Origin: Tubulanus polymorphus
Taxonomy: Eukaryota; Animalia; Nemertea
Length of the DNA: 64,000 bases
Assembly: GCF_964204645.1 (NCBI RefSeq)
Contig: NC_134033.1
Coordinates: 7,944,655 to 8,008,654 of the forward strand
Reading direction: 5' to 3'
The position numbers were made by a program, and so were the translations under genes. The notes under the pieces are model-generated. The model was not told where the DNA came from and did not search any database. It was given only the letters and a program-made list of their open reading frames with translations. Shown piece by piece: positions 1 to 64,000 of this stretch; position 1 is the first letter of the stretch; each line of letters starts with the position of its first letter.

Positions 1-450
1 CTTTTCGAATTCGGAATAAGGCTTTTGATTTCTGTCTTTTTAAAGGGAAGGTAAAAAAAAAATGCCTGTCGCCTTTGTCTTCTCATCGCAAAAGGGCTGA
101 TTTTTGTGTGTGGCCTAACTATGTATAATTATCCAACCTAGCAGAACCTTGCTTGCCATCAGTGGAATCATGGATAACCGCAGTAGCGTTGGTAGCTGTC
201 CATTGCAAAATTCTTGCTGATGGCAAGTTCTATGATTGTGATGAGTTTAAAGCTTCATTACTGTGTTTGTTCACTAGAGGTTATTGAATGCCCGGTATTG
301 AAATTGACAGTTTGTCAAGGAAGTGGACATGGTGTCTGTGGATCCCTATCATGCGACTCAATTGACTAAAAGTTGAGTTTAAGTTACCCATACACCAAAC
401 AGTCTCATAACAGGATTCGTGGGACACTGACTACCTATTTCTGATTTCAG

Positions 451-541
451 GTGGCAGGTTTGGTTGGCAGAGCAGATCTTTTGTGCGCCGTCAGCTTTCT
501 GACTTCACTCATATTTTACATTAGATCATGTAAAACAACCG
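451..541 (+). CDS. TMTC4: TMTC4-like O-mannosyltransferase, coding exon 1 in window (internal exon)
   Basis: tttcag|GTG...ACCG|gtatg; translates VAGLVGRADLLCAVSFLTSLIFYIRSCKTT, matching the TMTC VAGxVGRADLL motif; ends phase 1. Confidence 0.92.
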
Positions 542-956
542 GTATGTTCATATCATTCACTGGCCGCTGCCCTTCATAAACTTTATTTTTCTTAGTATAA
601 TAGCCACGAGTACTTAAACATGGAGATCATCGTAAGATTGTCAAGTGCGATGATGATCTCTTTAGTTAGGGTTCGAGCTCTATTTTTGATTTTCAATTTT
701 CTGGCCTTGGTGGAGTTTTAATGGACCTAAGTGCTGTTACTCGCAGCATGAACTGTTTAGTTTCGACAAGTTGCGTCGATTTATCGCTTTTCTAGTTATC
801 AATAAATGCTCCCCATCTTATGTACTAATCACATCGCTTAGAGGGTGCGTATGTTTCAATGTGCAGAATTAAATAGTTCCAAATGTCACCTATTTTTTAC
901 TCTCCCTTGTGTAAGAAATATAGATTTGGGGCGTTACTTTTGAACGAAGAATGTTA

Positions 957-1409
957 AGCGAAGCATACACCAACAAAGCGACTGGAGACAACTAGTTGCT
1001 AGTGAGCGAGTACCCTGCTCACATCGAAAATCTAATGAAAACCAGCAACTGCGTGGCTAGGTCCATAGCACACACATCGACAGCAACTATGATGTGTAAT
1101 CTAGCAAATATTCTCAGGGCATCTCGAATCACGTGACAAATTGCTTTGCTTTAGTCAGTTACAACCATGTGTTTTTGATTATAGAGCGCTCACATCGACG
1201 GATTTGACAGTAATTGAGTACAACTAGTTGCTCAAAAGTAGAACATGGGCAACTGGTTGGAACTGTAGATAGATGGACGCTAACCGGTCATAAGCTAGCT
1301 CACATCGACGCGTTCGAGCAACTGATTGTATCCAGCCAGTTGCTCTCATGCGCCAAAAACTGCCTGGCAACTAGTTGTCTCCAATTGCAGTGTCGATGTA
1401 GACTAGGCT
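957..1409. mobile_element. PIF/Harbinger-like MITE
   Basis: TTA on both flanks; imperfect TIR containing TGGAGACAACTAGTTGC / GCAACTAGTTGTCTCCA; internal GCTCACATCGA repeats. Confidence 0.65.
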
Positions 1410-1533
1410 TTATACGCGCCGATTACATTCTCCAATCAATGTCCATACCATGTGTAGTTTATCATTGCGTTTTATATTTTGAGCCTCAGGACCCTTGTTC
1501 CTCTAGTTGAACAGTAAATCAATAATCTGATAA

Positions 1534-2275
1534 TTAGCCCACTTGGGACTTTAGTCCCAGCAGGCTATTGGGTTCACTTTTCGTCCGTCGTCCGTCCGTC
1601 CGTCCGTAGACGGAATCCAGTTATTTTGGGAAGTTTTGAAGACGCTTCAATGTAATGTCTTGATATTTGGGTTACACATGTATCTACCCTAGACACATCT
1701 TCAGCCCAAACACTGGCCATGTCAGATTCAAGATGGTCTACTGGCAGCCATAATTGTTTGCCAAAATCAGCACTTTTTACACGTTTTTGAAGGAAATTTT
1801 GAAGACGCTTTGATCAATTTTCTTGATCTTTCGTATATGATTTTGGTGAGTTTTAAGGACATGAGTTATTCTATATGGTCACCAGGGGGCGTTGAACAGT
1901 AGACTAACTTAGTATTTCCTTATCATATTGGTACTAGGCATATTTTGTTACCGTGATCAATTGCAAAGTTGTAGTTCATGACATTTTCTATGATTGTGGT
2001 GAGTTTCAAGGTTATTGGGTTTTGAATATGGTCACCAGGGGGTTTGAATAGTAGAATAACTAAGTATTTCCATATTAAATTCGTAACAAGGCATATTTTG
2101 TTATTACAATCAATTACAAAATCGTAGCTGCTGATATGTTCTATGATTGTGGTGAGTTTCAAGGTCGTTGGTTTTTGTATATGGTCACCAGGGGGCATAG
2201 AATATTGAAATTGTTAGATTATTGAGCATTTGAAACCACTTACCAAGTGGGCATGTTGTCCCCGGACCCCTAGTT
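1534..2275 (+). mobile_element. HINE/DINE-like Helentron-associated element, family A
   Basis: 5' subTIR GCCCACTTGG with stem-loop, (CCGT)n microsatellite, three 153-bp central repeats, 3' subTIR CCAAGTGGGC plus small hairpin, T-rich flanks without TSD. Confidence 0.8.
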
Positions 2276-2466
2276 TTTAATAATTTTATTTTCAAATTCG
2301 TGCAATTTTTGTCATATTTACCAGTCTCGTCGTACCAGGTACGGGATCAGAGGGTGACTTGGATCCTCCCCCTTATACATTTTTATCAAACTGAAACAGA
2401 AATTTGTTAAGTTAATGTCAGACATATAGCTGTAAAAATATAATTTTTGTGTGATTTTTGTTACAG

Positions 2467-2555
2467 TGATAACACGGTACGTGGTGTGTTTATCATTCAG
2501 TATGATAATGGCAGCTGTATCTGTGCTTTGTAAAGAGCAGGGAATTACTGTTATT
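2467..2555 (+). CDS. TMTC4: TMTC4-like exon 2 in window
   Basis: ttacag|TG...ATT|gtaag; (V)ITRYVVCLSFSMIMAAVSVLCKEQGITVI with the TMTC KEQGITV motif; phase 1 to 0. Confidence 0.92.
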
Positions 2556-2927
2556 GTAAGTTAGTAACAACTTAACATACCTAATCATTAGTGTTCTGTT
2601 ATAACTGTCGAAGTACTTGTATAAGTCATCATAGCTTGGACAATCATTAGGTTGATGACTTATCCAAATGTCAATCTAGATAAAGTACCGGTATACAAAT
2701 TTTGGACTCAATAAAGTAGGGATGATGACACATCAGTGAATGATAATAGAATATGCTGAATTGTAATACAATGATGACTTAACCATCTAGATTCAAACGA
2801 ACCCACACAACTGGATCCAGTGTCAAATGAAAAAATATCTAATGAAGACTTATCCAATCCACATTACTGTGGGATAGTGTGGAGCCCATGGCGAAAGAGC
2901 TTATTTCATTTCAATTACAATTTTTAG

Positions 2928-3065
2928 GGTGTCTGTGGTGGTTATGATTTACTGATGAATTGCAAGTTCGATGTGTTTTCATTGATTGCAATGATTCGCC
3001 GACCTTTCGACCGAAAAATAGAAAAGACTGTGATAGACACGAATAGGAATAAATCATGGCACAAG
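2928..3065 (+). CDS. TMTC4: TMTC4-like exon 3 in window
   Basis: tttttag|GGT...AAG|gtac; GVCGGYDLLMNCKFDVFSLIAMIRRPFDRK...SWHK continues GITVI-G..D; donor is weaker but keeps frame. Confidence 0.75.
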
Positions 3066-3503
3066 GTACAAATGAAAACATGTGGGACGAGTTAGTCATC
3101 CAGAATCTTGAAAGTAGGCGTACTCTTTCTTTTAGAAAATGAATTAAATTTTTCATACCATGACACGTTATTGCCTTTTGTCCTTCCCATATACCATGGC
3201 TTGAACATGATTGATAATATAAGAAGTTTATAGTACTCATTTAACTTAAACCTAAGGGTCCCCATCAGCAGCCACCCATTGTAATCACCCCTTCAATTCA
3301 CCGTTGTTATCTGAAGTTTTGGCCATCAGTTTTTGAATGTGTGCTGATGAAATATCTCATGATGGGTGCTTGTTTTTCATTAGAAATTAGAAATATCTCA
3401 GCGTGGAGGATCGAAAATTGGAAGAATGAGTGATAAAAACTGACTGAGTAAAAGCTGTTCCCATGCAGATGTTTAAAAGCATTGTAATTGTTTTTTTTTT
3501 CAG

Positions 3504-3671
3504 TCGATTTTGCCAGTTGTATATAATGAACGGGTCTCTTATCGTCTGCTGTTGTTGTTCCTGGTTACGAGCGGATTGTTGTTTTTTCGATGGCGTATTA
3601 TGGGTTCGCAAACACCGACGTTTCAAGTAGTCGATAATCCGCATTCTTTTGTAAATGATACTTTTTTTAGG
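3504..3671 (+). CDS. TMTC4: TMTC4-like exon 4 in window (start of DUF1736 region)
   Basis: polyT-cag acceptor, AGG|gtgag donor; ...FRWRIMGSQTPTFQVVDNPHSFVNDTFFR. Confidence 0.93.
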
Positions 3672-3798
3672 GTGAGTTATTCAAGCATCGTTTGATTTGG
3701 ATTATGGTCTAATCTGGACATAATTTTAAGTACTCATTTTTTGAACAAATGTTCTATTTCACATTCCATCATCTAGTGCATGATGGTGTACGACTAAA

Positions 3799-3966
3799 GG
3801 GTCCATCCATTGAGTACACACACGATAGGATCATAGGGGGAGAGGGGGAGAAAATGCATACAAATGCTTGCAGGGGAGGGCTCTCCATCTGCATACAGTA
3901 TGTACAAGGGTGGAGGAGGGGTTTAAGATCAACCGACTTTCGCATGCGTACTAAATAGATGGTCCC
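3799..3966. mobile_element. Short PIF/Harbinger-like MITE (related element at ~45768-45913)
   Basis: GGGTCCATCCATT...AATAGATGGTCCC imperfect TIR with TAA-type flanks. Confidence 0.5.
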
Positions 3967-4205
3967 TAACAATGATGGCATTTTTCTTCTGGAATTCCTT
4001 CTGGAAATGGTGGCATTTTAATCTCTGGCATAATTGCCCACATTTGCTGGCTATGAAAATTTTGAAATTTATCAGACACACTGAACTAAGAATAGATTGG
4101 AAGAAAGTTACGATGCTCCAAATAATACATAATACATGTTCTAATCCAGATGATTCTCATCTGACCAAGCAGGTTTTACTGTTATATGTTCAAATCTACT
4201 TGCAG

Positions 4206-4408
4206 GTTTTGAACTATAATTATTTATACGCCTTAAATGCTTGGTTATTGTTATGTCCATCTTGGTTATGTTTTGATTGGTCAATGGGTTGTGTACCAGT
4301 GATTGAATCACTTGCTGATGCTCGTCTGCTGGCTGTTACTGTGTTTTGGCTCATCGCGGGTCTTGTGGTTTATGTTTGTTTGTTCAAGCCTCCCACAAAA
4401 TATTCAAG
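4206..4408 (+). CDS. TMTC4: TMTC4-like exon 5 in window (DUF1736)
   Basis: tgcag|GTT...AG|gtaaag; VLNYNYLYALNAWLLLCPSWLCFDWSMGCVPVIESLAD, characteristic TMTC4 LCFDWSMGC motif; ends phase 2. Confidence 0.95.
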
Positions 4409-4574
4409 GTAAAGGTACCATATTCATGGTAGACAAATTGTTATGAAATTAATCTTAATTTCGTTGATTGCAGGTGAATATAGGCCTAGTCCGCATCCCA
4501 CTTGATAAAATATAAGAATTTTGATTTGTTTGCAGAAATCTCAGAAAATTTACAAAAAAACAAATGTTTATTTA

Positions 4575-5152
4575 GGCCAAACAAAGAAATAGCCTAGTTT
4601 CTCAAGAAAGTCAAATGCCGCACGCATCATGAAAAAAGTCCCTAATAATGATTAAAAAGACAAATGCGCTCGCCTGCATCGGCAAAGCATCAATCGTCTT
4701 TCCTTTAATGAAAATTAAAACCTGCTTGCCCGCATAGCTGTATAGTGTAAGATAGTGGCGTTTGTATGCTCATCCTCGACGTACTGTAATCAACATTTAC
4801 GGTGACAACAACAGCGTAAGGTTTGTTTCCTTTTATTTCATTTCGAGGAAGCGTAAAAAAAGCGAATGATTGTCTCAATTTCGATTAAATGAGTCGATAT
4901 AGTTAGATTTTATAAGTTTTGGGAGCTACTTAATTCTAAATAGGGTTTTTTGCATATGTTTTACCTGCATTACTGGTATTTGTTTGGCATTAGTAGAAAA
5001 AACTTCCCTCCCGCATCTGTTCTATAAGTCTCAGATTGAGCTTTTTATTTCAACTTTTTTATTTCAAAAAGCAATAAAAATAAAATTCACCCGCCCTCGT
5101 CACTTTTCAGAAAAAAATCTGATGAGAAACTAGGGTATTTCATTATGTGGCC
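4575..5152. mobile_element. GGCC-ended MITE (PIF/Harbinger or ISL2EU-like)
   Basis: TTA TSD; GGCCA...CCTAGTTTCTCA / TGAGAAACTAGG...TGGCC imperfect TIR. Confidence 0.7.
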
Positions 5153-5656
5153 TTAGGTTGGATAATGATTACCAGACCCTCCAACCCTTCCGATTTATGC
5201 GAACCGTATCAATATCCGTATTCCCATTGCCAAGGTATATATATATACGGATTAATTCCGGAAATTTATTAAGTGATGATGGGCAAGTGATACTGGACGT
5301 TTTTATTCGTATCCCTGCAGATGTCAATTGTTCATCTGAAATATTTACTGTGTTACCACTTAAACCAGAAGTGTGAATTCCGTGCGGATCCGCGGGCGGT
5401 ATTTTCCAAATAGTCCAAAAATGATGTAAAAATATAGGGGGTGATGTTGATCTCACTCAACTGGTCCGGCGCGATTGGTAATCGGGTGAACCGCAAAAGC
5501 GTTCAGCACCTGTTTTACTTATCGTCGCGTATCGCATTTCAATGCATATCCATTGCAACACTGATTTTGTATCTACTAAGATGTGTACGTATTTAAACGA
5601 TCGGTTGCGGACAGACACGCGCGCGGCAACAGCAGTATTGTATATAGGCCTACTTA

Positions 5657-6259
5657 CCGTAAAAACCGGCATATAAGTCTACGCGGCGTATAAGTCGAGG
5701 TCGATTTTTAGACCTACATTTCATGATTTTAACATATATCCGGCTTATAAGTCGAGTCCCTTCTATTAGAAGAATAATTACTAGTATCATTGTATTGAAT
5801 AGTTTGTTTTGATAATGATGTGTGCCTTCACCATGCCACCGGCGTCAGCCTGATTGCTGCTGTGTGTTAATCAATAGACTGCTAAACACACACTTGGGTA
5901 TAATACACTACCATACAGTGATAGAGTAGTGTGAGTCACACTCTATATATAGCCTATATATAGCCTAATGTATTAAGCGCTGCTATGAGCGCGCATATAT
6001 GAATACATCGTTTTAAATGAAGCTGTGTCAAAATGAAAGAAGTTTTTTTTCATTAAATAGCTTTATTTATCATGAATAATTATTGAAACTGTTATAGCAG
6101 TGAGAAAATGAACACTGTCTTTTTCATCTGGTAGAATCAATATTTCTTGTGACCTGAAAATACTTAGTAGAAAACTGTACTCGGCGTATAAGTCGAGGTC
6201 AATAATTTAGTGGTAAAATCAAGGGTTAAAAACTCCGACTTATACGCCGGTTTTTACGG
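5657..6259. mobile_element. Tc2/pogo-like MITE
   Basis: TIR CCGTAAAAACCGGCRTATAAGTC (22/23); TA TSD; internal TATAAGTCGAG repeats. Confidence 0.88.
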
Positions 6260-6498
6260 TACTATTGCCGTGCGCGTACGCGCCTTCAGATATTATACAC
6301 TGAGATGATTTTTAGTGAGCATTCATCGGCGCATTATAACTGCAGTAATTCAGGGCTTGACCCGTAATGCATGAGATGCTGTATGTCATCGAATGAGGAT
6401 GTGCCACATTGGAACTAGCCATTACCTTCCAAAATATTATAGTCGTTCATGGGTTCAAGATTGCTCTAAGTGCTTGGAAAAGGCTTTTAATTTCTAAA

Positions 6499-6900
6499 AT
6501 TTTCCTTCCACTCCTCTGATCGACAAGATCCTGGATCAAGTAGAATCAGCTGAAAACTGCGAATTGGTTCTCGTGGCGCCATATTGGGCATTGCAGACAT
6601 AGTTTCTGCGGTTGAGGCTTTTGTGCGATTACCCAAGGACTCTGCCGAACTTTCCGTCTCTGTCCACGCAGGGGGTGTTTGGGAGGCACCTGAACCCAGA
6701 GTGGTTGGAACTTCACGCTTGGGTGTTATTGAGCGATGCCTGCAAGGACCTTGTGGAGGATTTTTAAAGCAGGCTGCCTCTCTCATTGCTGCTTCACGAT
6801 GGAAAACGACCAATAAAGTATACAACGCCAATTTATGCTGGTTGGTGTTGTGAGCAGCATATCAATCCTTGCGCTCATTCTGTAGGTGAATTCACAGAAT
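6499..6900 (+). mobile_element. DIRS retrotransposon fragment (methyltransferase-like domain end and tyrosine recombinase start)
   Basis: Frame FPSTPLIDKILDQV...LVLVAPYW...PRTLP...ELHAWVL, then GFLKQAASLIAASRWKTTNKVY; in-frame stop present. Confidence 0.7.
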
Positions 6901-7402
6901 TAACCCATTAGCAATCAAGCCACCCGTATCCGCCCTGCCTATTACTCCTCAAGCCGCCCAAATCCGCCCCGGCACTTTTTTCGTATGCTGCACAAAAACG
7001 GTTATAGTGGGATTCGAACCCAACAGCTTATGATAAACTAGACACCTAAGTCCTCGAAATACCGAACCGAAATCAAAATCCTCCTGTTTCAATTTCTCGA
7101 GTATTTCGAGTTTGAACATGACACATCTGAGCGCTAACTTCAAATCCAAGTAAGTTTGGATTGATTTTGTCGGGGGGCCCGCTTCATCAAATCTTACATC
7201 ATATGAAAGCCTTGACTATTTACTACAAAATAACACTAACTTGTAATGCATGGAAATAAACAGCAAATGAGCTATTTGGTATTGTGATGAACTTGGATTT
7301 TACCTCGAATCTCGTGTGGAGTAATCGACACTACATAGTAAAATTCCTGAGTGCTAATGGATTAACTCTGACATCTGACATAGGGCCTACTTATATTTTC
7401 AG

Positions 7403-7580
7403 ATTGTTAACACTTTCACTCGCGTGCCTTGTAATACCGTTTTTACCAGCTAGTAATATCTTTTTCCGAGTTGGTTTTGTCATCGCTGAACGCAACCTGT
7501 TTTTACCGAGTATCGGCTACTGCATGCTGGTTACAATTGGTTACAATGCATTGTTATCAAACCTACCAAAATTTCGCCAG
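7403..7580 (+). CDS. TMTC4: TMTC4-like exon 6 in window
   Basis: tttcag|A...CAG|gtaag; LLTLSLACLVIPFLPASNIFFRVGFVIAERNLFLPSIGYC (TMTC PFLPASN..VGFVxAER motif). Confidence 0.95.
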
Positions 7581-7590
7581 GTAAGATGTA

Positions 7591-7709
7591 ATAACACGGT
7601 ACGTGGTGTGTTTATCATTCAGTATGATAATGGCAGCTGTATCTGTGCTTTGTAAAGAGCAGGGAATTACTTTATTGTAAGTTACAAACAACTTAACATA
7701 CCTAATCAT
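7591..7709 (+). pseudogene. Duplicated copy of TMTC4 exon 2 plus its donor and intron start (continues at 8564-8593)
   Basis: Matches 2469-2619; exon part identical except a 1-nt deletion; acceptor AG absent. Confidence 0.9.
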
Positions 7710-8558
7710 TGTTGATGTGGAGGCCATAGTGTCCAATGATGGAAATAATTTGTGGGGCTAAAACTCGAGAGACAAACGCTGTTGTTCTTTGCTATACTCT
7801 AATTATAACTAAACTTTATTCATCAGTTTCTCATCATCATGGGATAACACAGGATCTTGAGTCATGCAATTCCACGTAAGGTAACCACAAGAATGTCCAA
7901 TACAGTTACCGTATTTTCCGGCCAATAAGCCGACTCGGCCAATAAGCCGAGTGCAGTTTTTTAGCCTAAAATACATGGATTTCATAAAGCTTCGCCCAAT
8001 AAGCCGAGGCCCTTCATCAGAGATTTTAATTCACTGATTTGTCAATTAGTTCGTCTTAATTGATGATTTAAGAGGCTGACAGTAGCGCCCGCCGATGTGT
8101 GAGAGTGCTGTGTATACTATCATCGCCTAGTGACTGTGCTATATATAGACTCACTCAGCTGATTACTATACGCAGCCATGCAAGCAGTACGCGGCTCACT
8201 GCTGATTTGCATATATACTAATGTATGAACTGACACGTGGTAGTACGATGAACTCGCGCGTTATATAAATGTATACCATTACCGCTGTGCGGTGATGGAA
8301 CAATCAAAGTAAAAATAAAATAGTTCAAAATAGATTATAATTGGTAGTAAATAATTACCTCAATTAAATATCGACCACTTTTCTTGATTTTGACGATCAT
8401 TGAGAGCATTAGAGTGGCATAGATCGGGAAGTGATTTTTTATGTCAGATCGTATCCGCCCAATAAGCCGATCACGATATTTTGGGTAAAAATCTGAGGCT
8501 AGAAAATCGGCTTATTGGCCGGAAAATACGGTACAGCACATCATGTTTATAGTCAACA
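7710..8558. mobile_element. Putative solo LTR (~224 bp without the nested MITE)
   Basis: TGTTGA...TCAACA termini; 5-bp TSD ATCAT (7705-7709, 8559-8563); empty site visible at 2584-2590. Confidence 0.7.
7909..8531. mobile_element. Tc2/pogo-like (Tc1-mariner superfamily) MITE
   Basis: Perfect 25-bp TIR CCGTATTTTCCGGCCAATAAGCCGA; TA TSD. Confidence 0.9.
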
Positions 8559-8811
8559 ATCATTAGTGTTCTGTTATTACTGTCGAAGTACTTTTAAGAC
8601 TTAATTTCATACACATTTGCACCTTGAGTGACGTAGTCGCCTAAGCTTCTTATATCACTTGAACATCGTGTCCCTAAAATCAATAGAAAAGAAGCAGGGT
8701 TTGTAGCGGGTGTGTCAAGTCGGTATTTACTTGTATGTTTAGAAAAAAAAATCATAGCCAGTATTTGTCTTGATTTTTATGAAAAATACAAAAAGTCAGT
8801 ATTTATTTGTA

Positions 8812-11690
8812 TTTTTACCTTCATGACGTAGTCATGAAGGTTACAAGATGGTAGCGAGTCGATGACGTCATTTTCGTGTCGTCACTTATAACTTGTTGGT
8901 GGGAGTTCAGAGGAAGATTTGTCAAACGAATAAATACTTTAATCTTATTAATGCAGAGTGTGAGATTTCGCTTTTTTAAAATATTTCCCTAAATTATTAG
9001 AAAATGCTGATAGTAAGACCGAATCATGGCGGCAGAGTGCACCTTGTGATAAGGCGGAAATAGTTCCATTTGAAGGCAAAGCTTTTAAATGATTAGACAG
9101 TCGGAGGTGGTTTATTAACTTTTTGGTTTACCTTTGTCAGCAGTATGAGGTTGGCATTGAGCCAATTCATGTAAAATCGCGGTATGTTTTTTTATGTGAG
9201 CATTTGTTTCATTGGTTCTCGGGTTAACAACATTTAATCGATGTGATTGAAGACATGACGAACCTCCATCGATGACATGGTCAACTTTGTTTAAATTCGA
9301 CGAAAAACTGTTTTTGGCGGGAAAATTCTTAGCTCTTACGTGTAAAATTGCAATGACCTCGATTGGGGGGCGTCGTCTCTGCGAGCGAATGTGATTGGCT
9401 GTTTTTGGGATATACGGGGAATTACGGCGCTACTAAAATAATTATGGGAAAGCCATTAATGGCGAACGTTTCATTGGACTAGGTGCCGTACATGTGCGAA
9501 TTTTGAATGCTCATTGCCGGTGAGAATATAATTATTTCACATATCGCCATAGGTATTGTTTCATTTTAATACCCAGTGATTGTGTTGATTGAGATTGAAG
9601 TGAAGCGAACGTTCACTACACAAGGCCTCCACGCGCGGGAGTGCTAACATTAAACTGTTGCACACACAAACACACGCTCATACAGACTACTATATGGTGA
9701 TGCTGTAACGCTGCTTGGTGCGTGCACATTTTATATGATAACAGGCTAAATAATCGCCGTAGCAGAGGATGAGCGCTGTGTTTTCTGTTTGATAGAATTT
9801 GTAATAAATTGTAATTTCTTGTGACCTGAAAATACTAAGCAGCAAACTATAGGTATAGGTCGAGGTCTGAATATTGTAGTGGTAAATTCCAGGATTTAAG
9901 ACGATCTAATACTGCGCCCCAGTTTTAGCTTCCGCGGCCATACGTTGGAAGAGGTTTCATTTCCAACACTCAATATTCAGCTACCCTCTGATATGTGGCA
10001 TCATATGAATTTTATTTGAATACTTTTTCATATTGTGAAAAATATTTTTTAAAATATTAAATAGCTTCCTACGTTTACCCTTCGAAATTTTGAACGTAAA
10101 CAAATGTTTATCTTTGGTCTTATTTGACTACAAAATAATTCTTTAAGAAAGGTAAAATACAATATAGACTTCTAGAACTTTGAAGTCACAAATTAAATAG
10201 ATTTTTCAAGCAATGCCCTTACTCCAAACAACCTCTAGCTTTCAAGGTTTACCACACTTTGCCCATGGGCAATTTATTTCAATTATAGTGCTGCTATTTT
10301 CCCAATCAAATTGCTAGATTTCGATCGTTCCTCATAAGTCAACACTTGTAATTCAAGTGTGATTTTGATGTGTGTAGAGATACATCGTGACTAGCGTATT
10401 GAATTGCGGCGCCATGTTTAAGCTGCGCGTCGATCGTTGAATAGTGGAATTATACGGTTGAATTATCTTGATTGCATCCATACTAAGTTTATTAAAGGTT
10501 AGTGTCAACAAATGGTCCATTACAGTCCCTCTAATCCATGTGGAGAGACGCTCTTAACCGGCAAAACCGTGGTCTGTTGCGTGTTATCGTTGGCCTGCGT
10601 GACTGACCTTGCTTGAGTGTTCGCTGCCGGCGTGCCGCTTCAAAGTTATGAATAAAGTATTATATAACTGATTGTTAATGACATACAACAAATTAACCTT
10701 TAAAGAAAGGTACCTAGTGTCTGACATTCTACTGAAAAATTCCGGATTGATTTACTGCGTAGTTTTTTCATAGCATTTTAGCATAATGAATCAATTAAGA
10801 TGATTGACCGACGCGGGTGCGGTTGTATCAGCTGTTGAAGAGGTTCGATGTAAACAATAGTTTTAACCACGTGTGCGATGAAAACAGGGAGCACTAACTA
10901 AGAAGCACTGAATTTTTTTATTACATGTGATTTGAATAGGCATCTGTGCTTGTTTTTCAAAAAGTCGAATCTTAATTGACTCCTATTGTATTGGCCTAAT
11001 CCAAGCCCTCCAGAGTTGAATTGAATTCGACACAGTAATTCGCCTGTAATTTGCGATGAATCTTTTTGAAAATAAGCTTGAAGATTGGGTCTGGCGAGAT
11101 GTCCACCCCTATTGTGAAAAAATGCCATTGGTGATCAAATATGGCAGTCATTGGGGTGGCCATCTTGAATTTCTTGTTTGCACGATGCAGCCTGCAATTC
11201 TTGATGGATTATCACAAAATTTGGTGTGAGGATCAGGTAAGCTGTCCATGCCTTTAGTATTTGGAGGTCATCGGCTTTCAAATATGGCAGCCATCTTGAA
11301 TTTCTAGCACGAAACGGCCTGCAATTCTTGATGCATTTTCATGATAATAGGTGTAAGAATTTAGGTAGGTGAAATGTCTACCCCTTATTGAAAATTGAGT
11401 TCAAGTATAGCCACCAGGATTGCCATCCATCTTGGATTTCTTTTCAGCACGATGCCTACACCAATTCTTGATGCATTTTTTCATGTAGTGTGATCTTTGG
11501 GGCAGCTGAAATGGGCTTGTCTTTTCATGTAAGGATATATTAACAGAAAATGAACATTATCGCCACATAGCCTATACTATCTTAACTATTTTAGAACTTG
11601 TTACATCGTTACGATGTCAATCTTTCTGTAAAACTTTGAATACTGAATCTTCTACTGCGTCATGAAGGTATAAGGCCCGTGGGCCACTTG
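8812..11690 (+). mobile_element. HINE-like element, family C
   Basis: subTIRs TACCTTCATGACG / CGTCATGAAGGTA, 5' stem-loop, 3' hairpin GGCCCGTGGGCC; homologous copy at 43027-47321. Confidence 0.75.
9120..10275 (+). mobile_element. HINE-like element, family E (nested in family C)
   Basis: 5' GGTTTACCTT, 3' AAGGT(T/A)(T/A)ACC plus hairpin TTGCCCATGGGCAA; the empty site in the family C copy (~43325-43345) is a T-run without TSD. Confidence 0.75.
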
Positions 11691-12690
11691 CTTGACATTT
11701 TGTGGATGGACGGATTCTGACTTGTGAAATTGCGGTCAATTTAATACCACGTCGCTAATACATTTGTATGTACACGTATCTGCAGTCAGCGGCGTGTGTG
11801 CGAATAAAGGTTACCGTACAATATGGCTCGGTGTGTCAGTAATCAGTGAGTCTATATATAGCACAGTCACTGGCGATAATATTAGTCTATACACAGCGCT
11901 CTCACACATCGGCAGGCGCGTGTATTATCAGCCTCTTTCATCTTCAATTAAGACAAACTAATTGACAAATTGAGTGAATTAAAATCTCCTGATGAAGGGC
12001 CTCTGCTTATCGGGCGAGGCTTCATGAGATCTATATATTTTAGGCTAAAAAACTGCCCTCGGATAATTGGCCAAGTCGGCTTAATCGCTGGAAAATTCGG
12101 GTGGTTGTGTTGTCATGAAAGCTGGCTCGTACGCAGCCTCTCTTTTGGGTGAGTGTGAATTTAGAGAGGGTGGTACTTATTTGATTTTGCCGTGGCTACT
12201 GCGAAATGTAATTTTGAAAATAGAAATGCATATTGGTTCAAATTTTAGTGAATGTTTCACATAAAAATGTCACTGAAAAAATGTAATTAATCCTCGATAC
12301 ATTTTCAGAGTAAGTTTTCAGGTCTAATAATCCAACAACATACGCTGGTGTCTCATCGTTTATGGAGACTTGCAAATTTTTTGATAACAGTGTCTATATC
12401 TATATCATAGTTATATGTATGTGAGCAAGAAATTTTCTTTGACAAATAATAGTGAAACTCACAATTTTGTAGGGAGGGGCTGCGTTCCCATGGGTACAGG
12501 CCTGCATAAACTCAAGTTTTGGTGTGACTGTTTTTGATGGTTTGCACATTTGATTAAAAAAGTATTGATTTCCACTTTTCAAAGGTGATGATAAGTCTTG
12601 ATTTTGACCAAGGCCTGACAACTATGAACCCTGAGAAGTCTGATCCTGTTTACATGCGTAAAGTTAAAAACCTTTATTCGCATCCTTTAA

Positions 12691-13131
12691 CTCATTGCCT
12701 GTCAAACACGTACTGGTACGTTCGATATCTCCCATCACTTGCCTGCCAAAACCGGACTGGTACAGTTGACTTGTTTCTTAACTCTATGGTTAGATGGCGA
12801 ATTAGTTTAATGCCTTTTACTACTAAAACAGACTATCATCAGTCATTATATGCAGTGTGTTAGTGACATCACATATTGAAATGAGGGCTGAACACACATG
12901 AATAGGCATATTTTAGGCAAAAAACCCCTCTGCACTGGAGATTGTTGTAGATTTTATTACTTTTATAAGAAATGCTGCTTATTTTAGTTGAAAAAGCAAG
13001 ACCAGATGATCAAAATAAAACAAATTAGATGAAGATATCTCTTCTAGTTTTTGTTTTATGAATCTCTGAAAAACACAGAAATCCTGGCAAAGCACAGCAT
13101 TTCCTGAAAAATAGTCCTGGCAGGCAAAGAG
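12691..13131. mobile_element. piggyBac-like MITE
   Basis: TTAA flanks; TIR CTC(A/T)TTGCCTG(T/C)CA (12/14). Confidence 0.75.
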
Positions 13132-13135
13132 TTAA

Positions 13136-14909
13136 AGATCAAGTGTAGCCTATTCATCAAAATTCTGATTATGATCTCATTTAATAGATAACTAACCTAT
13201 ATACAATGGAACCCGATAAATGAAAAAAATGTGAGTGCTGCACCGACGTATGTTTTTTTGCAACGTAATAGCGTCCCGACATAAGAATCTATATTTCTAC
13301 AGTGACGTAAAACTTTATGCATTCGTGACGACGTAACATTTTGCAGCGACGTAAGTTATTTCCGAAAAATCCCCACCAGGTGGCACTGCAGATGTTCATT
13401 TCGAAAATTAATCAGATACACATGTACATAACTCCGCAAATAGATTTTAATGTGAAGCAGAGGTGTCTCACCTTACAAAATGTGAAATAACTGACTATGT
13501 CAAAGTCAAGAATATTGCAGAAATCGTCAATACTGAAATGGTCAATCTGGGAAAATGGTAGATGTGCAAAGGAATTATATTGCAAATTCAGGTGCAGTTG
13601 CCCCCCCTCTGAAATATTATGAGCCAATACAACTGCCCTTTCTCGGGATTTTCTACAGCGCCCCCCCCTCTAAATACTTCAAACGCAAGGCACGGGCATT
13701 AATTATTTGATGGGAGGGTTTCTGTGCAAAATGCAAAATATCTATAGGATCAATGCGTCAACATACGCCAGCCAGCATTGTTTATCAAACAATCCAGACG
13801 TCAATATTTTTCAATACACTTTTCAACGCCATTCTGAAAATTGAATTGAAATGCATCGCGGATATCATATTGTTAGGATGAAGATCTACTTTCACTTCTC
13901 GATAAATCTTTAAAAATGTGTTTTAAACTTCAAGTTTTCCTAACGTGATTTTATTGCGGTCTAGTCTGCAGTGCCACCAGGTGGTGATTTTTGGAAATAA
14001 CTTACGTAGTCACAAAAACTTACGTCAACACAAAAACTTACGTCGTCACAAAAGCTTATGTTGAAAAAAAAACTTACGTCGTCGTAAAATCCTACGTCGT
14101 CACAAATGCATTAGAATATTTCGTCACTGTAGAAATATGAATTCTTATGTCGGGACGCTATTACGTTGCAAAAAACATACGTCAGTGCAGCGCTCATATT
14201 TTTTTCATTTATCGCGTTCCATAGTATACCAGTAATAAATGTTATTTTTCGATAAACACTGAACTTGAATATATATTTGAGTTTGAAAAATGAATAACAG
14301 GTGCTCAAATTTTCTGAACGCGCTCTGACTACTTGCTGTGTGTGACGTCGAGCGGGCTACAGTGAATACAACGTATGCTGTACACGCATTGTCAGTGTAA
14401 GTTTTTTTGGGTTTTTTTTCTATTTGATGTCAACTGAAATCATGATTAAACTTTGGTATTATCATTATTTTCATCAGAACTGTAATCATTTAGATATAAT
14501 CTTAATTTTTCTACTTTCAATCGTCGCAGTACAGCGATGATCAGTAGTGTTTCCCATGCCTCTCAGAGACATATACCACATGCTGCTGATGAATGTACTA
14601 TGCAGTAAAGCCGGTCATATAAGATGAACAGGGATAATTGAAACTTTGAATACCATGTATATCAACATGAAACTAGAAATTCGCGCTGGCTTTGATTCAG
14701 CCCCTATTGTGTCATCATCAGCGCCATCTACATGGGTGTCAGATGAACTACGCAACGTGAAAATTCTTTCAAATTTACACCTTTCAATCACTTATATTTC
14801 AGTAATACATCACTCATTACAGCTAAAATTTCTCAAGATTGATAATTATTTATTCATGTAACATAATCTATCGTTAAAAACAAAAACTATTGTGGGCTAC
14901 ACTTGATCT
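13136..14909. mobile_element. Kolobok-like non-autonomous element
   Basis: Perfect 15-bp TIR AGATCAAGTGTAGCC; TTAA flanks; purine termini. Confidence 0.75.
13200..14228. mobile_element. Foldback-type element with ~200-bp imperfect inverted arms
   Basis: 13200-13395 is inverse to 13965-14228; the right arm contains several ~19-bp ACTTACGTCGTCACAAAA-like repeats. Confidence 0.8.
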
Positions 14910-15164
14910 TTAAGCTTGCTCCATGGCTTCTTTTCTTCAATAATCGCAATTTTTCAAGAGGGTGACACTTTGTATTTCCAATAAATGATATTGTAAAGTA
15001 GAAAAAAAATCTTGTGTGTATTCTTCAGTCCAAGTCAATCAATATGGGCATGGCTTACGTCACATGGTGTGAATGGGCACCTTGTAGTTGTTGTCACTGT
15101 TGTTCTCTTTAAACCATCATTGATACTCGATTAAGCCACTGTGGTAATATCAATAAATTGCTAT

Positions 15165-15260
15165 ATATTGTATTATATTATCATTATATTATATTATTAT
15201 TATATTATATTAGGCCTATATTATATTACCAGTTATATCACCATATCATTAGATTATATC
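15165..15260. repeat. (ATATT)n degenerate microsatellite
   Basis: attatattatattattattatattatatt run. Confidence 0.8.
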
Positions 15261-16115
15261 ACTGTGATGATTAAGCCATATCTCACTATGGTATTTTAGT
15301 CGTAATCCAGTAAAACGCTCTAATTAGTGCAGTTTGAGCTTCAGAAACTTTTATGAAGCATTGATAGTCATGTTGATTACATTAAATCTTGAAGCAGTGT
15401 TTAGAAAAATTTAAATCAATTTCATTTGCAGCCAAAAGAAAATATAATCCAATTCAATTTTATTGAGCATATAATTTGTAGGAAAAACTAATCGATCTGA
15501 AGTATTTGTTCTTGCCAACTATTTGTGTTTGTTGCAAAATTACAATCGCGTGGAGTCAATTAGTTACACTTAACAGATTTACTATTTCATAAAGATGATA
15601 ACATAAAAGACAGGCTGGCAATTGTTGTTAAATGAGCCAATTTGCATGAGTAATAGTAATATATTTCCACTGATATTCTGAAAAGAGGACCTCATGAGCA
15701 AAGGACCTTAGGTCCTTAGTTGATCACTTTTTTACCACTCGCTGAATAAAAAGGAAATACAGTCAACCTCACTTAATACATATCTCTTGGGACCGCGTAG
15801 TATTTTCTACGAACTAGACATTATACGGATTATACGTAATTCTTATTTTCTATGAAGTATGTATAATTCGTAGAATTAACGATTTATCTATTAATTGGTA
15901 AGAAGTACAAGTAAAAATTGTTTCCACTGGCATTAGAACAAACGCCGTGTGCCACGCCCATTCATTCTTTTAGACTTAACTGGCGGGAAAATATGTCGCG
16001 TGGCCACAGCACGCTCGGTGCCAATCACCGACACTGACAAATAATTGATAAGCTTGCCAATTACTGCCAGTAGGCGGAACAATAGCATACTAATTACGCG
16101 TCACATTTTCAATTG

Positions 16116-17329
16116 TTTTTGATGGCTTTCGTCGTGAGACGAACCCATCTATGGCATCGTCGTCATGTCTGTCTGTCTGTATGACACGATTTAAGCTGTT
16201 TGTGTGGACCGACAATTCTGTAATTTCACACAGGTATTCTCTACTTGATGTAGATGGTGCAGCTTGGTTTATATTTGATTCCGATGGTTATAAGTGCTCT
16301 AATTTGGTTAAAAGATGATTAACGTTACTCGCTAGTTCAAGCCGCTGTATAGCGCGTTGCTACGACGACGCTCGATCAACATACTGGTACTCGCTGTGTA
16401 ATACTGAACACGTATATACCTGTAGATATTGATCGTACTAGCACCGGTTTTAGATAGCGCGCGCGCTGATCGGTCTTAACACTTCTCGGAACTGCTGTGC
16501 TAAATGCTGAGAGGCCGAATCTATGCGCAATCATTTATTGGGCTCGTCACATTTGATAGTGAATGGATAAATAACCGGTGTCAATGACGGTCGCTCACCA
16601 GTATATATGTAACTCATCAGTATAAGAAATAATTCTTTCGAGTTTTTTTTTTCAATCCCCGAAGTTTTTGTTACTATGTTGACCTCGCGGTTTTATAAGC
16701 TTACCGATGATTCTTCTAGTATTTTCAGGGTCACAAGACATGACGAAGTCGCAAAGTTTTATACAAATTTCACGAAACAAACAATTATTTAGGCGGCACC
16801 TGATCTATTGATTAATTATGATAAATAATGTTTATTTCATTAAAAATTTGTTTTATTCAAACACTACTTTCATCGCACATAGCGTGATCGGTAGGCCCTA
16901 CTATTCTACGGTAGGCCATGGACTCTTTCATGTGGTAGGCCTATTACAAATGATACTATCCGCGTGTCCGTGAATAAGCGACACGTGGTGGGGCGGGTTG
17001 TGAGGAGCATCGAAACTAATCCGTCACAAATAATAGATAGAAAACAATACCTTAAGAGGTTAACTTTTATTAACATCATTACCAAATCAAAACCTGCACA
17101 TCCTATCATAAATAGAAATTCTAAGAATTTATTTCAAAGATTAATAAATTACGTCTAAATATTGGGATTCGAACTCGTAGTATCGATTCAGGTGCCTTTC
17201 CCAAAGCGGGTATCCCGCGGGGAAAACCCATTAGTATTTATATCGAGAATCGCCTTTTTGACAGCGAGTTCGGTGAATGAAACAGAAACAATTACACAGA
17301 AACCCATCATGGAAAGTTTCTTTCTGGTT
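16116..17329 (+). mobile_element. HINE-like element, family D
   Basis: subTIRs TGATGG(G/C)TTTC / GAAACCCATCA, (GTCT)n microsatellite near the 5' end; homolog at 31135-32899. Confidence 0.65.
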
Positions 17330-17955
17330 ATTAAAAGGGACTGTAGATACGGCTACGAATTACAAATTAAATTTATTCCTGAAGATGACTATGAATATGA
17401 CGTTGAATAAACTACTTTCTCAAAGTTACAGTTTCGGACTTTTTCCTTATCATTGAAGGATTCTCTCTACATCGCGTCAATACGGATATAGTGTTTATCA
17501 GTCGTGATAATACAAATTACGAATTAAAAATTACGAATTATCCGATTGAAATTAATGGGAATAATGAAGGAAAAAACCGGGACACTTCATTTTTATACAA
17601 ATTAGGTAGTTAGACGTTAGTTACTTTTGGAGTAGTCTTCAGCCATGAAATAGGGTAATTATTGTGAAATCTAGTTTCTGGGTGTCTAATCATTCTGTGG
17701 AGCAGTATGGGCAAGTGTCTCCAGATGAAAATATTATCTTCAAATCTTATCTCTCTACCCGGGTACAGATGGATACCTGGTCTGAAAGATGACATCTGAG
17801 TGCTGCACTAAGTAGCAGCTCTGATGTTACATCTTTCGGAAAGATAAGTGATTCCCAGCTTGGGGTAATGATACATGTACCAATAAGAATGAACCCATTT
17901 GAACTGTTGGATAGGTTTCTTGTGCTGTACAAATGTCAATTATTATTGTTTACAG

Positions 17956-18164
17956 GTTCTTTCATTATTTTGTTACATCGTATTTGCTGTATTTGTGATC
18001 CGTTGCATCCACCGAAGTGACGAGTGGAGACAAGCGATAAGATTGTTCGAATCAGGCGAGCCTGTCTGCCCACTCAATGCTAAAGTTCACTACAACATCG
18101 GTAAAGTGAACTCAGATATTGGGAACATCGAGCGAGCCATCGAGAAATATCGCCTTGCAATCAG
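17956..18164 (+). CDS. TMTC4: TMTC4-like exon 7 in window (last TM helix, first TPR)
   Basis: ttacag|GTT...AG|gtac; RSDEWRQAIRLFESGEPVCPLNAKVHYNIGK...YRLAIR; ends phase 2. Confidence 0.94.
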
Positions 18165-18323
18165 GTACATTTACTACCTTTTCAGAAATTTTTACTTTGA
18201 AGTTTTTAAGCCCATAACCAGCCAGCCTGTAGTCATATTTGTCTGTTCGTCCATTCATCGTAGATGGAATCCAGGGTCTTTGAAAAGTTTTGAAGACAAT
18301 TCTGACACTTGCTTTGCCGCTCA

Positions 18324-20040
18324 TTTTTGGTTTACCTTTGTCAGCGATATGAGGTTGGCATTGATCCAATTCATGTAAAATCGCGGTACGTTTTTTTATG
18401 TGAGCATTTGTTTCATTGGTTCTCGGGTTAAACGACGTATAATCAATGCGCTTGAAGACATGGCGAACCTCCGTCGATGTACATGGTCAACTGAGTTAAA
18501 ATTCTACGAAAAACTGTTTTTGGCGGGAAAATTCTTGGCTCTCGCGTATAAAATTGCAATGACCTCGATTGGGGGGCATCGTCTCTACGAGCGAATGGGA
18601 TTGGCTGTTTTTGGGAGATACGGGGAATTCCGTCGCTACTAAAATAATTATGGGAAAGCCATAGAATGGCGTACGTTTCATTGGACTAGGCGCCGTATAC
18701 GTGCCGATTTCAAATGCTCATTGCTGGTGAGGATGTAATTATTTCACTCATCTGCCATAGGTATTGTTTCATTTTAATACCCAGTGATTGTTTTGATTGA
18801 AATTGAGGTGTAAGCGAATATTCACTTACACGAGGCCTCCACCTGTGCGCGCAGAGTGCAACACGACACACACACAAGCTCGTACAGTACACTACTCAAG
18901 GTGATGCTGTAACGCGTGCGCGTTTGACATGAAAATAGGCTGAATAATCGTTGCAGAAGATGAGCGCTGTGTTTTCTGTTTGATAGAATTTGTAATCAAT
19001 CGTAATTTCTTGTGACCTGAAAATATTAAGCAGCTAACTAAAAGTATAGGTCGAGGTCTGAATATTGTAGTCGTAAATTCCAGGATTTAAAATGATCTAA
19101 TAACCGATTTCTTCTGTACCGGTATTTTAACTTCCGCGGCCAACATTGGAAGAGGTTGCCATGACCCAATATTCAGCCACCCTCTGATATGTGACATCAT
19201 ATCAATTTTAGGCCATCCCATATTAATGGTCTGTTTGCCGTAACCCAAGCGACCCGACTTCAAAGGTACGGAGTGAAAACGTTTTTTCTGGGATTCATTG
19301 AAATAAATATTATTTTTGATAAAAACGGCCGACCGACCCACTGCCTACGTATGTGAGCTACGTATTATATATGTTTGAATTCAAGCGTGCATCGTGTGAA
19401 AACATGCCTTGTCAATGTGGCCTAATTTAAGTTTTCCAGGAAACTGGCAGTGTTCCAATAAGCTGCCATTCATTCTCATAGTGACTATATCAAAGCTGGT
19501 AACGTAAAAGTGCACACATATTCAACTACTGTTTCATTTTTAACACAGAGATGACGCTCTGGACGAAGTTATAATTTTTAGAATAATTCTCGAAATCTAC
19601 GCTATTAGACAAATTTTCCGTGCACAACGTAGATGACTTTTGCGATATTGTTTCCATGTAAAAAGGTGATAAATTTGTTTTTTTTTGCCCACAAATTTAG
19701 CAAAAAGATTTTTTCTTACCTACCGACTCATCCTGAAAAGTTGAGTCGGTGTTACGGCAAACAGAGAATTATTTTGGGATGGCCTTATTTGAATATTTTT
19801 TTCATATTTTTTTTGAAAATATAAAATAATTTCCCTGCCACTCCTACCTGTACCCTACAAACTTTTGGACGTGGACCGTAACCAAATGTATATCTTTGGT
19901 CTTATTTGGCTACAAAATAATTCTTTAAGACAGATAAAAAACAATATAAACTTGTCGAACTTTGCAGTCACGAGTTAAAAAGAATTTTCAATGCCCTTAC
20001 TCCAAACAGCCTCTAGCTTTCAAGGTAAACCACACTTTGC
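18324..20040 (+). mobile_element. HINE-like element, family E
   Basis: Collinear with 9120-10275 and 21969-23106; interrupted by a MITE. Confidence 0.8.
19211..19784. mobile_element. GGCC-ended MITE with TTA TSD
   Basis: GGCCATCCCA...TCTGTTTGCCGTAAC TIR; TTA duplication confirmed by the empty site at ~22855-22870. Confidence 0.85.
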
Positions 20041-20663
20041 GATTTCATGCCCGCTGGTGATGTGCGGTTCATGTCAGTATGATTAAGTTCCATGTGATAC
20101 TGATTTGTACAGATGGGTAAATTGTCTAACTCCGTGAAAACCTAGTGTCACCTCTAAAATTTTGTCACTATTTGAAAAAATTGAAAATCTCTTCACATAT
20201 CACTGATTCCGGGCATACTGATAGTAAAAGTGATAGCAGAAAATAAGTTATTCCTAATGTTCAATCTGATCTTCTGTTCTCCGAATAGTCCCTTCCCTAG
20301 CATTTCTTATCAATTTGACATCCATAGCTACAGCAATCTAAAAAATTACAAATATTCACAAATGTAAAGAAGAATGTGCAGTATTCTTGTTGTGGCATAC
20401 CTAATAATGAACTGAAACTAAAGACAACTAAATTGTCGTTTCATACTCTCGAGTCACCTCACTGAGTACGCAGGCCCACAGCAATAATCATGTGTAAAAC
20501 ACACATTTTTGCTGTGAGATGGCGACAGAAATGAAACTATTGAATTGATTTGGTAACCGGCAACGATTTTCTTAACTTTAATGTCACCTTCCTATTTTCC
20601 TCTCAAATCCTGGAGTTAAAGGTTCATATGCCTGTTGTACAAATGAATACAGGCAAGTAATTT

Positions 20664-21179
20664 TGGGCATACTCATTACTCCGAAGTCCCATTACTCTGA
20701 TGTCCCAATACTCCGAAATTGTGTTTAAAGGGAACATATAATCTCAATCACAACATTGATGAACATCGTTTGAGGCGTTTCAGATTGGGGGCCGTTTAGG
20801 TTTGAGCAAACCATTTTGAAACAACGTGCCTGGCCATGGAATTTCCATAAAGGAGAATTACTGTAATTTCGTCATACCTTGTATCACTATTATAGGTCTA
20901 CCCCAGGCATTATGTTATTGTAAAAATCAATAAAACATTTTCAGAGATGTTATTTCAGCGCCTTAAATTAAACATTTATTATGATTTTTTCTATATATTA
21001 GGGCTAGCTTTCCTAATAAAATCCAAGTTCAGTCCTGCTTTATGTACCCTTACGAATGAATTGTTTGGAGTATTGGGACCTCGGAGTAATGGGACCAGCT
21101 TTAACTACACTTTATCTAATGGATTTTCGGAGTAATGGGTCTTCGGAATAATAGGACTTCGGAGTAATGAGACAACCCC
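20664..21179. mobile_element. MULE-like MITE
   Basis: GGG...CCC ends, subterminal CATTACTCCGAA / TTCGGAGTAATG repeats, 8-bp TSD AGTAATTT. Confidence 0.75.
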
Positions 21180-21253
21180 AGTAATTTCTACTAGTAGGCG
21201 ATTAATACCAGTACTTTTATTTTCGAAATTGGCATATTTGTGGAATCTGAAGA

Positions 21254-21633
21254 TTTTGGTTTACCTTTGTCAGGGATAGAGGAGTTGAGCCAATTATGTA
21301 AAACTGCGGTACGTTTTTAGCCCACTTAGTACTTCATAATGAAAGTAGTTTTTAAACGAAATAAACTTTATTATTGTGAATGATCATTTGAACTTATTCT
21401 GTGGTTGCCATTGCAAATTTTATTTCCCTACCTACCTACCCTACCAAATTTGGGCATGAACCGCAAACAAAGGTACATGTATATTTTTTACCTTATCAGA
21501 CTACAATAATGGTTCTTTGATGAAGATAAAATATAATTTAATAGAACTCTAAAATTAAGAAAAAGATTTCTCATATTCCTTGGCAATAAAGCTCAAGTTT
21601 TCAAGGTAAACCACTTTGCCTATGGGCAATTTA
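21254..21633 (+). mobile_element. Internally deleted family E HINE
   Basis: Both ends retained (GGTTTACCTTTGTCAG; AAGGTAAACCACTTTGCCTATGGGCAA). Confidence 0.7.
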
Positions 21634-21830
21634 TAAAAATTAGAAGATGTACAAAAATAAGAAAGAGTTTTGCAAATTCGCAGAAAACCCTATAAATACA
21701 ATGATAGGAATAGCAGTGTGGCATAAAAGGGAAAACTCTAAAAAGATATAAAGAAGAATAGTGATAGAAAGGCAAGAACTAATTTCGTATTTTGTAGTTT
21801 TCATTCATATTGATTGTATTTAATTTTCAG

Positions 21831-21938
21831 GCTATTCCCAGATTACGATCAACCAATGAATAATTTGGCAAATATTCTCAAAGATCGCGGCAATATCTCA
21901 GAAGCCGAGGCTCTGTTAGAAAAGGCTGTATCAGTCAA
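21831..21938 (+). CDS. TMTC4: TMTC4-like exon 8 in window (TPR)
   Basis: tttcag|G...AA|gtaag; LFPDYDQPMNNLANILKDRGNISEAEALLEKAVSV; absent from the ORF track. Confidence 0.92.
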
Positions 21939-21968
21939 GTAAGTTGACATGACCTGTAAATCTTGTCA

Positions 21969-23106
21969 TTTTTGGTTTACCTTTGTCAGCAGTATGGGGT
22001 TGGCATTAAGCCAATTCATGTAAAATCGCGGTACGTTTTTTTATGTGAGCATTTTTTTCATTAGTTCTCGGGTTAAATGACGTATAATCGATACGATTGA
22101 AGACATGACGACCATCCTCGATGACATGGTCAACTCTGTTTAAATTCGACGAAAAACTGTTTTTGGCGGGAAAATTCTTAGCTCTTGCGTATATAATTTC
22201 AATCACCTCGATTGGGGGGCGTCGTCTCTACGAGCGAATGTGATTGGCTGTTTTTGGGATATACGGGGAATTCCGGCGCTACTGAAATAATTATGGGGAA
22301 GCCATTTATGGCGAACGTTTCATTGGACTAGGTGCGAAATATAAATGCTCATTGCTGGTGAGAATATAATTATTTCACATATCACCATAGGTATTGTTTC
22401 ATTTTAATACCCGGTGATTGTGTTGATTGAGATCGAAGTGAAGCGAACGTTCACTACAAAAGGCCTCCACGTGCGCGGGATGGGAGTGCTAAACATTAGA
22501 CTGTTGCACACTTAAACACACGCTCATACAGACTACTATATGGAGATGCTGTAACGCTGCTTGGCGCGTGCACGTTTGGTATGATAACAGGCTGAATAAT
22601 CGTCGTAGCAGAAGATGAGCACTGTGTTTTCTGTTTGATAGAATTTGTAATAAATTGTAAATTCTTGTGACCTGAAAATACTAAGCAGCAAACTATAGGT
22701 ATAGGTCGAGGTCTCAATATTGTCGTGGTAAATTCCAGGATTTAAAACGATCTAATACTACGCCCCGGTGTTAAAGCTTCCGCGGCCATACATTGGAAGA
22801 GGTTTCGTTCCCGAGACTCAATTTTCAGCCACCCTCTGATATGTAACATCATATGAATTTTATTTGAATATTTTGTCATATTGTGAAAATATTTTTTTGA
22901 AAATATAAAATACGTTTCCCTGCCGCGCCTACCTGTACCCTACGAAATTTTGGACGTGGACAGAAATAATTCTTTAAGAAAGATAAAATACAATATAAAC
23001 TTCTAGAACTTTGAAGTCACGAATTAAAAAGATTTTTCAAGCAATGCCCTTACTCCAAACAACCTCTAGCTTTCAAGGTAAACCACACTTTGTCCATGGG
23101 CAATTT
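21969..23106 (+). mobile_element. HINE-like element, family E, ~30 bp after the exon 8 donor
   Basis: Near-identical to 9120-10275. Confidence 0.8.
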
Positions 23107-23519
23107 ATTGAAGTTATATACTAAATATACCAATTAGAATTTAAGATGTTGATAAAATAGTTTCTTATAGTTTGGAAATGTTTCAAATTTGAAATAAAAA
23201 ATTGACCTGTACACCGGAAAATAGGATAGATAGAAAAGGATTTTTTGAGAAAAATATTTACAGGTCTTAACTTATAGTCGTGATATTTGTTAAATGTTAT
23301 CGCTATTATAAAATTCATCTTCTTATGTGAAATTGGGGTTACCCAGACATTTGTTTTCCCCACTGGGCGAGTTGCAGGGTTTGTAGCGGGTCTTCCAAGT
23401 CGATATTTATTTGTATGAAAAGATACAAACTATGTATAGTATACTGTTACTAATTACAGAGAATATCATGCAGGCGTGAAGTGGCCTAGTTTACAAAGTA
23501 CAAATGGATTATAAACATA

Positions 23520-26265
23520 TCAAAATACGTTCAGTAAAAATGAGACACCATGTGTGGAGAGTTGTTTGTTAATACTTGGTTTTTTGGATTTTATGTATAA
23601 TGCCTCTTTGATGGTGATTTCAAAGTCATTTTTTCCAGAATCAACGATTGAAAAGTTGTTTTTTAAAGAAAAATTTGATGCACAATTTTTACATGATGTT
23701 AAATGTTCCTTAATTGCTGTAGGTAGGGATTTCAAGTGAAAATTTTCCAAACACTATAGAAACAATTTAAAGGGCCTAAATGAAAGAAGGGTTTAATATA
23801 AGATCATAGCAATTTACAGAACTAAAATCGGTTGCGCCGTTCAAAAGTTATGAAGGAATTTGTCGGCTGAAAATCGCACTTCTCAGCCATAGAGTCTTCA
23901 TTAGGAAATGAACTAAAGGTCATAAGGTCAAATGGTGACCAAATGATCAATTTCTTAGTTAAGAAACAATTGAAAGTAGAAAAGAAACTTGTATATCTTT
24001 GGGAATTGTCATCCGATTTCAATCAAACTTTGGGAAAAATCAGAATAATAGTTTCCCTATTGATAATAAAACTTAAACTAATAATTAGCTTAATTAATTG
24101 GCTCATTGCCAGATCCAGGTATTCATCAGCTAAAAGCAGAGGATAAATGTTTACTTATTTGTGTTACAACTTTACAGGGATAAATATATGCGACCATAAT
24201 TTGTCGCAGACCTCGCAACACATAGAAATTGGTTGCCATGGTAACCACTATAGCAACAATTGATTCTTGGGATCAATATGGTTGCCGGCGCTCGGAAAGT
24301 ATTTCAAACCCAAAAACGCATCATGATTGGCATCAAACTGACCGTATTTACCCCAGCTTCCTCTATTTAATCAGGATTCATGCATTCAGTTGATTGGTAA
24401 GAAAATATTAGAGATCGAATAAGAATTCTTGAATTTAAAATTTAGGCCAAGTTGCGTTAGGCCTATAGGATCTTCATAGCTGAAGAAGATCCAGAAGGAA
24501 CCTTTATGGTATATAAAGTACTCGAAGAAGGATTTATTACACTTTTACACTTTTATTATTTGCAGGTGACTCCAAGAAATATGGTGAAGTCAAATAAGCC
24601 GAACCCATGTTGAAAAAATCATTATGCAAAATGTAGAATTGTAGGCAAATCCCTTAAAGCTTAGGCCTACCACTGGCTGGAGGGAGTAATTTAAACTGCA
24701 ACCTTCTTATCTGAATAAGCTTCAATAGATAAGTTAATGGATTTGTGGATTGAGAATTTGATTGCTTGTAATTAATAAAATGCAGCAATTAGAAATTTTG
24801 TGGCGGCCCAAGTCCAAAGATGTTCATAAGAGTTTGGCCATTTCAATTGTAGCTTATAGTTGATTAGTAAAACATAAATAAATTCATTTCAGTTTAGTTT
24901 TTACATGGTCAGTTTTATTGGGGAGAGGCAGGGGGCTCATCTAGCTGCTTTTTCAGTGTGATTGATGAGCCGAGCGAGGAGGTAGGCCTAAAAGGCCTTC
25001 AGAATAACACACGGGATTTCTTTAGCTTCATCGGTTACATCAACCCCAAAGTTGCTCAAAATGAAATTATTATCATAAACTTCATTGATCCTGGGAGAAA
25101 ATGACTTAAAACAACTTAAAACTAGCGTAAACAGCTGATTTACACATGTAAACAAACGCTAACGCGAACCCGGAAGTGAATGAAAATGCCCGGATGTAGC
25201 AATTTTTTCGATACTTCCCAACTTTACAGCAATTTCCGGGGAAGACGGCTTAACGAATCAAACTAAAACCTTTTGCTATATACACTAAAACTACTATATT
25301 TTTACACCTGGGGGAGAACTAATTTCTAAATTTCATAATTTGATGAAATATATTGCATTTAAAACTTTATAGTGTCGAAAAATCGGTCAAATTGCCGGTA
25401 CAAACAAGTACGGCATACCTGGATGTCAATCAAGAACTTTTGAAAACACCTGTGAAGGTTTCGTGATCCCCAGTCCCGCCCCTTTTTTGCGAGATCGCCT
25501 AGAGGTTGGGCATCTCAAAACTGCATTTTTCGAAATCCGCGGTGAAGAGTACACGCGCACCTGTCAATCAACAATCTATAGTTGGCTGGAGTCCAACAGC
25601 TTGTAACTCGCGAACTACGCTGCGCATTAACATGGAATTTTCAACACAGTACAAGATGCTTATTATCTTCCCTCGAAAATTTAGTTCAAGTAAATCGGAT
25701 GACAATTACTGAATTTATCAAGTTCATAACTTTTGAAGTGGGAAAAAATGGCACTATGGCCGGTTTTGATCACGTGATCTGAAAACCCTACTGTAGGCCA
25801 AGTTCCATGCTCCTTTACCCTTGTGGCCAAATGTCGCATTGTTTTACCAATGTATGTGTTATTTGCATCACGCAAACATTTGAATTTAAAATTACATTGG
25901 CCAACAAGGGTGAAGGAGTATGGGACTTGAGTGAAAAGTAGTTCCTAATTTTGAAAGAAGTAAAGACAATACGAATATCCACGTTGTAATATTGTTTGAA
26001 TAGACTCTTGAGTTTTTTGCTAAATATAATTGAAGGGAGGCCTATGTAAGGAACGAAAAAAAGTGTTTCGACCTTATCTTCCCTGACCATACTAGCGGGA
26101 GTATCATCACTACATTTACTATTCAAAAATCTTCTAAGACATGAATTAAACAAATCTTGTGGGTAGCCATTTTTGTGGAAAACGTTTTTTAGGAAATCAA
26201 TTTCTTGTGAGAAAACAAACCAACTACTGCTTATGGTATATGCTCTATGGAGCTGACATTGGATT
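23520..26265 (-). mobile_element. Penelope-like retroelement 3' fragment (RT C-terminus and GIY-YIG), split by an insertion
   Basis: VPYIG; TYIGKTMRHLATRVKEHGTWPT joins AIKEHLTSC...IKEALYIKSKKPSINKQ after removing 23724-25797. Confidence 0.85.
23724..25790. mobile_element. Non-autonomous TIR element with TAGGG ends and 7-bp TSD
   Basis: TAGGG(A/T)TTTCA TIR; TSD CTGTAGG at 23717-23723 and 25791-25797. Confidence 0.8.
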
Positions 26266-26267
26266 AA

Positions 26268-26405
26268 CTGGTCGCTCCCTCAGCATTCGTATTAAAGAGC
26301 TTAAGAAAGATATTATTAATCAATAACCCCAAAGTGCTGTGGCTACCCACGTTTGGGATACCAATGGTCATCAATTTGATTTTGATAATTCTCGTATAAT
26401 TTTTC
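26268..26405 (+). mobile_element. Second Penelope GIY-YIG fragment (opposite strand)
   Basis: TGRSLSIRIKELKKD...SAVATHVWDTNGHQFDFDNSRII with one stop. Confidence 0.6.
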
Positions 26406-27449
26406 CGTCTCACAGTATTACCCGAGTCAGCTTTAATAAATTCCCATTCAAATTCCTTTCGAGCTTGTGATTGTGGGACTCATATTTCATAGCCAGTATT
26501 TGTCTTGTATTTTTTTGAGATTTTGTGGATGGATGGATTCTGACTTGTGAAATTGCGGTCAATTTAATACCACGTCGCTAATACATTTGTATATACCCGA
26601 GTCAGCAGTCAGTCGCGTGTGTGCGAATATAGGTTACAGTACTATATAGCTGCTGTGTGTGTTAGTGATCACCTGAGCGTAGTACAGTGATGATATTAGC
26701 GTATACACAGCGCTCTCATATATCCACAGGCGCTCACGTATTGTCAGCCTCATTCATCGTCAATTAAGACAAACTAATTGACAAATTGAGTAAATTAAAA
26801 TCTCTTGATGAAGAGCCTCTGCTTATTGGGCGAAGCTTTATGAAATCCATGTATTTTAGGCTAAAAAACTGCCCTCAGATTATTGGCCAAGTCGGCTTAA
26901 TCTATGGAAAATTCAGGTGGTTGTGTTGTCATGAACGCCTGTCTTGTACGCAGCCTCTCTTTTGGGTGGGTGCGAATTTAGAGAGGATGGTACTTATTTG
27001 ATTTTGCGGTGGACCTACTGCGAGCGCCGTAGGTGCAAAGCTTCTTTAGGGGGACAATTTTAAAATAGAAATGCATGTTCGTTCAAATTTTAGTGAATAC
27101 TTCTTATAAAAATGTCACTGAAAAAATGTCATTAGGTCTATTAATCCAACAACATACACTGGTGTCTCATCGTTTATGGAGACTTGCAAATTTTTTGATA
27201 ACAGTGTCTATATCTATATCATAGTTATATGTATGTGAGCAAGAAATTTTTTTTGACAAATAATAGTGAAACTCAAAATTTTATAGTGAGGGGGTACGTT
27301 CCCCTGGGTACAGGCCTGTATAGACTAAGTTTTGGCGTGACAGTTGTTGATGGTTAGCGCATTTGATTTAAAAAGTATTGATTTTCACTTTTCAAAGGTG
27401 ATAATAAGTCTTGATTTTGACCAAGGCCTGACAACTATGAACCCTGTAT

Positions 27450-27770
27450 TGGATTATGTACAATTTGCCTATTTATATTAATACCAACGAATATTTGTAA
27501 ACACAATCAATTGCAAAGTTGTAGCTTATGAAATCTTTTATGATGAAGTTGTATTTCAAGGTCATTGGTATATGGTCACCAGAGGGTGTGGAATAGCTGA
27601 ATAACTTAGTATTTTCACATAGTATTGGTTCCCAGGCATATTTTGTAACCACAATGAATTGCAAAATTATAGCTTGTGACATGTTTTATGATTGTGGTGT
27701 GTATCATAGTTACTGGATTTTTATATGGTCACAAGGGGGCGTTGAATAGCCAAATAACTTAGTATTGAGA
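27450..27770 (+). repeat. Orphan 153-bp HINE central repeat units
   Basis: Two degenerate TGGTCACCAGGGGGCG-type units at 27573 and 27726. Confidence 0.7.
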
Positions 27771-28814
27771 CATTATATTTCACTCTGTGTCCACGGTGCG
27801 CTGTTATCCTGATACAGGCTCGGTACAATTCTCCATGGATTTTTCTTGAACTTAGTGTGAGTCAGGTAAGATGTCCGCCCCCAGTGAAGATGGCCTCCAG
27901 GCCATCTTCAAAAATCTTGAATTTTTTGTTAGTGCAATACAGCAAAATACAATTTTTAAATGGAAAGCCCTTTAGCTTTCCAAGCGATGTCATCATCAAG
28001 AACATGGTATTGATTGTTCTGTCATGTGCTAGGGAGTCATAGGGAAAACCCATTACCATGTATATCATCAAAATTGAACATGCTAATCACACAGCGCACC
28101 ATCATTTCATCTGTAACAGCTGTCCTTTTCCCTTTATACGAATCATGAAATTGTAATAAATTCATTGTGAAAAGGAGACAAATAAAGAAATATCATTATT
28201 ATTTATACCTTATTGCAAATCTGAGAAAAAATCAATTTTTGTGCTCAAAAGTAAAATGTACTCAGTTGATCCTACTGGACCCATGGTCCTTTATCATCGA
28301 ATGCCATGTTTCTGATGAAATTAAACCCTTTCAATACAACATGGTGTCTCCGCTGCTGTACCGGATAGAATTTAGGGGTTTATAGGGGTATATTTGAGGA
28401 TGTTAGGGGTTTCATTAGGGTATGATTTCAGGCCTCAGAAAATTGTTACCTATGTATTTGACACTGACATATTATATACCATGGTGTTGAAAACCTTTGG
28501 GCTTACAACTAAGACAAATAATTTGGATATATGTGACCTTGAGGATGGACAGTTTCTGGTTATTCATTATTGTTCTTAGTGTCCGTTGCCATGACAACCG
28601 GATCAACGGGTATAAAAAATTGTCACAGATTTCATTTTCATCATCAAAATCATTGCCGGCACTAAACTATTTTCTGACTAAGTCTCATCATCTGAACTGC
28701 ACTGTCATATTCGTTGTCACTCTCAATTTGTTCACTACCAAATTCCAAGTCACCAGCATCGTATCTGTCAGCATCATAGACGAGCTGCTGAACTGTTTCA
28801 TCCAGCCAAATTGT

Positions 28815-29562
28815 TTTTTATCTCGGGCGAAGCCCGATATGTTGTAATGGGTCCAAAAATCGAATTTTTGCTTACAAATGAGGTTATAACTTTGACACGA
28901 TGTCATACAATCTACTATGTTTATGTGCAAAATGTAGCTTCATCATGCGGCTAAACTCTGTTGGAAATGGAATTTTGGATATCGCGTTCATTTAAGAGAA
29001 AGCGACGAATTTGTGGCGATTTTTAAAGAAATTTCAAGGAGCATTTTGTTTCATAAAAGGCTAGAAGGCTGATATACAACGTTACATTGAAGTAAAATAA
29101 CTGCTCCCTGCGGTTGGCTGAGCTCCCTCTGTCAATCAGTGTAAGGGCATATTCGATTGACGCAGACAAACCGGTCTATTAATCTTCTCATGTATTAATC
29201 TGTTCGGTTTAGTTTCTCATTTTCCAGTCATGGGAGCGTCTTATATGTTTCTTTTTAATTTGATAGCCATAGTATCGATTCCGTGTCCCCATATCTATTT
29301 CATTATGCAAATAAACGAAGATTCAATCGATACGCTACTTCACGGAAGATTATGCGTGCACAATCGAATAGGCCCAAACCTTGTGTATTGCCGCGATGAT
29401 TGCTGATTAGATTTCGATGATGTTGTTCACCGAAATCAGCAGATTTTACACATCCATGAAGTGTTCAATGAAAACCTCAAAGATGCATCAATCCGATGGC
29501 GCCTATACATTACAAAGATAACATTCTGCGCCCGAGATATTAAGATCCGTGGATCTCTTGTT
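28815..29562 (+). mobile_element. HINE-like element, family G
   Basis: subTIRs TATCTCGGGC / GCCCGAGATA, 5' stem-loop TCGGGCGAAGCCCGA, 3' hairpin AGATCCGTGGATCT then CTTGTT. Confidence 0.7.
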
Positions 29563-29840
29563 CCTGGCTGTTGCCATCTTGGATTTTATGCAGATGGCAG
29601 CACCGGCTGATACTGATAGATATGCCCTGCGATACCGTATCACATACGGTACGGGTATGCTAGCTTGCCAATTTGTACCGTATGCCATCCGATATTGGTA
29701 TTGTAAGGTTAAGCAAATTCGCCGTGTCAACATATTGGAACCTGTAAAAAAATGGCAATTGGTCACGAAAATCATTTGGAATTGCTTCCAACGCACCTGT
29801 TTTATAGTTAGAAGATAAACTACCAGTAATTATTTTGCAG

Positions 29841-29982
29841 TGATAACTTTGCGGCTGCTTGGATGAACCTCGGTATCGTACAATCAACGCTTAAGAAATA
29901 TGAACAATCAGAACGAAGCTATTTCAACGCCATAAAACATCGCAGAAACTATCCTGATTGTTACTTCAACCTGGGAAATCTT
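29841..29982 (+). CDS. TMTC4: TMTC4-like exon 9 in window (TPR)
   Basis: ttgcag|T...CTT|gtaag; DNFAAAWMNLGIVQSTLKKYEQSERSYFNAIKHRRNYPDCYFNLGNL, closely matching TMTC4 FAAAWMNLGIVQ...IKHRRKYPDCY. Confidence 0.95.
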
Positions 29983-30265
29983 GTAAGTGAAACTTGAAAC
30001 TCGGTTCCACAGTAAGTTGCGATAGTTCAGATCGATTGTCGATTTAATTGATTTTGGGCAAATTCCACAGTTGTGCACGTTAAATTTCACTCGCTTCAGT
30101 TCTAGTGCGGGTTAATTTGATACTTGATTCAGTCCCACAGTGGTGTGGGTGCTATTTGACTATGAAATCAGTTCAGCAGTTGTTAGTGGTTTTAATTTTA
30201 GTGTTGATCCAGTTTCACAATTGTGTGGTTTAAGTAATCATCTTTGCAGTTTTTTGCATTCACAG

Positions 30266-30380
30266 TATTTGGAAACAAAGCAACATACAAAGGCCTTATT
30301 TGCTTGGCGTAACTCAACCCGGTTGAAACCAACTCATGTCAGCGCCTGGAGCAATATGATCATTTTACTTGATAATATTG
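30266..30380 (+). CDS. TMTC4: TMTC4-like exon 10 in window (TPR)
   Basis: cacag|TAT...G|gtaag; YLETKQHTKALFAWRNSTRLKPTHVSAWSNMIILLDNI; ends phase 1. Confidence 0.94.
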
Positions 30381-30428
30381 GTAAGTATTTTCAATAATTT
30401 CTATTGAAAGATGGTAAATATACATTAA

Positions 30429-30686
30429 AGGGTAACTGACACTTTTTTAAAGATTTTCTACTTTTTACACTAAACGATATATTATAGTATACAATAAGGC
30501 TAGGTGATTTCATAATTGGAAAAATCTTTTCAATCTAGTCAGAATTGATGATTTTGATGTTCGCAAATTGCAAAATCACAAATTGCACGTAAACTAAACA
30601 TTTTGGAACAGAACGGTTGAAGATGAGTGTATAGATCAATAGAATACATCATATTTTGAAATTTAAAAAAAAGTGTCAGTTACCCT
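30429..30686. mobile_element. Kolobok-like MITE
   Basis: 20-bp TIR AGGGTAACTGACACTTTTTT; TTAA TSD. Confidence 0.85.
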
Positions 30687-30829
30687 TTAAGTAATGCTAT
30701 TTATATCTGGGTGTGTTGTTCTACCATCTGATGTATAAATGAATCATAGGGTGTTTCATTTTTTGCCCCTCTTCGTCAGCCACAAGGGGTATTGTCATCG
30801 TCTCTGACTTGTATCAACAGTATACCGAG

Positions 30830-33800
30830 TTTGGATCACTTACTATACAAATTGAGCAAATTCATATGACATGGTTTCCAGATGAAAGGCTTTTTTCACT
30901 GTGCAACTAAGCATATATTCATACAAATCATGCATTCAAGCGTCATCCATTCTCCAATTCCTAGGGAGCTAAATTTTGAAAAGTGCCTAGTTAAAAATTC
31001 ATAGGAGGTTTTTTGCAAAAATCTAAATGCAGAAATATCAGTTTTAAAAGACCAACCAGAAACCAAAGCCTCCTCTAAGATTGGCTTAGCCACAGAAATC
31101 TGCTGGTGTTCTGTGAAATCTCTAGTTGATTTGGTTTTTGATGGGTTTCGTCGTCAGCCGAACCCATCTATCCACCCGAATGCCATCTGTCTGTCTGTCC
31201 GTCTGTCTGTGGATGTTTCTTTATGACACGATTTAAGCTGTTTTTGTGGACCGATAATTCTGTAAATTGGCACATTTATTCTGTACTTGATGTAGATGGG
31301 GAAGCTTGGTTAATATTTGATTCTGATGTTTATAAGTGCCCAAATCTGGTTTTAAAATAATCAACGGTACTCGTTAGTTCAAGCTGCTGTAGTGCGTTAC
31401 TACGGCGACGCTCAATACACTCGCTGTGTGTATGTAACACAGAACATGTTTGTACATGGAGATATTGATCATACAGCACCTGGCGCTGATCTAGTATTAA
31501 CGCCTCGTGCGCGGTATTCAGCGCTAATACCGAGAGACTCGGGAATGTTTCGGACACAACTACGCAGTGAACTATAGAACTTTCGGAATTTGGATAAGGC
31601 CGGATCATTCTTTGCAGTTTCAGACGGTCGCTACTCTTTACCGCAAAAACCAGCGTAGATTAACTGGCCAGCTGAGATTTCCGCCCGATTATATCACTCG
31701 AATTTACTGAGTACGGGAGCTTCAATCACAGTCACAAAGAAATATTGATGATAAGTCCAAGTTTAATTATATATTCCACAAAACAAACGAGGCATTTGAT
31801 GAATAGAGTTTATTTTGTTTGAAAAAAAACATCATTTAAACACCGAAATATCAGCGCACCAGGTAGCGCGCATCCACTATTTTTCGCAGTGATAACATCA
31901 CACGCAGTATACGGCCAAGATCCGTGTTTGGAGCAACGCTGAGGACTAATCTTAAGTAATTGAAGATGGCAGTAAGTGTCATCAATTGAACTCGTCATTT
32001 TTATGCCCTCATGTTAGCAATCGTTGGAGCCAGGCTATCTTGTATTTAGTTTGCAACACTGATGATTTTGATATTGTTAATACTTAGTGCACGGTGCGAG
32101 TCGATTGCATTGTCAGCAATAAGGCGTTAACCGTTAACCATTTATGTATCAATTACCTGTAGTAATAGATAACGCTTCCAAAGGACCAGATTAGTGTTTT
32201 TACCGCGTGCACACAGACATGCATCAACAGACCCACATCTTAATTGTCGAATGAATGGTCATGCAAAGACATGGTGTCTTATTTAAAAACGATTTAAGCT
32301 TGGGCATTAATTGCTTTTCTATTAAAAGATATCCTATGAATGAAACTATTGTAAGCCACATTCAGTTGATGAACTTGATTTCAACAGTAACCGGCCGGCC
32401 TGGTTTTATATGTACTGTTCTAAAAAACTTATATAGCAGCTTCTGATTTTGTTTGTCCCGAGTAGTTAGTGCTAAAGTTTTAGTTGTTTTATGTCATTGT
32501 CAAGTCCAAAATGCCCATAATTAATCTTGCGTAACTGTCGTTCTACCGCTGGTGAATATTGTTTTCCGGTTCCACTTGGTCAATCGTAAGACTAGCTACA
32601 GGCCCTCAGCTAGCAGTTGGCCTTAAGGTACAGTCTCTGAACAGCTTCTAAACACTCGTGTTAAATCATGGATGTGAAGCTTCTCCCCCATGGACTGCAT
32701 GGTCATTGGCCTATGTCATGGGTTCTTGGCAATAGTGCCGAGAGCAGACTGTATCCAGTGGTCATGGTAAGTATACTTTCTGATGTTTTACCTTGATAGT
32801 ATGGATTACACATGCACCACATCAACACAGTTATTTCCATTAACTTTTCAAGTTCTAAGTCAATACTGAAACCCATCATGGAATGTTACTTTCTGGTTTG
32901 GAAGGAATCTTCATATGCACTAGCCTAAAGAAAATTCATCCTTCACAATTTGCGCCATGTTTGGGAAAAATAGCTTTGGATGGATTACCTTGATATGCTT
33001 TTGGCCATGTGCTCGAACTGCAAATTCAATCACATTTTATTCTGCAAAAAAATATCAAATCCAATTCAATTGCCGCTCACGGACAATTAAAACAGGAAAA
33101 AGGACGAGTTAAACGACAATGACTAAATTTCTGTTGACTACGAGAAGACTGTTTTTAATGGCTGACTGGAAAACAAGTACATATACTATATAACGAGTAC
33201 AAAATACGCATGCGTAGAGCTGAAGCCTGTCGGGAAAACTAATAAAACGAAAACTGACACCCGAAATATCTGAAATATTCCCGACACACTCCAGTCCCAC
33301 GATGTTACAACACAACAACGGTTTTTATGACAGTTCTTTTGAATTCGACTGAATCTTAATTAGTTCATTAGCCTTGATGGTTGCAGCACGCTGAAGTCTG
33401 AGTGGAACGTCACTCAGTTGTTTGGTGTCGTTGATTAACGAGTTAATGTCCTGACACGCAATTTCTAACGGAACCAGTTTCGAAATTGGTATAGCCTTGG
33501 TTGGTTCTTATACACGTACGATTCCGTTTGTTCCAGGATGTAAGCGCGCTAAAACGGCTAGTTTCCACGATAACAATGGGTGTTGTCTGCGTGTACGAGC
33601 ACTACATCGTCAACCTAACCTTACATAACAACTCTGAGAAAGAGGCATTCCCGGCCTGACCATGCCTCTCACGAAGAGCAGGAAGATATTCCTCGAAAAA
33701 ACGACGCTTAAAGTGATTGAACAAATAGGCTCTTTTTTTCGCCCTGTTGACGTCTGATCGTTGAATGTAGTCGGGATTGTGTAAGTCGTCGATATCAACT

Positions 33801-34841
33801 AATTTGTATGGTACGCCGTTAATTTGACGACCTATAATAATTGCGATGGCGTTAACGGTTGCGGATCTGACATTCCATTGCATAAGGCGGTAATCGGACG
33901 GTCGTTCAATGGGGACTCTATTTCGGTGACTACGGTTTGTAATTCGGTAAACTCTAGTTTTGCTCGCCTTAACATTTTCTTCAATGCACGTTTCACTAAA
34001 CCAACCAATCGTTCAAAGAATCCACCGAACCATGGGCCTCGACAAGGCCCGCATTTCCATTCGCATCCTTTCAACGCAAGTTGTTTCTCCAAGTGAAGAG
34101 AGGAGAATAACTTAATTAACTGTTTCTCTGCTGCTTTAAACGTTGCAGCAATATCGGATATGCAACAGGTAGGAACAGAACGATGGCTGCAAAATCTACG
34201 GAACGCTAGCATGAAAGTCGGTAATGATAAATCTACGACAAGTTCTAAGTGAATACACCGGGTTACCGCACAAGTGAATAACAAAATATACGACTTTGAC
34301 ACAGTAGACAGATTTAAAGTTAGACAGAAATTCGAATGGCCCAGCGTAATCGAGACCGGTTATCGCAAACAGCACTGCATCTTCACTCTCTCTGGTGGTA
34401 GAGGAGGAGATATTGGATACGCATACGGTTTACCCTGGCGTTCTCTACAAGTCTTACAACTGGATAATAGTTTAGCAGTAAGCCTACGCAATCGAGGAAC
34501 CCAGTAACATTGACGAACATTAGTTATCGTAGCTGAAACTCCCTCGTGATGTATATTCCTGATTTAAATTCAAAAGTTCTCCAGAACATGCGGAAATTAG
34601 ATTTTCAACTTCGGTAATCGTTTTTGTAACTATGGCTCATTGTCCACTCTGCTTATTACGTGACATAATATTAGTTAACTTAAACGACGGCTCGGTCTGT
34701 GCTACTTATGAAAAATTGATTGTACTGAGTAAATTATAGGTATTGAGTGGGGTATTTTGACAAATATTACCCATGGAATGGATCATTTGCCATCTATGAA
34801 AAGCTGACAGGCTGGCCATAATGCCCCTTGGGGCTCTTGTT
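30830..34841 (+). mobile_element. Family B HINE with nested family D HINE (31135-32899) and BEL fragment
   Basis: Segments collinear with 46182-47219; ends GGCTGGCC...GCCCCTTGGGGCTCTTGTT. Confidence 0.65.
33071..34570 (-). mobile_element. BEL/Pao LTR retrotransposon 3' fragment (integrase, possible PPT and LTR at 33071-33286)
   Basis: HHEGVSATITNVRQCYWVPR..CKTC zinc-binding motif; YILLFTCAVTRCIHLELV, FMLAFRRF, PWFGGFFERLVGLVK; frameshifted. Confidence 0.88.
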
Positions 34842-35033
34842 GTATTATGTAGGTCTTCCAACATGGCCACCAATCCCATATATGTATGTGAAATGTATTT
34901 TGGACCTTGTTCCCGCTCTACAGTCTACAGATTTTGACTGATTTTCTTATAACTTAGTGGGTTTCGGATAATATAGGAGAAAGATATGGCTTGTTGTTTC
35001 TTATGTAAGTTACTTTGCGTATTTATTTTTTAG

Positions 35034-35213
35034 AACAGTATACCGAGGCAGAACGGATTGCGCATAAAGCACTGGAGTATGTACCGAAAGAATCTCAGAT
35101 TTACTATAACATCGCTAATGTCCTCGGGAAACAGTCAAAATACGTCGAAAGTGAAAAATTCTTCAATATCGCCATCAAAATCAATCCGAAGCCTGTCTAT
35201 TTCCTAAATCTTG
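35034..35213 (+). CDS. TMTC4: TMTC4-like exon 11 in window (TPR)
   Basis: tttttag|AA...G|gtaag; EQYTEAERIAHKALEYVPKESQIYYNIANVLGKQSKYVESEKFF...FLNL; phase 1 to 1. Confidence 0.93.
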
Positions 35214-35400
35214 GTAAGTTATCAAACATTTTTGACCCCTTCCGCATGTCTGTTAACTGAATTGCATTAATCCTTTCATAATGAGTATTATCTGTGAACC
35301 TATGTAATACTGATGACTCACTCCCAGTAGCCCATCAGTGAACCCATTTTAAGAAAATTAGAAAATATACTAGCTATTGAGATCATCCATTTAAGTGTAC

Positions 35401-35660
35401 TTTTTTGCCCACTTGGGACTTTAGTCCAAGCGGGCTATTGTGTTCCCTTTTTGTCCGTCGTCCGTCATAGCATTAGTCTGTCCGTAGACGGAATCCAGTT
35501 ATTTTGGGAAGTTTTGAAGACGCTGCAATGTAATGTCTTGATATTTGCTTTATACATGTATCTAATCTAGACACATCTTCAGCCCAAAAACTGGCCGGGT
35601 CAAATTCAAGATGGCCGACTGGCAGCCATTTTTGTTCGCCAAAATCAGCACTTTTTAGGA
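35401..35660 (+). mobile_element. Family A HINE, 5' fragment
   Basis: GCCCACTTGGGACTTTAGTCC start and CCGT repeats. Confidence 0.8.
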
Positions 35661-37699
35661 CAACAGTACGTAGTACACGTTGTCCTATTGTTATCGTGGA
35701 ATCCGTCACGTCAAATGCTTTTCGTCTGAAACTTTCACAGTCGCTTGAATATGAAACACAGAAGGTTGAGTTCGTATATGATGAATTTTCGTTACTTGGT
35801 TAATTGAATATTGCCTAAATGAAAAATTGAGTCTCTAAAGTAGCGCCACCCCTGTCCAGAAGTAAAACTCTATCAGTATGAGCTTAAAATAGTGCCACGC
35901 ATACATTTTTTGAATAGCACATTACATAGGCCTATTTTCTGATTTAGTTGTTGATTTCCGTGTATAGAAATCGGGAAATTTATTTTGTCGTTTATTGCCA
36001 GAAAGTTCGGTATTTTCTTGGTGTGTGTGTCAGCGGATTAATTGAATGTTTACACATGGGTAATATGGACTCAGCGAGTACACGTGCTACGTCGATTCAA
36101 CATTAGCTGCTGTGTTGAATCGATACTCAGCGTTCACATGCGGTGTAAAAGTCTAGTACATGCACAGTATAGTTTTTACAGATCGCAGTACGTCGAGCAA
36201 CGCTGAAAACTTTCTTACTATTACTATTACTAAGTAAAATGATTAATCTTCAATAATTCTTTTGGACTTTTGCGTCAGCGATCTATTTTTAGAGCCCGAT
36301 TATGTGTATTTAGTCTGCGGCACAGTGATGAGAGCGCGCGTCGATAACATTATTGAAACTTAACTTTTGAAGACTATTGATGAAGCCTAAATTGGGTAAA
36401 TTGTCAATGTTATGTCATTTTTGGGGATTTTTAGCGATGTAGTATGACGTCATCTTGATCTACTAACGTAAACACATGAGCATAATTGTACATCATTTGC
36501 TGTCGAATCTACAAGTAGGCTTTTTATATATCAGTGATACAACATATAAAATTCTTCAATGAGAAAACCACAAAAGAAGAAATAAAATTGACAAGGTTTT
36601 TTGGTTTACCTATGTTATGGCTGTTGGTTGGCAGTCTGCCAAAAGTATGTTAAATCGCGGCACAAAATTTAGTGGTAATACTTACAGGGTTGTCTTTTAT
36701 CGTGAATCAAGTAGAATTGTACGCGGACGTCAGGCCGGAAAGCTTCGAACAGATGATGCAATATTTTTCGTGAAAAACGCGAAAAACATCGAAAATTTTT
36801 CGCTTTCTATAAGTTACTTGTGTTGACCTATATTTGAGTTTCCGGCGTGAATACGGGAAATTCTCGGAATTTCTGCGAATTTCGGCACCTCTGACGTAAT
36901 TTTGGGAGTCACAAAATGGCGAACAATTCATTTTATATTTGTGCCGAGCTTAGTTCGCTGTTAGTTTGTTCAGTTGTGAGGATTATTATAGAGTCGGCTA
37001 TCTAATTTAGTATCTCAAACTTAGTAAGTGTGGCAATTTCTATAGTCCTAGCCCGGCTTTGTCTTGTCATTGTCTTATTTTGACCGACTCGTACAAAATA
37101 CATTCTTTGTTTGAAAGAGTAATAGACGATGGCGCCAGTCCGTGAGCCGTTGTTTTTGGAGAGAGGCAGTCGACAAATGTTTGGCATCGTTTTTATTGAA
37201 ATGAGAGTTAATTGGTTCCACACAGTTGTGTGCGCTTTTTCATTTGCTATTGCCGTAGGCTAATTAGTGTGTTTGCCGATGTTTTTGCGGTATATTGGCA
37301 TTCTTCGCGTAACCAGGGCTGCCAACCTTGTCCTTACGCAGATAGGGACAGAAGGATATCTTAGGAGGAACTTTGGGGGTTCAAATAGGAACCTACTAAA
37401 ATGAAGCAATTTCTCAGTTTTGCTTAATAGGAACAAAATAACTATAAATAGGAACGATTTAATCTAATCAATTTTTATTGAACAAAAACACCTACGTTTC
37501 AAAATTTCTTTTTTGAAACTTAATCATGCAAAATATCAACGAAGTGTATCATACATAAGATCACCATAATATTCTCAATTTATCAAAACTATCTAACTAC
37601 AATGAGAACCAACTTAAGCAAAATAAACTTGATATTTCTCGAATATGTAGCTTTAAGAAAACAATAGAGGAAATGGAATAATAATAATCAGATCATGCT

Positions 37700-38832
37700 T
37701 ACCTTTGTCTTTGGGCCAGCGAAGGAATTTTTTCGCTGCGGCCTGCTTTGGAATTTTTGGCAAAGAACCAACGACCAGGTTCGGTTGGGCGTCAATGGCG
37801 AATTGAAGCCCTAAAACATCGAGTAAAACCGGGCATCCCGGACAGGACTTTATGTCCTGTGCGGGCGTTTTGTTTCTTTTAGATCGCTCTGCTTCACGGA
37901 GGGGTTCACGGGAGCGGTTATTTATTCCGCTGCTGGATCACCTAAAGGGTGATATTTCACGGGACACAGTGGCCCGATGGGTCTCTTCACTGATCAAGGA
38001 CATTTTATTGAAGGAGAATCTTTCCTCGGAGGGAGTGGTTTCTCATCAAGTGAGGTCTATGGCTACTTCCTGCGCAGCCTTTTTCGGGTGCTCCGTTGGA
38101 GGAAGTCTGTCGGGCTGCCTTTTGGAATTCTCCATCGACATTCACGTCATTTTATTTACGGGATGTTTCAGGCCAGTTAGGCTCATTAGCTTCACTTGGT
38201 CCTGTTGTCATGGCTCAAGGTGTCCGTTCTTTCCGATCGGACCCTTTAGTGTAGAATATTTATGTTGCATTATCAGGATCACAGGGGGTGTATCCTTGTA
38301 CATAGTTTGGGCTCATATCTGCAAGTATTAATTTCGCAAAATTCCGGAGGGGCCCCTGAGCTGGACGGACTCACTGTGGCCAACCGGTCTTCCCTGTGCT
38401 ACAGTGCTCCATTCCGTGCTTGGGTAAGTGCTCTCTTTTTCCCTCTTACCTTGCGTTTGAGCGGTGGTTTTTCTATCTACCTTTCCCACCATCCTTGTGC
38501 TAGGCTAGTCTAGCAAAAACCATAGGAAAGGGTACAGTACTCGACGGAAATATTACAATTTTTGGAACTAAAATTTGTATTTCCGAGTAGTACTTACCCT
38601 TTCCTATGGTGGGAATCCCGCCCACCTGCCCCACATAGCTGTTTTTTTTTTGGTCTGCTATGACGTAAAAAGATGGCGGATTTCGCCGGTGGCTAAATGC
38701 AATACCGCAGGGCCTGGTCGTATAGATAAACCATTTGGGATCAATCCAAATTTAGAAAATATTGGCAAAAACCATAGGAAAGGGTAAGTACTACTCGGAA
38801 ATACAAATTTTAGTTCCAAAAATTGTAATTTT
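37700..38832 (+). mobile_element. DIRS retrotransposon 3' end: tyrosine recombinase C-terminus plus ICR and right ITR
   Basis: LCPVRA, RLFI, SHQVRSMATS, frameshifted AAFWNSPSTFTSFYLRD; perfect 59-bp inverted repeat 38552-38610 / 38771-38829. Confidence 0.88.
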
Positions 38833-38869
38833 TCAAGCACGTTATTGTTTTAGACACAGCATCCTCAGC

Positions 38870-39240
38870 GAGAGCGCCAACTATGTGTGAAGTTTTAGTA
38901 CGCCCCCAATGATAGTTCATTGAATTGTAATGACTGGGAAACATTTTTTTCAATAGTTCTCTCGCGTGATTTCAACTAGGAAAAATGTAAACAAGGTTTC
39001 AGCCCTAATTACCTCCAGTTCCTTAGAGTCCGGACGAAAAAATGAAGATATTTTCCCTATCTTCGATATGCTTTTGTGTTTTCCAGAATCGCAATGTTTT
39101 TTTACATCGTTAAGGCCGCCGTAAGAGATGCTGAAATCAGTGCCACAAGACAAACAGAACGCAAAGTAAACTCCCCGTTTACTTTTGGCTACGCAAGGAA
39201 ATGTCAACTTATAGTCTTTCGGAATTTTTGCATTCGCTTC
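38870..39240 (-). mobile_element. hAT-like transposase N-terminal zinc-finger fragment
   Basis: AFCLSCGTDFSISYGGLNDVKKHCDSGKHK...ISSFF..VIRAE; CAGGGCTGCCAACC terminus-like motif at ~37314. Confidence 0.65.
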
Positions 39241-39244
39241 GTTT

Positions 39245-40511
39245 TTTAGCCCACTTGGGACTTTAGTCCCAGCGGGCTATTGCGTTCACTTTTCGTCCGT
39301 CGTCCGTACGGTAGCGTTCGTCCGTCCGTAGACGGAATCCAGTTATTTTGGGAAGTTTTGAAGACGCTTCAAGGTAACGTCTTGATATTTGGGTTACACG
39401 TGTATCTACCCTAGACACATCTTCAGCCCAAAAACTGGCCCTGTCAGAATCAAGATGGCTGACTGGCAGCCATTGTTGTTCGCCAAAATCAGCACTTTTT
39501 ACACATTTTTGAACTTTTTGAGGGAAATTTTGAAGACGCTTCGATCAATTACCTTGATCTTTCGGATATATATGAATCCCCCCAGGGCCCATCAACGAAA
39601 CAAAAATTGGACTCAAGATGGCCGTCCGATGACCTTTTTAGTGCCTAAAAATGTTAATTTTTGCCCGAATTCTGAGTCATGTAGCTTCCTACTGGTTTAC
39701 CATTTCTCATTGCAATTTGTGATGGGTATTCTTTGGAAAGGGATGTTTTATACCTCAGACAGGTATTTTTCATCAGCCAATTATGACGCAATTGGCGGCC
39801 ATCTTGGTGTCATCAGTACTCATTCGTAAGTGGGAAAAAGTTTTTCCACATTATATTGATACCTAAGCGTATTTTGCTACCACAATCAATTAGAAAGTTG
39901 TAGCTCATAACGTGTTCTATGATTGTGGTGAGTTTCAAGGTAATTGGATTTCGTATGGCCACCAGGGGGCGTTGAATAATACAATATCTTAGCATTTCTT
40001 TATTATATTCGTACCTATGCATATTTTGTAACCACAATCAATTGGAAAGTTGTAGCTCATGACATCATCTATGATTGTTGTGAGTTTTAAGGACATTAGT
40101 TTTTCTATATGGTCACCAGGGGGCGTTGAATAGTAGAATAACTTAGTATTTACTTATTATATTGGTACCTAGGCATATTTTGTTACCATGATCAATTGCA
40201 AAGTTGTAGTTCATGACATGTTCTATGATTGTGGTGAGTTTCGAGGTCATTGGGTTTTGAATATGGTCACCAGGGGGCGTTGAATAGTAGAATGACTTAG
40301 TATTTCCATATTAAATTGGTAACGAGGCATATTTTGTTATCACAATCAATTACAAAATCGTAGCTGCTGACATGTTCTATGATTTTGGTGAGTTTCAAGG
40401 TCGTTGGTTTTTGTAAATGGTCACCAGGGGGCGTTGAATATTGAAATTGTTAGATTGTTGAGCATTTGAAACCATTTCCCAAGTGGGCATGGTGTCCCTG
40501 GACCCCTAGTT
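39245..40511 (+). mobile_element. Family A HINE, full length, four 154-bp central repeats
   Basis: 12-bp subTIRs GCCCACTTGGGA / TCCCAAGTGGGC; units at 39956, 40110, 40264, 40418. Confidence 0.85.
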
Positions 40512-42420
40512 TTGTCATTGGGCCAGATTCATCGGCGGATCCCGAATCGCTGTGTGACGACGGCCCAGCGTCTGCCATCTTGTTGATGGTTGAGCTAATT
40601 ACCGACCGAAACCAATATTTCCTAATTCAATTCAAATCAAAAGTGAATACGGCTGATGCTGAACGAAGGTCAATTCAATTCACATCTTTACTGAGTCACG
40701 CTTTTTCCGTAACAATTTTTTCCATCAAATTTATTTGATTTAATTTATTTCATAGACATTATGAGGAAATGAAGATGTTTTATAATAAAAATCGTATTCT
40801 TGAAATTATTTTCGGGACATCGGGACACGTTTTTTTAACCCTGTCGGAACGGCGTATTGTCGGAACGTGACCAATTCATTTATACGGAATAAGCACTTAT
40901 ACGGTTTAACCGGAGACGGATTAACCGAGGTTGACTGTAGTTGAATTCGAACGCCGCATTAGTTGTCGTTTCCTCGCTACGATCCTGCCTCTGTGTGTCT
41001 TGATGACCTCTGCATCTTTTATGCGCTACTGCTTGGCGCTAAGGTTTTTGATGAGGCGGGTACGTAGCAGGGAGGCCGCATTATGCTCGCAGGGAATAAA
41101 CATCGCTCACACGTACATATTGTTCATGTCGAACTGATCCACTGTAGTTTGAAAATAGATAGAGAATTCATTAGAATGTCTAACTTGTTACTAACCCGCC
41201 CACATAGAAAGAGTCTTTTTAGTATCATTGATCATGGTTTAAAAAAGTAATGTACAGGGTAGATAGGTGGCTGGCTGTGTCAACTGTGTAAGCTCAGCAA
41301 TGAGTGAAGAGACGAGGTATCAATTTTTTAGCCTCAGGTCTTGACTTTAAATCCTGAAAATCCTGACAGTTTGTATGGAACTTAGAATACTTTCTCATCT
41401 CCCGATACAGCTAGATTTGATTTCAGCTTCAGCAACAAAAATATAAATATGACATCTGAGATCTTTTTGATTTAATGAAACCTTATAATTTATTAGGAGG
41501 CTTATAATCTATAATGATTACATATATTTCATTTCAAAATCTATTAGGCCTACTTAAAATGTGTTACGTATTTACCTTCTCTTCCTCGTATAAACAACTG
41601 TTTGTCATTTAAAATCTAATTACCTTATACTTTTATAACATGTATTTCCTTTTATGTTAAGTATAAGCTGAAAGAGCACCTTACTAAACCAATGTATGGT
41701 CTAGTATGGTGGATATGATTAACTCCTTCAATTCACTAACTTCTGCGCTGTATCTAACAGTGCCCATGGGCACCTCGTTGAAGTTTTCGAGGGATATTTT
41801 GAAGACGCTTTAATCAATTACCTTGATTGTACGCATATATTTGTATCCCCCAAGGACCCATCAGCATGAGAAAAATTGGAGAGCTTGGACTCAAGATGGC
41901 CATCCTGTGACCTTTTTTGTGCCCAAAAATGTCAATTTTGGTCTGAGCTCTTAGTCATGTAGCTTCCTAATGGTTTGATATTTTTCATTGGAATTTGGGT
42001 ATTCTATGAAAAGCGATCTTTAATACCTTAGACAGGTATTTTCGATCAGCCAATTATAACGCAATTTTGCAGCCATCTTAGTTTCATCAGAATTCATTCA
42101 TAGGTGGAAAAAGGATTTTTGAGGAAAATAACACAGGTTTTGAATTAATAGCCTTCATGTTCGATCATTTATAGCACAGTAATATGATAATCTCTTCATA
42201 TGGAATTTGGGATCACCCAATTCTTTGTTCTTGCCACTAAGGAGTTAGATATTGAATAATATATAATTTGTCTACTTATAATGGTACCTATGCATATTTT
42301 GTAACTACAATCAATTGCAATGTTATAGCTCATGGCATTTTCTATGATTTTGGTGAGTTTCAATGTCATTGGTTTTTGTATATGGTCACCAGGGGCGATG
42401 AATTGTACATTAAATTAGTT

Positions 42421-42975
42421 TTTAGGCCAGCCGTAGGATGGGCCTATTACTATGCAAATGGAGCGATTTTGAATGACATGGTTTCCAGAGTAAATGCTCT
42501 TTGACTGTGCAACTGAGCATATATTCATACAAATCATTCATTAGAGCATTATCCATATTCCTAACGCGTTGAAGCTGAATTTTGAAAAAAGTTTGTTGAA
42601 ATTTATATGAGACTTTTTGTGAAAATCTGAATGTAAAATATCTGTTTTAGAAAGCCAATCAGAAAGCAGGTGTTCACGTGAACGTACAGTATCATCTACT
42701 GACTACCGGGTTTCATTTTAAGATCCAAAATTGCATTTCAAGATCGATTCCTGTAAAATCTTTAATTGATTTGGTTTTGAATCCAATTCAATTTTACTTT
42801 ATTGAACAAATAAAAGATCAAATCCAATTCCATTTTGTTTTATTGAGCAAATTTCACGAAATTCAATTTGATTCCGCTTTCGAATCAATAAGACCAAGAG
42901 AAAAGATTTATCTGAGGTATTTGTTCTTGCCAGCTCCAGTCACTGTCACGATTGTATTGTGTAAATTATAGGATG
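42421..42975 (+). mobile_element. Family B HINE, 3'-truncated (preceded by family A-like remnant 41780-42420)
   Basis: AGGCCAGCCGTAGG..GCCTATTACTAT start shared with 46182 and 48271. Confidence 0.7.
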
Positions 42976-43026
42976 TTGCGTGCAAGTCCTCTTATAAATG
43001 TGATAGTGACGGTGTACGTAAACACA

Positions 43027-46000
43027 TTTTTACCTGTCATGAAGGTTATAAGATGGTAGTGAGTCGATGACGTCATTTTCATGCCACCACTTATAATTTG
43101 TTGGTGGGAGTTCAGATAAAGATTTGTCAAATGAATAGATACTTTAATCTTATTAATGCAGAGTGCGAAATTTCACTTTTTAATAAATATTTCCCTAGTA
43201 AGACTGTGGGAAAGTTTCTATCTTTGAATGGGCGAATCACGGCGGCAGAGTGCACCTGTGTCTAGGCGGAAATAGTTCCATATGAGGGCAAAGCTTTTAA
43301 ATGATTAGACAGTCGGAGGTAGTTTATCAACTTTTTTCAACTATAGTGCTACTATTTTTCCAATCAAATTGCTAGATTTCGATCGTTTCTCATGAGTCAG
43401 CACTTGCAGTTCAAGTGTGATTTTGATGTGCGTAGTGTTACATTATGACTAGCGTAATGAATGGCGGCGCCATGTTTAAGCTGCGCGTGGAATTATAGGG
43501 TGGAATTATCTTGATTGTATCCATACGAAGTTTATTAAAGGTTAGTGTCAACAAATGGTCCATTATAGTCCCTCTAATTTATGTGGAGAGACGGGAAAAC
43601 TGTGGTCTGTTTCATGTTATATTTGGCCTACATGACTGACCTTACTTGAGCGTTCGCTGCCGGCGCGCCGCTTCAAAGTTATTAATGTAGTATTATATAA
43701 ATGATTGTTAATGACATACAACAAATAAACCTTTAAAGAAAGGTACCTAGTGTCTGATATTCTACTGAAAAATTCCGGATTGATTCACCGCATAGTTTTT
43801 TCATAGTGAGCATTTTAGTATATGAATCAGTTAAGATGATTGACAGGAGCGGGTGCCGTTGTATCAGCTGTTGAAGACGTTCGATGTCAACAATAATATA
43901 AACCAAGTGCGCGATGCAAACAGGGACATCAAACTAAGAAGCACTGAATTTCTGAATTACATGTGATTTGAATAGGCCATATGTGCTGGTTTTTCAAAAA
44001 GTCAAATCTTAATTGACTCCTATTGCATCGGCCTAGGCTAGGCCCTCTGGAATCAAATTGAATTCGACACAGTAATTCGCCTGTAATTTACGATGAATCA
44101 TTTCGAAAATTAGCTTGAAGATTGGGTCTGACAAGATGTCCACCCCGATTGTAAAAAAGGTAATTGGTGATCAAATATGGCTGCCATTGGGGTGGCCATC
44201 TTGAATTTCTTGTTTGCACGATGCAGCCCGCAATTCTTGATGGATTTTCGCAAAATTTGGTGTGAGGGTACAGACTGCTTACCCCCACGGAATTTCCGTA
44301 TTTGCTACGGATTTTAGTAGCTAAATACGGAAGCATAGATGCTCCGTAAAAACTACGGTTTTTCATCTGTTCTTTTCAAAATACCGATTTGTTTTATCTT
44401 CCTGTATGAAAATATGGCTAAAGTATATCATCACATCTGTGAATACAGTTATGAACTTTCAAAAGCAGGAGTACGGGGGTTCGTTTACTTCTACTCCTCG
44501 TAATTCTGGTCAGAGTATTGTTTTTATGCCAGGGGCGTACACGTGCGTCTATCTATTCTTTCACTGTATTGCTGCTGTGTATGATCAATATAATATATAT
44601 ATGATTATTTTATCGTGTCCTGAAAAATACTAAGTAGTAAATAAGTATGAATAAAGGTCGAGGTAGATATTTCTTCAGCTGGTAAAACCTGGGATTAAAG
44701 GCTCATTGACTTAACAGTGGTTTTTACTATATTTCGTGTGGCCAGGCTTTTTTATTTTGAGGTACGTATAATGTCAGAAGGCAAAATAGAAATGAAAATG
44801 AAATTGTTTTTTGTATTTTCTTCTTAAACGATTATTTTCCTGACTTCATTAATAGATATTTTCATCCTTGGGGAAAGCCCACTACTCAACTTTTCATCAC
44901 AGTGGCAGCACCTGCCTGATACGCCTGATAAGTAGATACACTCCCGGGAACGATCGATTGATGCTTAATTGGAAACTATTGACAGACAAAGATTCATTAG
45001 ACTACTGATTCGAGCTTATTTTTACTGAAATAAGTATGCAATACTACTGATGTTGAAATTTGGGGATAAGCAGGTCTGAGGGTAGGTAAGCTGTCCATGC
45101 CTATTGTATATGGAGGTCATCGGCTTTCAAATATGGCTGCCAGGGTAGCCATCTTGAATTTCTAGCACGAAACAGCCTGCAATTCTTGATGCATTTTCAT
45201 GATACTAGGTGTAATAATTTTGGTAGTTGAAATGTCTACCCCTTATTGAAAATAAAGGTCAGGTATGGCCACCTTGGTTGCCATCCATCTTGGATTTCTT
45301 TTCAGCACGATGCCTACAATTCTTAATGCATTTTTTCATCCAGTGTGATCTTTGGGGCAGCGAAAATGGGCTTGTCTTTACATGCAAGGATATATTAACA
45401 GAAAATGAACATTATTGCCTCATAGCCTATACCATCATAAATATTTAAGTTCATCCTCAAACTAGAAGATCTTGGAATTAGAAATATTAAAGATTGGTCA
45501 CATGTTTAATAGTAACAGAATTCGACATTTTTTCCTTCATAATACCAGTAATCACCAGCATAATACTCGGCAACAAAATTATGTTTTGAGCAGCATACCA
45601 AAAGTATCTACAACAAATGTTTTCCGCGCCTTGTTCCGTATCGATGGCAAAATGCCCCAAAATCACTAAGAGATTCTCCTACATTGAAATCTCTACGTTC
45701 AAACTTCAAACTTTTTTCGTTAAGCAAATATTGACCTCATAGTCTGGCTTCCTTTCGTAATTCTTTAAGGGACCTTCATTTAGTATGTACGCATTGTTTC
45801 ATGGATTTTGGTCCCTCCTCTTTGCACAAGGTCAGCCATTTTTTCCTGTGTCTTGGAGAGCTCGCTTCCTTGGCCCCTCCCCTACATGCGTACATACGAA
45901 ATGAACGACCCCATATAATGCTATTTGATGTATTCTGTTAATTTGATTCATATATTAGGGGATTATATTTTTCCCCCTTCCCGCCATTTGTAATTTTGTA

Positions 46001-47321
46001 AATTTGAATGTGTGCATGATTGATGAGTATGTGTTTTGACCGCTTGTGAGGGATAGGTGTCTCATACCCGACAAGCAACCTTGCTTTAATTGAGCACCTA
46101 CCACTGATATCGGAACATCCTTTATAAATATAAAATTTGTTACAATTTCTTGTGGAAATAAACTATTATCATAAACTGTTATTAGGCCAGCAGTTGGCTG
46201 AGCCTATTACTATACAAATGGAGCGAATTTAAATGACATGGTTTCCAGAGCAAAGGCTCTTTTACTGTGCAACTGAGCATATATTCATATAAATCATTCA
46301 TTAAAGCATTATCCATTCTCCAAACTCAACGTAGCTGAATTTTGAAAGAGGGCCTAGTTAAAATTTATATGAGCTTTTTCGCGAATATCTGATCGCAAAA
46401 ATATTTGTTTTGAAAAGCCAATCAAAGGCAAGGAATCTTCTATGATTGGCTTAGCCGCAGAAATCAGCAGATGTTCACGTGAACCCGCGGTATCATCTAC
46501 CACTTTACTTCCGGGTTTTATTTTAAGATCTAAAATTGTATTTCAAGATCGATTTCTGTGAAAGGGTTTGTTGATTTGGTTTTTGGGAGGAATATTTTTA
46601 TTAGCACTATAGAAAATATCATTGACCATTGTGCAAAGTCCGGGAAAAATAGCTATTTCTTAAATCGGATAGATGACCTTGATATGCTAGTTAGCCATGT
46701 GCTCAAACTGCAAATTCAATCAAATTTGATTCCGCAAAAATTATCAAATCCAATTCAATTTTACTTTATTGAACAAACAAAAACATCCAATCCAATTCAA
46801 TTTTGTTTTATTGAGCAAATTTCAGAAAATTCTATTCTATTCCCCATTAAAATCAATAAGACCAAGGGAAAAGATTTATCTGAGGTATTTGTTCCTGCCA
46901 GATCCAGTCGCCGTCTGTGCTACTTTTGTATTCTACAATTGTATTGTGTAAATTATTAGGTATTGACTAAGTTAGTTACCTAATCGTTGGTGGTAAGCTT
47001 TTTATTATCGGATGGGCTTATACCAAATGGCCTTCCCATTCCTGACTGTGGTTTGTGAAAATATCCGATCGTGAAACTCAACCACAGACAGGTTACTGAC
47101 TAGTATTGACTCTGAGCTGGGAGTGTACTTTGACAAATTTAACCCACAGAATGCATCATCATTTGCCATTTTATGAAAAGCTGACAGGCTGGCCATGGTG
47201 CCCCTTGGGGCTCTTGTTTATAACTATTTTAAAACTGTTACATCGTTACAATGTAAATCATTCTGTAAAACTTTGAATACTTGGATCATTCTTCTTCTAC
47301 TGCGTCATGAAGGTATAAGGC
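43027..47321 (+). mobile_element. Family C HINE with nested insertions
   Basis: Collinear with 8812-9120 and 10276-11680. Confidence 0.75.
46182..47219 (+). mobile_element. Family B HINE
   Basis: subTIRs GGCCAGC / GCTGGCC; 3' hairpin GCCCCTTGGGGC then TCTTGTT. Confidence 0.8.
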
Positions 47322-47607
47322 TATAACAGTATTAATTGATTGTCTGCTATTTTGCTATGTTCTGCTATATCAAACTTCACCATTTAGATGGCACAATGAC
47401 TGTCTAGTCATCTCAATAATCCTAGAAATCAAATAATAGCTCTGCTCTTGCCAGGTTACCGAGGTCGAGAGGATGCGTCCCAATTCTCTTCACACCTCTC
47501 CGGACTCTCCCTCGAATAGATCTATTCTTGGACAATGAAACTAGGAAATCGGTTTTGATTTTACAAAATATGAAATCCAATTAAATTTCATTCGATAAAT
47601 ATTTCAG

Positions 47608-47753
47608 GTGTTTTGTATCATCGTTGGGGGCAGTTGATTAAAGCAGAGAAGACGTACTTGAAAGCGCTGGAACTCGACGCTGGACTGAATCACGCTCACG
47701 AGTATTTAGTCATGGTCCGAAAAAAGATCGCTACCTCAAGGCAAAATACATGA
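47608..47753 (+). CDS. TMTC4: TMTC4-like terminal coding exon
   Basis: tttcag|GT; GVLYHRWGQLIKAEKTYLKALELDAG...RQNT* (TMTC VLYHRWG motif); stop TGA followed by TAA TGA. Confidence 0.93.
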
Positions 47754-47918
47754 TAATGACAATTATTGTTTTATCGAAACCTGCCAAGTATGACTTGAAA
47801 ATTATTCTACCATAAGTTTGCAGACTACTGTAGGGCGATAAAAATGCGCTGGAAGAGGTGCGGTGGAAAAAGGCCGTCTTATTCCAGGTAAATCCTGACA
47901 TGGTTACCTACCGTACTA

Positions 47919-49498
47919 CAGTGGAACCTCGTTCTAACGACCTTGGAACTAACGGACCATCGCTTGTGATGTACGAAAAGAAAAACCTGGGCCAAAAATC
48001 CTCCTCATTTACAGTTAAATTTCATCGGAAACAACGACCCATTTTCTAACGAATTTTCGGTTATAACGACCTTAGTTTTTGAGTCATATTACATCTTTTT
48101 CATCGGGTCTATCGATCGCCAGCCACGATCAATAGCACTTGTTTATTTATTGTCAGGTTTAAACCGAGAGACGGTGTTGCTTTATTTACCTTAGATTAGT
48201 TATTCAGATTAACGATATACAAGGTGTTGCTGGCTGCTACAAGTATTGTTTCAGCTGTTTAAAGTTTTTTTTTTAGGCCAGCCGTAGGCTGAGCCTATTA
48301 CTATACAAATGGAGCGAATTTAAATGACATGGTTTCCACACAAAAGGCTCTTTTGCTTGCCAAGTGAGGGCATATTCGAACAAATCACGTATTTAAGCGT
48401 AATCCATTCTCGGAATCGTAGCGAGCAGAATTTTGAAATAGGGTCTCATGAAAATGTTTTCTGCATTTTTCACGAAAGTTGAATCGGGAAAATTTCAATT
48501 TTTATCAGCCAATCAGGAAGTTGTGTCTTCCCTGTGATTGGTTTATCTGAAAATATCAGCAGCTGTTCACGTGAATTATCGCGATTTCATTACTGGCGCT
48601 TTTGCGCATGACTTCATGTGTCAACACGCGACAATACTTCCGCGTTCGCTACGTGTTCGCTGATTGGCCCATTTACTGGGAAATTCCACAGAAGCCTAAT
48701 GTGGTTTGTTACAAGCGCTGTGATTGGCCCGACCCGATTCTGGCATGGCTATTATGACGCACTTGGCGGGCTCCACCTACGATGAGTACTGAGTACTGAT
48801 GACCCCAACTTGGGGTCATCAGTACTCATTCGTAGGTGGAAAAAAAGTTTTTCCACATCATAATTGATACTTAAGCATATTTTGCTACTATAATCAATTG
48901 GAAAGTTGTAGCTCATGACATGTTCTATGATCGAGGTGAGTTTCAAGCTCATTGGTTTTTGTTTATGGCCACCAGGGGGCGTTGAACAATACAATAACTT
49001 ACTATTTCTATATTACATTCGTACCTATGCATATTTTGCTACCACAATCAATTGGAAAGTTGTAGCTCATGACATGGTCTATGATCTTGGTGAGTTTCAA
49101 GCTCATTGGTTTTTGTATATGGCCACCAGGGGCGTTGAACAATACAATAACTTAGTATTTCTATATTACATTCATTCCTGCTGTCTGTGTTAACACACGA
49201 TTTTACTATGTAAATGATATTGAGCAGGGAGTGTATATTGATAAATATAACCCACAGATTACATCATTTATAAAAAGCAAATCTGACAGGCTGGCCATTG
49301 TGCCCCTTGGGGCTCTTGTTTAATCTTAAAATAGGGATTGACCCTGTTATTTATTTGATTGGTTGATTTCGTTTGATTTTTTTGATTGAGTGTGCCTAAA
49401 AGACCCACCCAATAAATGATGTTAAAGGATCTAACGAACTATCGGATATTACAAACTTTTTATTTTGCCCAGCGGTTCGTTAGAAGGAGGTTCCACCG
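47919..49498. mobile_element. pogo/Tigger-like MITE 165 bp after the TMTC4 stop
   Basis: TIR CAGTGGAACCTCGTTCTAACGA (20/22); TA TSD. Confidence 0.85.
48271..49321 (+). mobile_element. Chimeric HINE: family B ends, family A-type central repeats
   Basis: B-type termini; 48815-49170 matches 39808-40150; units at 48966 and 49120. Confidence 0.8.
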
Positions 49499-49894
49499 TA
49501 ATATTCGTCCAACCTGTATTAGAAGGAGCGAGTCCATACCATAGTGCAGGTATACATTCTACAGTGAAGATATCGGGTGCCTGTTTGTGATAGACAATAT
49601 TTTTCCACCTGTTTTGAGCCATTTGGTCAGAAGAGATATTACACTATACAACTTTCGTAACCCGATTCTAGCTAGGGTTAAAACTAGGGTTGAAATTGAT
49701 TCTCCTCTCTGTGGGGAATTGGTCCTATAGTTTAATGTATCCAGAAATTAAGGTTTTTCTGATAAAAGTTTATACTTTTAATGGATATTGCCCCTAGTAG
49801 GGGAAGCGTTGGTGTGCCAAGTCCACATTGAAAATCCTTGACCATTGGATGCTCAGGGTTAAATGTTATTTATATAAATTCATATTGTCCTGTG

Positions 49895-50100
49895 CTGGGA
49901 ACCGAGAGGTCCCTAGTTCGAAATCACCTCTGGCGTTGGCTGTCGAGACACATACATGGACTAAGCTCTGCTAACTTAGTCAGGTTGTGAGCCATAACAA
50001 CCTATAAAAAGGCCCTGGCCGTCTCTTAAGACCCACTAGGGTTACAGTGTAACTAATTGCAGTTGGGACGTAAAACTCTTCTAAACTAAAAAAAATAAAT
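49895..50100 (+). mobile_element. Possible 5'-truncated tRNA-derived SINE
   Basis: B-box-like GTTCGAAATC; 3' GTTGGGACGTAAAAC and A-rich tail. Confidence 0.4.
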
Positions 50101-51590
50101 GTTATAATATATAAGAATGTGTCTGGTTATTTGTATTGGAACAGTATGAATAAGTGACCAGGTTTGGGACATTGTGTTGATTACTTCAAAGGAGGTGTGA
50201 AAATGTTTTCAGAACTGCTGTTGAAATATTAAAGCTCAGGCCAGTATAAAAGCATGTGATAGAAAAAAAAGGAAATGTATTTCTTGTTAAAATAAGATGG
50301 TTTGTTCTTTATTGTTATTATTACTGCATGTTTACGATATTTATGTTTTATACTATATTTTGTGTTTTTGGACCACACTGTTATTCATGTAGAATCAAAT
50401 CTAGTATTGAAAGGACCACTCTGTACAGTAGACTCCACTTGTTACGGAGCAGATTGCTGATGATGAGGGCCTATCCTCCTATCGCCCCAGAATATGCCTC
50501 CCTCGAAGAAATCTATCAATCCTGACGAGATCAGAAACATGCATAGTCCATTGAAGTCTGTAGTTCATTCCATTAGTGAAATAGGTAAAAGCTTATATGC
50601 CTAATCATATACTTCAATATGCAAATTTCCAAATTCTTTCAGTTTTTGGCATTGATAATTTACTGTAAGTGTGAGCGAATTTCAAGCCGAAGATGGCTGC
50701 CTCCTCTGGCATCACTCAGTATAATGTTGTGTAATTAGTAACGGTAGTTGGCTTTTGTGAATTGATTACGAAAATCAATTCACAAAAAAAATTGGTGAAA
50801 TATATCTAATGAAGGTAGCCATCGTGAGTCTTTTTTGGCTGAATTTATTGTCGGATTTCTCTCGAATAAGGTAGCCGTCATTTCAGGAATGGTGCAAACA
50901 GGCATACAAGATTGGAGCTAATTTTACCAGTTAGGTTAGACTCCACCCAACTTGGTAGAGTTGTTACTAGCTATTTTAGTAAGAGAATCCAGGCTAAAAA
51001 ATGCCAAAAGAATATTTGTAAAATTCACCGACTAGTGCAGTTTACCAAGTTGACAGCGCTGTCTAATATGTTTAGATTTATTTCTAATCATGATTACGAA
51101 TGTATGAAAATTGTGATCATTGTCGAGCAATTTAGCGGTAAATTTCATATTAACACATGTTCTATATAAAATTAATTGATCACCACTTTTTTGAAAGTGT
51201 GGAGATCGTGCGTAATGTCTGGTGTTTCAGTGATATTTTGAAAACTGCTCTCTTCTGAATTCATGTTGATTATCACATTGATTTCTTTACCACTTGAGTA
51301 CAGCAGCCGACCATCAGTTTTACTACATGTACATACCTATTTAGCCTCCAGCCAAAATTTCATTCGCTGCATTGTGCTATTGTTATGGCTAGAAAAATTC
51401 ATACTTTGTTTCTCATTTCTGTTCAGCTTAGAAGTTGACCCGGCTGGCCACCTATCTACCCCGTACATTTTCTTTCTTTTTAAAATCTCGATCAAGCTAG
51501 CCATAACAGACCCCCAGCAGCTAAAGAAATGAAGTGATTACAAATTTTATTGCAGTTTACAGAGTGACCTGACCGAGAAACAAGGTATCA

Positions 51591-52812
51591 TTTTTAGCCC
51601 ACTTGGGACTTTAGTCCCAGCGGGCTATTGTGTTCAGTTTTCGTTCGTTCGTCCGTCCGTCCGTCAGTAGACAGAATCCAGTTATTTTGGGATGTTTTGA
51701 AGATGCTTCAAGGTAATGTCTTGATATTTGGTTTATGCATGTATCTACCCTAGACACATATTCATCCCAAAAACTGGCCCTGTCAGAATCAATATGGCCG
51801 ACTGGCAGCCATTGTTGTTCGCCAAAATCAGCACTTTTTACACGTTTTTGAACTTTTTAAGGGAAATTTTGAAGACACCTTGTTCAATTACCTTGATCTT
51901 TCGTATATATCAGCATAACAAAAATTGGGTCGATTGGACTCAAGATGGTCGTCCTATGACCTTTTAAATGCCCAAAAATGTCAATTTTGGCCCGAATTCT
52001 GAGTCCTGTAGCTTCCTACTGGTTTGCCATTTCTCATTGCAATTGCTGATGGGTATTCTTTGGAAAGAGATTTTTTATACCCGAGACAGGTATTTTTGTT
52101 CAGCCAATTATGGCGCAATTGGCAGCCATCTTGGTGTCATCAGTACTCATTCGTAGGTGGAAAAAATATTTTCGACATTATATTGATAGCTAAGCATATT
52201 TTGTTACAACAACAAATTAGAAAGTTGTAGCTTATAACGTGTTCTATGATTGTGGTGAGTTTCAAGTTCATAGGTTTTTACATATGGCCAGCATGGGGCG
52301 TTGAATAACACAATATCTTTGTATTTCTATATTATATTTGTACCAACACATATTTTGTTACCACAATCGATCGCAAAGTTGTAGCTCATAACATCGTCTA
52401 TGATTGTGGTGAGTTTTAAGGAAATTAGCTATTCTATATGATCACCAGGGGGCGTTGAATAGTAGAATAACCTAGTATTTCCTTATTTTATTGGTACCTA
52501 GGCATAAGTTGTAGTTCATGACATGTTCTATGATTGTGGTGAGTTGCAAGGTTATTGGGTTTTGAATATGGTCACCAGGGGGCGTTGAATAGTAGAATAA
52601 CTTAGTATTTCCATATCAAATTGGTAACGAGGCATATATTTCACAATCAATTACAAAATCGTAGCTGCTGACTTGTTCTATGATTGTGGTGAGTTTCAAG
52701 GTCATTGGTTTTTTATATGGTCACCAGGGGGCGTTGAATATTGAAATTGTTAGATTGTTGAGCATTTGAAACTACTTCCCAAGTGGGCATGGTGTCCCTG
52801 GACCCCTAGTTT
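51591..52812 (+). mobile_element. Family A HINE, full length
   Basis: Collinear with 39245-40511; units at 52285, 52439, 52569, 52718. Confidence 0.85.
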
Positions 52813-53651
52813 AGCCTAAACTGCAATAATTTTACCCGTTAATTTTATCAAATCAAATTTTACCAAAAAGCCCTGATATTGGGGTTTAACATAGCACTCG
52901 AAGAGACATATACTGCACACTGATGTATGTACTATACACATAAAGCAGGTTATATAAGATAAACTGGGATACCTAAAACGTCAGGTATCTAGCCTTTTTT
53001 GGTGAAATCGTAATGTCCAAACGACCAATCCACCAGCCCTCTCTTTATTCAACCATTTCAGCTTGATTTTTTCCCACCTGCCTGATCATGATAAAAAAGG
53101 TACCGTTTTAGCCTTATAATTACTCCTTGCATGTATCTTTAATTTATATGCTCCTGGATTAATTTCTGCAGGTTCTCTTTTAAATTGTTTGTTGTTTTAT
53201 CATAACCTGTATAGTATTGATATACCTCGTGGGTCCATGATTTGGTTTTTCATATCTTCAAAGCTGCCAAAATGACAGAATAGTTTCCTGAATTGCACTG
53301 GTTCACTGAATACACAGTGTTTTCATAACCCAGACTAAAGAGAAAACCATTTTAATCTAATCTGGTATCTTAACCCTAGAGAGCCTGAAACATGACAGAA
53401 TGTCATGAAAATTATAAAACTTTATCAATAAACTACTAAAAGTTGTAGAAATCAAATAGAAAGTTTATTACTAATTTTCACATAACAATTACGAGTCCAT
53501 AGGCCTTTATAGTATTTTATCCAAAATTAACACAAAAAATAGAATATTCTGCAGATTATTCAACCAGAATAACTCTAGACAAACAAATCACTGTTAAACA
53601 GTGATTTGTTTGTCTGGAGTTATTCTGGTGGTTATAATTATAACCATCAGC

Positions 53652-55437
53652 TCATTTGTGGAAATAGAGAAAACAGTTTTTTTCTTTTGTCAGACAGAGA
53701 TGTGCATCGCACTTTATACACTTGATATGTGTGTAGAAAGAGTTAGCCCTTGGGCATAGTTTACAGCGCTTTCTGACTTCTGTGTGTATGGGGAAATGAT
53801 TTATTTCATCTTTCTGTATATCGTGCACAACAGGAGCGAACCTACGACGACGAGGTGGGGGCGGGGCGGGAATACCAGCCTCCCGTTCGAGTGACTGACG
53901 GCCCCGTTTGCGCTCTTTTCCTTTTCCAGCAGACGTAAGTGTATGGGCGCACAATGCTTGAAACTTTCGCAGTTTCATCACACGCTTTGGATTTGTGCCT
54001 TTTTCACGATGGAACCTTCTAAACAATAACCAGGCATTTACCAAAGCCATAGTAACTGAATGCCAAAATATGTAAAGGTACCATCGACGCGAACGAATGT
54101 TGTACTTGTACACAAGTTGACACACATATTGAGCAGATCAATCCCGCCCATAAACTTATTGTACTCGGCCACAATGGCTGGCTTTGGTATATCTTCATAC
54201 TTGTTTTCTTTTTTGTTCCATCGCCTTGCTGTTGTTATTGGCCGATCTGCAATGTACGATGAGACTAGGCTGACAACCCTTTTGTCAGTCCAGCGTAAAC
54301 AAGCCACATTTGTTTTTTCCTCGACTTTGAACACATAACGTAACTTACAATTTGTAACCCTGTTCATACGAACAGTTCCAAGGTACCAAATCCTTTTTTT
54401 CGCCAATTTTTCAACAAGCGCTACTGACGAAAATAATTATCAGCAGCAACCTTGAAATTCATATTTGCTTGAAGAGCATCGCACATTCTATCGACAACAG
54501 CTGATGACATACCAAGTGCTGGTTTAGGCTGATCAGCTCCTAGAGGCTGATACAGATCAAAATCATATATGTAACCATCACTTCCTGATCTGCCCCATAG
54601 TTTGAAACCCCATTTGTGGGGCTTCTGCGGCATGTAAACACGCAATCCAGAGCGCCCTTTAAATGGAATGATTATCTCATCCACAGAATGAAGCTCTTCT
54701 GGGGGGATTGAAAGGAAATTCTGCCTCAGTGAGTCATACCAGGGCCGAAGTTTCCATAGTTTGTCTCGTTGCTTTTCTTGTGTCACTGTGTTATTGTCTT
54801 CAAAATGGATCAATTTTAGTAGTTTCAGGAATCTGTCACGCGACATGACTCCAGAAACGGCTTCATACGCGATTTCGGACTCCCAGTATACCCTCACATT
54901 TGGCATCTTAGCAAGTCCAATATATAGATATATTCCTAGTACTTGCTCAATTTCCGCTCCTGTAGTGTTTATCGACTGACCATCCAGCATAACACTGTAT
55001 TTAATGGTTTCCTCTGCCACATGTTGCAACATCACGTCAGTAATGAACATTTTGAATAGAAGATACGGCGTAACCTTACCCTGGTTAGAGGTCGGTAGTG
55101 GGGGAAGTTGTAAGTCGCCGTGGAACTGAATGTCTGTAGGGGGAATAAAGTCCTTTGTTTTCCATTTATACTGGTCATTCGGTGTAACGCAATTTTGTGC
55201 ATATTGCTGAAGGGGGATATTATCATCGTCATCCCAATCAGAGTCAGAGTCGTTTCTGTTGGCTAAATTCTCATCATTTTCTCTCTCATTTTCATCTACG
55301 TTCTCATCATCTTTATCCTGTGCTCGGTACTCATCTTCTTCATCATCATCACTAGCAAGCCTGTCTAATTCACATACATTGCCATCCAATTCATCCAGGA
55401 CATCATTGACTGTCAATTTCTGAGCTCGTTGTGCCAT
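53652..55437 (-). pseudogene. piggyBac (PGBD2/3-like) transposase with two frameshifts
   Basis: SVDE, KPHKWGFK, DNYF, GTVR.NR, YNKFMGGID motifs and C-terminal Cys-rich domain; frameshifts near 54430 and 54125. Confidence 0.9.
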
Positions 55438-55884
55438 AGTGTGAACTGAATCTGTAAGAATAAATTGAAAACAAAACATGAGCAAATCTTTCAAATATTA
55501 TCCATACAGTAGAGTAACATAAAGAATAAATCTGGCATAAGTTATATGTGGAAAACCTATTTTGAAACTTTTGAACATAGTGGCACAAAGTAGTCAGTAC
55601 AGCCTGTGGATGCATATGTGAATCCACTGTCATGACCTCATGTTGTGACATGATTATAAGTGATAACTGAACAAATATATAGTTTATGTGTTCTCTCATA
55701 ATCGCTTTTACAAGTTTATGACAAGAAAACTAAAATTACTTACGTTAAGTCGAAATATTTTCAAAATTGTTTGCCCACTTCACAACTTCTCATCATTTCA
55801 TGGGCGCTGCCATCTTTGAATGAATAGTTCTAATGCTGAACACTAGATGGCATACGCGTACGGTATCATATTTGAGTCCACAGG

Positions 55885-56530
55885 CGTTTGTCTACATCTT
55901 CTACATTGGTTACTGCATCGGTCGGGGTGCGCGCGTATAGATGATGCAGGGGCGGATGGCGCGGCTAGGTGATGCGTACTGAGGCAGCGGAGCACATCTT
56001 TGATCGTCTCCTGGCTGCTAGCGTTCCACTCAACAACTGTTCTTGGGAAAAAGGAGTTGCTGTACTCCTCGGTTGACATCCTAAACTGGGAAAGTTTGAA
56101 GTCGTTCCGCCTTCTGGTTTTCCCTAGTCCTGTCGTTGTGTCTCGGTCTTTAGGGATCGCTGTCTCCTGATAACGTGCGCTTGAGTCATTGATAAACAAC
56201 AAGAATAAGAGAGGCCAGAGCACTGTACCTTGAGGTACTCCTGATTCAACTGTGACAGCTGGGGTTGACTTGACACCTTCAACTACAACGTCCTGGGTCC
56301 TACTGCACAGAAACTCAGCGATCCAATTCAGGGTTGTACCTCGTATGCCGTTGTTCTCAAGTTTATTCAGCAAACGTTGATGAGGTACAGTATCAAAGGC
56401 TTTACTAAAGTCTAATACTGCAACATCGACTTGGGTTTTCTTGTCAAATAACTCGAGTAGTTCATGTGTAGTAATAATGAGTTGCGTTTCAAATGAATGT
56501 CCTTTTCGGAATCCGTGCTGGGTTTGAGAG
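55885..56530 (-). mobile_element. CR1/L2-like LINE RT fragment inside the piggyBac
   Basis: QHGFRKGHS, LDFSKAFDTVPH, SGVPQGTVL.PLLFLLFIND joined by deletion to YSNSFFPRTVVEWN; YADD region missing. Confidence 0.85.
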
Positions 56531-57101
56531 AGGGGTAACAAAAAGTTAAGTAACACAAAATTATCATGATTAGTAACTAATGACCTTTGTTGATTAATTA
56601 GTGGATGCGTATGTGAGTCCAACGGCTCTCTAGGGTTAAAGCTAGCTGTAGGTGAATGTATCCTCTTCGGAACCATCCATTTTCATCACAATGCGAATGC
56701 TTTACTTTTTTGCATACCCTGGTAACTTTCAATAAGTGCTGTAAACCTCGCCTTTCTCAAACATAGCCAACTCGCACAAAGATTGAATTAAATTTTTTAC
56801 TTCCTAACGTGTTTTCCTATCCTTAACTCGGGATTTGGCTTACCTCAGACCAATTTTGCTGGTCTCAGTTCATCTGACTTAGGCCAGATTTACTGAAGTT
56901 ATTTTTGTGTAAACTATTTGACTATGGATGAAATTTGAAATTTGTTCATGTTCATGCAATCTTTTTGATGACAGAATACAAATACGGGGTTGCTTTGATT
57001 ATCGGCATATGTATGTACGCAAATATCTAATAAAAAATACCCAAATCTTCAATGTTCACTATGTAGATCTATAGGAATGTAGTCAAAAATTCCTTCAGTA
57101 A

Positions 57102-57213
57102 AAATACCCAAATCTTCAATGTAGGTAAAATCCCCACTCTTATGGGGCAGATGAGCAAATACCCAAATCTTCAATGTAGGTAAAATCCCCACTCTTATGG
57201 GGCAGATGAGCAA
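57102..57213. repeat. Perfect 55-bp tandem duplication
   Basis: AAATACCCAAATCTTCAATGTAGG...GCAGATGAGC twice, with a partial third start at ~57035. Confidence 0.85.
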
Positions 57214-60200
57214 TTTTCAAGAACATTTTAAAGCCGGATACCAATATTTCTCCAATTTTATTCGCTTGCAATGATTAAACTGCAATATATTTGATCTGTG
57301 CAATCAACTCATTCGTCCCGATAAATTCATAGAATTAAATAGATACTTACAATGACTAGAAATAATGAACTTTTAATCTTTAATACTTTAGAATTTTAAC
57401 TGGAATATTTTTGGACTGTGAACTTTTTTTAACTTGTGGTATATTTCACTGTGCAATGCAATCAATTATTAGAAATAATGAATTTTAACTTTAAATTCAA
57501 GCTAGTGTAATATATTTGATCTGTGCGATGACCTCTTTTTAACTTGCAATACAGTCATACCTCGATTTAATGCCACCCTTGGGGATTCTTGATTTTGGCG
57601 GTAATAGAATGTGGCAGTAAAACGGGGTTTTAAGTCAGGTCACTCAAATACCTACTATGTACCTACTATCTGCTCATAACGATGCATATTGATGTGATGA
57701 ATTTAAAAAAAAAATCTAAAAACACCCTTTTTGGATCCGCGCCTGGTAGAGTACAACTCACTTAATAATTTGGATGACTAGGGACTGCCCAGATTTCTCT
57801 GAATTGAGTTAAATCCTGATTATGAATGATAGTTTACATGGTGCCAGGTTAAATGGACCAAATATTTCATCGGAATTAATATTAAACGACAATCTAGAAG
57901 AGAAATCAGAATAAAGTGAGTTGTACTGTTGTATTTCTTAATTCAAACTACAATAATTTGTATGCTCATGATAATTCTTCTGTTACAACAGTAAAATATG
58001 AATAAATAAAAGAAATATAAATAATATGCAAATGAATAATTGTATCTACTTGCACTCTAAGTCAAAAGGTGCGGTTTTTTACCTCCTCGACGAAGAATTG
58101 GGGATTTTTACCGCGAACTGTTAGTGCATGTTTTAGGTCATGCTTTTGTTATATTTTTTAAAAATTTTTGTCTGTTATATAGTCAAAAGTCATTGTTGAG
58201 TTTATGTGGAGTACAGGTCTTCTGATGAAGGAAACATTCAGGGGTTCCAGAGCAGTGGATAGATACCCAATAAAGCTCCAGGCAAACACGTCATAAGAGT
58301 ACTGCTATATCAATGGCTCAGATCAGAAAGGAAGCGTAGAGGGTGAATTGTATATGTTGGTCAGAATTTTCTCCTAAATTAGCTCCTAAATGATCCATGC
58401 CAAATCGTCTCTGCGTAATTGCAGCTATAGGACAGTGTGGAGGAATTCAATAAAGTGGAACTTCATTAATACGAATCTTGTGTGGGCAAAAGTGAGATTG
58501 TCGTATAACGGGTTCCGTATTAAAGTTTGATTGAGATGAATATCTTAGCTGATACATGCTGGAAATCATGATAATGAACGGGTTTCGTCTTAAACTAGAG
58601 TCGTATTAATGAGTTTCAACTGTATTAATGGGCAGTTGGATGATGTCATTAAAGGATTTAGGCGTTAGCCATCATTTTATGAAGGGTCATGTTATGAGAA
58701 TAAATGTGCACTGATTTTCTAAGGCTAAGCCACAGGGATTTCTTGGCAAATCTTTTGCTAATTGTTATATATTTGTATTGAACAATGTGCCATGTATGTA
58801 CTGGCCATCATATCTCATCTGATTATGAAAACGTGCCTGTATCCAATAAATCCAAATTTACAAATTAACTTCAGACTGAATTATTGTTAATATCAGACAG
58901 CTGATTAGTAGAATAAATTAGGCTATATATGTAGTTGGGCGTTACATTTGGAACGGGTGCTATAGTGATGGGTTATATATTGTAGAATGATTTTATTTTT
59001 CATGACAATTACACAATGATTATGAGTTATCATAAGATAAGCTATAGCCTTTTATTTTGATACTTATGTGTAATTTGCTCAATTTTTTCATTAGTCTATT
59101 ATCTTGGAGTAATCATTCGACTACTCTATTACCTGGATCTAGAATCCAATTACATGTAAATGTACAACTTTATTTGATTCCTATTAAAGTTCACAATATG
59201 CTTCATCAAAGTTTGCTTTGTTATGGATTGTTGCTTTATTGTTTACCAGTGCACCAATCGACAGCTTATCATTTTACTTCTTGTTCAAAGTGGACCCACT
59301 GAAATGAGTGAATGAGGCGATCGAGTTTTTGAATATACTGGAGACTTTGATTCAGATTCAGTGCCCAGAATCAGGAATGTGTGTCATGGGTACGAATGTA
59401 GATTAAAATGTCCCGGGATATAATGCCCCCAGAAAAATTGTCCATGTGCATATTGAGAACATATGTGAGCTCATTACATGATGCGTCAAATTTTAGATTT
59501 TGCTACCGGTATTGAGTTGAATGCACAGTTGCTTAAGTACACATATGTACATATCAATGGAGAATATTTATAAGTATCGGTACACATATGTACATATCGA
59601 TGGAATGAATATGAATAGTATTATGAAAAGTTATAATCTAAACGCACATGTCAGTTTTAATTAATACATCAAATTTTAGATTTTAAATTTATAGAAAATG
59701 ATTAAGTCAAAGTAGGGTTATCAAATGTTGAAATTGGTAAAAAGAAAATATGTTGATGACTAGGCAACTGTGAATTCATTAACATTGTACACGATATTCT
59801 TATTACCGGTACTCTAAATTTGACATACTGAACGCTCAGTTTAGATATAACATATTTCTAGATAATTCAAATCGAAAGTGAATTAGTAATTTAAAAAAAA
59901 GGTAAGACATAGACAATTAAAGTGTGACAATTAACATTGGAAATGATAGTTTTACACTACTTGTAGGTGAAATTTTGAACAACATATTTCGAGATAATTG
60001 GACATTAGAAAATGATCGCGCAGTTTAATTTAATATAGATCGATTGCAAGTTATAATTCAAAGATCATATGAAAGAATAAGTTGAAGAATTGATGTGAAG
60101 CTTTTTTGACGAGCTGGTTTGTTGAAATTTACGGTAAATCAACGATGAAATAATAGTTCATGAAGATTTGACACACTATGTCATGAATTAATCGAATCAA

Positions 60201-60519
60201 AAGTTCTGGTTGAAAGCATTAGGTCAAAATTCTTGTTTTTGCTGTTGTGTTATTAATATGAATAAAAATTTATAATGCATGCATCTTTCTGGCATTTTAG
60301 CCTCTGGCAATTTCACCAATTAGACCTACACCTTCGGGGAATTAGTGTCACCTCTGGCATCATAACCGTGCACCGTGCAATTTCCTGATTATTTCCAATA
60401 ATTCGGAATTTCTTTTGTAAAGCTGTTCATTTCGTTATTGTGTGCGTAAAACTTAATAAGTGTTAATTATTGATCGGACATGGACATCTGTCCCGTCGTT
60501 TCCCTGGAGGGACCGCCCG

Positions 60520-63500
60520 TACGAATACGAATACGAATATTTATTACACTCCAACCATTCCCATGGTATATGGAGGGGAAAAAACAGTATTTACAATTAT
60601 TTACAAAAACAGTAGATAAAAGCACTTCGAAACATAACAAACGTTATTTACAACATACTATTTACACACACTACCGGAGGGATCTATATACATCCAGACC
60701 TAATTTGATAAATTTAGCAAGTTTAAAAGTAAGATTCCGAAAGGTATTTGAATTTAGGTAGCTTTCACGGAATACGGTAAGTAATTTACAGTCAAAAATG
60801 AAATGTAGTTCGTCGCCTAAAACGTTACAGGTGGGGCATAATCTACGGTTCTCGGTAGATGGAGATTTGACAATTTATTTACAGGTAGGAGATAAGACCC
60901 AATCCTGAACTGGAATAAGCTGGTCACTAAGTCGTCATCAAGCCGATTTATATAGTTTTCAAATTTGATATCCTTCTTATATTGTCTAAAATTAATGTAT
61001 AACGGGTTATTATTTAGCCTAAATTCTGTATCTTGCACATGCTGATCACGGAGTATACGGTGTAATTGTTTTGGAGAAGTCCTAGAGTTTACCATAGATT
61101 GTTGTGTCCATATATACGAAAGGCCACAGTCATCAAAAGTCTTCTTAATAAATAACAGCCAGGGGCTCTTAAACCTATCATTCAGATATAAATTATAAGA
61201 TATCTTATAGAGAATTGAACTAAGTTTACTTTGTTTGCACTCAATCGTTTTGACCCAAAAATTAATCATTCTACGCTTTACGCTTATATACATAGGATAA
61301 CGTCCTAACTCCGCTAATACTTGAAGGTTATGGGAATATTTTGTAACTTTCATGATAATTTTACAAAATAAACAGTGGAGGTTTTCTAATAAGTCAAGGT
61401 TTTCATATCCCCAGATTTCGCAACCGTACAACGCGATAGGAGCGACGCACATGTCAAATAGTTTAAACATTACATCTACAGGAAGTTCCAAACGTCTGTC
61501 CTTTTGAATAATAGAATACATCTTTCATAGCTTTATCATAGAGAAATTTTTTTGCTTTAGCGAAACTACCGTTCCAATTGAATTTCACTCCGAGATACAC
61601 ATAATCCTCAACTAACTCTAACTCCTGATTACCGAACATGAATTTCGAAATACGCTTAATCCTACTTTTACTTCGAGCGAAGACTAATATTTTAGTTTTA
61701 TCAACATTCACCGTGAGGCCGTTGTCGGCGCAATATTCAAATAATGTATCCAAATGTGACTGGAGAGATTCCTCATCATCAGCAAGAATGACTGTGTCAT
61801 CCGCATAAAGGATAATGAATAAGTTAAGTAAAGTCCCTAGTTCTGGGTCACAATTCACATTAAGCTTTTCAATATACGACAAAGTTGGTTTACCGCGCGT
61901 AGCAAAAAAGTCTTCAATATCGTTTAAGAATAAGGAAAATAGGATAGGTGATAAATTTTCACCTTGTCTTAAACCTCTATCAGCAGCAAAATACTGTGAT
62001 GTGTTTCCGTTAAATTGAACACATGATTTCACCGAATTATAGATATTTTTAACTACGTTCAAAAAATTCCCCGTAATGCTACTCTCTATCAATTTTCTCC
62101 ATAATGTAACCCGGCAAACCGAGTCGAAAGCCTTCTTAAAATCTACAAAGGCGCAAAAAAGTCTTCTTCCTTGGCATAAGTACAATTCGACGATTGTTTT
62201 CAACGCGTAAATATGGTCAGTAGTAGAATATTTTGGTCTAAATCCGGCCTGTGCTTCACTAATTATATTGTTTGAATCGAGAAAAGTTGACAGCCTTTGG
62301 TTAAGGATACTTGTGAATAATTTACCAAGACAGCTAACTAGTGTTATACCTCTATGATTATCAGGATTAGTGGGATCGCCTTTCTTTTTAAAAACAGGTT
62401 TAATTATCCCTATAGACCACGTCTCCGGAACATGTCCAGTCTTAAGAACTAAATTAAATAGGTTTCGTAATATATTAACTAAGCACGGATACCGACTAAA
62501 TTTTAATAACTCATTAATGATTCCATCTATACCAGGTGCCTTATTGTTCTTAAGCAATGAGATAGCTTTCATTACTCCATCAGCTGTTATGTCGCAGTTT
62601 AAAATATGGTTGTCATATACAGGAGGATCATCATTCTGTTGTTCAATATTATCGTTCCCTTCGTTTACACCATTTAAGTCATTTAATTGCATAAAGTGTT
62701 CAAAAATATCAATATCAATATTAGCGTCCTTAGTTTTTGCATAAGTTGCAGAATTAAGCATAGCCCAATACTTTTTCGGGTTATTAAATTCACAATGTCG
62801 TAGTTCTTTAATAAAAGTTTCCTTCTGTTTTCTCTTACTTTCCCGGATGATTTTTTTATATTTCTTTGACGAGTTCTTGAAAGCATCAAAGTTAGAAGGG
62901 GTGGGGCAACCTCTATATCTGTTTTTATTATAATTATAATCTTTACGCGCATCCCTACAGCTACGATTGAACCACTTGTTATGAACCGGGCTTCTACGTC
63001 TTCTATTTTTCCTATTGAGCACCAAGTTACATTCTTCGGCACTTAACACCAGGGAAGATACAAATCTATCAGTGAGTTCGTTTACTTTGTTTAGAGACTG
63101 ACTACCTGGGTCCTGCAATCCATCCATAAGTGAATCATTGAGGCCAATGTCATATAATCTTGATTCTACTGTCGCGAAAAACTGATCTGATCTACTATTG
63201 TCCCATCTAATTGATGGCTTTCCATTTACCTGCTCATTGTTAGCATTATCAGCAATAATAGTGTCCCTAGAATTTCTGCTTAAACAAAGCCTAAAAGAGA
63301 GATGTCCATCAGACAATAGCGGTTCAAAAGGCATTATCTGAAAGTCGCAAACATATTCAAACAGGTCAATATCGCATACAAAGTAATCAATAACACTAGT
63401 TCCCTTAAAAGTATAATCACCAGACTGGTCCCCGCCACATCTGCCATAATTAATGAATGATTCTTACAGAAATCAATTAACTGATAGCCTGTGTTATTCG

Positions 63501-64000
63501 TTCTTTTGTCCTGATTATTTCTTACAGTCGTAATGTCTAAGCTAAATAAAAGCTGTGAATCAACAGTGGGGTGTAAGTTATCGTCTATTATCTGATTATC
63601 AGGCTCTATAAAATCTGGTATACAGGAAGTGTGAGCATTAAAGTCACCCGTAATTAGTACATTAAAATCATTTTCAATCTTTAGCTGTAACAATTCTAAT
63701 TCCATTTCATTAATTGCTCTATTCGAATAATATTTACTTGTTTCAGGGGGAATATAAACTACACCTAAGAGTACATTTTTGTCGAAGTTAAACAAACTTT
63801 TATCTAAGCAGTACCAGGATACAAAAGGGCAATCAGTTGATAATGGTTCAATCTTACTATCAAAACAACTCTTATAAATTATACCGATTCCACCTGAACT
63901 CCTTTTCGAAATTATTTTCCTGTTTTTAAAATGTGACACATACGAACCGGGTAAATCATTGGTTAGATTTCCATCGACATCGTCGAGGTGGGTTTCAGTT
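60520..64000 (-). mobile_element. APE-RT non-LTR retrotransposon (possibly RTE-X-like), frameshifted, continues beyond window
   Basis: Endonuclease (GDFNAH), RT (QAGFR, FVDFKKAFD, GLRQG, LYADD), LYGCEIWG/ELGRYP, C-terminal CPTC-x7-H-x4-C in another frame, stop at ~60671, AATAAA plus (TATTCG)3 tail. Confidence 0.92.

Follow-up and report, generated by a model that had tools for sequence, protein, structure and literature searches.

The CTCF-type motif arrays carried by HINE-A elements are probably transposon cargo, in that the motifs may well be bindable but would have been spread by amplification of their carrier, would not be kept as insulators as a class and would take their orientation from the element family. 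An earlier note on the window (the whole 64-kb stretch of DNA analysed here) had proposed that a rolling-circle element family disperses co-oriented insulator cassettes. That proposal fares badly on several counts: the motif decays at least as fast as a matched control, the copy at 39245-40509 is polymorphic, and co-orientation goes with the strand of the host gene, dwindling at distances above about 100 kb.

According to the reading favoured here, HINE-A inserts into T-runs without target duplication and has been active recently. Each 154-bp unit presents a strong match to the CTCF core, to which CTCF can probably bind. Amplification of the element, not selection by the host, would have placed the about 9,000 units, and after insertion the motifs would decay like neutral GC-rich DNA, faster at CpG. 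Single copies may have been co-opted.

Structure of HINE-A and its empty site

The copy at 39245..40509 (plus strand) is a full-length HINE-A of 1,265 bp with a present/absent polymorphism, delimited by empty-allele contigs and by alignment of its termini with two other copies. In contigs of the public runs X1 and X2, position 39244 is joined to 40510, with exactly 1,265 bp skipped, three ambiguous Ts and zero target duplication. X1 is probably from the source animal, and the four runs on record are contigs of one study. The exact junction fixes the boundaries of HINE-A and indicates insertion into a T-run without target duplication, and the finding of the empty allele in two runs means that this copy is not fixed.

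The element begins with a T-run followed by AGCCCACTTGGGAC..., and its first 35 bases are palindromic. The terminal palindrome (39247-39282) encloses the 5' subterminal inverted repeat GCCCACTTGGGA at 39249..39260 (plus strand; by alignment). Folded as DNA, 39244-39290 reaches -9.9 kcal/mol (z -3.6), a value that 0 of 200 shuffles equalled. A (GTCC)n-like microsatellite run follows at 39294-39330. The central array, at 39839..40440 on the plus strand, contains 3.9 units of 154 bp, U1-U4 (Tandem Repeats Finder score 812; unit alignment); across copies, such arrays hold 2.4-6 units. The 3' subterminal inverted repeat TCCCAAGTGGGC lies at 40477..40488 (plus strand) and leads through ATGGTGTCCCTGGACCCCTAG to the ...CTAG end and a run of Ts; in most of 102 sampled HINE-A copies, ...CTAGTT is followed by a further T. 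The two 12-bp subterminal repeats are mutually inverted and are conserved in three copies of the window as well as in those on C6.

HINEs are defined by subterminal inverted repeats, a nested 5' repeat, a microsatellite, central repeats, boundary Ts and TT insertion (PMC4067079). The anatomy of the HINE-A copies fits this HINE/DINE-1-like definition (PMC4067079), which bears out their description in the earlier note as Helentron-type elements. The one weak feature is the 3' stem-loop: 3' of TCCCAAGTGGGC there is a GTCC/GGAC stem of 4 bp (7 bp with one mismatch), and the fold of 40470-40515 (z 0.22) is no better than shuffles. HINE-A derives from a rolling-circle transposon of the Helentron type, is itself non-coding and has been recently active.

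Other copies in the window, all on the plus strand, differ in completeness and age. An older full-length HINE-A at 51591..52814 is about 87% identical to that at 39245-40509 and carries motifs at 52285, 52439, 52569 and 52718, while a HINE-A with an internal deletion (1534..2283) carries them at 1876, 2029 and 2182. An old fragment of the central array (27463..27780; 72-78% identity) retains decayed motifs at 27573 and 27726. A fragment of the 5' arm, found by sequence comparison, lies at 35398..35657, and a diverged A-like arm with about 1.2 units lies at 41778..42424, adjoined by a family-B 5' end and with a motif at 42383 that is short of one G.

Family B is a second type of HINE. It is told apart by a 5' end that reads TAGGCCAGCC..., by a subterminal repeat of its own and by a GCCCC/GGGGC stem at the 3' end. 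One copy without central repeats, identified by sequence comparison, occupies 46186..47220 (plus strand). Another, at 48276..49322 (plus strand), contains A-type central units (48805-49179), in which motifs lie at 48966 and 49120. Two HINE families thus have the repeat module in common. Two array fragments break 38 and 45 bp past a motif, one of the breaks being the junction with a family-B tail, and LINE insertions next to the motif were not seen anywhere in the window.

Genome-wide abundance and a candidate autonomous relative

A 20-mer derived from the unit has 8,913 matches in the genome at up to 3 mismatches, compared with 25 for its reversed control. The genome holds about 9,000 units, of which roughly 4,000 have an intact 16-mer, and many are 99% identical to the copy in the window.

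The Pfam domain Helitron_like_N is found at 58 places in the genome. Among ten Rep loci compared, only one, on C6, shares sequence with HINE-A; the other nine Helitron-like loci were rejected as partners, with no terminus in common. The C6 element is 82% identical to HINE-A over the 5' 250 bp and has an identical subterminal repeat. Its reading frames encode a herpes-tegument-type protease domain, DUF6570, Rep and a PIF1 helicase. The Rep motif is FYRVEFQHRGSPHIH (FYR...QHRGSPHIH), and the GSPH-type Rep signature is diagnostic of Helentrons (PMC4067079). A frame-shifted tail gives an endonuclease match that is below threshold (E 0.004). At this locus (C6, 13.62 Mb; L036 4362-6905, minus strand) the protease, of the herpesvirus-tegument (C76-like) type, and DUF6570 lie upstream of Rep.

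One TGA and one frameshift interrupt the C6 copy, whose 3' end was not found at the locus. An identity of 82% is, on this alignment, lower than for a current partner. Downstream of the C6 element, in the same orientation, are two HINE-A copies, one of them without central repeats. The relative and this short derivative both lack the repeats, the ends of the derivative being intact, which indicates that the array is not needed for transposition.

CTCF-type motifs and the host CTCF

All 16 motif copies reported earlier are real. A search with TGGYCACCAGGGGGCG allowing up to 2 mismatches returns 14 sites in the 64-kb window, all on the plus strand (1876, 2029, 2182, 27573, 27726, 39956, 40110, 40264, 40418, 48966, 52285, 52439, 52569 and 52718), and 0 in 100 shuffles; the remaining two, at 42383 and 49120, have a G-run that is one G short. 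The reported strand and the spacing of ~154 bp likewise stand, with every copy on the plus strand and spacings of 153-154 bp except for 130 and 149 bp within 52285-52718. Tandem Repeats Finder places arrays of period 153/154 at 1836-2196, 39839-40440 and 52170-52636. The statement that each central unit of family A and of chimeric family-B elements contains the motif agrees with what is seen in the HINE-A and family-B units.

The motif class was judged against the vertebrate-type CTCF core consensus CCASYAGRKGGCR. U1 (TGGCCACCAGGGGGCG, 39956..39971, plus strand) matches at 13/13 core positions. U2 (40110..40125), U3 (40264..40279; pattern search and unit comparison) and the truncated last unit U4 (40418..40433), all on the plus strand, match at 12/13 with a T at position 1; besides this first core position, they are off consensus at the base that follows the core (TCACC...GCGT). 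The U4 position was the one used in the genome-wide decay test described below. The core motif of CTCF is read by its fingers 3-7.

YY1-like words, AAGATGGC/GCCATCTT, had also been noted in the same elements; 5 are within HINE-A copies, among 19 in the 64-kb window, where about 2 are expected. Several copies outside HINE-A, where the word occurs e.g. at 11159, 44195 and 45148, share a recurring GGGGTGGCCATCTTGAAT context, which indicates that another repeat family carries the word.

Binding presupposes a CTCF orthologue, and one with 11 fingers is encoded on C3. The search pattern CxxCxARFTQS, modelled on human CTCF and later compared with solved structures, has one exact match, on C3; a back-translated YKLKRHMRTH pattern was discarded, having matched an unrelated zinc-finger gene on C8. 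The locus (L002) has three exons, at 507-836 (fingers 1-4), 1402-1827 (fingers 5-9) and 2034-2231 (fingers 10-11). Compared exon by exon, the first two exons are collinear with human CTCF (PDB 7w1m_H) residues 267-375 (E 3e-68) and 376-519 (E 2e-61). In fingers 4-7 the recognition helices hardly differ from those of the human protein.

The canonical word CCASYAGRKGGCRS occurs 1,245 times in the genome and its reversal 16 times, a ~78-fold difference. HINE-A units read GCGT and so cannot be matched by this word. The matches are dispersed and varied in sequence, with clustering near the end of C1. Judged from these counts, the CTCF-type word is strongly favoured in this genome. Given that the host has CTCF and uses the word genome-wide, the HINE units can probably bind CTCF.

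Two further observations concern the distribution of such words. At 31.21-31.74 Mb of C1, by the chromosome end, canonical CTCF-type words form dense clusters, several of them within a few hundred bases. A MITE-like element at 13300-14110 of the window holds CCACCAGGTGG(C/T) in both of its inverted arms, beside 18-bp repeats of the ACTTACGTCGTCACAAA type, and is a second, unrelated repeat with a CTCF-like word.

The resemblance to a CTCF site could also be fortuitous, the G-rich block being a satellite-like trait of the unit or the site of another protein. The motif carries no signal of constraint, U2-U4 are off consensus at the two positions named above, and among the very many repeat families that were scanned some would match by chance. 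Against this, U1 is a complete match to the core, the enriched word recurs in other repeats such as the arms of the MITE at 13300-14110, and the recognition helices of the host protein are close to human ones. Taken together, a fortuitous resemblance seems very unlikely.

Decay of the motif and conservation between units

The earlier note had named decay of the motif at the rate of the flanking repeat sequence as an outcome that would refute its proposal. Decay of the motif after insertion was followed in the last unit, where the motif was caught by an A, 16 free positions and an AT-rich flank of 18 nt. The control was the left-arm sequence GGCCGACTGGCAGCCA, which like the motif has 12/16 GC and one CpG, caught by 19 flanking bases. 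The anchors for motif and control are thus different 19-nt sequences of similar composition, with 823 and 649 genome matches respectively. The 16-mer is intact in 377/823 (45.8%) of the motifs and in 344/649 (53.0%) of the controls (z 2.7, against motif conservation), as an average over all copies that may include a selected minority. Derived per-site decay is about 0.049 for the motif and about 0.040 for the control, which overlaps the YY1-like word and whose own constraint might hide weak constraint on the motif. A hand tally of the first 100 rows gives 73 changes in 1,504 sites for the motif and 53 in 1,552 for the control, some of these changes being shared subfamily variants.

Far from being conserved, the motif decays slightly faster than its composition-matched control, which is the outcome that the earlier note had set against its own proposal. 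In the 100-row samples, changes affect 13.8% of CpG positions in the motif and 6.2% in the control, and 3.6% and 3.0%, respectively, of non-CpG positions. The fast loss of CpG in the motif suggests germline methylation of the units. Neutral-like decay after insertion points to the arrays being transposon cargo.

Between unit types, the consensus units U1-U3 differ at 26/154 columns (17%). The motif window has 1 variable column, a value equalled by 23% of all 16-column windows, and shows no special conservation by this measure. The longest invariant block (20 bp) does not contain the motif; the motif core with TTGAATA forms the second longest (19 bp). Conservation between units is not significant, and was dropped as a sign that the motif has some special part to play. 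The best-conserved stretch of 20 bp in the unit, TCTATGATTGTGGTGAGTTT, has on the sense strand the word GGTGAGT, which resembles a 5' splice donor (39836-39842 of the window). Donor-like words occur at positions 582, 684, 836, 990 and 1144 of the HINE-A element, and with one such word per unit, a sense copy in an intron would bring 4-5 U1-type sites into the pre-mRNA.

Neutral decay after insertion is also what would be predicted if the array served the transposon itself, with bound CTCF keeping the element in open or unmethylated chromatin, or shielding it from neighbouring silencing, and with selection acting on the active master copies. Lineages that bear the array would then out-replicate those that do not. 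In keeping with this, none of the four unit types has lost the motif, although 17% of columns otherwise vary among them, and the same repeat module is found in family B, whose ends are different. The shared module and the 19-bp invariant block around the motif core could both stem from an advantage to the element. Read contigs cover the junction of a variant without the array (39755 to 40445) to a depth of about 2,200, compared with 150,000-650,000 for the array sequence. The motif window is, however, conserved no better than 23% of unit windows, with the longest invariant block lying elsewhere, and both the autonomous relative and the short derivative with intact ends do without the repeats. 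Fast CpG loss in the motif suggests methylated germline copies, not protected bound sites, and HINE central repeats without CTCF motifs are common in other animals (PMC4067079, PMC7492417). A benefit of the array to the transposon is consequently regarded as unlikely, and the reading of the arrays as passively amplified cargo is preferred.

Orientation of the elements and the TMTC gene

The earlier note saw the dispersed arrays as co-oriented insulator cassettes. The co-orientation itself exceeds chance, but it is local and is a property of the element family, not of the motif. For 133 merged HINE elements on C1 (2.8-20.2 Mb), 41 orientation runs were found where 67 were expected (z -4.6). The same-strand share falls from 0.83 for distances of 5-20 kb to 0.70 for 20-50 kb, 0.64 for 50-100 kb and 0.50 above 100 kb. 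When the set is thinned so that each 20 kb keeps a single element, the runs test on C1 loses significance (z -1.5). In an independent sample, five elements all lie inside runs of their own sign. Strand totals of the ~8,900 unit matches are balanced. Co-orientation on a megabase scale was considered from 42 plus and 3 minus copies over 7 Mb of C1 among the matches listed, and was discarded since other listings show many minus copies. Tight clusters of HINEs on the same strand, 1-5 kb apart, also occur.

The window contains a TMTC-type O-mannosyltransferase gene at 448..47750 on the plus strand, with exons for residues 198-786 of protein P0001. The exons run from 448-540 to the last at 47574-47750; Pfam TMTC_DUF1736 falls on 3972-4412, and tblastn of P0001 gives 81-100% identity exon by exon. 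All of the Helentron-type pieces inside the gene (8/8) are sense to it, whether they belong to family A or family B and across identities of 74-99%. Most copies of the window are intronic and sense to TMTC, and family-B copies without the motif are co-oriented in the same way. Downstream of TMTC, the minus strand carries a piggyBac-type transposase fragment (DDE_Tnp_1_7) and frames for a LINE-type reverse transcriptase and endonuclease, at 54421-55494, 55843-56676 and 61463-63939.

Since the copies differ in age and family, neither duplication nor a single local burst can explain their co-orientation. The arrays are co-oriented because Helentron-type elements lie one way over gene-sized distances, here along the sense strand of TMTC. 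The pattern can be accounted for by a preference for one strand with respect to some stable feature of the locality. Candidate causes are strand-specific integration relative to transcription or replication, and selection. Transcription is the simplest candidate for the feature, with replication direction as an alternative; drawn from one gene, this is a lead only. Poly(A) signals were dismissed as a cause of the sense bias, AATAAA/ATTAAA occurring 1 time on each strand.

It is conceivable that the integration or survival of Helentron-type elements depends on their strand relative to transcription, and that successive insertions in this way lay co-oriented, truly CTCF-bound arrays along genes. 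As a whole, this combination is considered quite unlikely.

The original proposal, that the host uses the dispersed, co-oriented and roughly nucleosome-spaced arrays as insulator or loop-anchor cassettes, draws on the strong motif match in a genome that encodes CTCF, on the over-representation of the CTCF-type word and on the co-orientation of arrays across tens of kilobases. TE-borne CTCF sites are known to shape loops in mammals (PMC7156512, PMC9902604). The evidence from this genome nevertheless points the other way. The motif decays slightly faster than its matched control, the copy at 39245-40509 has an empty allele, and the copies of the window are mostly intronic and sense to one gene, a trait shared by motif-less family-B copies. 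Loop anchoring by CTCF is reportedly limited in invertebrates (10.64898/2026.10.19.760054). Such use of the arrays by the host is held to be improbable, and co-orientation is better attributed to the element family, as under the cargo reading.

Relation to known systems and significance

The HINEs and DINE-1-like elements of Drosophila, mites, mosquitoes and oysters (PMC4067079; PMC7492417) share with HINE-A the subterminal repeats, nested palindrome, microsatellite and T-run boundaries. Further points in common are satellite-like central repeats of ~150-170 bp, TT-type insertion without duplication and a Rep/helicase relative sharing an end (PMC4067079; PMC7492417). For HINE-A, identity to its relative reaches just 82% over the arm that they share. 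That HINE central repeats seed satellites is known in oysters (PMC7492417). HINE-A is unlike the described HINEs in having a CTCF consensus in each central unit, which is unreported for the others. In the literature searched, no work linking Helentrons with CTCF sites was found, the two being mentioned together only in passing.

Waves of CTCF sites spread by mammalian retrotransposons, SINE B2 among them (PMC7156512, PMC9902604), likewise involve a lineage-specific, high-copy carrier whose consensus contains a strong motif. In both cases the motif matches of the genome were multiplied several-fold (PMC7156512, PMC9902604). HINE-A differs in that the carrier is a rolling-circle DNA element in an invertebrate. 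Each copy holds 3-6 tandem, phased sites, in contrast to one in the mammalian carriers, and the sites are on average without a sign of retention by selection. Helitron minisatellites of C. elegans, proposed as insulators (10.64898/2026.08.08.743475), resemble the HINE-A arrays as intron-enriched tandem repeats borne by rolling-circle elements for which a boundary role has been proposed. The C. elegans model rests on DNA mechanics and a 10-bp periodicity in an animal without CTCF (10.64898/2026.08.08.743475), whereas HINE-A has a 154-bp unit and a candidate protein-binding motif. The HINE-A arrays are a real and clearly delimited feature that brings together HINE central repeats and CTCF motifs borne by TEs, each of which was known before, and they are most likely selfish cargo.

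For spiralians there is next to no direct evidence of CTCF-based boundaries (PMC10658181). In the matter of how CTCF site landscapes arise outside vertebrates, the HINE-A genome is a natural experiment: its young arrays, each of 3-6 phased CTCF-type motifs, number in the thousands, and many are likely to be polymorphic like the copy at 39245-40509. A single animal could supply both the filled and the empty allele for comparisons of binding, methylation and insulation. The strand bias of Helentrons at the scale of genes offers a lead on how eukaryotic rolling-circle elements choose their targets or survive in them. Should the elements indeed lay strand-specific, CTCF-bound arrays along genes, these would be an invertebrate DNA-transposon counterpart of the SINE-driven CTCF waves of mammals, and the present and absent alleles would measure the effect of a new CTCF array on chromatin folding. 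Even under the cargo reading, the HINE-A family more than triples the strong motif matches in the genome, which would make it the main raw material from which new boundaries may be recruited.
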